Of a stretch of 32,000 nucleotides of DNA, positions 1-32,000 are shown one piece after another. The DNA comes from an uncultured Oscillospiraceae bacterium. GTDB lineage: Bacteria > Bacillota > Clostridia > Oscillospirales > Oscillospiraceae. Numbering within the stretch: position 1 is the first letter of the stretch; each line of letters begins with the position of its first letter. The notes under the pieces were generated by a model. The model was not told the origin of the DNA, ran no database searches, and worked only from the letters and a program-made list of their open reading frames with translations. The stretch is from NCBI GenBank assembly GCA_934631005.1, contig CAKTXA010000013.1, positions 28,963 through 60,962 of the forward strand, in the 5' to 3' direction. Made by a program: the position numbers and the translations under genes.

Positions 1-67
1 TCGCCGCTGCATCAAGGATACGGCAGCACGTACCTGCTTCTTCACGCTTCCCTATTCCCTTTTCACT

Positions 68-102
68 AAAAAAGGCGAGGCCCTGCGGGGCCTCGCCTTT
101 TT
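68..102. terminator. Bidirectional rho-independent terminator closing the tail/baseplate operon
   Basis: 10-bp GC-rich stem AGGCGAGGCC (73-82) / GGCCTCGCCT (89-98), flanked by an A-run (68-73) and a T-run (98-102). It begins 2 nt past the stop of the 104..670 gene. Confidence 0.8.
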
Positions 103-103
103 C

Positions 104-670
104 CTACTCCTCCCGATACGTCCTCCACGCATCCCATGTCATCGCGTCCAGCTGGCCCCAGGTCAGGCCGTACTCCTCCGTCTCCTGCCACGTGCACCAG
201 CGCAGCGCGTATTCGATCCCCAGCTGCGCGGGCAGCAGATCCTCGATGATCTGCCGGATCTGCGCAAAGCCCGGCGGCTCGCCCATCACGCCGGGGAAGC
301 GGACGCGCACATGGTTCACCTCGCCCGTCTCCTCCAGTTCGCACGGCGCGCCGCACGCGGGCAGGCAGCGCCGCAGCGCTTCGAGCGTGAACCCGTCGCC
401 GGACACCTGCATCAGCGCCGCGATCGCCTGCCGCCGCGCCTGCACATCCTCCGCCGCTGAGGCGTAGCGAAACAGCGCCTCCACGCGCCGGAGGCCCTCG
501 TCCTCCGCGCTCATCACGATGCTCTCCCGGCCGTTTTTCTCCAAAACGGCGCGCAGCGCGTCCATCTGCGCGCCCAGCGCCTCCAACTGCGCCATGGAAA
601 AGCTGCCGTCGCGGAAGGTGTACACCCCCAGCGGCCGCAGCAGCGCCATCAGTCTCTGCGCGTAGCTCAT
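104..670 (-). CDS. Phage tail/baseplate protein, XkdU/YmfQ-like (DUF2313-type)
   Basis: 188-aa ORF directly downstream of the baseplate-J gene, the same slot as PBSX xkdU. ATGA start/stop overlap with the upstream gene at 667-670. Family call is from position, size and general sequence character only. Confidence 0.65.
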   Translation of the reverse strand: MSYAQRLMALLRPLGVYTFRDGSFSMAQLEALGAQMDALRAVLEKNGRESIVMSAEDEGLRRVEALFRYASAAEDVQARRQAIAALMQVSGDGFTLEALRRCLPACGAPCELEETGEVNHVRVRFPGVMGEPPGFAQIRQIIEDLLPAQLGIEYALRWCTWQETEEYGLTWGQLDAMTWDAWRTYREE

Positions 671-1725
671 ACCGCCGCCTCCGTCAGCGTCAGCGCGCCC
701 AGCACCGGCAGTCTGTCCGCCGCCCTGGCCAGGTCGCTGCCCGGCGCGCTGAGCGTGTAGTTTTCCACCAGCCCCGTGCCGTAGATCACGTCGCCCAGCG
801 CCGCGCGATACAGGCGCTTTCCCAGCAGCGCGCCGGTAAAATACGCCCGCACCGCGCTCGTCACCGCCGCCTTCGCCGTGGCAAACGCCACGCCCGCCTT
901 CGGCTTGAGCTTCGCCGTCACATTCACCACCTGCGCCGCCGGCGCGCGCACCGTCACATCCACCGCGATCTCGCGCACCTTCTGAATGTCCGCCTGCACC
1001 TCTGCCACCAGCGCCGCGTCCGGGATCCCGCCGTCCGCCGCGATCACCACGCCCACGGTCCCGATCCCGCTCTCGCGCGGGATGACCGACACCGCGCGCA
1101 CGCCCGCGTGCGAAAGCGCCCGCTGCTCATAAAACGCCGCGTTCGCGCCGTTCGGCAGGCGCACGAAGCTGTCCAGCACCCGCTGCCGCAGCGCCTCGTC
1201 CGTCTCGCCGTCGCTCCCGCCGGCGAACGCCGCCGGATTCGTCACGCCAGCCACGCCCACCGGCGCCTGCGTTAAGACTGTCACCGTCTGCACCGCGGCG
1301 TTGCCCGCGCTGCCCGCCGATTCCGCCTGCGCGGGCGCGTCGGCGTATAAGCTCCCCGCCGCGATCACCGCGTCCTCCAGCGTCACGAACCGCACCAGCC
1401 CCGCCGTGGAGCAGACCGTCCCCGCCGGGATGCTCACGTCGTCCTCCCGCGTAAGATCCATGCGGAACCGCAGCACGCCGTGCGCCTTTTCGCCCGCCTT
1501 GCGCGCAAGCCCGCGCAGCGCGGCGTGGCGGTCCAGATATTCCCCCGCCGCCGTCTGCGGAAAGCTCTGCGCCAGCGCCCAGTCGGCGTAGATATACAGC
1601 GTCTGCAGCTGCGCCGCCGCCGCATACAGCCGCACCGCCAGATCGGCGCTGTCCTCCATCGAAAAGCCCGTCTTTTCCGTAAAGACATCCAGCATCCCGC
1701 GATAAATTTCCGAAACCTCTTTCAT
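667..1725 (-). CDS. Baseplate J-like protein (XkdT / P2 gpJ / T4 gp6 family)
   Basis: 352-aa ORF with typical size and position for Baseplate_J. ATGA overlaps at both ends (667-670, 1722-1725). Confidence 0.8.
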   Translation of the reverse strand: MKEVSEIYRGMLDVFTEKTGFSMEDSADLAVRLYAAAAQLQTLYIYADWALAQSFPQTAAGEYLDRHAALRGLARKAGEKAHGVLRFRMDLTREDDVSIPAGTVCSTAGLVRFVTLEDAVIAAGSLYADAPAQAESAGSAGNAAVQTVTVLTQAPVGVAGVTNPAAFAGGSDGETDEALRQRVLDSFVRLPNGANAAFYEQRALSHAGVRAVSVIPRESGIGTVGVVIAADGGIPDAALVAEVQADIQKVREIAVDVTVRAPAAQVVNVTAKLKPKAGVAFATAKAAVTSAVRAYFTGALLGKRLYRAALGDVIYGTGLVENYTLSAPGSDLARAADRLPVLGALTLTEAAV

Positions 1726-2072
1726 ACCGTCACCTCCACCGCCGTCTGCGTGCCGTCCGCCGCGCGCAGCGTAAATTCCGCCGCCGCCTGATCGTCCGTC
1801 ACGCTGCGCACCCGCGCCGACAGCACCTCCACATCCTCATCCGCCAGCGCCTCGGCCGCCATCTGCAGCGCCGCGGCGTCGCGCGCCGCCGCCTTTTCGC
1901 GCCCCAGCTGATACAGCCTGCTCCCAAGCCCCGGCAAAAAGCACAGCGCCCCGCGCCGGCACACCAGCCGGTACAGTACCCGCTGCAGCGTCTTTTCATG
2001 CCCCCGCAGCCGCACGAACCCGCCGAACCCGTCCGGCACATAGTCGCCGCCGCGCAGCAAATTTTCCATCAT
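1722..2072 (-). CDS. Baseplate wedge protein, gp25/gpW-like (XkdS-like)
   Basis: 116-aa ORF immediately upstream of baseplate J, translationally coupled on both sides (ATGA at 1722 and 2069). Confidence 0.6.
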   Translation of the reverse strand: MMENLLRGGDYVPDGFGGFVRLRGHEKTLQRVLYRLVCRRGALCFLPGLGSRLYQLGREKAAARDAAALQMAAEALADEDVEVLSARVRSVTDDQAAAEFTLRAADGTQTAVEVTV

Positions 2073-2440
2073 TCCGCGCCCAGCTCCTTCCCGTTCACAA
2101 ACAGTCTCCCCGTCACGCGCACCTTGCCCCGCAGCTCAATGTCCCCGTTGTTGCGCAAAACGACCTGCGCCGTGTCCGAGTAGACCATCACCTCGCCCGG
2201 CGCAAGGCTCCCCTTCGCCTGCTGCAGCGCGCCGGGGATGTACGTCTGGCTCGCCTTGAGCACCAAAACGCTCTCGCCCGCGCCCGGCTGCCAGCAGTAG
2301 CCGCCGGGCGAGATGATGCGCACATCACGCTTTTCCCCGTCCGTCACCACCGCCGCGCGGCTGCCGCCCATGCTGATCGTCCCCAGCGCCGCTGTTTCCG
2401 GCTCCGTTTCCGGATGCGTGATCCTTTTGGAAAGCCACAT
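2069..2440 (-). CDS. Small baseplate/spike-region protein, XkdR-like (DUF2577-type)
   Basis: 123-aa ORF in the xkdR slot between the hub-like and gp25-like genes. Confidence 0.55.
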   Translation of the reverse strand: MWLSKRITHPETEPETAALGTISMGGSRAAVVTDGEKRDVRIISPGGYCWQPGAGESVLVLKASQTYIPGALQQAKGSLAPGEVMVYSDTAQVVLRNNGDIELRGKVRVTGRLFVNGKELGAE

Positions 2441-2446
2441 TTCCTC

Positions 2447-3379
2447 TCACCTCAGTTCCAGCGTCGTGTAAATGCCCGTGTCATCGCCGCAGTGCTCCGC
2501 CGCCGCCACGGTCAAAATGCCCGCCGCGCCCAGCCCCGGCAGCCGCAGCTCTGCCTCGTCCCCCGGCGAAATAGCCGCCGGTCCCGTCAGCTGCACCGTC
2601 ACGCCGCGCACCTCGCGCGCCGCGTCCGCCAGCCGCTGCGCCGCCGTGCGCCACGTCGCGCGCAGCTTGCCGCCCGCCGTCATGCCGCTCACGTGCGTGC
2701 ACGAAACGCCGATCGCCTTTAATTCCGCGCTCTCCGCCGTCATCTGCGCGCCCGTGCGCGTGTTCACCATCACCTGCCGCGCAGCAGCGCCATAGCGGTT
2801 TTGCACATAGCTGCACGCGCTGACCTGTTCCGCCTCGATCACCGCCCGCCGCGCGGGCGCGCTTTTTTTCAGAACGAGCGTCCCGTCGGCCGTGAACCGC
2901 GGAAAAATATCCGCGCTGTGGCGGCAGAACCCGCACAGCACCTGCCAGCACGTGTACCCCGTCTCCACCGCGAAATTCGCCACCTGCCCCATCGGCTGGG
3001 CGTCGATGCGCGTGATGCCGTATGGCCGCACATATACCCGCAGAATGTCCTCCAGCTGCGCGCTCACGAATTCCGCCGCCCGCACCTGCTCGTCCATCAG
3101 CGCCGCCGCCATCGACCGGCCCGATACCTCCGCCAGTGCCCCGCGCCGGTCGAGCCGGACCGCAAAATCGTCCACCAGCCCCGTAAAGCGCACCGCGCCG
3201 TCCGCGTCCGCCGCCGTAAAGCCGACCGCCTGCCGCAAAACCGGCAGCCACGCCGCCTCATACGCAAAGCACACCGTAAAGCTCCCGCACGGGTCGCCGT
3301 CCGTCAGCCGGATCGACCATTGCAAAAGCGGCGGCAGCGCCGTGCGCGTGCCGTCGCAAAGTCTCAGCGTCCCCGTCAT
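2447..3379 (-). CDS. Baseplate hub / late-control-D-like tail protein (XkdQ-like)
   Basis: The track ORF 2447..3487 is trimmed to the ATG at 3379, which forms an ATGA overlap with the stop of the LysM gene. 310 aa, in the xkdQ position. Confidence 0.65.
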   Translation of the reverse strand: MTGTLRLCDGTRTALPPLLQWSIRLTDGDPCGSFTVCFAYEAAWLPVLRQAVGFTAADADGAVRFTGLVDDFAVRLDRRGALAEVSGRSMAAALMDEQVRAAEFVSAQLEDILRVYVRPYGITRIDAQPMGQVANFAVETGYTCWQVLCGFCRHSADIFPRFTADGTLVLKKSAPARRAVIEAEQVSACSYVQNRYGAAARQVMVNTRTGAQMTAESAELKAIGVSCTHVSGMTAGGKLRATWRTAAQRLADAAREVRGVTVQLTGPAAISPGDEAELRLPGLGAAGILTVAAAEHCGDDTGIYTTLELR

Positions 3380-3930
3380 CCGATCCGCAGCTCCTCTCCC
3401 GTGTGAATGAGATCCGGGTCGCGGATCTGCGGGTTGTACGCCAGCATCTGCTGCATCGTCAGCCCATACGTCCGGCACAGCGCCCACAGCGTGTCGCCCG
3501 TGCGCACCGTCACCGTCCGCGCCGCCTTTGCCGCGCCATTCTCCCCGGCGGCCGTCCCGATCTGCTTCGGCGCGCTCGTCTGCTCGCCCGCGTCGCAGAA
3601 TTCAAAGCTGTACGCCACATAGTCCTCCCGCGGCTCCTGCGCCAGCTCCAGCCGGGTAAAGACCGCCCGGCTGCACCGCCACACCGGATGCCGCAGCTCG
3701 CCCGCGCCCGCCGAGCGGAACACCTCCGTCAGTGCCCGGAACTGTTCATACGCGTCGGGCCCGAAAAACTCGCCCTCCCCGCGCAGCACCGTGCAGCTCC
3801 TGCCGAGATCCTGCACGCAGTAATCGCCCATCGGGATCTTGTGCGCCGCCGTCAGCCGCTCGCACGAGAGCGTGTAGCGCCCGGGATTGTTCGGCCATGT
3901 AAACGTCTTGTACCGCATTGCAAGCAGCAT
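3376..3930 (-). CDS. LysM-domain tail protein (XkdP-like)
   Basis: 184 aa with a C-terminal LysM motif (TVRTGDTLWALCRTYGLTMQQMLAYNPQIRDPDLIHTGEELRI). GGAGG lies about 8 nt upstream of the ATG at 3930. Confidence 0.8.
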   Translation of the reverse strand: MLLAMRYKTFTWPNNPGRYTLSCERLTAAHKIPMGDYCVQDLGRSCTVLRGEGEFFGPDAYEQFRALTEVFRSAGAGELRHPVWRCSRAVFTRLELAQEPREDYVAYSFEFCDAGEQTSAPKQIGTAAGENGAAKAARTVTVRTGDTLWALCRTYGLTMQQMLAYNPQIRDPDLIHTGEELRIG

Positions 3931-3933
3931 ATC

Positions 3934-4395
3934 CTATCCTCCGTACCGTCTCGCGTCGCGCTCAAAAAAGCGCGAGATCTCCGCCATCGACCACTGCGTC
4001 TGCGCGCCCGCCAGCCCCGCCGAGCGCATCGGCTGCGCCGCCAGCGTCCGCACGCCGCCATAGCCCGTGCCGCCCGCGCCCGTCTCGCCGCTCGCGCGCA
4101 GCGTCTCAAACCGCGCCGCCCGCTGCCGGACAGCCCAGATCGCCTGCCGCGCCGCGGCCAGCTCGGCCAGCTCCTGTTCCAAGGCCTCCAGCGGCCTTCC
4201 CGCCGCGCCGTCCGATGCGGCGGGTGCCGCCGTCTCAGTCGCGGCCGTCTCCTCCGCCGCCCCGGCGGCTGCGCTCCCGGCCGTCCCCGCCGGAAGCGGC
4301 TGCGTAAGCGTGTCCGCCCGCTCCGGCGCGCGCCCGTCCTCAAGCGCCGCCGTCAGCGCCGTGTGCCGCCGCAGGATCGTTTCGATGTATCCCAT
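3934..4395 (-). CDS. Short Ala-rich helical protein in the tape-measure slot (miniature TMP or TMP remnant)
   Basis: 153-aa ORF between the chaperone and LysM genes. GAGGAG lies about 10 nt upstream of the ATG. Predicted helical segment EALEQELAELAAARQAIWAVRQRAARFETL. The 5' end overlaps the chaperone 3' end by 56 nt. Confidence 0.5.
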   Translation of the reverse strand: MGYIETILRRHTALTAALEDGRAPERADTLTQPLPAGTAGSAAAGAAEETAATETAAPAASDGAAGRPLEALEQELAELAAARQAIWAVRQRAARFETLRASGETGAGGTGYGGVRTLAAQPMRSAGLAGAQTQWSMAEISRFFERDARRYGG

Positions 4396-4996
4396 CGCGC
4401 TTCAGCTCCTCATACCGCTTTTCGTCAAACGCCGCGTTTTCCTCCGGCAGCGGCGCGCCGCAGCAGGTGCAGCGCGGCGTGCGCGCCGCCTCGCGGCACG
4501 CGGGGCAGAGGTGTTCCTGCTCCTCCTGCGCATCCAGCATCAGCTGCATCGCACAGTATAAAAGCTCCCCCTGCGTCATCGCCCGCGCCCGCTCCTCCGT
4601 CGGCAAAATGCCAAACGCCCGCAGAACGCGCCAGCGCAGCCGCTCCTGCGCATCCTCCTGCATCGCCTCCAGCAGAGTCTCCTCCGCATCCGGCTCCTCC
4701 AGCCGCGCGGGCGCGGTCATGTCCGCGTATGCCCGCATCAGCCGTTCGATCTCCTCCGCTGAGAGCGTCCGCAGCACCTCGCCGCCGCCTGTGAACGCCG
4801 CCGTCCCGTCCGGCCTTCTCGCCGCGCGCGCCACGATGCACGCGTTCGCGCACAGCCCCGCCGCCGCGCCGTTTTCCCCGGCCAGCCGCGCACCCTCGGC
4901 CTGCGCCTGCATGAGCCCCCACGCCGAGACCGGCACGAGCCGCAGCCCGCCGACCTCGGCCTCCGCCGCCAGCAGCTGCCGTACCGCGTCCGTCAC
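4340..4996 (-). CDS. Tail assembly chaperone (XkdN-like) with a C-terminal CxxC...CxCC zinc-ribbon tail
   Basis: The track ORF 4340..5125 is trimmed to the GTG at 4996, which overlaps the tube stop (GTGA) and follows GGAGAC. The position after the tube gene is the canonical chaperone slot. Confidence 0.6.
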   Translation of the reverse strand: MTDAVRQLLAAEAEVGGLRLVPVSAWGLMQAQAEGARLAGENGAAAGLCANACIVARAARRPDGTAAFTGGGEVLRTLSAEEIERLMRAYADMTAPARLEEPDAEETLLEAMQEDAQERLRWRVLRAFGILPTEERARAMTQGELLYCAMQLMLDAQEEQEHLCPACREAARTPRCTCCGAPLPEENAAFDEKRYEELKRDGIHRNDPAAAHGADGGA

Positions 4997-5382
4997 TGCG
5001 CCGTCTCCACGCGGCTGCGCGCCTCCAGCGTCACCTTTTCCATCACATTTCCGCCGACCTCGGCGCTCTCCTGGATCTCGCTCCACTGGCACCCGCCGTA
5101 AATGACGCTCCGGTCGGGCTTGCACACCACCAGCGAAAAATCCTCCAGCTCCAGAAAGCGCACCCCGTCGCGGATCGCCTCGTCCGTCGCGTAAATGCGC
5201 GTCAGCTCAATGATGTAGCGCCCCTGCCCGCGGATGGTCGCCACCGGCTGCTCCTGCCCAAAGGCATAGATCGCCTTGCTCGAGCGCTTCGCCGTCACCT
5301 TGTAGCTCTGCACCACCGCCACGCGCCGGCCGTCCACCTCCAGATAAATGTCCGCCGTCGTCGGCACCTTGATCCCCGTCAT
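4993..5382 (-). CDS. Contractile-tail tube protein (XkdM-like)
   Basis: 129-aa ORF directly downstream of the sheath gene, with size and beta-rich sequence typical of myovirus tube proteins. Confidence 0.75.
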   Translation of the reverse strand: MTGIKVPTTADIYLEVDGRRVAVVQSYKVTAKRSSKAIYAFGQEQPVATIRGQGRYIIELTRIYATDEAIRDGVRFLELEDFSLVVCKPDRSVIYGGCQWSEIQESAEVGGNVMEKVTLEARSRVETAQ

Positions 5383-5394
5383 CCGCTCGCCTCC

Positions 5395-6447
5395 TTACAC
5401 ATTCATGTGCGCCGTGAGCAGGATGCGGTTCAGCCCCTGCACCACCGTGAACTCAAATTCCACCACGCACGTCGTCCGGTCGTCCTGCGCCGCCGCCACC
5501 GTCAGCTTGTCATAGCTCTCGATGATCTCGCGCTCCACACGCTCGGCCAGCTCCAGCACCACCTGGTTGCGGATGGCCTTGCGCGTGAGGGCGTTATTCT
5601 TCGCGTGCGCAAATTTCGCGCGCAGCGCCGTGCGGATCGCCGGGATCAGCTCATCGAGAATGAGCATCGTCGTCAGCTCCCGATACGTCCTGTCCGCGCT
5701 GCCGCCGGTCTTGCTGCGCGTGGTCAGCGCCCGGATGACCTGCACCCGGCCGCCCTCGCACTCCAGCGCCGTCACGCCCGCACCCACCAGCGCGTCATAG
5801 TCCGTGTCCGAGTATACCGCCGTCACGCCCGTCAGCCCCTGCAGCGCCAGCCCGTTCAGCGGCAGCGCCGGGTCGCGCTCCGCGGCCAGCGCCCCGGCCA
5901 GCGCCGCGGCCGCCATGCACCCGTCCTGCGCCGCCGTCTCGCCGGTCACATATACCTGCGGCCCCACCAGGACCACGCGCTCACAGTTGAGCGTCTGCGC
6001 CCGCGCGATGAGCTGCTGCACCGTCGCCGCGCCCATGCCGCACAGGCCGATGCACTCGCCCTTCTGCTGCGCGGCAGAGGAAAGTGCCGTGCAGAATGCC
6101 GTCTGCGCCGCCTCCAGCGCCGTCCCCAGCACGCACAAACTCGCCCGCTTCTCCGCCAGAATGGCCGACACCGCCGCGGCATACGCCGCCGCGCTGTCCG
6201 CCGCCACCGGATAGGCCAGCACCGTCCCCGCGCCGTTCTGATACGCCAGCTTCAGCAGCTGACACAGCTGACTGCTTTCTCCAAAAGTCTCCTTCGCCCC
6301 GGCATACGACGTCAGCGTGTACACCCCCGCCTTCGCGGAGGACGCGCCGATCAGCGCGATCACGCGCTGCGCCGTCCCCGAGGACACGATGCTCGACGCG
6401 TCATAGTCCGAATACACGCCCGGCCGCTCGTGATACGTAATGCTCAT
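5395..6447 (-). CDS. Contractile-tail sheath protein (XkdK-like, minimal ~350-aa type)
   Basis: 350 aa. The N-terminus MSITYHERPGVYSDYDAS is typical of the conserved sheath N-terminal motif. ATGA overlap with the upstream gene at 6444-6447. Confidence 0.85.
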   Translation of the reverse strand: MSITYHERPGVYSDYDASSIVSSGTAQRVIALIGASSAKAGVYTLTSYAGAKETFGESSQLCQLLKLAYQNGAGTVLAYPVAADSAAAYAAAVSAILAEKRASLCVLGTALEAAQTAFCTALSSAAQQKGECIGLCGMGAATVQQLIARAQTLNCERVVLVGPQVYVTGETAAQDGCMAAAALAGALAAERDPALPLNGLALQGLTGVTAVYSDTDYDALVGAGVTALECEGGRVQVIRALTTRSKTGGSADRTYRELTTMLILDELIPAIRTALRAKFAHAKNNALTRKAIRNQVVLELAERVEREIIESYDKLTVAAAQDDRTTCVVEFEFTVVQGLNRILLTAHMNV

Positions 6448-6929
6448 TTGACCGCTCCCTTCAGAATAAAGTCCGTAAATTCCGTCTCGTCCTCGTCCGT
6501 CACGGCGTATACATACGCCTGCGCCTGCGCCCGCACCGGGCAGGTAAAGCAGTCGCTCTCCGCGTCATAGCTGCACGCGCCCACCGTGAGGCTTCCCAGC
6601 TGCACGCCCGCCGCGCCGTTTGACAGCGCCGCGACCACCTTCTCCGTCTCGGCGTAGCACGCCGCCGACCCGCCGCGCCGCGGCGCAAATACCTGCATCA
6701 GCACCTCCGCCGTCAGCTCGCAGCCATACAGCGCCGTGCGCCCGCCGTCGTCATCCTCCCGCATCCCCAGATACGAAAACTGCGCCGCCGCGCCGCTCTT
6801 TGCGCCCTGCAGGCCGACTGCCGTCACCGGCCCGGTCAGCTCCGGGGCCGTCCCCGGATAAAACTGCCGCACCACCGTCAGCCCCGCGTCCGCGAGCAGT
6901 CTACAGATCGCCCTGATCAGTTCCTGCAT
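6444..6929 (-). CDS. Tail completion / terminator-type head-tail joining protein (hypothetical)
   Basis: The track ORF 6444..7115 is trimmed to the ATG at 6929, preceded by GGGAGGAG. 161 aa, last of three small genes between the capsid and sheath genes (xkdH/I/J slots). Confidence 0.5.
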   Translation of the reverse strand: MQELIRAICRLLADAGLTVVRQFYPGTAPELTGPVTAVGLQGAKSGAAAQFSYLGMREDDDGGRTALYGCELTAEVLMQVFAPRRGGSAACYAETEKVVAALSNGAAGVQLGSLTVGACSYDAESDCFTCPVRAQAQAYVYAVTDEDETEFTDFILKGAVK

Positions 6930-7254
6930 CCGTCTCTCCTCCCGCTTCGCGCAAAAGCCCCCAGACGTAGATCGCCTCGTCCGCCAGAAACAGCCGCTCC
7001 GCCCGCTGCACGCGGTAGTCCTTCCCGCCGCAGCGCACCGCCGCGCCCTCGTCCGGCAAAACCTCCGCCGGGCCGATGTACACAGACCGCCCCCGCGGGA
7101 TCTCGCCGATGGCACGCACGCTGCGGCGCAAACTCTCCCAGCCGTTTTCCGTCACCGGCTGGATGAACGCCCGCACCGTCTGCACGCCGTCCACGCTTTC
7201 TATCTCCGCCGTGCGCCCGTAATCCGCCAAAATGCGCCCGATCAGCTCCTTCAT
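6901..7254 (-). CDS. Head-closure / head-tail adaptor protein (hypothetical)
   Basis: The track ORF 6901..7785 is trimmed to the ATG at 7254 (MKELIGRIL...), which forms an ATGA overlap with the stop of the upstream gene. 117 aa. Confidence 0.5.
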   Translation of the reverse strand: MKELIGRILADYGRTAEIESVDGVQTVRAFIQPVTENGWESLRRSVRAIGEIPRGRSVYIGPAEVLPDEGAAVRCGGKDYRVQRAERLFLADEAIYVWGLLREAGGETDAGTDQGDL

Positions 7255-7601
7255 CCGCAGGCCCCCCGGCACGAGAGCCCGCCCGCGAGAAACGGCGCCA
7301 TCAGCCGCTCCGCGGCCTGCCGCAGCGCCGCCGTGCCGGCTTTCCCCGGCGTCACCGACACCTCGCCCACGCGAAACGCCTCCACGCCGCACGCGCCGCA
7401 CGCCTCGCGGTAATTCGCCGCCGCCAGCATCGCCGCCGCGCAGGTAAAGCATTCTCCGCAGTCCTCCGCCGTCACATCCCGGCGCAGCCGGGTCAAAAGC
7501 GCCGTCTCCGCCGCCGCGCAAAGGGCCTTCAGCGCCGCGTCCTCCGCACCGGCGGCGGAAAAGCCCGCCGCCAGCGCGTAAATTTCGTCCGCCCGCGCCA
7601 C
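7251..7601 (-). CDS. Head-tail connector protein (gp6-like, hypothetical)
   Basis: 116-aa ORF starting 1 nt after the capsid gene stop, the usual slot for a connector protein. Confidence 0.5.
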   Translation of the reverse strand: MARADEIYALAAGFSAAGAEDAALKALCAAAETALLTRLRRDVTAEDCGECFTCAAAMLAAANYREACGACGVEAFRVGEVSVTPGKAGTAALRQAAERLMAPFLAGGLSCRGACG

Positions 7602-8633
7602 TCAGATCACCAGCACCTTCGCACTCTCCGGCATGATCTTGCCGAACCCGGAGATGGACGTGATCGCCGCGCGCTCCAGCTGGCGGTCGATGAGCTTGTC
7701 GTATTCCACGTTCACCTCGCCCGCCTGCACCATCTCCAGCGCATAGCGGCGGTCGAGGCCGATGAGCTTGCCCGACGGCACGCACGCCGCGCGCAGCAGC
7801 TCTGCGCCCATCGGCGCGGCCAGCTTGCCCGTGCCCTGGAAGTTCAGCCCCGTCAGCGGGTTCTGGAACTCCGTCAGCTTCAGCATCTGCACCATCGCGT
7901 CGCCCGATGCCAGCAGCGCGTTCATCGTATACGGCTCAAACTGCGACCAGAACTCCACCAGCTGCGCATACGAAAGCGTCCCCTTCGTCCCGCTCAGCGG
8001 GCTCGTGCCGATGGTCAGCACCTCGGCGGCGTTGTTATTCCCGTCGCCGTTCAGCAGCACGTCCACCGCGTCCTGCAGATGCATCTTCTGGATGTACGCG
8101 CCGATCTGGCGCAGCGTCACCGCGAACAGATCGAGCTTCTGAAAGCGGATGGCCTCATACGACGCCACCAGCATTCTCCCGCGCTTGTTGAGCTTCACCA
8201 GATTCGACTTGCTGCGGATCTCCGTCGCCGGGATGCTCGCGCCCTCGGCCACCTGCATCAGCTTCTTATCCTCCTCCGAAGCCGCGGAAAACACACTGCG
8301 GTAGTCCATCGCGTCGATGGTCGTGGTCGTTGCCACGATCTTCGGCAGCACGTCGTTCTCCTCCATCCCCTGCTTCACCGCGCGGGCGATGTACTCCGGA
8401 AACAGCACGCTCGACTCCGCCGTGCGGAAGAATTTTTCCACGGGGTCGGAATACGCCCCGCGGGCGTGGATGTCAAAGCGCTTGAGCTGACGCTGGAACG
8501 CGTCCGTCCCCTCCAGCGCCGTGCCCGCGTAGTTTTCGCTCGGGTCGAGCGACTCCAGCACCTGTGCAAAGCTCTTGCCGCTCTCGCGGTACATACCCTT
8601 TTCCAGTCTGATCGAATCAAAGCCCATGTTCAT
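7602..8633 (-). CDS. Major capsid protein (HK97-fold type)
   Basis: 343-aa ORF downstream of the protease/scaffold and decoration genes. Length and sequence character are typical of Phage_capsid-family proteins. Confidence 0.85.
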   Translation of the reverse strand: MNMGFDSIRLEKGMYRESGKSFAQVLESLDPSENYAGTALEGTDAFQRQLKRFDIHARGAYSDPVEKFFRTAESSVLFPEYIARAVKQGMEENDVLPKIVATTTTIDAMDYRSVFSAASEEDKKLMQVAEGASIPATEIRSKSNLVKLNKRGRMLVASYEAIRFQKLDLFAVTLRQIGAYIQKMHLQDAVDVLLNGDGNNNAAEVLTIGTSPLSGTKGTLSYAQLVEFWSQFEPYTMNALLASGDAMVQMLKLTEFQNPLTGLNFQGTGKLAAPMGAELLRAACVPSGKLIGLDRRYALEMVQAGEVNVEYDKLIDRQLERAAITSISGFGKIMPESAKVLVI

Positions 8634-8648
8634 TTTCTCCTTTCCGCA

Positions 8649-9017
8649 TTACAGAAACAGTCCCACGGTCTTGCCTGCCGTGTCCACGCTCACCACCAGA
8701 TGGCTTCTGCCCACCTCTGCCGGCTTCGACTCCGTCGCCGCCGCCGGCACGCGCACGCCGCTCTGCCCGTCGGCCACCAGCGCCGTAAAGCCCAGCGCCG
8801 GAGCCGTGCCCGTGTACGGCAGCTTCATAAAGCCGCCCATGCGCACGCTCGCCGTGCCGTTTCGTACCTGCGTGATCATGCCGCAGAACGCCTCGCCGCC
8901 CGCGCACGCGCCCACCGTGCCGTTCGCCGTCACCTTGCAGAGCTTGCCCTCCGCCGCGGTGTCCCCCGCGTAAAACGTCACATACCGCTCCGCGATCGCG
9001 TCAAAAGAAATTGCCAT
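8649..9017 (-). CDS. Head decoration / cement-like protein (DUF2190-type)
   Basis: The track ORF 8649..9212 is trimmed to the ATG at 9017 (MAISFDAIAERY...), preceded by GAAGGAGG. 122 aa, Gly/Ala/Thr-rich, immediately upstream of the capsid gene. Confidence 0.6.
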   Translation of the reverse strand: MAISFDAIAERYVTFYAGDTAAEGKLCKVTANGTVGACAGGEAFCGMITQVRNGTASVRMGGFMKLPYTGTAPALGFTALVADGQSGVRVPAAATESKPAEVGRSHLVVSVDTAGKTVGLFL

Positions 9018-9063
9018 TGTCCTACCTCCTTCAAAAATATGCAGCGCCGCAGCGCCATTTAGT

Positions 9064-9217
9064 AACCGATGATCTGATCGACAAGAGCTGTCGGCGAGAG
9101 GTTTTGGCCCAAATGAAAGTTTGGAAACGCAGAAATACTTTGTGTATTTCAAGTTTTCAAACTGCACAGTTGGGGCAAAAGATCCGCCGACGGCCGCAGT
9201 CGATCGGATCATCGGTT
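9064..9217 (-). repeat. Long-range inverted repeat enclosing a lower-GC insert inside the head operon
   Basis: AACCGATGATCTGATCGAC (9064-9082) pairs with GTCGATCGGATCATCGGTT (9199-9217) at 18 of 19 positions. An inner pair GCTGTCGGCG / CGCCGACGGC extends the stem. Confidence 0.6.
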
Positions 9218-9219
9218 GC

Positions 9220-10092
9220 TTACACCAGAAACGCGCTGTCCGTCTTTTTCATCGCCGTCGGGCGCTCCGCCAGCAGACACACCGGCGGATACATCGCTTC
9301 CGCCCTGCGGCCAAGGCTCTTCTCCGCCGCCTGCAGCTGCTCCGGCGTCAGGACCGACACCATCAGCTCCAAAAGCTCCTTCTCCACCGCTACGTCCGTC
9401 AGCAGCGCCAGCCGCACCACCTCGCCGCGCAGCCGCTCGCGGTACTGCCGGCCCAGCTCCGCCTGCTTGTGCAGCTGCACCCGCGCATATTCCGTCAGCT
9501 CGTCGCCCTCGCCGCGCAGGCGCTTTAACACCCCGGCCTTCCGCTGCGCGGGCACCGCCACGAACGAAAACTCATACGCATCCTGCGGCTCGCACAAAAC
9601 CGCCACGCACGTTTTCCCGCCGTATTGCCGCCCCTTCTCGTGCTCGCACGTGCCGTACTCCGCCCCGCAGATCGAGCAGAGGCTCTTTCCCATCGCGCAC
9701 CCGACCGACACCTCTTTCTTGATGCCCGCCTCGATCTCGCGGATGAGCTCCGCCGTCCTCTCCGTCCGCAGGATGTACGCCCACGCTTTGATAAAGGCCG
9801 CGCCGCTCTCGTACTCCACGCCCGTCTCAAAAATGCGCGCCAGCTGCTTCTCGCTCGACCACGTGTGGTCGGCAACGCCCGTCTTGCCCACAAACAGCTC
9901 CGCCAGCTTCCCCAGCGCGTCGGTCGCAAACCGCTCAAAATCGCGATCCACCTGATCGTCGCACAGCCGCACGGAAAAGACGTATACCTCCTCCGCGCCC
10001 AGCGGCGTCTTGGCCTGCCTGTTGATCTTCTCCAGCTGCTCCGCCGTCGGCTTTCCCGCGGTCAGAACGCCCGCCTGCTTCAAAACCTCCAT
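9220..10092 (-). CDS. Prohead protease/scaffold-type protein (XkdF-like)
   Basis: 290-aa ORF between the portal and capsid genes. The C-terminal third is coiled-coil-like (ELTEYARVQLHKQAELGRQYRERLRGEVV), as in scaffold domains. The protease function is inferred from position only. Confidence 0.55.
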   Translation of the reverse strand: MEVLKQAGVLTAGKPTAEQLEKINRQAKTPLGAEEVYVFSVRLCDDQVDRDFERFATDALGKLAELFVGKTGVADHTWSSEKQLARIFETGVEYESGAAFIKAWAYILRTERTAELIREIEAGIKKEVSVGCAMGKSLCSICGAEYGTCEHEKGRQYGGKTCVAVLCEPQDAYEFSFVAVPAQRKAGVLKRLRGEGDELTEYARVQLHKQAELGRQYRERLRGEVVRLALLTDVAVEKELLELMVSVLTPEQLQAAEKSLGRRAEAMYPPVCLLAERPTAMKKTDSAFLV

Positions 10093-10095
10093 CGT

Positions 10096-11232
10096 TTACT
10101 CCTTTCCCAGCTCCGCGCGCAGCTTTTCCGCCTGCGCGCGATACAGCGCCGCGTGCGCCTCCTCCACCGTGTCCTGCAGCGAAATGTCGTCCCACACGAT
10201 CTCCGCCTCGCCGTCAAAGCCCTCCGACCGCAGCCAGTACCGGCAGATCTTCTCCAGCACCGGCTGTACGCACCGCCGCAGCGCCCACAGCTCCGACGTC
10301 AAAAGATCCGCCTGCTGCGCGCTCATCCGCTCCGTCGACGACCAGCTCAGCCCCAGCATGAACGGCGGCAGCCCCGTCTTGGCGACGAGCTGTTCGAGAA
10401 TTTGCCGCACCGGCACCTCCGAGTCCAGCACCTGCCCGTCCGCGCCGATCACGCGAATTGCCACATCGCCCACCGCCACAAAGTCGCGCACCTCGCCGGT
10501 GCGCGTGCTACGCATCGCCTGCGACCATTCGCGTGCCATCTGCTCCGCCGCCTGCTCCGGCTGCACGCTCTCGCTTCCGGGCCTGTACACCACCGCGTAG
10601 CGCACGTTCCCTGCCCGCTCCCAGTTCGCCCCGATCGTCCGGTAAATTTTCAGCAGCACGTCCGCCAGAAATGGCATCGACGCAAACAATGACGTGCCGT
10701 AGGGATGCGCCGCGTTCGCGTTCCACGTCGAAAACAGCAGCAGCTCCTGATACGGCAGCGCCCGCTCCTGCCCGTTTTCCCACACGCACAGCTGCACCTC
10801 CAGCGGCGACGCGCCCTGCTTCACATGGACTCTGCGCACATCGCCCCAGCACACCGCCTCCAGATGCCCGCCGCGCATCACCAGCTCGCCCACCGCGCGC
10901 CCATACATCAGCAGGCTGTCCAGGTAAGCCTCCAGAAAGCTCGCGATCCCGACCTGCCCGCGCCCCACCGGCGCCGCGCGTAAAAACCGCCGCAGCCCGT
11001 CCTCCGCGCGGCGGTCTTTGCACGCCACGTCAAAGCCGCCCGTCAGCCGCACCAGCTTGCCCACCGCCGCGTCCAGGATCGGCAGCGCCGCGCGCATCGC
11101 CTCAAACATCTCCTCCTGCGCCCCGCCGAGCGCCTGCGTCTGCGCCAGCATCCCAAACGGGTTCGCCGCCTCCGTCCGCAGCTGCGCCGCCTTCGCCGCG
11201 CCCTGCACTTCCTTTTTCCGCGTAAGGATCAC
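10096..11232 (-). CDS. Portal protein
   Basis: 378-aa ORF immediately downstream of terL, with size and position typical of HK97/PBSX-type portals. Confidence 0.8.
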   Translation of the reverse strand: MILTRKKEVQGAAKAAQLRTEAANPFGMLAQTQALGGAQEEMFEAMRAALPILDAAVGKLVRLTGGFDVACKDRRAEDGLRRFLRAAPVGRGQVGIASFLEAYLDSLLMYGRAVGELVMRGGHLEAVCWGDVRRVHVKQGASPLEVQLCVWENGQERALPYQELLLFSTWNANAAHPYGTSLFASMPFLADVLLKIYRTIGANWERAGNVRYAVVYRPGSESVQPEQAAEQMAREWSQAMRSTRTGEVRDFVAVGDVAIRVIGADGQVLDSEVPVRQILEQLVAKTGLPPFMLGLSWSSTERMSAQQADLLTSELWALRRCVQPVLEKICRYWLRSEGFDGEAEIVWDDISLQDTVEEAHAALYRAQAEKLRAELGKE

Positions 11233-11244
11233 CCCTTCTTCCTT

Positions 11245-12516
11245 TTATCCGTCGCCCCGCGTCACCGCCCGCGCCGTAAAGCCGCGCGGCGTCTCCAGAA
11301 CGCCCATCACAAAATAGCGCATATCGTCCATCGCGTGGTCGTTGCGCTTTTCCACCCGGTCGCGCGTCCCGCCGCGCTCCCAAACGTACAGATCCATCTC
11401 CCGCAAACAGTCCACACACTCCGCGCAGATCACGATCCGCCCCGCCCGCAGCGCGTCCGCCGTCCGTCGGATGCCGCTGAGCACATCGTTGTCCGCCTTT
11501 TCCACCACCCAGCCCTGCCGCCGCAGCGTCTGAATAAAGCTCGCCGCCGACGGGTCGACGATCACCTTCGCGATCTCCCGCCCGCCTGCCAGCCTTGCCA
11601 GCGCCCGTGCGTACTCCTCATCCGTCATCTGCCGCCCCTCGCGCCGCGAGTCAAAGTAAAATTCCTGCACCCGGTACCACGCGCCGTCCCGCCGTCCCCA
11701 CAGCCCGAACGACGCCGGATTCACCGTCCCGTAGTCGCACGAGATCACCCATTCGGCAAAGCCCTCCTTCGGCGCGGGCGCGGCCAGCGCCGTGTCGTAA
11801 AAGTCATACACCCGGCCCTCCGCCGCCGCCCACAGTCCCTGCACGAACCGCCGGTAAAACACCCCCGCGTACATCCGCGCATACCGCCTGCGGATCTGCG
11901 GCGAGAGCGCGGGGTTGTCCTGCATCGTAAAATGCAGATGCAAACAGTTCATCTCCTCCGCCCGCACGATCCACTGCCGGTAGAACCAATGCTGCGGCCC
12001 CTCGGGATTGCAGTTGAACCACAAGCGGCTGCCCGCGTCCGAGCACCGCGCGCACGCCTGCTCCACGAAGGAACGCGGCATCAGCGCCGCCTCGTCCAGA
12101 AGCACGCCCGCCAGCGTCACGCCCTGAATGAGCGCCGCCGACCGCTCATCGTTCCCGCCGAACAGCAGAAAATCATTCTCCCGTCCCGCGAACCGCACGC
12201 GGTACCCGCCGTCCGCCGTCCTTTCAAACCGCATCCCCAGCGCCCGCAGGACCGGCACGCCGTCCGCCAAAACGTTCCGCCGCAGCGCGCCCACCGTCCG
12301 GCCGCACAGCGCAAAGCGCCTGCCGGAGAATTCGCTCATCGCCCACAGGAAAAACCCCAGCGTCATCGCGAACGTTTTTCCCGACCGGATGGCCCCGTCG
12401 CACACGATCGCCTCATACCGGCAGTCCGGCCCGCCCGCGCGCCACCAGAGCATCGCCCGCCGCTGCTTGGGCGAAAATCCGCCGCTACGCGTCATCGTCC
12501 GCATCCTCGTCCTCAT
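11245..12516 (-). CDS. Terminase large subunit (PBSX XtmB-type)
   Basis: 423 aa. Walker A-like CDGAIRSGKT, Walker B-like LLDEA, and a C-terminal nuclease region (VIVDPSAA ... HAMDDMRY). Alternative in-frame starts at 12504 and 12495 overlap the terS stop. Confidence 0.9.
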   Translation of the reverse strand: MRTRMRTMTRSGGFSPKQRRAMLWWRAGGPDCRYEAIVCDGAIRSGKTFAMTLGFFLWAMSEFSGRRFALCGRTVGALRRNVLADGVPVLRALGMRFERTADGGYRVRFAGRENDFLLFGGNDERSAALIQGVTLAGVLLDEAALMPRSFVEQACARCSDAGSRLWFNCNPEGPQHWFYRQWIVRAEEMNCLHLHFTMQDNPALSPQIRRRYARMYAGVFYRRFVQGLWAAAEGRVYDFYDTALAAPAPKEGFAEWVISCDYGTVNPASFGLWGRRDGAWYRVQEFYFDSRREGRQMTDEEYARALARLAGGREIAKVIVDPSAASFIQTLRRQGWVVEKADNDVLSGIRRTADALRAGRIVICAECVDCLREMDLYVWERGGTRDRVEKRNDHAMDDMRYFVMGVLETPRGFTARAVTRGDG

Positions 12517-12742
12517 CCTGCTCCAGTGCCCGCAAAAGCTGCCGCGCCGTCTGCGACCGTTCCTCGTCGTCGCACAGCTGTGCCAGCTGCGCCAGAATTT
12601 TCGTCCGGTCCAGCAGCTTCAGCTCCACGCCACCCTTGTCGCTGCGCTTGATCTCCGTCAGCATCGAAAGGTCGAGCTTCGCAATGTCCTCATACTCGCT
12701 CAGCGCCAGCTTCACGCAGTCGTTGACCTTTCCAAACGCCAT
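12485..12742 (-). CDS. Terminase small subunit, C-terminal half only (N-terminally truncated)
   Basis: The 85-aa ORF matches the IAFxDxxD ... GxxxKLxDKxKALELL pattern of the C-terminal half of Terminase_2-type TerS proteins, followed by an acidic tail. TerS-like codons continue upstream of the ATG to an in-frame TGA at 12809-12811. Confidence 0.65.
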   Translation of the reverse strand: MAFGKVNDCVKLALSEYEDIAKLDLSMLTEIKRSDKGGVELKLLDRTKILAQLAQLCDDEERSQTARQLLRALEQDEDEDADDDA

Positions 12743-12837
12743 CCTCCGCAGCTGCTCCCGGATCCTCTCCAGATCCGACCGCCTTACCGTCTTCCCACTC
12801 GCAGCCCCTCACCTCCCTTTCACCCAAACCCACCCCA

Positions 12838-12868
12838 ACAAAAAAAGTTGCCCTAAACCAGGCAACTC
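12838..12868 (-). terminator. Rho-independent terminator just upstream of the terS remnant
   Basis: On the minus strand: AGTTGCC, an 8-nt loop, GGCAACT, then a run of 7 T. Confidence 0.55.
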
Positions 12869-12890
12869 CAAAAAATCAAAAACCAATTAT

Positions 12891-13205
12891 TTCGTCGTAA
12901 CGTATGGGAGGGGCTCTGCCCCTCCCGCTGGTACGCGACATCGTTCTTTAGCGGCAGTGCCGATTTGCTGAGGACCCCTTGGCTTCCCCTCGGGGAAGCT
13001 GTCGCCGCAGGCGACTGATGAGGGTCGGGGAGCACTTACGCATAGCTTAGCATGCACATCAAAACGTGACTGCTCCTCGACCCTCATCAGTCTACTCCGC
13101 TGTCGCTCCGCAGCCAGCTTCCCCCAGGGGAAGCCAAGAGGTGCATTCCACCTCGCTCCTGCGTCAAAGGTACGTCCGTGCGCGCTTACCTCTCCCCGCT
13201 TCCCT
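12891..13205. repeat. Hairpin-repeat cluster R1 (GTAG-headed REP-like family, right end degenerate)
   Basis: Starts TTCGTCGTAACGTATGGGAGGGGCTCTGCCCCTCCC. Contains the family modules CTTCCCCTCGGGGAAG, GTCGCCGCAGGCGAC and the long central hairpin CTGATGAGGGTCGGGGAGCA...TGCTCCTCGACCCTCATCAG. Confidence 0.85.
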
Positions 13206-13213
13206 ATAAAACA

Positions 13214-13251
13214 ACAAAAAATCGCCCGGCGTGGTTCCCCCGCCGGGCGAT
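13214..13251 (-). terminator. ileS rho-independent terminator
   Basis: Stem ATCGCCCGGCG (13221-13231) / CGCCGGGCGAT (13241-13251), followed on the minus strand by TTTTTTG. Confidence 0.8.
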
Positions 13252-13263
13252 CTTCCTTTCATA

Positions 13264-16071
13264 TTACACTTCCACGTCCAGTGCCTTCATCACCGCCGCG
13301 CAGCGGGGGCACAGCCCGTCGGCGTCGGCGTCCGTCGAATGCATCCAGCACCGCGGGCACTTCACGCCCGGCGCGTTCAGCACCTCGATGACAAGGCCCG
13401 GATACGCGCTGCCGCTGCCGGCCACGGCGTCCGCCGCGCCGGTCTTGGCCTCCGCGAGCTTCACGTCGGACACGATGAAGATCTCCGCCAGCTTCATGCC
13501 GGAAACCTGCTTCAGCGCCTCCGCCGCCGGCGCGTCGAGTGCCGACAGCACCACCTGCGCCTCCAGCGCCTTGCCGATGCGCTTGTCCGCGCGCGCCGTC
13601 TCCAAAACGCCGTTCACGTCGCCGCGGATCTGCAGCGCCGTCTCCCACGCGGCCATCTTGTCCGCGTCCAGCGCATAATCGGCATACGGCTTCGTCATCT
13701 CGTTCAGCACGACGTTGCGCGCGTCGTCCTCGGCTCTGTGCGGCATGGCCAGCCAGATCTCGTTGCACGTAAAGGCCAGAATGGGCGCAAATTCCTTCGT
13801 CATCGCGTCCAGGATCATCCACAGCGCGCTCTGCGCCGATTTCCGCTCCGCGGAGTCCTTGCCGTCGCAGTACAGCCGGTCCTTCACGATGTCCAGATAC
13901 AAACTCGAGAGCGTCACCACGCAGAACTCGTTGATCGCGTGCGACACGGTCAGGAATTCGTAGTCCTTGTACGCCGCCTCGCACTTTTCCAAAAGCGCGT
14001 TCAGCTTCGTCACCGCCCAGCGGTCGAGCTCCTGCATATCCTCGGGCTTCGTGAGTGCGTTCGGGTCAAAGTCGACAAGGTTATCCAGGCAGAACTTCGC
14101 CGTGTTGCGGAACTTCAGATAGCTCTGGCTCAGCTGCTGGAAGATGGCGTCGGAGCAGCGCACGTCCACATGATAGTCCGCGCTGCCGGCCCAAAGCCTG
14201 CAAATATCCGCGCCGTATTTCTTGAACACGTCCTCGGGATCCACGCCGTTGCCGAGCGACTTGTGCATCGCGCGGCCCTCGCCGTCCACCGTCCAGCCGT
14301 GCGTCACGCACTCCTTGAACGGCGCCCCGCGCCCAAGCGCCCCAACGGCCGTGAGGAGGCTCGACTGGAACCAGCCGCGGTACTGGTCAAGGCCCTCCAG
14401 ATACACCGTTGCCGGCCAGAACCCCTGATCGCGCTGCATGGACGCAAAATGCGTCGAGCCGGAGTCGAACCAGCCGTCAAGCGTGTCGGTCTCCTTATCA
14501 AAATGCTTCCCGCCGCAGTGCGGGCAGGCAAAGCCTTCGGGCACGAGCTCGTCGGCATCCAGCTCAAACCAGACGTTCGAGCCGTGCTTGCCGAACAGCT
14601 CCGAGATGCGCGCGATCGTCTCGTCGGTGCACACGGGCTTGCCGCAGTCCTTGCAGTAGAACACCGGGATCGGCAGGCCCCACCGGCGCTGACGCGAGAT
14701 GCACCAGTCGGAGCGCTCGCGGATCATCGCCTTCATGCGGTCAATGCCCCACGCCGGGAGCCACCGCACGTCGTCGCACGCCGCGCACGCCTCGTCCTTA
14801 AAGGAGTCGACGGAGCAGAACCACTGCGGGGTAGCGCGGAAGATGATGGGCTTTTTGCAGCGCCAGCAGTGCGGATACGAGTGCACGATCTGCTCCGAGG
14901 CGAACAGCCGCCCGGACTTTTTCATGTCCTCCAGGATGACCGGGTTCGATTCCTCCACCAGCATCCCCTCATATTTTCCCGCATAGTCGGTGTGCCTTCC
15001 CTGATCGTCCACGGGCACCACCATGTCCATGCCGTACCGGCGGCACGTCTGATAGTCGTCCGCGCCGAAGCCCGGGGCCGTGTGCACGCAGCCCGTGCCG
15101 GAGTCCATCGTCACATAGTCGGCCAGCACCAGCCGGCTCGTCTTGGGCAAAAACGGATGCTGCGCCAGCATATTCTCATAGAAGCTGCCCGGATGCGTCT
15201 CCACGATCTGATAGCTCGTAAAGCCGCCGATGCCCATGACCTTCTCCACCAGCGGCTCGGCCATGATATACATCTCGTCGCAGTCATCCGGCTTCACGAT
15301 CGCATAGCTCTCGTCCGGATGCAGCGCAATGGCGAGGTTGCCGGGCAGCGTCCAGATCGTCGTCGTCCAGATCACGAAGTTCAGCTTGGATTTATCCAGA
15401 TGCGAGAGCTTCCCCTGATCGTCCGCCATCGCGAACTTCACATACACCGTGGTGCACGGGTCGTCCTGATATTCGATCTCCGCCTCGGCCAGCGCCGTCT
15501 CGTCGTGATAGCACCAGTACACAGGCTTCAGGCCCTTGTAGATGTAGCCCTTTTTGTACATCGCGCCAAAGACCTTGACCTCCTCGGCCTCGAACTCCGG
15601 CGACATCGTCTTGTACGGATGCTCCCAGTCGCCGATCACGCCCAGCCGCTTGAAGCCCGCCATCTGCACGTCGATGTAGTGCTGCGCAAATTCGTGGCAC
15701 GCCGAGCGGAAATCCGCCACCGACATCTGCTTACGGTTGAGCTTGTTCTGCTTGATGATCGCGGACTCGATGGGCATCCCGTGATTGTCCCAGCCGGGGA
15801 TGTAGGGCGTGTAGTAGCCGCGCATCGCCGCCGAGCGGATCATAAAGTCCTTGATGCACTTGTTGAGCGCGTGGCCCATGTGCAGCGCACCGTTGGAGAA
15901 CGGAGGGCCGTCATGCAGCGAGAACAGCGGCTTGCCGTCGTTCTTTTTCAGCAGCTCGTGGTACAGATCCATCTCGTACCACTGCGCCAGCATATCCGGC
16001 TCCCGCGCCGGCAGCCCCGCCCGCATCGGAAACCCCGACTTGTTCATGTTCAGTGTCTTTTTGTATTCCAT
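13264..16071 (-). CDS. ileS: Isoleucine--tRNA ligase
   Basis: Class I motifs (HMGH in PPFSNGALHMGHALN; KMSKS-type KSLGN) and C-terminal zinc-binding cysteines (CPRC...CPRC). Start trimmed to the ATG at 16071 (MEYKKTLNMNKSGFPMRAGL, a typical IleS N-terminus), with AAAGGAG upstream. Confidence 0.95.
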   Translation of the reverse strand: MEYKKTLNMNKSGFPMRAGLPAREPDMLAQWYEMDLYHELLKKNDGKPLFSLHDGPPFSNGALHMGHALNKCIKDFMIRSAAMRGYYTPYIPGWDNHGMPIESAIIKQNKLNRKQMSVADFRSACHEFAQHYIDVQMAGFKRLGVIGDWEHPYKTMSPEFEAEEVKVFGAMYKKGYIYKGLKPVYWCYHDETALAEAEIEYQDDPCTTVYVKFAMADDQGKLSHLDKSKLNFVIWTTTIWTLPGNLAIALHPDESYAIVKPDDCDEMYIMAEPLVEKVMGIGGFTSYQIVETHPGSFYENMLAQHPFLPKTSRLVLADYVTMDSGTGCVHTAPGFGADDYQTCRRYGMDMVVPVDDQGRHTDYAGKYEGMLVEESNPVILEDMKKSGRLFASEQIVHSYPHCWRCKKPIIFRATPQWFCSVDSFKDEACAACDDVRWLPAWGIDRMKAMIRERSDWCISRQRRWGLPIPVFYCKDCGKPVCTDETIARISELFGKHGSNVWFELDADELVPEGFACPHCGGKHFDKETDTLDGWFDSGSTHFASMQRDQGFWPATVYLEGLDQYRGWFQSSLLTAVGALGRGAPFKECVTHGWTVDGEGRAMHKSLGNGVDPEDVFKKYGADICRLWAGSADYHVDVRCSDAIFQQLSQSYLKFRNTAKFCLDNLVDFDPNALTKPEDMQELDRWAVTKLNALLEKCEAAYKDYEFLTVSHAINEFCVVTLSSLYLDIVKDRLYCDGKDSAERKSAQSALWMILDAMTKEFAPILAFTCNEIWLAMPHRAEDDARNVVLNEMTKPYADYALDADKMAAWETALQIRGDVNGVLETARADKRIGKALEAQVVLSALDAPAAEALKQVSGMKLAEIFIVSDVKLAEAKTGAADAVAGSGSAYPGLVIEVLNAPGVKCPRCWMHSTDADADGLCPRCAAVMKALDVEV

Positions 16072-16132
16072 AACTTCAAAACTCCTTTGTGAGTATATTT
16101 TCATCGTCCCAAAGCCCGCCCTGTCGCCACGT

Positions 16133-16216
16133 TTCGTCGTAACGTAGGGGAGGGGCTTGCCCCTCCCGCGGCTTCCCCTTGAGGGGAAGCTGTCGGCGAA
16201 GCCGACTGATGAGGAG
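16133..16216. repeat. Hairpin-repeat fragment R2 (left arm only) inside the ileS 5' UTR
   Basis: TTCGTCGTAACGTAGGGGAGGGGCTTGCCCCTCCC, then CTTCCCCTTGAGGGGAAG, GTCGGCGAAGCCGAC and CTGATGAGG, after which similarity to the family ends. Confidence 0.85.
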
Positions 16217-16255
16217 GAGCGTTGTACGTTCTGAGCTGTAACGCGTTTGCAGCAA

Positions 16256-16497
16256 ACAAAAACCGCCCCGAACCAACGTTCAGGGCGGCCATGACCGCGG
16301 TACCACCTGAATTCCCGTAAAAAACGGGCACTCCGTCCTCCTGTAACGGGAAGGCCCCGTCGCGCCTAGTTGGCAAAGCCGTTCAGCGCGCTGCTCCAAG
16401 GGGATATTCCGGCCGCCCCACGACCGCCTCACACCACCCCGGCGGCTCTCTGCACGCGGAAAAAGACCGTACTCGTCCTTGTCATCGCATAATTTCG
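16256..16497 (-). promoter_or_regulatory. T-box leader riboswitch controlling ileS
   Basis: On the minus strand: GCGATGA...AGTA (stem I base), AGAGAG...GGTGGTG, the T-box sequence AATTCAGGTGGTACCGCGG (about 16296-16314), then terminator CCGCCCTGAA/TTCGGGGCGG + TTTTTG (16256-16288). An AUC triplet lies in the candidate specifier region (about 16403-16405), but that assignment is uncertain. Confidence 0.85.
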
Positions 16498-16502
16498 AGG
16501 AT

Positions 16503-16531
16503 AGTGTACCCAAAAAAACCGCGTTTGTCAA
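16503..16531 (-). promoter_or_regulatory. Sigma-A-type promoter for the ileS T-box leader
   Basis: On the minus strand: TTGACA (16526-16531), a 17-nt spacer, TACACT (16503-16508). Confidence 0.45.
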
Positions 16532-16570
16532 CATTCTCTCGTCATTTTCCCCGACCCACCAACCTCGCAA

Positions 16571-17030
16571 TCCCCCTGTAGGGGCCGATGACCATATCGG
16601 CCCGCACACCGCACCGCCGGTCACGCCGTAGGGGCGGGGTCCTACCCCGCCCGCACCCGACCGACCACCGCCGCACCCTCGATCCTTCGTCGTAACGTAG
16701 GGGAGGGGCTTGCCCCTCCCGCCGGTAGGCAGCTGTGGCTTTTGCACGCACCGGCGGGTGGTACGCAGCCCATACCTTCCCCTGGGGGAAGGTGCCCCCG
16801 AAGGGGGCGGATGAGGGCCGGGGAGCACTGAAACATAGCTTTGCATGCTCAGCAAAACGCAACTGCTCCCCGATCCTCATCAGTCGCCTGCGGCGACAGC
16901 TTCCCCCAGGGGAAGCTATGGGGTGCCTACGTTTCGCCGCTGCGTCGGGGATTCGTCAGCGCGTGCTAACTTATTCACTATTCACTCTTCACTATTCCTT
17001 CAAATCGCCCCTCCCCTACATTACGACGAA
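16571..17030. repeat. Hairpin-repeat cluster R3 (three GTAG-headed hairpin types plus a composite element)
   Basis: GTAGGGGCCGATGACCATATCGGCCC (16578-), GTAGGGGCGGGGTCCTACCCCGCCC (16628-), GTAGGGGAGGGGCTTGCCCCTCCC (16697-). Also the central hairpin GATGAGGGCCGGGGAGCA...TGCTCCCCGATCCTCATC and the right end GCCCCTCCCCTACATTACGACGAA (to 17030). Confidence 0.9.
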
Positions 17031-17066
17031 AAACGCAAAAACGCGGAAGGCCCCGGCCTTCCGCGT
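17031..17066 (-). terminator. carD-family gene terminator
   Basis: Stem ACGCGGAAGGCC (17041-17052) / GGCCTTCCGCGT (17055-17066), followed on the minus strand by TTTTTGCGTTTTT. Confidence 0.75.
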
Positions 17067-17079
17067 TCCCGCTCCATCT

Positions 17080-17583
17080 TCACTGCGCCGCGATCTGTTC
17101 CTCCAGCATCCCGCGCACCTGCGCGGGCGAGATGCCCAGCACGAAGCCGAACTCCCCGTAGAGCATTTCCTCCGCCGCCTTCCAGCTGCGCAGATCCGTC
17201 GCGCTGACCGACCGGCGCGTGCGCGTCAGCGACGCCTGCTTGGCATACAGCGTCTTGCACAGCCGCAGCAGCCGCTCGCACGAGTGCTCCGCCAGCAGCG
17301 CGCGGTAATACTCCCCCGCCTGCCGCCCGTTTTCCGGCACGTCGTCCAGCACGCGCAGCTCCGGCAGCCTTGGCAGCAGATCGTCCAGCGCGCTGCGCGA
17401 GATGACGGGGCGCATCACGATCTTCCCGTCCACCGGGGCGTAGATCGTCCCGGCGTGGTAATAGGGCGTCAGGCGGTAATACTCCCGCGCCGGATCGAGC
17501 CCCGGCACCGTCGGATGTCCGATCTCCTCCACCCGGCAGACGCCCTCGTGCCCGTAGATCACCCAGTCGCCAACGCGAAACAT
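17080..17583 (-). CDS. carD: CarD/CdnL-family RNA-polymerase-binding transcription regulator
   Basis: N-terminus MFRVGDWVIYGHEGVCRVEEIG is typical of the CarD_CdnL_TRCF domain. Start trimmed to the ATG at 17583, preceded by GGGAGGGG. Confidence 0.8.
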   Translation of the reverse strand: MFRVGDWVIYGHEGVCRVEEIGHPTVPGLDPAREYYRLTPYYHAGTIYAPVDGKIVMRPVISRSALDDLLPRLPELRVLDDVPENGRQAGEYYRALLAEHSCERLLRLCKTLYAKQASLTRTRRSVSATDLRSWKAAEEMLYGEFGFVLGISPAQVRGMLEEQIAAQ

Positions 17584-17611
17584 ATGCGCCCCTCCCTTTT
17601 CCTTTTTCAAT

Positions 17612-17620
17612 ATTATAACA
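17612..17620 (-). promoter_or_regulatory. Extended -10 element (TGTTATAAT) upstream of carD
   Basis: On the minus strand, TGT-TATAAT lies about 28 nt upstream of the carD start. No good -35 hexamer at 17-nt spacing. Confidence 0.35.
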
Positions 17621-17688
17621 CAGTTTTTCGGGAAAAGGTAAGCAAAAAATAATAAATTACAATTTTTTCGGCGTTTTGCCGAAAAATC

Positions 17689-19053
17689 TCACCGCAAGAA
17701 GGACCGATACGCCCGCGCCTTTCCCGGCGTATACGGCTGATAGCGCAGCCGGATGTCCACCGACGGCGACTTTTTCAGGATGCTCCGCTCGTGCGTGAAT
17801 GTGTCAAAGCTCTTTTTGCCGTGATAGCTGCCCATGCCGGACGCGCCCACGCCGCCGAACGGCAGGTGCGGATTGGAAAGCTGCACCAGCGTGTCGTTCA
17901 TGCACCCGCCGCCAAACGAGCACGTCGCCAGCACCCGCTGGCGGATGGCGCAGTCGCGCGTAAACAGATACAGCGCCAGCGGCTTTTCGTGCGCCGTGAT
18001 GTACGAAATGCACTCCCGGATGTGCGTGTACGGGATGACCGGGAGGATCGGCCCGAAGATCTCCTCCTGCATCACCGGGCTCTCCAGACCTGCCGGGCAG
18101 ATGACCGTCGGCTCGATGCGCCGCGTTTTTTCGTCGCACCCGCCGCCGATGACGATGTTCTGCCCCTCCAGAAGCCCGCGCAGGCGGGCAAAATGCCGCG
18201 CATTTACAATGACCGGCAGCTGCGACAGGTCGCCGCCCGGGAAAAACTCCGCCAGCGCGCGGCGATATTCCGTCAAAAACCGCTCCAGAACCGGCTCCCG
18301 CACGAACGCGTAGTCTGGCGCCACGCACGTCTGCCCCGCGTTCGTCACCTTGCCGAACGCGATGCGCCGCGCCGCCGTGCGAATGTCCGCCGTGTCGTCC
18401 ACGATCACGGGGCTCTTGCCGCCCAGCTCCAGCGACACCGGCGTCAGATGCTCCGCCGCCGCCTGCATCACCTGCTTGCCCACCGCGGACGAGCCGGTGA
18501 AGAAAATATAGTCGAACCGCTCGTGCAGCAGCGCCTGATTTTCCGCGCGCCCGCCCTCGATCACCGCCGCGTGCTCCGCCGGGAACGCTGCCTCGATCAC
18601 CGCGCGGATGGCGCGGCTGGCGTTGGGCGCGTAGGCCGACGGCTTCACGATCGCGCAGTTCCCCGCCGCGATGGCCCCCGCCAGCGGCGCCAGGCACAGC
18701 TGGATGGGATAGTTCCACGGCGCCATGATCAGCACCACGCCATACGGCTCCGGCGCAATGTAGCTCTTCGCCGGAAAATGCATCAGCGGCGTCGGCACGC
18801 GCCGCACGCGCGACCACCGGCGCACATGGCGCAGCTGGTCGCGGATCTCCGTCAGCACCAGCCCGATCTCGGTCATGTACGTCTCGGCGGCAGGCTTGCC
18901 AAAGTCGGCCAGCATCGCCGCCTCCAGCTGCGGCGTCTGCGCCCGCACCGCGTCATAAAGCCGCCGCAGCGCCGCCATGCGATACGGCACCGACCGCGTC
19001 TTGCCGCTGAGATAACACGCACGCTGCTTCTCCAAAAGCTCGGAAATTTCCAT
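17689..19053 (-). CDS. NAD(P)-dependent aldehyde dehydrogenase (class-3-like ALDH family)
   Basis: 454 aa. ALDH motifs ELGGKSP and catalytic-Cys region NAGQTCVAPDY, and a C-terminal region typical of ALDH3-type enzymes. Confidence 0.85.
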   Translation of the reverse strand: MEISELLEKQRACYLSGKTRSVPYRMAALRRLYDAVRAQTPQLEAAMLADFGKPAAETYMTEIGLVLTEIRDQLRHVRRWSRVRRVPTPLMHFPAKSYIAPEPYGVVLIMAPWNYPIQLCLAPLAGAIAAGNCAIVKPSAYAPNASRAIRAVIEAAFPAEHAAVIEGGRAENQALLHERFDYIFFTGSSAVGKQVMQAAAEHLTPVSLELGGKSPVIVDDTADIRTAARRIAFGKVTNAGQTCVAPDYAFVREPVLERFLTEYRRALAEFFPGGDLSQLPVIVNARHFARLRGLLEGQNIVIGGGCDEKTRRIEPTVICPAGLESPVMQEEIFGPILPVIPYTHIRECISYITAHEKPLALYLFTRDCAIRQRVLATCSFGGGCMNDTLVQLSNPHLPFGGVGASGMGSYHGKKSFDTFTHERSILKKSPSVDIRLRYQPYTPGKARAYRSFLR

Positions 19054-19063
19054 CCTGTCTCTC

Positions 19064-19097
19064 CCCTCCCATGAAAAATCGCCGCAGCCGGATGCCC
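19064..19097 (-). terminator. murI terminator
   Basis: Stem GCCGCAGCCGG (19072-19082) / CCGGATGCGGC (19087-19097) with 1 mismatch, followed on the minus strand by a T-run (19065-19069). Confidence 0.6.
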
Positions 19098-19114
19098 GGA
19101 TGCGGCAAAGCCCG

Positions 19115-19897
19115 TTATTCCTCCGGCGCGTTCAAAAGCGTCCGGCAAAGCTCCAGAATTTCCGGCTGGTCGAGCGAGTTGGCAAACTCCACCCGTCCCG
19201 GCTGGGCTTGCTGCGTGAGCAGGTTTTCACCGGCAAGACGGCTTTTCAGCTGCTGCGCCACGCCGTCCGCGCCGTCCAGAATTTCGACGTGCCGTCCCGC
19301 GATGCGCCGGATGGCCCCCGCGAGGAACGGATAATGCGTGCAGCCCAGCACGATCGCGTCCACCGGCACGTTGCGGTACGGCTCCAGCTTGTCGAGCAGA
19401 TACCCCTCCACCGCGCCGCCGGATGTCACGCCCTGCTCCACGAATTCCATCAGCCCCGGGCACGGCACCGGGATGATCTCCGCCCGCGGCTGGAGCTGCG
19501 CCTGCAGCGCCAGGAATTTTTCCTCCTTCAGCGTCATCGGCGTCGCCATCACCAGAATGCGCCCGCCCGCGTGCCGCTCCACCGCCGGCTTGATGGCCGG
19601 CTCCGTGCCGATCACGATGAGGTCGGGATACCGCTCGCGCAGTGCCGAAATGGCGGCGGACGTGGCCGTATTGCACGCCACGACCAGCGCCTTGATGCCC
19701 CGCTCGATCAGCGGCGCCACCGCGCCGAACGTCAGCGTGCGCACCTCATCCAAACTCCGCACGCCGTAGGGTGCGTGGAGCGAGTCACCGAAATAGAGGT
19801 AGTCCTCGCACGGCAGCAGCCGCACGCTGCGGCGCAGAATGCTGATGCCGCCCACGCCGGAGTCAAAAAACGCGATCGGCCAGTCCCAGCGCGCCAT
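19115..19897 (-). CDS. murI: Glutamate racemase
   Basis: Motifs FFDSGVGGISIL, VVACNTAT and LGCTHYPF. Start trimmed to the ATG at 19897 (MARWDWPIAFFDSG), preceded by GGGGAGGGG. Confidence 0.9.
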   Translation of the reverse strand: MARWDWPIAFFDSGVGGISILRRSVRLLPCEDYLYFGDSLHAPYGVRSLDEVRTLTFGAVAPLIERGIKALVVACNTATSAAISALRERYPDLIVIGTEPAIKPAVERHAGGRILVMATPMTLKEEKFLALQAQLQPRAEIIPVPCPGLMEFVEQGVTSGGAVEGYLLDKLEPYRNVPVDAIVLGCTHYPFLAGAIRRIAGRHVEILDGADGVAQQLKSRLAGENLLTQQAQPGRVEFANSLDQPEILELCRTLLNAPEE

Positions 19898-19964
19898 ACG
19901 AGCCCCTCCCCTCGGATTTTCTCCCATTATACCACGCCCACCCCCGCACGTAAAGCCGATTTTC

Positions 19965-20440
19965 GCCGCCCCCTACCGACCGCCGCCGCACCCCCGCCCC
20001 TTCGTCGTAACGTAGGGGAGGGGCGGTTTGAAGTAAAAGTGAATAGTGAAAAGTGAAGAGGTGAATTCTTAGTCGTAATGTAGGGGAGGGGCTTGCCCCT
20101 CCCGCCGGTACGCGCCATCGTTCTTTTGCGGCAGTGCCGCTTTGCTGAGGGCCCCATAGCTTCCCCTGGGGGAAGCTGTCGCCGCAGGCGACTGATGAGG
20201 GTCGGGGAGCAGTTGCGTTTTGGCACAACTGCTAAGCTATCCGTCAATGCTCCCCGGCCCTCATCCGCCCCCTTCGGGGGCACCTGTCCCTACCCTCTTT
20301 GTCCCTTCGGGACATTTCCCCCTGATAGGGGGAATCGGCCCCGAGGGGAAGGCAAGGGGTGCATTCCGCTCGCTGATGCGTGCAAAAGCCACAGTTGCCA
20401 ACCAGCGGGAGGGGCAAGCCCCTCCCCTACATTACGACTA
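19965..20440. repeat. Hairpin-repeat cluster R4: half-element with AGTGAAN heptad run plus a full TIR-bounded composite (20069-20440)
   Basis: Left TIR TTAGTCGTAATGTAGGGGAGGGGCTTGCCCCTCCCGC (20069-), right TIR GCGGGAGGGGCAAGCCCCTCCCCTACATTACGACTAA (to 20440). The interior aligns module by module with the reverse complement of R5. Confidence 0.9.
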
Positions 20441-20465
20441 AATAATCACTTTTCCACTCTTCACC

Positions 20466-20506
20466 CAAAAAACGCAGCACGCCCGGGGCTTCTCTCCCCG
20501 GGCGTG
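20466..20506 (-). terminator. Terminator of the Spo0A_C-domain gene
   Basis: Stem CACGCCCGGGG (20478-20488) / CCCCGGGCGTG (20496-20506), followed on the minus strand by CTGCGTTTTTTGGG. Confidence 0.8.
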
Positions 20507-20517
20507 CGTGCCGGCCA

Positions 20518-20883
20518 TTATTCTTTATTTTCCGGCCGGAGATGCACTGCCAAAATCGCCAGAAAGCGCTCCGGCGCCTGCGGCTGCGGGACGGCCCGTC
20601 CGGTCAGCGTGCGCAGCAGCGCGGGATTTTCATGCCACGCCGCTGCGGATGCCAGCCGGATGCTGCCCTCCACGCTCTTGGCCGGGATGTCGTACTGCGC
20701 CGCCACCTGCGGATAAAGCCACCGCGATGGGATGCGCAGCCGCTCCGGCTGCTTTGCCGCCAGATACAGTGCATATGCCGTGTGAAAAAAGTGTGTGCTG
20801 CCCGCCCGCAGTCCCAGGCGGTACAGCAGATCATACGCCTCCGAAAGGTCACCAATGTCACTCAGGTCGCCAGCGTCGTTCAT
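20518..20883 (-). CDS. Stand-alone Spo0A C-terminal (DNA-binding) domain protein, no receiver domain
   Basis: The 121-aa protein aligns by eye with the B. subtilis Spo0A effector domain: LYPQVAAQYDIPAKSVEGSIRLASAAAW versus [28 protein letters not shown], and ERFLAILAVHLR versus SEFIAMVADKLR. Confidence 0.8.
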   Translation of the reverse strand: MNDAGDLSDIGDLSEAYDLLYRLGLRAGSTHFFHTAYALYLAAKQPERLRIPSRWLYPQVAAQYDIPAKSVEGSIRLASAAAWHENPALLRTLTGRAVPQPQAPERFLAILAVHLRPENKE

Positions 20884-20948
20884 GGTCGGATCGTGGACAT
20901 CGGTTTGAAATTTTCGTCTTGATCTGCTGCAGGATTACAGTCCTCCAC
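20880..20948 (-). CDS. Candidate 22-codon leader ORF translationally coupled to the Spo0A_C-domain gene
   Basis: GGAGGGGG, 5 nt, then GTG at 20948, encoding VEDCNPAADQDENFKPMSTIRP. Its TGA overlaps the downstream ATG (ATGA, 20880-20883). The downstream ATG has no Shine-Dalgarno sequence of its own. Confidence 0.3.
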   Translation of the reverse strand: MEDCNPAADQDENFKPMSTIRP

Positions 20949-20996
20949 GATTTCCCCCTCCTTTTCCCACATCCTAGAATACGGCAAATTTTACCG

Positions 20997-21470
20997 TTCG
21001 GCATGTCGTCGTTTCGGCCACGCCCGCCGAAGCTTCGGCAGAGTGCCGAAATCGCGTCACCGCGCCGAAAAGCCGCTCCCGCTGCCGACGCCCCTGCACT
21101 TCTCTGCCCGCCCTGTGCCGAAACTTCGTCACCGTTTCTGCCTGTAATGTTCCGCTGACCGTCTATTCTGCCGGTTTTCCGTCACTGTTTCCGCTCATCC
21201 GCTGCCAATGATTCGGCAGCGGCCGAATAATCGCCCAAGGTGCCGAAGTTTCGTCACCGTTCCCCCTCGCAATGTTCCGATAAACCGTCCATACTTCCGC
21301 ATCTCCGTCACTTTCTCCGTCCATTCTCTGCCGATATTTCGTCACAGCGCCGAAATTTCGCCGCCGTGTCGTAACTCTGTACATTCTGTCAGAGTTTCGG
21401 CACCTGCCAAGATCCCGCCGTAGTGCCGAAAAGCTGGCCATTGTGCCGGGAAGCTGACGCAAGTGCCGAA
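20997..21470. promoter_or_regulatory. Array of 0A-box-like heptamers (TGNCGAA), candidate binding-site cluster
   Basis: 12 perfect TGNCGAA matches. Forward: 21044, 21116, 21241, 21424, 21464. Reverse (TTCGNCA): 20997, 21034, 21125, 21212, 21250, 21338, 21396. Several one-mismatch copies also occur. Confidence 0.6.
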
Positions 21471-21485
21471 ACTCCGCCAAAAATC

Positions 21486-21516
21486 AGAAAAACCGGGAGG
21501 GTTTCTCCCCTCCCGG
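21486..21516 (-). terminator. tadA terminator
   Basis: Stem CCGGGAGGG (21493-21501) / CCCTCCCGG (21508-21516), followed on the minus strand by TTTTTCTGATTTTT. Confidence 0.75.
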
Positions 21517-21529
21517 TGCCGGTATTCTG

Positions 21530-22003
21530 TCATTCCTCCGCCGTCTCGCCCCTGCGCTTTTCGCGCAGGTGCCGAAAAAATGTACGCAGCGCCGCCGCGC
21601 AGTCCTCCTCCAGCACGCCCTGCACGACCTCCGGCTTCTGGCTGCACGGCAGCAGAAACAGGTCGATGGCCGACCCGCAGCAGCCGTTCACCGGCTCCTT
21701 CGCGCCGTACACCACGCGCGGGATGCGCGCGTTGATGATCGCCCCGGCGCACATCGGGCACGGCTCCAGCGTCACATACAGCGTGCACTGCCACAGCCGC
21801 CAGCCGCCAAGTGTTCGGCACGCCTCGGCGATCGCCTCGATCTCGGCGTGCGCCAGCGCGCTCTTCGCGCCCTCGCGGCGGTTGCGCCCGCGGCCCACGA
21901 TCTCATCGCCGCGCACCACCACGCACCCGACCGGCACCTCGCCCTCACCCGCCGCCGCCTGCGCCAGCGCCAGCGCCTCGCGCATGAACCGTTCGTCCTC
22001 CAT
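21530..22003 (-). CDS. tadA: tRNA-specific adenosine deaminase
   Basis: CDA-fold zinc motifs HAEIEAI and PCPMCAGA, a size of 157 aa and an N-terminus (FMREALALA) typical of TadA. Confidence 0.9.
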   Translation of the reverse strand: MEDERFMREALALAQAAAGEGEVPVGCVVVRGDEIVGRGRNRREGAKSALAHAEIEAIAEACRTLGGWRLWQCTLYVTLEPCPMCAGAIINARIPRVVYGAKEPVNGCCGSAIDLFLLPCSQKPEVVQGVLEEDCAAALRTFFRHLREKRRGETAEE

Positions 22004-22042
22004 CTGTGTCCCTCCGCCGTGTTTTCGACAGTTTCTATCATT

Positions 22043-22071
22043 ATTATAGTATGCCGCCCGCCCCGCGTCAA
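22043..22071 (-). promoter_or_regulatory. Sigma-A-type promoter for tadA
   Basis: On the minus strand: TTGACG (22066-22071), a 17-nt spacer, TATAAT (22043-22048). It overlaps the XRE gene stop. Confidence 0.5.
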
Positions 22072-22418
22072 CCGAGCAGCGCCGCCAGCAGCATCGCCAG
22101 TTCCCGCGCGTCCAGCGGCCGCGCCGCGCCGTCGGCGCTCACAAGCGTCAGCCTCCCGTCCAGCTTCTGCAGCGCCTGCTGCGCCACGCCGCACAGCGCC
22201 GCAAAATCCCGCGGCTGCGCCTGCCCCGTCAGCAGAAAATCCGTCGTCGCTCCCAGCGCCGCCGCCAGCTTCACCAGCGTCTCGCCGTCCGGCTCCCGCC
22301 GCCCCTGCTCATACATCCCGATCGCGCTCGGGCTCACGCCCACCTGCGCCGCCAGCGCCTGCTGGCTGAGCTTTTTCTGCCGCCGCAGGGCGGCCAGCCG
22401 TGCACCAAGCATCCCCAT
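22068..22418 (-). CDS. XRE-family helix-turn-helix transcriptional regulator
   Basis: N-terminal HTH_3 pattern LRRQKKLSQQALAAQVGVSPSAIGMYEQGRREPDGETLVKLAAALG. AGGAGG is upstream. The gene is divergent from the plus-strand operon. Confidence 0.85.
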   Translation of the reverse strand: MGMLGARLAALRRQKKLSQQALAAQVGVSPSAIGMYEQGRREPDGETLVKLAAALGATTDFLLTGQAQPRDFAALCGVAQQALQKLDGRLTLVSADGAARPLDARELAMLLAALLG

Positions 22419-22445
22419 TTCCTCCTAATTTTTGTAAATTTATGC

Positions 22446-22474
22446 TTGACATCACACACATCGTGTAGTATGCT
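22446..22474 (+). promoter_or_regulatory. Sigma-A-type promoter for the plus-strand regulatory operon
   Basis: TTGACA (22446-22451), a 17-nt spacer, TATGCT (22469-22474), in the AT-rich divergent intergenic region. Confidence 0.5.
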
Positions 22475-22488
22475 TTGACTGTAAATAA

Positions 22489-22734
22489 ATGGTATTCCAT
22501 ATTCCGAACGGGGGGGTCAACACGAAAAAATCACGGTCCCGGGCGCAGATGCCGGACGCGCCCGCCAGCCTGCCGTCGCGGTGGTGCAGCCTGTGCGGCG
22601 GCGAAATCTACGCGGGCGATAATTATTACGAGCTGGACGGCCATGCCGTCTGCCCTGACTGCCTGCCCGCCTTTGCGCGGGGCTATTTTCTCGGCGATCT
22701 GCGCGTGGCCATGCCGCCGCGCCTTCTGCCATGA
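22489..22734 (+). CDS. Small zinc-ribbon protein (CxxC...CxxC), hypothetical
   Basis: Motif CSLCGGEIYAGDNYYELDGHAVCPDC. The start is uncertain (22489 or 22549) and neither candidate has a strong RBS. The stop overlaps the next start (ATGA at 22731). Confidence 0.5.
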   Translation: MVFHIPNGGVNTKKSRSRAQMPDAPASLPSRWCSLCGGEIYAGDNYYELDGHAVCPDCLPAFARGYFLGDLRVAMPPRLLP

Positions 22735-22964
22735 CGCTGCGCGAGCTGTCGCAGGACTACCGCGCCGCGGCGCAGCTGCTCCGGCAGCGGCTGCGCGAGC
22801 TGCGTCAGCGGGAAAAGGTCGCCACCGACGCGGACGAGCGCTTCTGGCTCTCGCGCCGCAAGCTGGCGCTGGGCGAGATGCTCCGGCAGATGAACGAGCT
22901 GGCGGAGTTAACTGAGCGCTACTATGAAAGGGGCTACTGGCGCAGTGAAAAATACACTCTATGA
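22731..22964 (+). CDS. Small helical hypothetical protein
   Basis: 77 aa, Arg/Leu/Glu-rich and predicted helical, translationally coupled to the upstream ORF. It ends ...RYYERGYWRSEKYTL. Confidence 0.55.
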   Translation: MTLRELSQDYRAAAQLLRQRLRELRQREKVATDADERFWLSRRKLALGEMLRQMNELAELTERYYERGYWRSEKYTL

Positions 22965-23187
22965 CGGCTACCGCGGCCCGCGCATGAGCCGCGAGATGCT
23001 CATGGCGCGCGTGCAGAACGTGATCGACAACGAGCTGACCGACAAGCAGCGCCGCGCGCTGGAGGATTATTACCTGGCCCGCAAGACCATCCCCGCGCTC
23101 GCCGCGGAGTACGGCGTGAACAAATCCACCGTCAGCCGCACCCTCAAGCGCGCCGAAGCCCGCCTGCGCCGGTTCCTGAAATACTAA
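22924..23187 (+). CDS. Sigma-70 region-4-type HTH protein (YlxM/ArpU-like, no region 2)
   Basis: LTDKQRRALEDYYLARKTIPALAAEYGVNKSTVSRTLKRAEARLRRFL matches the region-4 HTH pattern. The true start may be 22945 (GTG) or 22984 (ATG). Confidence 0.7.
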   Translation: MKGATGAVKNTLYDGYRGPRMSREMLMARVQNVIDNELTDKQRRALEDYYLARKTIPALAAEYGVNKSTVSRTLKRAEARLRRFLKY

Positions 23188-23393
23188 AAGAATTTTCAGC
23201 TGCGGGCACAAAAAAACAAAAGGACTCCCGACTGCAAGCGCAGTCAGGAGCCAAGTTTGTGGGTGGCGGCGTGCAGATGGGCCACGCCGCCGGGGATATG
23301 AAGTGCGCTCGCATTGGATAAGCTGCGAGCACATCATAGCAGGCCGTGCGTGAAAAAGCAGTCGAAGCCGGTCGCGCCCCAAAAAGAACCGCG

Positions 23394-23428
23394 CCGCCCG
23401 GGAGGACTCCCCTCCCGGGCGGTTTTTT
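23394..23428 (+). terminator. Strong rho-independent terminator about 205 nt after the regulatory operon
   Basis: 12-bp stem CCGCCCGGGAGG (23394-23405) / CCTCCCGGGCGG (23411-23422), followed by TTTTTT. Confidence 0.8.
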
Positions 23429-23472
23429 GCGCCGTTTGGGTGAATTTTTTAGGAGATACTTTCCTCCGCCCC

Positions 23473-23501
23473 TTGATTTTTCCCGCCGGATGCTTTATGG
23501 T
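23473..23501 (+). promoter_or_regulatory. Candidate promoter of the SLH-protein gene
   Basis: TTGATT (23473-23478), a 17-nt spacer, TATGGT (23496-23501), about 100 nt upstream of the start codon. Confidence 0.3.
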
Positions 23502-23600
23502 AACAGTGTGTTTCCCCTCGCGGAAATGCGCCAGTCTTTGTATCCCATTATTTTTGCAGGGGCCGGTGAGCGCATCGGCCCGTAAGGAGTGCGATACTTT

Positions 23601-26600
23601 ATGAAACGCAGAATTTTATCAGTCCTCGTCATCCTGTGTCTGATCGCGGCGCTGCTGCCGATGTCTGTCATGGCAGCGAGCTATCCGGACACCGACGGCC
23701 ATTGGGCGGAAAAGTCCATCGGCCGCTGGTCGAACGCCGCCGTCGTGCAGGGCACGGACGGCGAGTTCCGCCCCGATCTCAGCATCACAAGAGCGCAGAT
23801 CGCAGCGATCTTCGCACGGCTGCTTCGGCTTCCCGAAGCGTCTCCGGCAGAGTACCATGATCTGACGGCGGACGCGTGGTACGCGGACGCCGTCAGCCGC
23901 TGCGCAGCGGCTGGAATTTTGACGGGTTATCCTGACGGCACGTTCCGCCCGAACGACCCGGTCACCCGCGAGCAGGCCTGTGCCATGCTCGCCCGCGCGC
24001 TCGGCATTTCCGAACTCCGCCGCGCCGACCTCTCCGACTTCCCCGACGCCGCCGATACCGGCGATTGGGCGAAGGGCTACGTCGCCGCCATGCTGAACCG
24101 CGACATCCTCACCGGCCTGAGCGGGAAATTGGCCCCGAAGGCCCCCGTCACCCGCGCCCAGTTCGTCACCATGCTCGACCGCGCCATCGCCGTCTACGCT
24201 GACGAGGACGGCGCGACAGTCAAGGCCGACGATGTCGACGGCATCATCCTGGTTGTCGCTGAGGACGTGCAGATCAAGAACGCGCCCGCCGGCACCAAGG
24301 TCGTCGCCGCCGCGAGCGCGAAGAGCCTGAAGGTCAACGGCAAGTCCGTCGACGCCGATCAGGTACATACGGTTCCCGAGACCGTAGAGCGCCCGAAGTC
24401 CGCTGGTTCTTCGCATTCGCACAGCTACACCGCCGCCGTCACCACCCCCGCCACCTGCGGCGCGGACGGCGTGCTGACCTACACCTGCTCCTGCGGCGCC
24501 ACCTACACCGAACCCATCCCCGCCACCGGCGAGCATGTCTTCGATGAGACCGGCACCTGCACCACCTGCGGTGCAAGCGCGCCCGTAGAACTCTGGACGA
24601 GCTTCAGCGGCTCGAAGGTCGGCTTCTACAACACGATCTCTGACGCATTTGCCGAAGCGCAGAACGGCACCGGCGTGCGTGTCGTCGTCTGCGGCGACTA
24701 TACGCTGCGCACCGACACCGCGATCCCGCAGGGCATCATGCTGGACGTTGTCGCAGGCGGCAAGCTGACCGTCCCGGCAGGCATGACCCTCACCATTCCG
24801 GCGAATGCCAATCGTCTCGGTATCTTGACGGGCAGCACCGTTGAAAATAACGGCACCATCCTGATCGAAGGCCGCGGCACACTTACCTATGGTGAAAGCA
24901 AGGTCATGGTACAAGACGGCGGCACGCTGACCGGCGAACTCTCCGTCCCGGACGGCTACATCCTTTCCAAGAACAACAGCAGCTATTTTGCGGGCATCCC
25001 GCTTTACGAGCTGACATATTCCGACGGCACGACCAAACAGTTTGCGGACATCTCCGGCAAGGTCGACACCAGCGTGACCCAGGTCAAGCTGCTGGACGAC
25101 GTCACCAAGGGCATGAGCTTCGGCACGCGTGAGACCACACCCGGTCTCGTTCTGGATCTGGGTGGACACACGATCGGCGGCAGCAGCTCACAAACCAGTG
25201 CTACCCTGAGTATCTACCAGAGCATAACGATCAAAAACGGCACGGTCGCCTATAACGGTACGCTGTCCGACCCTCCCTCGCTGCATAATTCGGCGATCCT
25301 ACTCTCCGGCAGCGACACCACGCTCACCATTGCAGAAGATGCCGTGATCAGCGGCGGTAAGGGCTACGGCATCTACGGCAGCGGCGGCACGCTGATCGTA
25401 AATGGCACCGTTACGTCCGAAGGTGATGCTGCCATCACCGGCAACGGCAATAACGACACCGGCGACGTTGACGAGTGCAGCATCACCGTCAACGACGGCG
25501 TCGTCATCTCCGCGCCGAACGGTGCGGGCATCTACCACCCGCAGAAGGGCACCGTGACCGTAAACGGCGGCACCATCTCCGGCCATACCGGCATCGCCAT
25601 CGCCTCCGGCCACCTGAGCATCACCGGCGGCACGTTCTCCGGTTCCGGCGCTTACGTCGCACCCACCGGCTCGCAGAACGAAATTCTCGACGGTGCGGCC
25701 GTCTCCATCGTGGAGCACAACTACCCCGGCGGCGTCCCCACCGCCGCCATCACCGGCGGTACCTTCACCGCCACCGGCAAGGACGCCAAAGCTCTCCACA
25801 TCTACATCTATCGTGACGCCGTCAGCGTTTGGCTGGACTGCAAAGACTACGTCCGCGTCACCGCCGGCACCTATTCCACCGACCCCAGCGCCTACGTAGC
25901 CGACGGCTATGAGGCCGCACAGGAGGATGCGTTCTGGTACGTCCGCCCGGCAGGCAGCTACATTGCAGAGATCACCTCGGGCGATGCCAGTGTCAAGGGG
26001 CACAAGTACACCAGCCTTTCCGCTGCCTACGCCGCGATCAACGCCGTTGCTGAAACGCAGGGCGCAAGCAAAGCGTATGGCATAGTCAAGCTCCTTGCCG
26101 ATGTTACGCTGGATCAGGATCTGACCATCGGCACGACCGGCGCCTGGCAGAAGCTCGCCCTGAACGGCCACACACTAACCTTCAAAGATGACCATAAGCT
26201 GCTCGTGACCGGCGATAAAATGGTCACAATCGAAGGCAGCGGCACGATTCGGAGCGAGAGCGCCTCTGCCGATGCCTATATAGCTGTCGTCTCCAACGGT
26301 GCCGGGCTGACCATTAGCGGCACCGGCCCAAGCAAGAAGATCACGCTGACCGGTCAGAAAGGTGTCTTGACCAGCGGTGGCTTTACTGTCAAGAAGGCGG
26401 TTCTCAACACAACGAGCGATGCCGTTACCGCAGCTGCGGACTGCACGGCAATTCTCACTGTTGACAGCGGCACAGTCCTGAAAAGCGAAGCTGGCAGCTG
26501 CCTTGTCGCTGCGGACGGCTCCAGCGCCAAGGCCGAGGTCAAGTCCGGCAGCAGCATGACATCCGAGAGCAGCGCAGACGTGATCTGCTGGGCATCCTCC

Positions 26601-27422
26601 GGTACGCTGCAGGTCAAGGGCGGCACATTCTCCGGTTCCAGTATCCTGACGGAAGCTGGCGGCGCAGTCAGCATCTCGGGCGGTACGTATCCCATCGCCA
26701 GCAAGGATGCACTCAGTACTTACATCGCGGAAGGTTATACGCAGCAGGATCAGGCAAGCGGCACAACCTACACCGTGAAGCTGCCGGATGTTGCCGTTGT
26801 TACCTTTGCAAACGGCAACACAAAGTCGTGCACGACGCTCAGCAGCGCACTCAGTGCAGTCAACAACACCACTGGCGCAAAAATCACACTCGTCAGAGAC
26901 ATCACAGAAAAAGCCTCCGGCGCGCGGATGGCTGGCGGAACGGCAGAGCTTGATCTGGCCGGTCATACGATCACCATCACTGGCACCAGCTCGGGCTATC
27001 CCGCCGCGATCACGCTGCTGCGGGCGTCCAAGCTCACGTTCGAGGATTCCTCCGCAGAGCAGACCGGCAAGATGATCGCCGCAGACTCCTATTGTGTCAA
27101 CGTCGGCGGCACCTCGGAGCTGACGATCAAGAGCGGCTCCTTCAGCGGCAGCGCAACCGCCGTGCAGACGCAGGACAGCGGCAAGGCATACATTCAGGGC
27201 GGCGGCTTTACCGTCTCCCCGGCCGATACCACAAATGACTGCCGCTATCTGCTCAACCGAGTCGATGGCTCCAGCTCAACGATCGAAGTCACCGGCGGCA
27301 CTTTCCACGATTTTGACCCCGCCAACAACCTCGCCGATGGTGAAAACACCAACTTCGTAAAAGCCGGCTACCAGTCCACCGAACAGGACGGCATCTACAC
27401 CGTCGCACAGACGCAGGTTTGA
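23601..27422 (+). CDS. Large secreted SLH-domain surface protein with a Cys-rich motif and beta-helix-like repeat modules
   Basis: Start trimmed to the ATG at 23601 (AAGGAG 11 nt upstream). Signal peptide MKRRILSVLVILCLIAALLPMSVMA. Three SLH-like repeats (about aa 30-210: DTDGHWAEKSI..., DLTADAWYADAV..., FPDAADTGDWAKGYV...). Cys-rich motif ATCGADGVLTYTCSCGATYTEPIPATGEH...TGTCTTCGA, then Gly/Thr/Ser-rich repeats. Confidence 0.85.
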   Translation: MKRRILSVLVILCLIAALLPMSVMAASYPDTDGHWAEKSIGRWSNAAVVQGTDGEFRPDLSITRAQIAAIFARLLRLPEASPAEYHDLTADAWYADAVSRCAAAGILTGYPDGTFRPNDPVTREQACAMLARALGISELRRADLSDFPDAADTGDWAKGYVAAMLNRDILTGLSGKLAPKAPVTRAQFVTMLDRAIAVYADEDGATVKADDVDGIILVVAEDVQIKNAPAGTKVVAAASAKSLKVNGKSVDADQVHTVPETVERPKSAGSSHSHSYTAAVTTPATCGADGVLTYTCSCGATYTEPIPATGEHVFDETGTCTTCGASAPVELWTSFSGSKVGFYNTISDAFAEAQNGTGVRVVVCGDYTLRTDTAIPQGIMLDVVAGGKLTVPAGMTLTIPANANRLGILTGSTVENNGTILIEGRGTLTYGESKVMVQDGGTLTGELSVPDGYILSKNNSSYFAGIPLYELTYSDGTTKQFADISGKVDTSVTQVKLLDDVTKGMSFGTRETTPGLVLDLGGHTIGGSSSQTSATLSIYQSITIKNGTVAYNGTLSDPPSLHNSAILLSGSDTTLTIAEDAVISGGKGYGIYGSGGTLIVNGTVTSEGDAAITGNGNNDTGDVDECSITVNDGVVISAPNGAGIYHPQKGTVTVNGGTISGHTGIAIASGHLSITGGTFSGSGAYVAPTGSQNEILDGAAVSIVEHNYPGGVPTAAITGGTFTATGKDAKALHIYIYRDAVSVWLDCKDYVRVTAGTYSTDPSAYVADGYEAAQEDAFWYVRPAGSYIAEITSGDASVKGHKYTSLSAAYAAINAVAETQGASKAYGIVKLLADVTLDQDLTIGTTGAWQKLALNGHTLTFKDDHKLLVTGDKMVTIEGSGTIRSESASADAYIAVVSNGAGLTISGTGPSKKITLTGQKGVLTSGGFTVKKAVLNTTSDAVTAAADCTAILTVDSGTVLKSEAGSCLVAADGSSAKAEVKSGSSMTSESSADVICWASSGTLQVKGGTFSGSSILTEAGGAVSISGGTYPIASKDALSTYIAEGYTQQDQASGTTYTVKLPDVAVVTFANGNTKSCTTLSSALSAVNNTTGAKITLVRDITEKASGARMAGGTAELDLAGHTITITGTSSGYPAAITLLRASKLTFEDSSAEQTGKMIAADSYCVNVGGTSELTIKSGSFSGSATAVQTQDSGKAYIQGGGFTVSPADTTNDCRYLLNRVDGSSSTIEVTGGTFHDFDPANNLADGENTNFVKAGYQSTEQDGIYTVAQTQV

Positions 27423-27434
27423 ATTTCAAATAGC

Positions 27435-27474
27435 AAAAAGCGCCCGGGCCAAAGCCCGGGCGCTTCGTTTTTTG
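27435..27474. terminator. Bidirectional terminator after the SLH-protein gene
   Basis: Stem GCGCCCGGGC (27440-27449) / GCCCGGGCGC (27454-27463), with AAAAA upstream and TTCGTTTTTT downstream. Confidence 0.8.
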
Positions 27475-27488
27475 CACATATCCCAAAT

Positions 27489-27913
27489 TTCGTCGTAACG
27501 TAGGGGAGGGGCTTACCCCTCCCGCTGGTGGGCAGCTGTGGCTTTTGCACGCAGCGGCAGGACGGTGCGCACCCCTTGCCTTCCCCTCGGGGCCGATTCC
27601 CCCTATCAGGGGGAAATGTCCCGAAGGGACAAAGAGGGTAGGGACAGGTGGCGAGCGCAGCGAGCCGGATGAGGGCCGGGGAGCACTCACACATAGCTTT
27701 GCATGCTCAGCAAAATGCAGCTGCTCCCCGACCCTCATCAGTCTGCGGAGCGAAGCTCCGCAGACAGCTTCCCCGAGGGGAAGCCAAGGAGCCCTCAGCA
27801 AATCGGCACTGCGGCAAAGGAACGATACCGCGTACCAGCGGGAGGGGCAAGCCCCTCCCCTACGTCCAAATAACGGGTGTGTCGGGCGGGCCGATGTGGT
27901 CATCGGCCCCTAC
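27489..27913. repeat. Hairpin-repeat cluster R5: full TIR-bounded composite (27489-27866, inverse orientation of R4) plus a CTAC-tailed hairpin (27887-27913)
   Basis: Left TIR TTCGTCGTAACGTAGGGGAGGGGCTTACCCCTCCCGC, right end GCGGGAGGGGCAAGCCCCTCCCCTAC (to 27863), then GGGCCGATGTGGTCATCGGCCCCTAC. Confidence 0.9.
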
Positions 27914-27922
27914 AGAAATGTG

Positions 27923-27951
27923 CAAAAAGCCCGGGAGAATTTTCTCCCGGG
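27923..27951 (-). terminator. udk terminator
   Basis: Stem CCCGGGAG (27930-27937) / CTCCCGGG (27944-27951), followed on the minus strand by CTTTTTG. Confidence 0.75.
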
Positions 27952-27957
27952 TCATTT

Positions 27958-28584
27958 TCAGTGCTGCTCAATATGTCGCTGTATCCGCCCGACGATCATC
28001 TCCAGGGCGATCAGGTTTTTGCCGCCTTCGGGGACGATGAGGTCGGCGTTTTTCTTGCTGGGCTCCACGAACTGCTCGTGCATGGGCTTGACCGTGGTCA
28101 AATACTGGTCGATGACCGATTCGATCGTCCGGCCGCGCTTGCGCACGTCGCGGCGGATGCGCCTGCACAGGCGCACGTCGGCGTCGGTGTCCACAAAAAT
28201 TTTGATGTCCATCTCGCGGCACAGCTCCAGATCCTGAAAGATCAGAATACCCTCCACCACGATGACCTTCTCCGGCTCGATGTGCAAAATGCCCTCCGCG
28301 CGGTTGTGCACCGTAAAGTCATACGTCGGGCAGTCGATGGCCACGCCCTGCTTCAGAAGCCGCAGGTGCTCGATCATCATGTCGGTGTCGAACGCGTCCG
28401 GATGGTCGTAGTTGAGCTTCGCCCGCTCCTCATACGTCAGCTCGTTGTGCTGCTTGTAGTAGTTGTCGTGGCTGAGGACGGTGATGTTCTCCCCAAACCG
28501 GTTCATCAGCGCCTTCACCAGCGTCGTCTTGCCGCTGCCCGTGCCGCCCGCAACTCCAATGACGATAATGTTCTGATCCCCCAC
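27958..28584 (-). CDS. udk: Uridine kinase
   Basis: P-loop GVAGGTGSGKTT and the motifs NYDHPDAFD, VIVVEGILIF and DTDADVRLCRRIRRDVRKRGR. Start trimmed to the GTG at 28584 (AAGGGGAG 7 nt upstream), because the longer track ORF would run through the 28607-28636 palindrome. Confidence 0.9.
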   Translation of the reverse strand: MGDQNIIVIGVAGGTGSGKTTLVKALMNRFGENITVLSHDNYYKQHNELTYEERAKLNYDHPDAFDTDMMIEHLRLLKQGVAIDCPTYDFTVHNRAEGILHIEPEKVIVVEGILIFQDLELCREMDIKIFVDTDADVRLCRRIRRDVRKRGRTIESVIDQYLTTVKPMHEQFVEPSKKNADLIVPEGGKNLIALEMIVGRIQRHIEQH

Positions 28585-28606
28585 AGTATTCTCCCCTTCT
28601 TTGTTT

Positions 28607-28636
28607 GGCAGCACCGCGCCATGGCGCGGTGCTGCC
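28607..28636. repeat. Perfect 30-bp palindrome between pdp and udk
   Basis: GGCAGCACCGCGCCATGGCGCGGTGCTGCC is its own reverse complement. It shares the core GGCAGCACCG/CGGTGCTGCC with the hairpin at 29976-30003. No adjacent U-run on either strand. Confidence 0.8.
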
Positions 28637-28652
28637 ATTTAGCCTTCTGTTT

Positions 28653-29954
28653 TTATTCCACGATGCCCAGGATAAGCGGCTGCGGCGCAGGCGGCTCCTC
28701 GCCCCAGGTGAGCGCATCCAGCAGCAGCTTCTTCGCAGGCTCCAGCGTTTTTTCGTCGTTCGTATACAAAACCGCCAGCTCCTCGCCGGTCTTCACACGG
28801 TCGCCCGGCTTGCGGTGCAGCGTGATGCCTGCGGCGTAGTCGATGGCGTCGTCCTTCCTCTGCCGTCCCGCGCCGAGCACGCACGACGCCTCGCCGATCT
28901 TCTGCGCGTCCGTGGCCGTGATGTAGCCGCCGTGCTCCGCCGTCACGCGCAGCAGGTAGCGCGCCTGCGGCAGCAAACTGTGATCCGTCAGCGCCCGCGC
29001 GTCGCCGCCCTGCGCCGCGATCCACTGCTCCATCTTCCGCAGCGCCGCGCCGGACGAGACGGCCTCCTCCACGCGCCGCCGCGCCTCGTCGGCCGTCCAG
29101 CCGTTGCACAGCTCCAGCATCCCGGACGCCAGCACAAAGCTCACCTCGCGCAGATCATCCGGCCCATGGCCCGCCAGAACGTCCGCCGCCTCGGCGACCT
29201 CCAGCGCATTTCCGATATTTTTTCCCAGCGGGATGTCCATGTCGGTCATCACCGCGCGCACACGCCTGCCGCAGTGCCGCCCGATGGCGACCATGCGCTC
29301 GGCAAGCTTCGCGCCGTCCTCCGGCGTTTTCATAAACGCGCCCGAGCCGATCTTCACATCCAGCACGATCGAGTGCGACCCCGCCGCCAGCTTTTTGGAC
29401 ATGATGGACGACGCGATCAGCGGCAGCGAGTCGACCGTGGCCGTCACGTCGCGCAGGGCGTAGAGCTTTTTGTCTGCGGGCGTGAGATTGCCGCTCTGCC
29501 CGATGACCGCCACGCCGATGTCCTCCACCTGATGCAGAAATTCCTCCGGCGTGAGCACCGTGCGGAAGCCCGGGATGGCGTCGAGCTTGTCGACCGTCCC
29601 GCCCGTGTGGCCCAGGCCGCGGCCGGACATCTTCGCCACCTTGCCGCCGAGGCACGCCACGATCGGCGCCACGATCAGCGTCGTCTTGTCGCCCACGCCG
29701 CCGGTGGAGTGCTTGTCCACGGACTTGTCGCCGAAGCGGCTGAGGTCCACCGTATCGCCCGAGCGCATCATCGCGTCGGTCAGCACGGCGGTCTCGTGGT
29801 CCGTCATGCCGCGGAAAAACACCGCCATCGCAAACGCGGACATCTGATAGTCCGGAATGCTGCCGTCCGTAAACCCCTCGATGATATATCGGATCTGCGC
29901 GTCGGTAAGCGACTCGCCGAGCTTCTTCCGCTCGATCAGATCGACCATTCGCAT
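28653..29954 (-). CDS. pdp: Pyrimidine-nucleoside (thymidine) phosphorylase
   Basis: 433 aa. The N-terminus MVDLIERKKLGESLTDAQIRYIIEGFTDGSIPDYQMSAFAMAVFFRGM and the motifs DKHSTGGVGDKT and SGRGLGHTGGTVDKL are typical of the family. Confidence 0.9.
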   Translation of the reverse strand: MRMVDLIERKKLGESLTDAQIRYIIEGFTDGSIPDYQMSAFAMAVFFRGMTDHETAVLTDAMMRSGDTVDLSRFGDKSVDKHSTGGVGDKTTLIVAPIVACLGGKVAKMSGRGLGHTGGTVDKLDAIPGFRTVLTPEEFLHQVEDIGVAVIGQSGNLTPADKKLYALRDVTATVDSLPLIASSIMSKKLAAGSHSIVLDVKIGSGAFMKTPEDGAKLAERMVAIGRHCGRRVRAVMTDMDIPLGKNIGNALEVAEAADVLAGHGPDDLREVSFVLASGMLELCNGWTADEARRRVEEAVSSGAALRKMEQWIAAQGGDARALTDHSLLPQARYLLRVTAEHGGYITATDAQKIGEASCVLGAGRQRKDDAIDYAAGITLHRKPGDRVKTGEELAVLYTNDEKTLEPAKKLLLDALTWGEEPPAPQPLILGIVE

Positions 29955-29975
29955 ATAATTGCCTCCTCACAATTT

Positions 29976-30003
29976 CAGGCAGCACCGTATCCGGTGCTGC
30001 CTG
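29976..30003 (-). promoter_or_regulatory. 5' UTR hairpin/palindrome upstream of pdp
   Basis: 12-bp stem CAGGCAGCACCG / CGGTGCTGCCTG with a 4-nt loop, located between the candidate promoter and the pdp RBS (GAGGAGG). Confidence 0.6.
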
Positions 30004-30009
30004 TATTTT

Positions 30010-30038
30010 ATCATATTCTCCCGCGTGATACTTGCCAA
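30010..30038 (-). promoter_or_regulatory. Candidate sigma-A promoter of pdp-udk
   Basis: On the minus strand: TTGGCA (30033-30038), a 17-nt spacer, TATGAT (30010-30015). Confidence 0.45.
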
Positions 30039-30064
30039 AATCGCCGTGCGATTTTTGTGCAGTA

Positions 30065-30505
30065 TTACCCGTCTAACTCTCGCAGCAGCGCTTCGCAGCC
30101 CGCGAGGACGTCGTTCCACGTCGCCTCAAAATCGCCCGTGTACCACGGATCGGCCACCTCGCGGCCCGGAAGTAACCGCCGTACCTTGCCCCCGGGGTCG
30201 GACGGGAGGATGCGCCGGAGGTTCCGCTCATTGTTCGCGTCCATCACGATCAGCCGGTCAAACCGGTCATAGTCCGCCGCCGTCACGCGCCGCGCACGGT
30301 GCGGCAGCACGGGGATGCTGTGCCGCTGCAGCTCCCGCCGCGCGGGCGGATAGATGGGGTTCCCCAGCTCCTCGGCGCTCGTCGCCGCCGAGTCGATGAA
30401 AAACCGCCCCGCCGCCCCGCGCGCGTCCACCAGCGCCTGCATCACACACTGCGCCATCGCCGACCGGCAGATATTCCCGTGGCAGATAAACAGAATTTTT
30501 GTCAT
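30065..30505 (-). CDS. Low-molecular-weight protein-tyrosine phosphatase family protein
   Basis: Active-site CX5R(S) motif ILFICHGNICRS and the downstream DPWY general-acid region. Start trimmed to the ATG at 30505 (GAGGAG 7 nt upstream). Confidence 0.85.
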   Translation of the reverse strand: MTKILFICHGNICRSAMAQCVMQALVDARGAAGRFFIDSAATSAEELGNPIYPPARRELQRHSIPVLPHRARRVTAADYDRFDRLIVMDANNERNLRRILPSDPGGKVRRLLPGREVADPWYTGDFEATWNDVLAGCEALLRELDG

Positions 30506-30516
30506 GGTAGGTCTCC

Positions 30517-31800
30517 TCAAACGCCCGCCGCAAAGCGGCCGCGGTCGATCCAGAGCCCCAGCGCGGGGTTCGGGATGTAGTAAATCTCCTCGCCGTCCAC
30601 GGTGTTATAGCCGTAGTGCAGCTTTTCAGGGTCGTATTTCTGCGCCAGCTCGTCGTAGCTTGCCGGCGTAAAGCCAACGTCCGCGATCTCCTGCTGCGTG
30701 ATCTCCTTCACGGCATAGGTGATGGAAAACCGCCCGTCGGACGAGCCGTGGATGAGGTGCGCCGCCGCGCCCATATTCTCGCGCAGGTCGGCGTTTTCCG
30801 GTTTGCCGAACGCCTCCAGCGTGCGCAGCCTGCCGCGGTAGCCGTATTTGCGGATGAGCTTATCTACTTGCGCGTCCTCGCCGAATTTCGTCACGCCGGG
30901 GGCTAAAATAATGAGCTCCCCGCCGTCCGCGATGGCCATGCGCGTGCGGTAAATGGCCTTATTGCCGAGCCACGTGGAGCGGAACTCCGCCGGGTCGAGA
31001 TACACGACGCACTTGCGGATGGGGCGCTCCACAAAGTCGATATTCTTCTCCTGCGCCAGTTTCACGGCTTCGGTCAGGCAGTCGCGCCCCTCGCCGATGA
31101 ACAGCCCGTGCAGCACGCTCTCGCCCTCCGGCGCGGTGCAGACGGTCAGGACGAACAGGATCGGCCGCTCGCGCAGAAAATGCGCCATGCCGTAATCAAA
31201 AATTTTGCGCACCGGCGTGTGGTCGCGGCCCATCATGCGCTCCATGCCGTACACCGCGCCGACCATATGGCTTTTGTGGATCATATCGCTGCCGCCGACA
31301 CCGACGAACAGGTTTTTCGCATGGTTCGCCATGCCGATGACCTCATGCGGCACGACCTGACCGGGCGAAATGATGAGGTCATAGCGTTCGTCCATCACGC
31401 GGCGGCTGATCTCCACGCTGACGGGCTCGTGCCAGAGCCCCTCTGTGATCTCTTCGAGATAGGAGGCCGGTACCTCGCCGAGCCTGACTACATCGTGCCG
31501 CCAGTCATGCACGAGCATGGTCTTATACGGAATATCGCCGAACATGGCCGCCCACTGCGCCGCAGAAACCGGCTCGTGCGTGCCCAGCGCGGGCAGGATG
31601 TCCACCCGGACGCCCCGGGCGGTCAGCAGATGGTAGTAAATGTTCGTGATCCTGCCCGCCTGCGAGTGAAGGCGCGTAAAATCCGGCGGCAGGATGAGCA
31701 CCGTTTTGAGTCGCCGCCCCTCCAGCGAGCGCGCCAGCGCGTCCTCAAGCTCCGCGTCTGAAAGGCCGCCGTGCGCGGCGATTTTGTAAATATCCCGCAT
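30517..31800 (-). CDS. LarA-like (lactate racemase N-terminal domain / DUF2088) protein
   Basis: 427 aa. Recognised by overall resemblance to the nickel-pincer-dependent racemase/epimerase family (ILPALGTHEP, GQVVPHEVIGMANHAKNLFVGVGG). Substrate unknown. Confidence 0.6.
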   Translation of the reverse strand: MRDIYKIAAHGGLSDAELEDALARSLEGRRLKTVLILPPDFTRLHSQAGRITNIYYHLLTARGVRVDILPALGTHEPVSAAQWAAMFGDIPYKTMLVHDWRHDVVRLGEVPASYLEEITEGLWHEPVSVEISRRVMDERYDLIISPGQVVPHEVIGMANHAKNLFVGVGGSDMIHKSHMVGAVYGMERMMGRDHTPVRKIFDYGMAHFLRERPILFVLTVCTAPEGESVLHGLFIGEGRDCLTEAVKLAQEKNIDFVERPIRKCVVYLDPAEFRSTWLGNKAIYRTRMAIADGGELIILAPGVTKFGEDAQVDKLIRKYGYRGRLRTLEAFGKPENADLRENMGAAAHLIHGSSDGRFSITYAVKEITQQEIADVGFTPASYDELAQKYDPEKLHYGYNTVDGEEIYYIPNPALGLWIDRGRFAAGV

Positions 31801-31801
31801 C

Positions 31802-32000
31802 TCACACCCCGCTGTAGGCCGAAAAGCCGCCGTCCACGGGGATGACCACGCCGGTCACGAACGACGCCGCCCTGTCATTCAGCAAAAACAGCAGCGCGCC
31901 CACCAGCTCCTCCGCCCGGCCAAAGCGGCCCATCGGCGTGGCGGCGAGAATTTTCTCCGTCCGCGCCGTCGGCGTGCCGTCCGCGTTCCATAAAAGCTGC
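31802..32000 (-). CDS. Short-chain dehydrogenase/reductase, C-terminal part (partial at window edge)
   Basis: The minus-strand reading ends ...FVTGVVIPVDGGFSAYSGV*, the classic SDR C-terminus. The stop at 31802-31804 lies 1 nt from the start of the LarA-like gene. The ORF runs off the window. Confidence 0.7.
   Translation of the reverse strand, partial: QLLWNADGTPTARTEKILAATPMGRFGRAEELVGALLFLLNDRAASFVTGVVIPVDGGFSAYSGV

Follow-up and report, generated by a model that had tools for sequence, protein, structure and literature searches.

PBSX packages 13-kb fragments of host DNA without transferring them (PMC7667829; PMC12946183). In an Oscillospiraceae species, random host DNA fragments of ~5.9 kb are packaged in the manner of a gene transfer agent (GTA); the responsible gene cluster was not found there, and this packaging was published in 2026 together with a GTA cluster from Faecalibacterium (PMC12946183). 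For RcGTA-like GTAs, raised GC1 and GC2 have been reported alongside a host-like GC3 (PMC7360931).

Here we describe a block of phage-type structural genes in a window of 32,000 nucleotides (the whole stretch of DNA analysed) from an uncultured Oscillospiraceae bacterium. An earlier note had proposed that the block encodes GTA- or PBSX-type particles, and had called such elements essentially undescribed in high-GC Clostridia, a statement since overtaken by the 2026 publication (PMC12946183). The block is a different cluster from the Faecalibacterium GTA. Its genes, beginning with the small terminase and ending with the XkdU-like gene, are ordered as in PBSX, and it shares with RcGTA-like GTAs the pattern of host-like GC3 with raised GC2 (and mostly GC1).

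Gene content and order of the cluster

ORF calls identified 19 intact and tightly coupled genes on the minus strand between positions 104 and 12742 (12.6 kb), correcting an earlier count of 20. Seven 4-nt start/stop overlaps, reported previously, were all present (ATGA at 667, 1722, 2069, 3376, 6444 and 7251; GTGA at 4993). Profile annotation, which the earlier note had suggested as a check, gave firm family assignments (Pfam, PHROG, NCBIfam) and structural genes only: a short TerS-like protein, a PBSX-family large terminase (TerL), a portal, a major capsid protein (MCP), connectors, a sheath, a tube, a 153-aa ruler-like protein and a Mu/P2/PBSX-type baseplate. The proposed content and order of a head and contractile-tail block were thereby borne out by ORF calls and family profiles. 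The description "PBSX-like" holds for the gene order and the TerL family but does not extend to the XkdM/N/R/S-specific Pfam families, none of which matched a protein of the block.

The first gene, g01 (12485-12742), encodes a TerS-like protein of 85 aa that lacks the HTH DNA-binding domain at its N-terminus; it weakly matches the C-terminal part of phrog_2606 (TerS) and aligns with the C-terminal 85 residues of the 143-152-aa Terminase_2-type TerS proteins from related clusters. It had been regarded as truncated, and the HTH is indeed absent, but the short form is kept in all myo-tailed clusters and is a conserved family state rather than a local truncation. The g01 start codon seems to be mutated in the window genome (GTA here versus GTG in locus L016). 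The large terminase g02 (Terminase_6N; 11245-12516; PF03237, 4e-11; phrog_2, 9e-48) scored 164 bits against the PBSX family TIGR01547, for which the cut-off is 105, and is followed by the portal g03 (10096-11232; phrog_30703, 3e-140). The product of g04 (9220-10092) is a putative head-assembly protein in the scaffold/protease position; its best match was phrog_16951 (function unknown, 8e-95) and it had no Pfam, NCBIfam or PDB match, leaving the former label "protease" without family support. The same applies to the label "DUF2190-like" for g05 (8649-9017), a 122-aa virion or head protein that matches phrog_4588 (virion structural protein, 2.5e-25) and whose start at 9017 is preceded by the Shine-Dalgarno sequence GAAGGAGG. 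The major capsid protein is encoded by g06 (7602-8633; PF25209, 5e-14; phrog_3922, 2e-103). Three smaller genes follow: g07 (7251-7601), a putative head-tail connector by its conserved position and a weak phrog_5938 match; g08 (6901-7254), assigned by position as a neck/connector protein, with no family match in profile searches and an ORF kept in all relatives; and g09 (6444-6929), probably a neck or tail-completion protein by position (phrog_25177, 1.5e-20).

The tail genes open with the 350-aa contractile sheath protein g10 (5395-6447; PF04984 and PF17482, Phage_sheath_1 and 1C; phrog_279, 2.5e-38), directly followed by the 129-aa tail tube protein g11 (4993-5382; phrog_27038, 1.5e-51). In the tail-chaperone position lies g12 (4340-4996; 218 aa), in which a C-terminal CxxC...CxxC zinc ribbon is conserved in the alignment; its Pfam matches were weak and under the curated cut-offs (DZR_2 double zinc ribbon, E 2.8e-4, 21.1 versus 27 bits; HEAT_2), and a single-sequence AlphaFold2 model was unusable (pLDDT 45). 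Next comes g13 (3934-4395), which occupies the slot of a tape measure and encodes 153 aa; its first 56 nt lie within g12, read in the +1 frame, and it is provided with an ATG and a GAGGAG of its own. Within its family the N-terminal helix is conserved, the middle is variable and the C-terminus SMxEISRFFERDARRYG is invariant; an AlphaFold2 model of low confidence (pLDDT 60) gave three helices and no globular fold. The 153-codon length noted earlier was as stated, but it does not reflect a local truncation, the whole family being short: 70 homologues measured 115-169 aa, and an exhaustive profile search returned 97 matches, full-length at 131-171 aa and with a longest member of 274 aa. The slot is short in every locus: between the tube gene and g14 lie 0.5-1.6 kb where the cluster has a sheath, and 19 bp in two clusters that lack one. 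Its position, architecture and conserved length make g13 a putative ruler (mini tape-measure) protein.

The baseplate genes comprise g14 (3376-3930), a Mu gp43/XkdP-like hub protein with a C-terminal LysM domain (PF07157, DNA_circ_N, 1.7e-7; PF01476, 1.7e-11); g15 (2447-3379), a Mu gp44/XkdQ-like hub protein (PF22255, 2.8e-7; phrog_177, 3e-24); g16 (2069-2440), a small protein placed in the spike/XkdR position by gene order (phrog_25991, function unknown, 5e-28); g17 (1722-2072), in the gp25/XkdS position with a weak phrog_975 match; g18 (667-1725), the baseplate J wedge protein (PF04865, 2.4e-53; phrog_6, 4e-71); and the final gene of the operon, the Mu gp48/XkdU-like g19 (104-670; phrog_521, 4e-15; PF10076 weak and under its cut-off).

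Leader element and terminators

A terminator-like hairpin (12844-12866, minus strand; GTTGCC-TGGTTTAG-GGCAAC, then a T-run) lies ~100 nt upstream of the g01 ATG. The earlier note had taken the hairpin at 12838-12868 for a terminator on the ileS side; instead it belongs to the leader of the cluster, where it is conserved, and the ileS terminator is seen in the sequence at about 13215-13252. Its motif, GTTGY-N10-RCAAC(T), is constant in length and present once in each locus, immediately 5′ of the TerS-like gene; 46 distinct sequences covering both cluster architectures carry it, and the window has one match against 0.01 expected. The inner three pairs of the stem covary (score 0.343 versus 0.178±0.017 for shuffles, with 0 of 500 as high). 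Alignments of upstream regions revealed an adjacent conserved block, GGGTTTGGGTGAAAGGGAGGTGAGGGGCTGCG (12799-12832, minus strand), which carries the Shine-Dalgarno-like GAAAGGGAGG and is conserved irrespective of which gene lies upstream.

At the other end, the strong terminator previously reported after the XkdU-like gene is real: a 10-bp GC-rich stem, GGCGAGGCCC-CGCA-GGGCCTCGCC, followed by T6 (68-102, minus strand), closes the operon, and the same hairpin lies 3′ of g19 in L001-L003, the contigs matching the window's last 103 nt (cluster proteins 91-100% identical, baseplate J 98%). Repeats are present as had been described, but what was called a repeat cluster consists of copies of a REP-like palindrome that is scattered over the window, and it is not an att site.

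Conservation and selection

The colinear 19-gene cluster recurs in dozens of Oscillospiraceae genomes, and its 39 complete copies span 11.6-12.9 kb from terL to g19 at a GC content of 0.54-0.705; most of the comparison genomes are MAGs. In a collection with one representative genome for each species, relatives of the capsid gene occupy at least 569 sites; the 80 that were retrieved carry record names of the Oscillospiraceae, Faecousia or broader Clostridia/Clostridiales type. Across 20 divergent loci the reading frames were open at full length with three exceptions. Occasional broken genes were seen in some MAGs (g15 in L023, g07 in L008).

Every gene had a dN/dS below 1, as the earlier note had proposed to examine (0.01-0.65 over all 19 genes, at dS of about 0.3-0.5). 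The most conserved genes are those of the head (MCP, TerL and portal); the capsid protein is 66-100% identical across all relatives with a dN/dS of 0.02-0.2, and the tube gene g11 gave 0.01-0.05. In several small genes, with values of 0.4-0.65, constraint is evidently rather relaxed. In related clusters of group B the head is retained without sheath and baseplate. Judged from these comparisons, the short TerS without a DNA-binding domain, the never-long tape-measure slot and the covarying leader hairpin are ancestral features and not decay.

Cluster GC3 equals that of host genes across GC 0.54-0.70, and GC2 (mostly GC1 too) is raised, a signal that is not specific because phage structural proteins may be Ala/Gly-rich generally.

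Genomic context and relatives in phage collections

The neighbouring ileS was confirmed at 13264-16104, with a T-box at 16278-16494. Leftward extension, suggested previously, was possible through L001-L003, in which only cellular genes lie past the terminator: REP-like repeats are accompanied by genes for a 255-aa zinc-ribbon/coiled-coil protein, an SNF transporter, an SLH (S-layer) protein, an IS200 transposase and OTCase, whereas genes for fibres, lysis, integration or replication are absent. More broadly, no integrase, excisionase, repressor or primase/replication genes and no att repeats flank the cluster in >15 contexts examined; in every lineage examined the flanks are housekeeping genes and include no lysis genes, and genes for fibres or receptor binding are missing in cis. 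A regulator, a lysis gene and a fibre gene for the cluster were not located anywhere.

The chromosomal position differs between lineages. The synteny with ileS that the earlier note had wished to see compared does not persist: even relatives ~85% identical in protein differ in their upstream flank, ileS included, while the downstream flank is conserved, its proteins being 83-93% identical where the cluster is ~85%. At one conserved chromosomal position, RlmI, PBP5 and a 426-aa protein of the flank are 79-87% identical, and TerL, portal and sheath 84-89%. Given the upstream flank, some mobility or local rearrangement of the cluster may have occurred.

Among 50,697 phage records there was no verified phage with the cluster's head; the sole close matches were unannotated "UNVERIFIED" faecal contigs, two of which were examined and proved to be chromosomal fragments. 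Of the best 80 IMG/VR contigs, 78 were at most 14.3 kb and the others 19.4 and 29.5 kb; those from isolate genomes held nothing but the cluster. Prophage predictors label the region a provirus.

Proposed function and alternative explanations

These observations suggest that the block is not a prophage but probably a particle cluster of the GTA/PBSX class (a "viriform") that derives from a phage, resides in the host and is inherited vertically. This supports the GTA/PBSX-type interpretation of the earlier note, and all the computational tests proposed there favour it. Head and contractile-tail genes have been kept intact very long in gut Clostridia of the Oscillospiraceae without viral replication genes, and the cluster is a strong candidate for the missing machinery of the random bacterial-DNA packaging seen in this family.

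In the proposed working of the system, the 19 genes would be expressed as a single operon by transcription that passes, or starts just past, the conserved terminator-like leader hairpin, which suggests control by a dedicated unlinked regulator or antiterminator. Heads of the HK97 type would be built of portal, g04, g05 and major capsid protein, and filled by the headful by the PBSX-family TerL and the TerS without DNA-binding domain, with no preference for the cluster's own DNA. The connectors g07-g09 would couple them to a contractile tail, with g10 as sheath and g11 as tube, assembled with the putative chaperone g12 on the Mu/P2-type baseplate g14-g19 around g13. With a ruler of constant length, ~150 aa, the tail is predicted to be exceptionally short, at a few tens of nm. 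Other chromosomal loci would have to supply fibres or receptor binding, lysis and regulation.

A killer particle of the PBSX type, in which the contractile tail is the useful part (a bacteriocin or tailocin) and packaged host DNA an undelivered by-product, is a less likely alternative. PBSX itself behaves in this way with its packaged fragments, and the TerL family, the shared gene order and a complete contractile-type tail gene set with a LysM hub protein all fit. However, the predicted tail would be an odd design for a killing device, fibre and receptor-binding genes are absent in cis in every lineage examined, the head genes are the most conserved ones, and the group B clusters, with a head but no sheath and baseplate, suggest that head and DNA are the conserved core.

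We consider it improbable that the block is the late-gene module of a functional mobile element, either a temperate myovirus with its other modules elsewhere or a satellite whose induction, fibres and lysis come from a helper phage. The lineage-dependent position, the variable upstream flank and the provirus calls would fit such an element, but in the >15 contexts examined the flanks lack mobility and replication genes and att repeats, their repeats are dispersed REP-like elements, GC3 is identical to that of the host, no phage-sized contig carried the cluster among the best IMG/VR matches, and the cluster diverges equally with adjacent host genes. Least credible is an inert prophage remnant that survived by chance and yields no product. 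The lack of regulator, lysis and fibre genes nearby, the apparent loss of the g01 start and the broken genes in L023 and L008 could be taken that way; against this, the 19 frames are unbroken in almost every one of the 20 divergent loci, every gene is under purifying constraint by dN/dS, the translational-coupling overlaps are kept, the leader element is conserved and covarying, and hundreds of species carry the cluster.

Gene content and operon structure

The particle cluster consists of 19 closely packed minus-strand ORFs running from 12742 down to 104, one fewer than the 20 counted in an earlier note on this DNA. Profile searches with each ORF confirmed that the cluster contains structural genes only. 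These encode an 85-aa small terminase (TerS)-like protein (g01), a large terminase (TerL) of the PBSX family (g02; TIGR01547, 6e-48, 164 bits against a cut-off of 105), a portal (g03; phrog_30703, 3e-140), two head proteins without a named function (g04 and g05), an HK97-type major capsid protein (MCP, g06; PF25209 and phrog_3922, 2e-103), three small neck proteins (g07-g09), a sheath of 350 aa (g10), a tube protein of 129 aa (g11), two small proteins (g12 and g13), a LysM/DNA_circ_N hub protein (g14), a gp44-like hub (g15), two small baseplate proteins (g16 and g17), Baseplate_J (g18; 2e-53) and a Mu gp48/XkdU-like protein (g19). The labels 'DUF2190-like' and 'protease' proposed previously found no support in the profile searches. 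An NCBIfam scan of the MCP gave no match, and PDB sequence searches with the MCP, g04, g12 and g13 returned nothing useful. No Pfam match at E<=0.01 was obtained for g11, g16 and g17, and g12 gave weak zinc-ribbon/HEAT matches only; a single-sequence AlphaFold2 model of g12 (pLDDT 45) was too poor for a fold search.

Seven 4-nt start/stop overlaps lie exactly where the earlier note had placed them, and the strong terminator it described at 68-102 is present. Terminator-like sites inside the cluster were weak, and shuffled sequence contained them at least as often, which fits transcription as one operon. Its sole sizeable gap, ~200 nt between g04 and g05 (9018-9219), contains weak hairpins; the gap is also found in the close relative L001, and measures just 18 nt in the comparison locus L005.

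Boundaries and flanking DNA

To the right of the cluster lie ileS with a T-box leader (16278-16494, minus strand, 118 bits; its terminator at ~16261-16290), a CarD-like gene, an aldehyde dehydrogenase gene and more cellular genes. The left edge was resolved using metagenomic contigs with cluster proteins 91-100% identical to the window's (baseplate J, 98%). One of these, L003, matches the window's last 103 nt, and past g19 the closest relatives (L001-L003) contain REP-like palindromes followed by genes for a 255-aa zinc-ribbon/coiled-coil protein, an SNF transporter and an SLH protein, with IS200 transposase, OTCase and permease genes further along this flank. Fibre, holin, endolysin, integrase, repressor and replication genes were absent on either side, bearing out across the extended left flank what had been claimed from the window.

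The flanks vary between lineages (e.g. FBP aldolase/PFK, M23 peptidase/CBS/FeoAB, hrcA-grpE-dnaK-dnaJ/SDF, RlmI/PBP5 and SHMT), and in more than 15 contexts examined they held cellular genes alone, on both sides. Synteny beside ileS, the position stressed in the earlier note, did not hold: neither ileS nor the rest of the upstream flank is conserved. The cluster is a set of structural genes residing in a chromosome without replication, integration or lysogeny genes, which is the gene content expected of gene transfer agents (GTAs) and viriforms.

The inverted-repeat cluster between ileS and g01 was considered as a source of att sites and rejected, because it is one of a scattered family of REP-like elements, of which the window contains at least six. 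These intergenic palindromes, with core CCCTCATCAGTCGCCTGC and arms of ~60 nt, were located at 12975-13135, 16198-16215, 16874-16891, 20184-20201 and 27732-27749 of the window and at L003:8200-8360. The L003 copy lies downstream of the cluster, such that in the window's lineage the element flanks the cluster on both sides.

Further into the right flank, an Xre-type HTH gene on the minus strand is divergent from three small plus-strand genes (22068-23187). The last of the three, for a Sigma70_r4/YlxM-like protein of 87 aa, immediately precedes a gene for a 1277-aa SLH protein; a stand-alone Spo0A_C-domain protein of 121 aa is encoded nearby (20518-20883). The Xre/Sigma70_r4 module (22.0-23.2 kb) was considered as a regulator, by comparison with xre/xpf of PBSX, and rejected because it accompanies the cluster in no other locus. 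The Spo0A_C gene, like the Xre and Sigma70_r4/YlxM-like genes, was found beside the cluster in none of the other loci.

Conservation, selection and composition

In a scan of species-representative genomes (one per species), relatives of the capsid gene were detected at a minimum of 569 sites, and the record names of the 80 retrieved among them are Oscillospiraceae, Faecousia or broader Clostridia/Clostridiales-type. The full myo-tailed cluster (group A) was present in 19 of the 80 retrieved species-representative loci and in 39 of 80 IMG/VR loci, with colinear gene order in all group A loci. Complete copies (39) measure 11.6-12.9 kb from terL to g19 and have a GC content of 0.54-0.705. The most conserved genes of the cluster are those for TerL, portal and MCP.

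At conserved chromosomal positions, divergence of the cluster appears to be about that of its neighbour genes. Comparing locus L096 with L025/L026, flank proteins are 79-87% identical and TerL, portal and sheath 84-89%; comparing the window's lineage with L013/L014, the downstream zinc-ribbon protein is 83-84% and the SNF transporter 93% identical, against ~85% for the cluster. Apart from three exceptions, the reading frames of 20 loci were uninterrupted over their full length. In line with the earlier view of a maintained operon, dN/dS (Nei-Gojobori) was below 1 for every gene, with the lowest values (0.01-0.08) in tube and capsid proteins and the highest (0.5-0.65) in g07, g08 and g13. Cross-species conservation, purifying selection and co-divergence judged by protein identities were all observed, as would be expected if the cluster is maintained by its hosts.

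Cluster genes have the same GC3 as host genes and a higher GC2, usually also a higher GC1, making the cluster richer in GC than its flanks (by 2-8 GC points in 21/21 loci checked). Raised GC1/GC2 with host-like GC3 is a pattern described for RcGTA-like elements (PMC7360931).

Two architectures share one head module

Most other capsid relatives (group B) share with group A the leader and the genes for TerS/TerL, portal, g04, g05, MCP and neck. A tube-like protein and one similar to the N-terminal part of g14 complete these clusters, which have neither sheath nor baseplate. They measure ~7 kb (e.g. L098:9570-16629 and most of L031-L092) and sit between housekeeping genes, such as those for RNase J and QueH in L098. 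Their TerS is sometimes full-length with an HTH domain. Because group B keeps the head genes without sheath or baseplate, the head and packaging module appears to be the conserved core, and the contractile tail is, as judged from these loci, present in one branch only.

The TerS-like protein

In alignments the 85-aa g01 corresponds to the C-terminal part of Terminase_2-type proteins (143-152 aa) encoded by some related clusters. The missing 60-74 N-terminal residues, which are HTH-like, are absent from all group A clusters and from many others. In the window the annotated ATG at 12742 is preceded by 12 codons (12743-12787, minus strand), SDLERIREQLRR, that are in frame and conserved; the upstream start codon is GTG in the comparison locus L016 and GTA in the window genome, and a GGAGG abuts the ATG directly. 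The replacement of GTG by GTA together with the abutting GGAGG makes either the true start of g01 or the efficiency of TerS translation uncertain in this genome.

A short protein in the tape-measure slot

The tape-measure slot of the window holds 153 codons, as the earlier note had it; this is no local truncation, since g13 homologues were short in both searches performed. An indexed search gave lengths of 115-169 aa, and an exhaustive profile search over 1.84 billion representatives returned 97 matches, with full-length members of 131-171 aa and none above 274 aa. All loci with a sheath gene have 0.5-1.6 kb between the tube gene and g14, compared with 19 bp in two loci that lack a sheath gene.

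Within the g13 family the N-terminal helix is conserved, the middle is poorly conserved and the C-terminus SMxEISRFFERDARRYG is invariant. An AlphaFold2 model from a 17-sequence alignment (pLDDT 60), unfit for a fold search, contained three helices and disordered linkers without a globular fold. All of this would be expected of a ruler protein: conserved ends, a sequence that varies freely within a constrained length, and a place between tube/chaperone and hub. Tape measures usually span ~1.5 Å per residue, so that 150 aa would correspond to a tail of a few tens of nm. For comparison, the RcGTA tape measure (the product of its own gene g11) has ~216 aa and the tail measures 49 nm (PMC7296036). 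A programmed frameshift of the G/GT type between g12 and g13 was considered and is unsupported: g13 is read in the +1 frame from an ATG of its own with a separate Shine-Dalgarno sequence, and relatives have as little as 17 nt of overlap between g12 and g13.

A covarying hairpin in the leader

The hairpin at 12844-12866 (minus strand), where the earlier note had placed a terminator, is distinct from the ileS terminator at ~13215-13252. It belongs to a leader element of fixed length, GTTGY-N10-RCAAC followed by a T-run, that each locus has once, immediately upstream of its TerS-like gene, and that was found in 46 distinct sequences. The search pattern fixes the outer hairpin pairs and leaves the inner three free; these inner pairs covary, with 0/500 shuffles reaching the observed score and slid controls scoring far lower. 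A conserved GAAAGGAGG block (12799-12832, minus strand) follows 25-35 nt past the hairpin. Hairpin and block precede the TerS-like gene in both architectures, irrespective of the upstream gene and at the same position in loci L013-L097. This arrangement suggests a dedicated switch operating by antitermination or by binding of a regulator.

Folding of the whole leader gave no structure beyond hairpins (z = -1.3). When viral contigs were scanned with the hairpin pattern for a second co-regulated locus, mostly unrelated chance matches were returned. Among the comparison loci the one extra match, in L039, proved to be the ordinary promoter of an EF-G-like gene.

Phage records and provirus predictions

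Compared with 50,697 phage records, the MCP matched five unannotated faecal contigs named 'UNVERIFIED Bacteriophage sp.' and phages at <=29% identity, and nothing else. Two of the five contigs were examined, MT835769 (L102) and MT835508 (L101), and both are chromosomal fragments from human faeces, in which the cluster is surrounded by genes for nucleoside phosphorylase, racemase, ThyA, oleate hydratase, an ABC transporter and NrdD. These records (MT835508.1 and MT835769.1) are pieces of bacterial chromosome with the cluster or its head-only version; should they derive from virus-like-particle preparations, they would hint that chromosomal DNA of carriers is encapsidated.

Among the 80 best IMG/VR contigs with the MCP, 78 are <=14.3 kb long and the other two measure 19.4 and 29.5 kb. 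Contigs from isolate genomes (L142, L145, L148, L162-L164, L174 and L178) are 13-14.3 kb and contain the cluster alone, with terL at ~16-1,200 and the end of g19 at ~12.4-13.3 kb. As these provirus predictions in cultured isolates comprise nothing other than the cluster, carrier strains exist for experiments, namely the isolates whose IMG genomes gave UViGs 640963014, 2511231134, 2551306563, 2623620509, 2788500395/6, 2886685171 and 2910108013. Provirus predictors and the 'Bacteriophage sp.' records of GenBank count the cluster as a virus, inflating prophage and virome counts for Oscillospiraceae.

Comparison with known systems

Like PBSX, the GTA-like defective prophage of Bacillus subtilis with its xtmA-xkdU late operon, the cluster is a Firmicute chromosomal operon of head and contractile-tail genes in the same order, with a PBSX-family TerL, a hub protein with LysM, and an XkdU/Mu gp48-like protein after Baseplate_J. 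PBSX is ~28 kb long, and xre, xpf, the ~1,300-aa tape measure XkdO, fibre genes and holin/endolysin genes adjoin its structural genes. In contrast, the cluster and the flanks of its relatives lack a linked long tape measure, fibres, a lysis cassette and xre/xpf, a terminator directly follows g19, and TerS is without a DNA-binding domain. The earlier description 'PBSX-like' is apt for gene order and TerL family and goes too far for the tail: in Pfam searches the Xkd-specific families XkdM, XkdN, XkdR and XkdS were undetected, and the Xkd-type domains found (XkdP-, XkdQ-, XkdT- and XkdU-type only) are all shared with Mu and P2. PBSX particles package random host DNA (PMC7667829).

FpGTA, described in 2026 from Faecalibacterium prausnitzii, likewise belongs to gut anaerobes of the Oscillospirales and is a chromosomal operon whose first product is a TerS that lacks a DNA-binding domain, ahead of TerL, portal, scaffold and MCP; a second locus contributes further functions, and the system is near-ubiquitous in its genus (PMC12946183). 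By description, its MCP is of the N4-gp56 family, whereas that of the cluster matches PF25209 and no NCBIfam model, and FpGTA resembles a podovirus, its ten ORFs occupying 10.5 kb, whereas the cluster has sheath, tube and full baseplate genes. These differences set the cluster apart from FpGTA, for which that study found no homologue beyond Faecalibacterium (PMC12946183).

With the RcGTA type of Alphaproteobacteria the cluster shares a head-tail gene set (~14-15 kb in RcGTA) under purifying selection without replication or integration genes, a miniaturised tape measure (putative in the cluster; PMC7296036 for RcGTA) and raised GC1/GC2 with host GC3 (PMC7360931); RcGTA also has a TerS without DNA specificity, and its fibre and lysis genes are at other loci. 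The two differ in that RcGTA has a non-contractile, siphovirus-type tail and the cluster matched other protein families. Regulation of RcGTA by CtrA/GafA is known, and its transfer was shown experimentally. R-type tailocins (pyocins, diffocins) and extracellular contractile injection systems are also domesticated chromosomal sheath-tube-baseplate modules, but they lack head and packaging genes and have tape measures of several hundred residues, whereas the cluster has a full head and terminase. A literature search found no paper describing this cluster.

Interpretation

Long-read viromics has shown that Oscillospiraceae, like Faecalibacterium, export short random pieces of chromosome in capsids, with the responsible genes identified for Faecalibacterium only; GTA-type packaging of ~5.9-kb fragments was reported for the Oscillospiraceae species Onthomonas sp900545815, where no responsible cluster was found (PMC12946183, 2026). 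According to a 2026 preprint, the same holds for Pelethomonas. Our comparative analysis, much of it on metagenome-assembled genomes, fits a particle cluster of the GTA/PBSX class that has been domesticated and is maintained by the host. A tentative joint reading, which we hold to be possible rather than probable, is that it represents the missing cluster behind GTA-type packaging in gut Oscillospiraceae. It would then be an ancient, family-wide domestication and the first contractile-tailed GTA, with a tail of a few tens of nm set by a ~150-aa ruler and with two architectures, a full myo-type tail or a ~7-kb head and neck stub, sharing one head module and a covarying leader terminator hairpin at which a dedicated antiterminator or regulator switches production on.

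For a domesticated GTA/PBSX-class cluster as such, the most likely working is the following. Expression of the operon would be gated at the leader hairpin, and TerL with a TerS lacking the DNA-binding domain would carry out headful packaging of host DNA without sequence preference. Small HK97-type heads would be assembled on a very short contractile tail, and particles would be released by lysis. Fibres, lysis and regulation would come from elsewhere in the chromosome, as they do for RcGTA and FpGTA.

An active prophage or satellite, as provirus predictors would have it, is unlikely. A temperate myovirus is contradicted by the lack, in the more than 15 contexts examined, of contiguous integrase, att sites, repressor, replication and lysis genes, the repeats being dispersed REP-like elements, while a capsid-forming satellite of the cf-PICI type is contradicted by the complete tail module and the lack of an integrase/replication module; no autonomous phage counterpart was found among the 50,697 phage records and the 80 best IMG/VR contigs. 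The presence of TerL, portal and MCP is incompatible with an R-type tailocin, which is a tail-only cluster. The short TerS, the short tape-measure slot and the leader hairpin look like damage but, judging by their distribution among relatives, are ancestral. An inert remnant is also unlikely, every gene having dN/dS below 1. A killing function like that of PBSX may apply to the cluster, which has the gene order of PBSX and lacks its adjoining fibre and lysis genes.

Oscillospiraceae are abundant gut bacteria, and a conserved, testable candidate for a GTA-class cluster, versions of which occur in cultured isolates, would open a route of gene flow among them to experiment. It would also widen knowledge of GTAs by a contractile tail, by a ~150-aa tape-measure-like protein that bears on how tail length is set at its lower limit, and by a conserved leader hairpin offering a handle on regulation, all of relevance to the GTA and gut-mobilome fields.

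As a separate observation, an M23 peptidase gene, often together with a small CBS-domain gene, adjoins the cluster in many lineages, on either side (L009:11760-12990, L025:17499-18218, L093:5294-6478, L039:12976-13635 and others). The gene, which is absent from the window, is the last same-strand gene in some head-only clusters, and its product may be the cell-wall hydrolase of the system.

Follow-up and report, generated by a model that had tools for sequence, protein, structure and literature searches.

A close-packed array of inverted 0A-type half-sites next to a receiver-less Spo0A effector-domain gene: a candidate expansion of a two-site promoter operator

The switch that defines endospore formation is generally taken to be Spo0A, gated by phosphorylation, whose classical targets (abrB, as well as the complex of structure PDB ID:1LQ1, according to the description of the entry) carry tandem, head-to-tail 0A boxes with a repeat of approximately 10 bp. 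The protein contacts positions G2, C4 and G5 of its box, and its isolated DNA-binding domain binds the targets without phosphorylation (PMC3485338); the C-terminal domain also serves as a marker taken to be unique to Spo0A (PMC6136694). Stand-alone “Spo0A C-terminal domain-containing proteins” occur in Oscillospiraceae, usually encoded in two-gene XRE-Spo0A_C operons, and in phages (phrog_24603); we have counted 439 representatives of the stand-alone family at 50% identity (E <= 1e-3) and at least 990 clusters at 90% identity (E <= 1e-10), and our literature search has returned neither a characterised stand-alone Spo0A_C protein nor an array such as the one described here. A further group of systems, related to the present one by analogy of mechanism and not by membership, consists of the iterated-operator and titration arrays, e.g. 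pSK41 parC and the DnaA-titrating arrays of the datA type, where many close-packed sites are spaced by about two helical turns and the copy number changes by whole units.

Here, we have analysed a 32-kb stretch of DNA (32,000 nucleotides, referred to as “the window”) from an uncultured Oscillospiraceae bacterium, in which the gene of a stand-alone Spo0A_C protein, the orphan gene, is preceded by approximately 20 palindromic sites, close-packed at 19-21 bp and reaching approximately 510 bp upstream. Judged from the sequence, a two-site control element, common to related genes in other species, seems to have been expanded tenfold in the array. The locus is chromosomal, located between tadA (21530-22003, assigned by Pfam) and murI, with an identical context in many metagenome contigs; the other neighbours are an XRE gene, an aldehyde dehydrogenase gene, a carD-like gene and ileS. 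The features of the locus are listed in Table 1.

Table 1. Positions of the array and of the elements of the orphan Spo0A_C transcription unit in the window.
Feature	Position	Strand	Remarks
Terminator-like hairpin and T-run	20477..20507	-	12-pair stem, 11 G-C, then TTTTTT
121-aa stand-alone Spo0A_C (Spo0A effector-domain) gene	20518..20883	-	Pfam PF08769
22-codon upstream ORF (GTG...TGA), MEDCNPAADQDENFKPMSTIRP*	20880..20948	-	stop codon overlaps the ATG of the gene
Shine-Dalgarno AAGGAGG	20957..20963	-	read from the sequence; 8 nt ahead of the upstream-ORF GTG; conserved in the module alignment
Candidate -10 element TATTCT	20976..20981	-	consensus match; fixed 22 nt from the proximal site in six lineages
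Exact half-site TGCCGAA at the -35 place (approx. -34 to -28)	20997..21003	-	position inferred from the -10 assignment
Conserved two-site operator	21004..21040		sites 21004-21019 and 21025-21040, with a 5-bp gap between them
Three further close-packed sites	21044..21098		starts 21044, 21063, 21083; 19-20 bp apart
Central block	21115..21344		approx. 125-bp internal duplication (copies at 21115, 21240)
Distal block, seven units of approx. 19-20 bp	21348..21479		starts 21348, 21367, 21387, 21405, 21424, 21444, 21464
Terminator-like hairpin of upstream tadA	21492..21517	-	bounds the array

An earlier interpretation, made from the letters of the window (the sequence-only reading), had described the product of the orphan gene as a Spo0A effector domain that lacks the receiver, and Pfam, structure alignment and predicted fold agree on this assignment. 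The Pfam score is 47.1 bits against a cut-off of 25, with residues 18-114 aligned to profile positions 3-103 of 104, and the phmmer alignment with PDB entries 1FC3 and 1LQ1 extends over the full length of the 121-aa protein. The AF2 model (pLDDT 86, pTM 0.80) has the six-helix effector fold with a helix-turn-helix, as in these two structures; in the Foldseek comparison with the PDB, the seven best matches are Spo0A C-domain chains (1FC3, 1LQ1; probability 1.00, TM 0.69-0.78, with 0.73-0.78 among the top ones), followed by matches with E > 2. The identity to Spo0A C-domains is 22-25%, and the nearest homologue of the protein is 56% identical. With the TIGR02875 equivalog profile (cut-off 200), the score is 27.6 bits and the match is limited to profile positions 154-260; the N-terminal receiver (REC) with the phospho-acceptor Asp is absent and the ORF is not extendable upstream, and hence, unlike Spo0A, the window protein has no phosphorelay input. 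Its recognition helix reads V71-E72-G73-S74-I75-R76 against the family motif V-E-R-x-I-R: the Glu and the second Arg are kept, and Gly73, which is present in all strains, takes the place of an Arg conserved in at least 90% of the family. In the recognition helix of B. subtilis Spo0A, the counterpart of Gly73 is presumably Arg214 (in the numbering that we assume for that sequence), a residue that we take to have a role in base contact, so that Gly stands against Arg at this aligned position. The search of the protein with PADLOC has returned no defence-system match.

Twelve exact TGNCGAA heptamers are located within 20997-21470, where approximately 0.3-0.4 are expected; their starts (20997, 21034, 21044, 21116, 21125, 21212, 21241, 21250, 21338, 21396, 21424 and 21464) are those given in the sequence-only reading, without exception. 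The enrichment over shuffled sequence, which had been proposed as a check, is evident: the window contains 39 heptamer matches against 19.0 +/- 3.7 in dinucleotide-preserving shuffles, none of 100 shuffles reaching 39. The remainder of the window has 27 heptamers in 31.5 kb (approximately 0.41 per 474 bp), and at this rate the Poisson probability of finding 12 in 474 bp is about 3e-14. When one mismatch is allowed, 27 half-sites (12 exact and 15 with one mismatch, in approximately 500 bp) are found in 20960-21540, against 6.8 expected at the rate of the rest of the window.

The half-sites face each other head-to-head, with TGNCGAA at position x and TTCGNCA at position x+9, and the actual repeat unit is thus a 16-bp palindrome, TGCCGAAnnTTCG(G/T)CA; all nine 16-mers of the window that match it with at most two mismatches lie inside the gap 20884-21529. 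The sequence-only reading is also right about three convergent pairs (21116-21131, 21241-21256, 21329-21344) and about a palindrome located at 21026-21039. The half-site keeps G2, C4 and G5 of the TGNCGAA heptamer, so the view that these are classical 0A boxes is right about the core; it does not extend to the layout, since the tandem, head-to-tail arrangement with a repeat of approximately 10 bp is absent and the boxes form 16-bp inverted pairs. The resemblance of the locus to Spo0A and its boxes lies in the fold of the effector domain, the core of the half-site and the presence of a box at or near the -35 position of a promoter, and the difference lies in approximately 20 inverted-repeat sites as opposed to one to four tandem direct repeats. 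Of the known palindromic operators compared with the motif (cre, LexA/Cheo box, parS, NBS, Rex and CodY), not one matches its core CGAA-N2-TTCG.

Within the central block, which is purine-rich on the sense strand of the gene, both copies of the duplication open with a perfect palindrome (21116-21131 and 21241-21256), and the other sites are at 21169, 21203, 21221, 21295 and 21329. Global helical phasing of the CG dinucleotides across the array is not significant; the spacing is local close packing, not a single coherent lattice. Two further heptamer locations that had been associated with the cluster do not belong to it: the copy at 21570 falls within the tadA coding sequence and is unrelated to the array, and the copies at 17667-17683 form a hairpin immediately adjoining the aldehyde dehydrogenase gene at its 3' end, which looks like a terminator because of this position and because its halves are divergent, opposite to the orientation in the array.

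The gap between the orphan gene and tadA is 646 bp long (20884-21529), as had been reported, but it is not fully non-coding: it contains the 22-codon upstream ORF (20948-20880), whose stop codon overlaps the ATG of the orphan gene (ATGA) and to which the only good Shine-Dalgarno belongs. The unit is monocistronic, with its terminator-like hairpin located just past the stop codon of the gene. The promoter lacks a good -35 element, and the centres of the two proximal operator sites would be located at approximately -42.5 and -63.5, as inferred from the candidate -10 element. Upstream, the hairpin of tadA is predicted to insulate the array from tadA read-through; lying between this terminator and the inferred promoter that follows it, the array is probably not transcribed.

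An identical promoter module has been found in six lineages (the window, L010/L012, L014, L022, L032 and L050), whose orphan proteins are 40-56% identical. Its layout is site, 4-5 bp, site, 22 nt, TAT(T/C)CT, 8-14 nt, AAGGAGG, GTG, with the palindromes (pattern xGNCGAAnnnnCGNCx, 16 bp each) 20-21 bp apart; the module of the window scores 18/20. A strict scan of 644 kb for the composite module has given five matches, all upstream of Spo0A_C genes and always on the strand of the gene, corresponding to the window, L010/L012, L022 and L050; L014 and L032 have been added by a separate scan. The nearest relatives of the window protein thus share with it both the two-site module and the overlap between the stop of the upstream ORF and the start of the gene. 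In L010 and L022, an XRE gene takes the place of the upstream ORF, also overlapping the Spo0A_C start, and the module precedes the XRE gene; in the window, unlike the usual members of the family, the XRE partner is reduced to the 22-codon ORF. No other regulator gene is present in the unit in four of the six lineages (the window, L014, L032 and L050), and the orphan is therefore the only locally encoded candidate for the binder.

The array itself is confined to the species-level lineage of the window and hence is not a trait of the family. No comparable array occurs among approximately 55 homologous loci, which have at most two sites each (L009-L049 by heptamer count and an unbiased scan of 7-mer multiplicity; L050-L053, L065-L070 and L205-L209 by palindrome and composite-module scans); the expectation that orthologous orphan genes are always accompanied by an array has consequently failed, and the array as such does not accompany the family. 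The proposal of a cognate regulator with its binding sites gains independent support, however, from the two promoter-proximal sites, which are part of the module found ahead of related orphan genes in the five other lineages. Since the two-site module is shared and the array is not, the array of the window appears to be an expansion of a conserved operator, from two to approximately 20 sites.

An apparent array at L039 (GCACGAA, ten times) has proved to be an unrelated tandem repeat within a protein-coding sequence, at a distance of 2.8 kb; equally unrelated are the densest loci among the matches listed for metagenome contigs (at least 120), L108 and L097, which are AT-rich, eukaryote-like TGCCGAATATTCGGCA repeats. 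The scan of viral contigs with the array pattern has given 11 chance-level matches and no clusters, and the search of genome contigs with the window protein as single query no match; the alignment of 41 sequences is too diverse for pattern design. No homologue locus shares the neighbours tadA or murI, and the sister taxa identified through IleRS (93%, 86% and 82% identity) are rearranged around ileS.

Our leading explanation, in which we have about even confidence, is that a Spo0A-fold protein uses the cluster as an array of operators, which has arisen by tandem expansion of the two-site promoter operator of the subfamily; the most likely mechanism, as far as sequence comparison can suggest one, would be autoregulation by the orphan protein, bound as a symmetric dimer. 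The enrichment of the motif, its palindromic unit, the fold, the conserved module and the expansion with its polymorphism have been shown here; we infer which protein binds, from adjacency and fold only, as well as the sign of the regulation and any role of the distal sites. Several observations speak against the explanation: Gly73 in place of the near-invariant Arg of the recognition helix, the divergent helix of L010 beside a similar operator, the lack of visible constraint on the distal sites and of global phasing, and the confinement of the array to one species-level lineage. In the proposed mechanism, the 121-aa protein would need no phosphorylation, because the receiver domain is absent, and would bind the 16-bp palindromes as a symmetric dimer. 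The two invariant proximal sites would put it in contact with RNA polymerase, next to a promoter without a good -35 element, in a placement like that of class-II-type activators and of Spo0A at the promoters that it activates. Most likely, the gene controls its own transcription in a feedback loop, probably a positive one, and its translation would be coupled to the upstream ORF with the sole Shine-Dalgarno. The approximately 17 extra sites would load more of the same protein and may sharpen or buffer the feedback, as a local sink or a cooperative platform, or may have little effect.

In gut Oscillospiraceae, Spo0A effector domains without a receiver form a large family, still uncharacterised, of which the locus is a member. 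For one of its subfamilies, a concrete and testable candidate DNA target is now available, namely the conserved operator of two palindromes based on the 0A core. With the operator of an autoregulator multiplied tenfold, the expansion to 20 sites would constitute a natural experiment, and the array could be used as a high-avidity probe for binding by these proteins or by genuine Spo0A.

The comparison of strains distinguishes the proximal from the distal part of the array. The proximal 150 bp are invariant among eight distinct strain sequences, and the operator 21004..21040 is invariant in all strains examined; the orphan gene has ten variable sites among eight strains, eight of them at third codon positions, which indicates purifying selection. 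The distal array, by contrast, changes more rapidly than synonymous sites do (19% variable columns among the eight strain sequences, against 6.6-10% at nearby third codon positions of the flanking genes), and its polymorphism does not avoid the core motif positions (odds ratio 0.79, p = 0.49 with eight sequences; p = 0.06 with four); individual distal sites are thus not visibly constrained. At the distal end of the distal block, a 40-bp indel, corresponding to two units, separates strains, which together with the internal duplication of 125 bp shows that the array grows by duplication of units.

These observations, along with the restriction of homologous loci to two sites at most and the lack of global phasing, are what would be expected if only two to five proximal sites were functional and the distal 400 bp or so were a neutral, unstable by-product of duplication or slippage, too young to have decayed. 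We regard this as possible but somewhat unlikely; it concerns the distal part only and overlaps there with the operator-array explanation. Against neutrality, 12-16 perfect heptamers are kept in each of 13 strain sequences despite their divergence, and several strain differences turn weaker half-sites into consensus half-sites in other strains; taken together, these suggest turnover with the density maintained, or gene conversion. Approximately 20 high-quality sites would, moreover, bind protein whether selected or not, so that some titration effect is physically likely.

A different reader of the boxes, which we consider unlikely, would be the full-length, phosphorylated Spo0A of the host, with the orphan gene in the Spo0A regulon, the array acting as a hypersensitive promoter or as a decoy that titrates Spo0A~P, and the orphan protein perhaps competing. 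A 0A box in place of the -35 element resembles the Spo0A-activated promoters of Bacillus. The operator core CGAA is kept throughout the module-bearing lineages although the recognition helices differ (AVRSIY in L010, VEGSIR in the window, VERNIR in the others); the similar operator of L010 next to its divergent helix makes it less certain that helix and operator belong together, and would suit a conserved binder from outside the locus, e.g. host Spo0A. The half-site is, furthermore, the canonical 0A core with G2, C4 and G5 intact (PMC3485338). These arguments are opposed by the absence of spo0A from the 32-kb window and by the symmetric inverted repeats with a half-site offset of 9 bp, in place of the tandem boxes of 1LQ1 and abrB. 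Other subfamilies, in addition, have different upstream CGAA/TTCG palindromes with different spacing, e.g. CACGAAGnnnnCTTCGTG in viral contigs, which a single host Spo0A would not explain and which are expected if the operators co-evolve with the proteins of the family. If the orphans do compete with Spo0A at 0A boxes, they would influence the sporulation, and hence the transmission, of abundant gut commensals.

The array may also be a titration device, soaking up a fixed number of Spo0A-fold dimers (of the orphan, possibly also of host Spo0A~P) before the proximal operator fires, although we attach a rather low probability to this proposal. If it is true, the sporulation or dormancy decision of uncultured gut Clostridia would have a sharp threshold, tunable between strains in copy steps of 40 bp. 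On a wider scale, phosphorylation-independent regulation at 0A-type boxes would have a whole layer that is so far unstudied, made up of over 1000 receiver-less Spo0A_C proteins.

It is very improbable that an unrelated transcription factor, for example an XRE-family HTH protein, binds the palindromes, as might be proposed from the two-gene XRE-Spo0A_C operon that is usual in the family and from the position of the module ahead of the XRE gene in L010 and L022: the window, L014, L032 and L050 have the module without an XRE gene in the unit, the XRE gene of the window (22068-22418) shows no homology to the XRE partners of the family at E < 1e-5, and the motif fits the 0A core and no known XRE operator. 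We give hardly any credence to the repeats serving for something other than operators, be it for partition (in the manner of a centromere), for replication (as iterons), as coding sequence or as structured RNA, even though close-packed repeats of approximately 20 bp resemble plasmid centromeres such as pSK41 parC and ORFs of 105 aa and 71 aa overlap the array, since the locus is chromosomal, neither on a mobile replicon nor adjacent to an NTPase gene and with no partition or replication gene nearby (so that the partition platform once proposed is also unsupported, and the array, unlike the iterated arrays mentioned above, adjoins a promoter and the gene of its presumed binder), 1-bp indels between strains break the 105-aa frame, and Rfam 15 matches the window outside the array only, at a single T-box leader (16278-16494).

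The 646-bp gap upstream of the orphan gene (20884-21529) contains 12 exact TGNCGAA heptamers between positions 20997 and 21470, a count that the sequence-only reading had given and that our recount reproduces exactly; its convergent heptamer pairs and its GCCGAAGCTTCGGC palindrome are also located where it had placed them. The enrichment over shuffled sequence, a check that it had proposed, is borne out: on both strands of the 32-kb window, 39 copies occur versus 19.0 +/- 3.7 in dinucleotide-preserving shuffles, none of which reached 39. Since the 27 copies outside the array are spread over 31.5 kb (approximately 0.41 per 474 bp), the local excess is approximately 30-fold, and the Poisson probability of the 12 clustered copies (12 of the 39), calculated from the window counts, is approximately 3e-14. 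When one mismatch is permitted, 27 half-sites are found at 20960-21540 versus 6.8 expected.

The repeat unit of the array is a 16-bp inverted repeat, TGCCGAAnnTTCG(G/T)CA, rather than the heptamer alone. Nine 16-mers fit TGNCGAANNTTCGNCA with at most two mismatches (at 21025, 21044, 21116, 21203, 21241, 21329, 21348, 21387 and 21464) and none in the rest of the 32-kb window; the sites have also been scored by a position-weight-matrix scan, and approximately 20 units occupy the gap once weaker copies are included. The order of the array is one of local close packing, with no single coherent periodicity over its whole length, and its central block is purine-rich on the sense strand of the orphan gene. 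A further copy, claimed in a hairpin at 17667-17683 upstream of carD, lies outside the array: this short hairpin (TTTTTTCGGCGTTTTGCCGAAAAAT, 17660-17690), at the 3' end of the aldehyde dehydrogenase gene, has divergent half-sites (TTCGGC...GCCGAA) and is, therefore, terminator-like.

Features of the orphan Spo0A_C gene and of the gap upstream of it
Feature	Position	Details
Terminator-like hairpin of the orphan gene	20477-20507	
Orphan Spo0A_C gene	20518-20883	121 codons; Pfam Spo0A_C
uORF (minus strand)	20880-20948	22 codons, GTG...TGA; GTG at 20948
Shine-Dalgarno AAGGAGG	20957-20963	sole one; serves the uORF
TATTCT, inferred -10	20976-20981	reverse complement
Module spacer, 22 nt		includes exact TGCCGAA at the would-be -35 position
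Module sites	21025-21040 and 21004-21019	
Proximal block	21004-21098	centre-to-centre 19-21 bp (16-bp sites, 3-5-bp linkers)
Central block	copies at 21115 and 21240	~125-bp internal duplication, from repeat comparison
Distal block	21329-21479	centre-to-centre 19-21 bp (16-bp sites, 3-5-bp linkers)
tadA terminator-like hairpin	21492-21517	borders the gap on the tadA side

The comparison of 13 strain sequences (8 of them distinct), with 12-16 perfect heptamers each in 645-688 bp, has revealed that the two ends of the array evolve differently. The proximal ~150 bp, comprising the promoter, the two-site operator and the next sites, are invariant, versus variation at 6.6% of third codon positions in the orphan gene and 10% in tadA; the proximal operator is therefore under strong constraint. 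In the distal array, 19% of the columns are variable, without a deficit of changes at the core motif positions (odds ratio 0.79, p = 0.49), and a 40-bp insertion, two units exactly, is present at the distal end in three strains; the distal array is, therefore, unstable, gaining and losing whole units, and its sites turn over without visible constraint on each. That the distal copies are neutral products of duplication, a reading that overlaps with the one we prefer, is a possibility of some weight, although we consider it the less probable one.

The 121-aa protein scores 47.1 bits against Pfam Spo0A_C (cut-off 25) and can be aligned over its full length with the crystal structures of the Spo0A effector domain, 1FC3 and 1LQ1; the 1FC3/1LQ1 structures are also the only PDB fold matches of its AlphaFold2 model (pLDDT 86; probability 1.00, TM 0.69-0.78), the match ranked after them having E > 2. 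Since a receiver domain is lacking and the score on the Spo0A equivalog model is 27.6 bits versus the 200 required, it is a stand-alone effector domain and not Spo0A, as had been read from the sequence with regard to the missing receiver. Eight of the 10 sites that vary among strains are third codon positions, and the gene is therefore under purifying selection. The recognition helix reads V-E-G-S-I-R, versus V-E-R-x-I-R in at least 90% of the family and in Spo0A; the glycine, Gly73 (codon 73, 20665-20667), is carried by all strains of the species and, in the numbering that we assume, aligns with Arg214 of Bacillus subtilis Spo0A, a DNA-contacting residue. It is pure speculation that Gly73 may be tied to the expansion of the sites, with a weaker affinity per site being offset by avidity.

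An exhaustive search without a profile, over 1.8 billion representatives, has returned 439 relatives at E <= 1e-3, the best only 56% identical and nearly all 105-170 aa long, i.e. stand-alone proteins, while a profile search has returned at least 990 clusters at E <= 1e-10; the named ones are Oscillospiraceae proteins called "sporulation protein" or "Spo0A C-terminal domain-containing protein". The phage family phrog_24603 also matches, and a few copies are located on viral contigs. The usual context is a two-gene operon, where a small XRE-family HTH protein precedes Spo0A_C with overlapping stop and start codons, amid ordinary chromosomal genes. Spo0A_C has been treated as a domain unique to Spo0A and as a marker for it (PMC6136694), and we have found no description of stand-alone Spo0A_C proteins in the literature; the protein of the window belongs to an annotated but uncharacterised family of these.

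An array beside orthologous orphan genes, which the sequence-only reading had proposed to look for, is absent: approximately 55 homologous loci (40 taken from genomes, 8 reached through protein look-ups and 7 on viral contigs) contain no comparable cluster, in TGNCGAA and any-7-mer cluster scans of L009-L049 and palindrome and module scans of the remaining loci. The array is, therefore, not a conserved partner of the gene family. The searches have returned no orthologue with an identity between 56% and 98%, and sister taxa with 82-93% identical IleRS show no synteny; the gene-plus-array unit is thus confined to a single species-level lineage, an uncultured human-gut "Clostridiales bacterium" present in many Hadza and other stool assemblies. 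An apparent array in locus L039 (7140-7560) is a coding tandem repeat of ~122 bp, GCACGAA-rich, whose minus strand would encode a repetitive acidic protein (LHETESEFPDRALPETHESKSEP...) and which is unrelated to that of the window. Clusters of TGCCGAATATTCGGCA-type palindromes in two metagenome contigs with AT-rich flanks (L108 1-130, L097 560-750) are probably eukaryotic or transposon repeats, with an identical core palindrome in an unrelated setting.

What the nearest relatives share is a smaller module. In loci L010/L012, L014, L022, L032 and L050, whose proteins are 40-56% identical to that of the window, the top-scoring palindrome pair of the whole locus lies directly upstream of the gene or operon, and all align with the promoter-proximal segment of the window in the order 16-bp site, 4-5 bp, 16-bp site, exactly 22 nt, TAT(T/C)CT, 8-14 nt, AAGGAGG, GTG. 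When both strands of 48 loci (644 kb) were scanned with a strict composite pattern, the matches fell solely at module places, always on the strand of the gene; L014 and L032 pass when a 20-bp site spacing is permitted. If TATTCT is the -10 element, the sites would be centred at inferred positions near -42.5 and -63.5, an arrangement known from activators in contact with RNA polymerase; a good -35 hexamer is absent from the window module. The window array is thus an expansion, from two sites to twenty, of a conserved operator; both operator and expansion appear to be undescribed. The operator seems to vary with subfamily, since viral XRE-Spo0A_C operons (L205, L206, L209) carry a different CGAA/TTCG palindrome, CACGAAGnnnnCTTCGTG, twice, ~230-290 bp upstream of the Spo0A_C match; after it comes TTCGACA, the canonical 0A box in reverse, at the -35 position of a promoter-like TCGACA-17-TTATAA site.

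The ATG of the orphan gene has no Shine-Dalgarno sequence and overlaps the TGA of the uORF, as ATGA; this overlap, together with the sole Shine-Dalgarno being that of the uORF, implies a probable translational coupling. A full XRE gene occupies the slot of the uORF in L010 and L022, with an identical type of overlap, and there is a weak resemblance between its N-terminus (MEKTNHLSDNL / MERNNHLSDNL) and that of the uORF (MEDCNPAADQD); the uORF itself may be what a deletion has left, retained for coupling. In L050, the closest homologue, an out-of-frame SD-GTG ORF also runs into the gene start.

We predict, with about even confidence, that the palindromes are bound by a Spo0A-fold protein, for which the most economical candidate is what the adjacent gene encodes, with autoregulation: in four of the six lineages the unit encodes no other regulator, the protein has the effector fold of Spo0A, and the half-site keeps the three bases that Spo0A reads. 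Spo0A domains without the receiver bind DNA constitutively (PMC3485338). A symmetric dimer would sit on each palindrome, the proximal pair would autoregulate the orphan gene, probably positively, and the extra sites would load more dimers, either as a local sink or as a platform for cooperativity. The system would operate as Spo0A does at 0A boxes, but with a protein that is not Spo0A and with sites arranged otherwise than the classical tandem ones. That the reader of the sites is instead the Spo0A~P of the host is rather unlikely: the CGAA core is conserved though the orphan helices diverge (e.g. AVRSIY in L010), and Gly73 also favours it, but the inverted-repeat geometry and the subfamily-specific spacings argue against it. 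Binding by an XRE-type or other factor is improbable. Least credible of all is a centromere, origin, coding repeat or RNA: the array matches no Rfam family, and it is non-coding, because single-base indels between strains break its longest overlapping ORF. The locus offers a well-defined and testable way into a large family of regulators that is still unstudied, but the array is lineage-specific and its distal part possibly neutral.

GC-rich multi-hairpin REP/MITE-like elements (e.g. GTAGGGGAGGGGCTTGCCCCTCCC and CCTTCCCCTGGGGGAAGG) fill three intergenic regions in both orientations (16098-16215, 16650-17030 and 19966-20464), with spurious ORFs that share peptides. The carD-aldh-murI block is framed by copies in inverted orientation, which match over up to 114 nt (83%) and 71 nt (99%). 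In L002 (6866-8510) and L059 (2247-2822; cf. window 19115-19927), the place of murI downstream of the Spo0A_C gene is taken by ACT and DUF711 genes or a uracil-DNA glycosylase, and since this neighbour differs among strains, the elements beside the orphan gene appear to be a rearrangement hotspot. Upstream of ileS is a T-box leader (16278-16494, minus strand; Rfam RF00230, 118 bits), and a minus-strand prophage or tail-like cluster (1-12516; baseplate J, gp44-like hub, tail sheath, capsid, large terminase) ends just short of ileS. At 22068-23187, an RstR/DicA-like XRE repressor-like gene is divergent from three small genes, encoding an 81-aa Cys-rich protein (phrog_10625/4331 match), a 77-aa protein without a family and a sigma-70 region-4/YlxM-like protein of 87 aa; in L044 (53-551), the last two also have homologues, ~3.5 kb away from one of Spo0A_C, a hint that they may be loosely associated or have a mobile origin in common.
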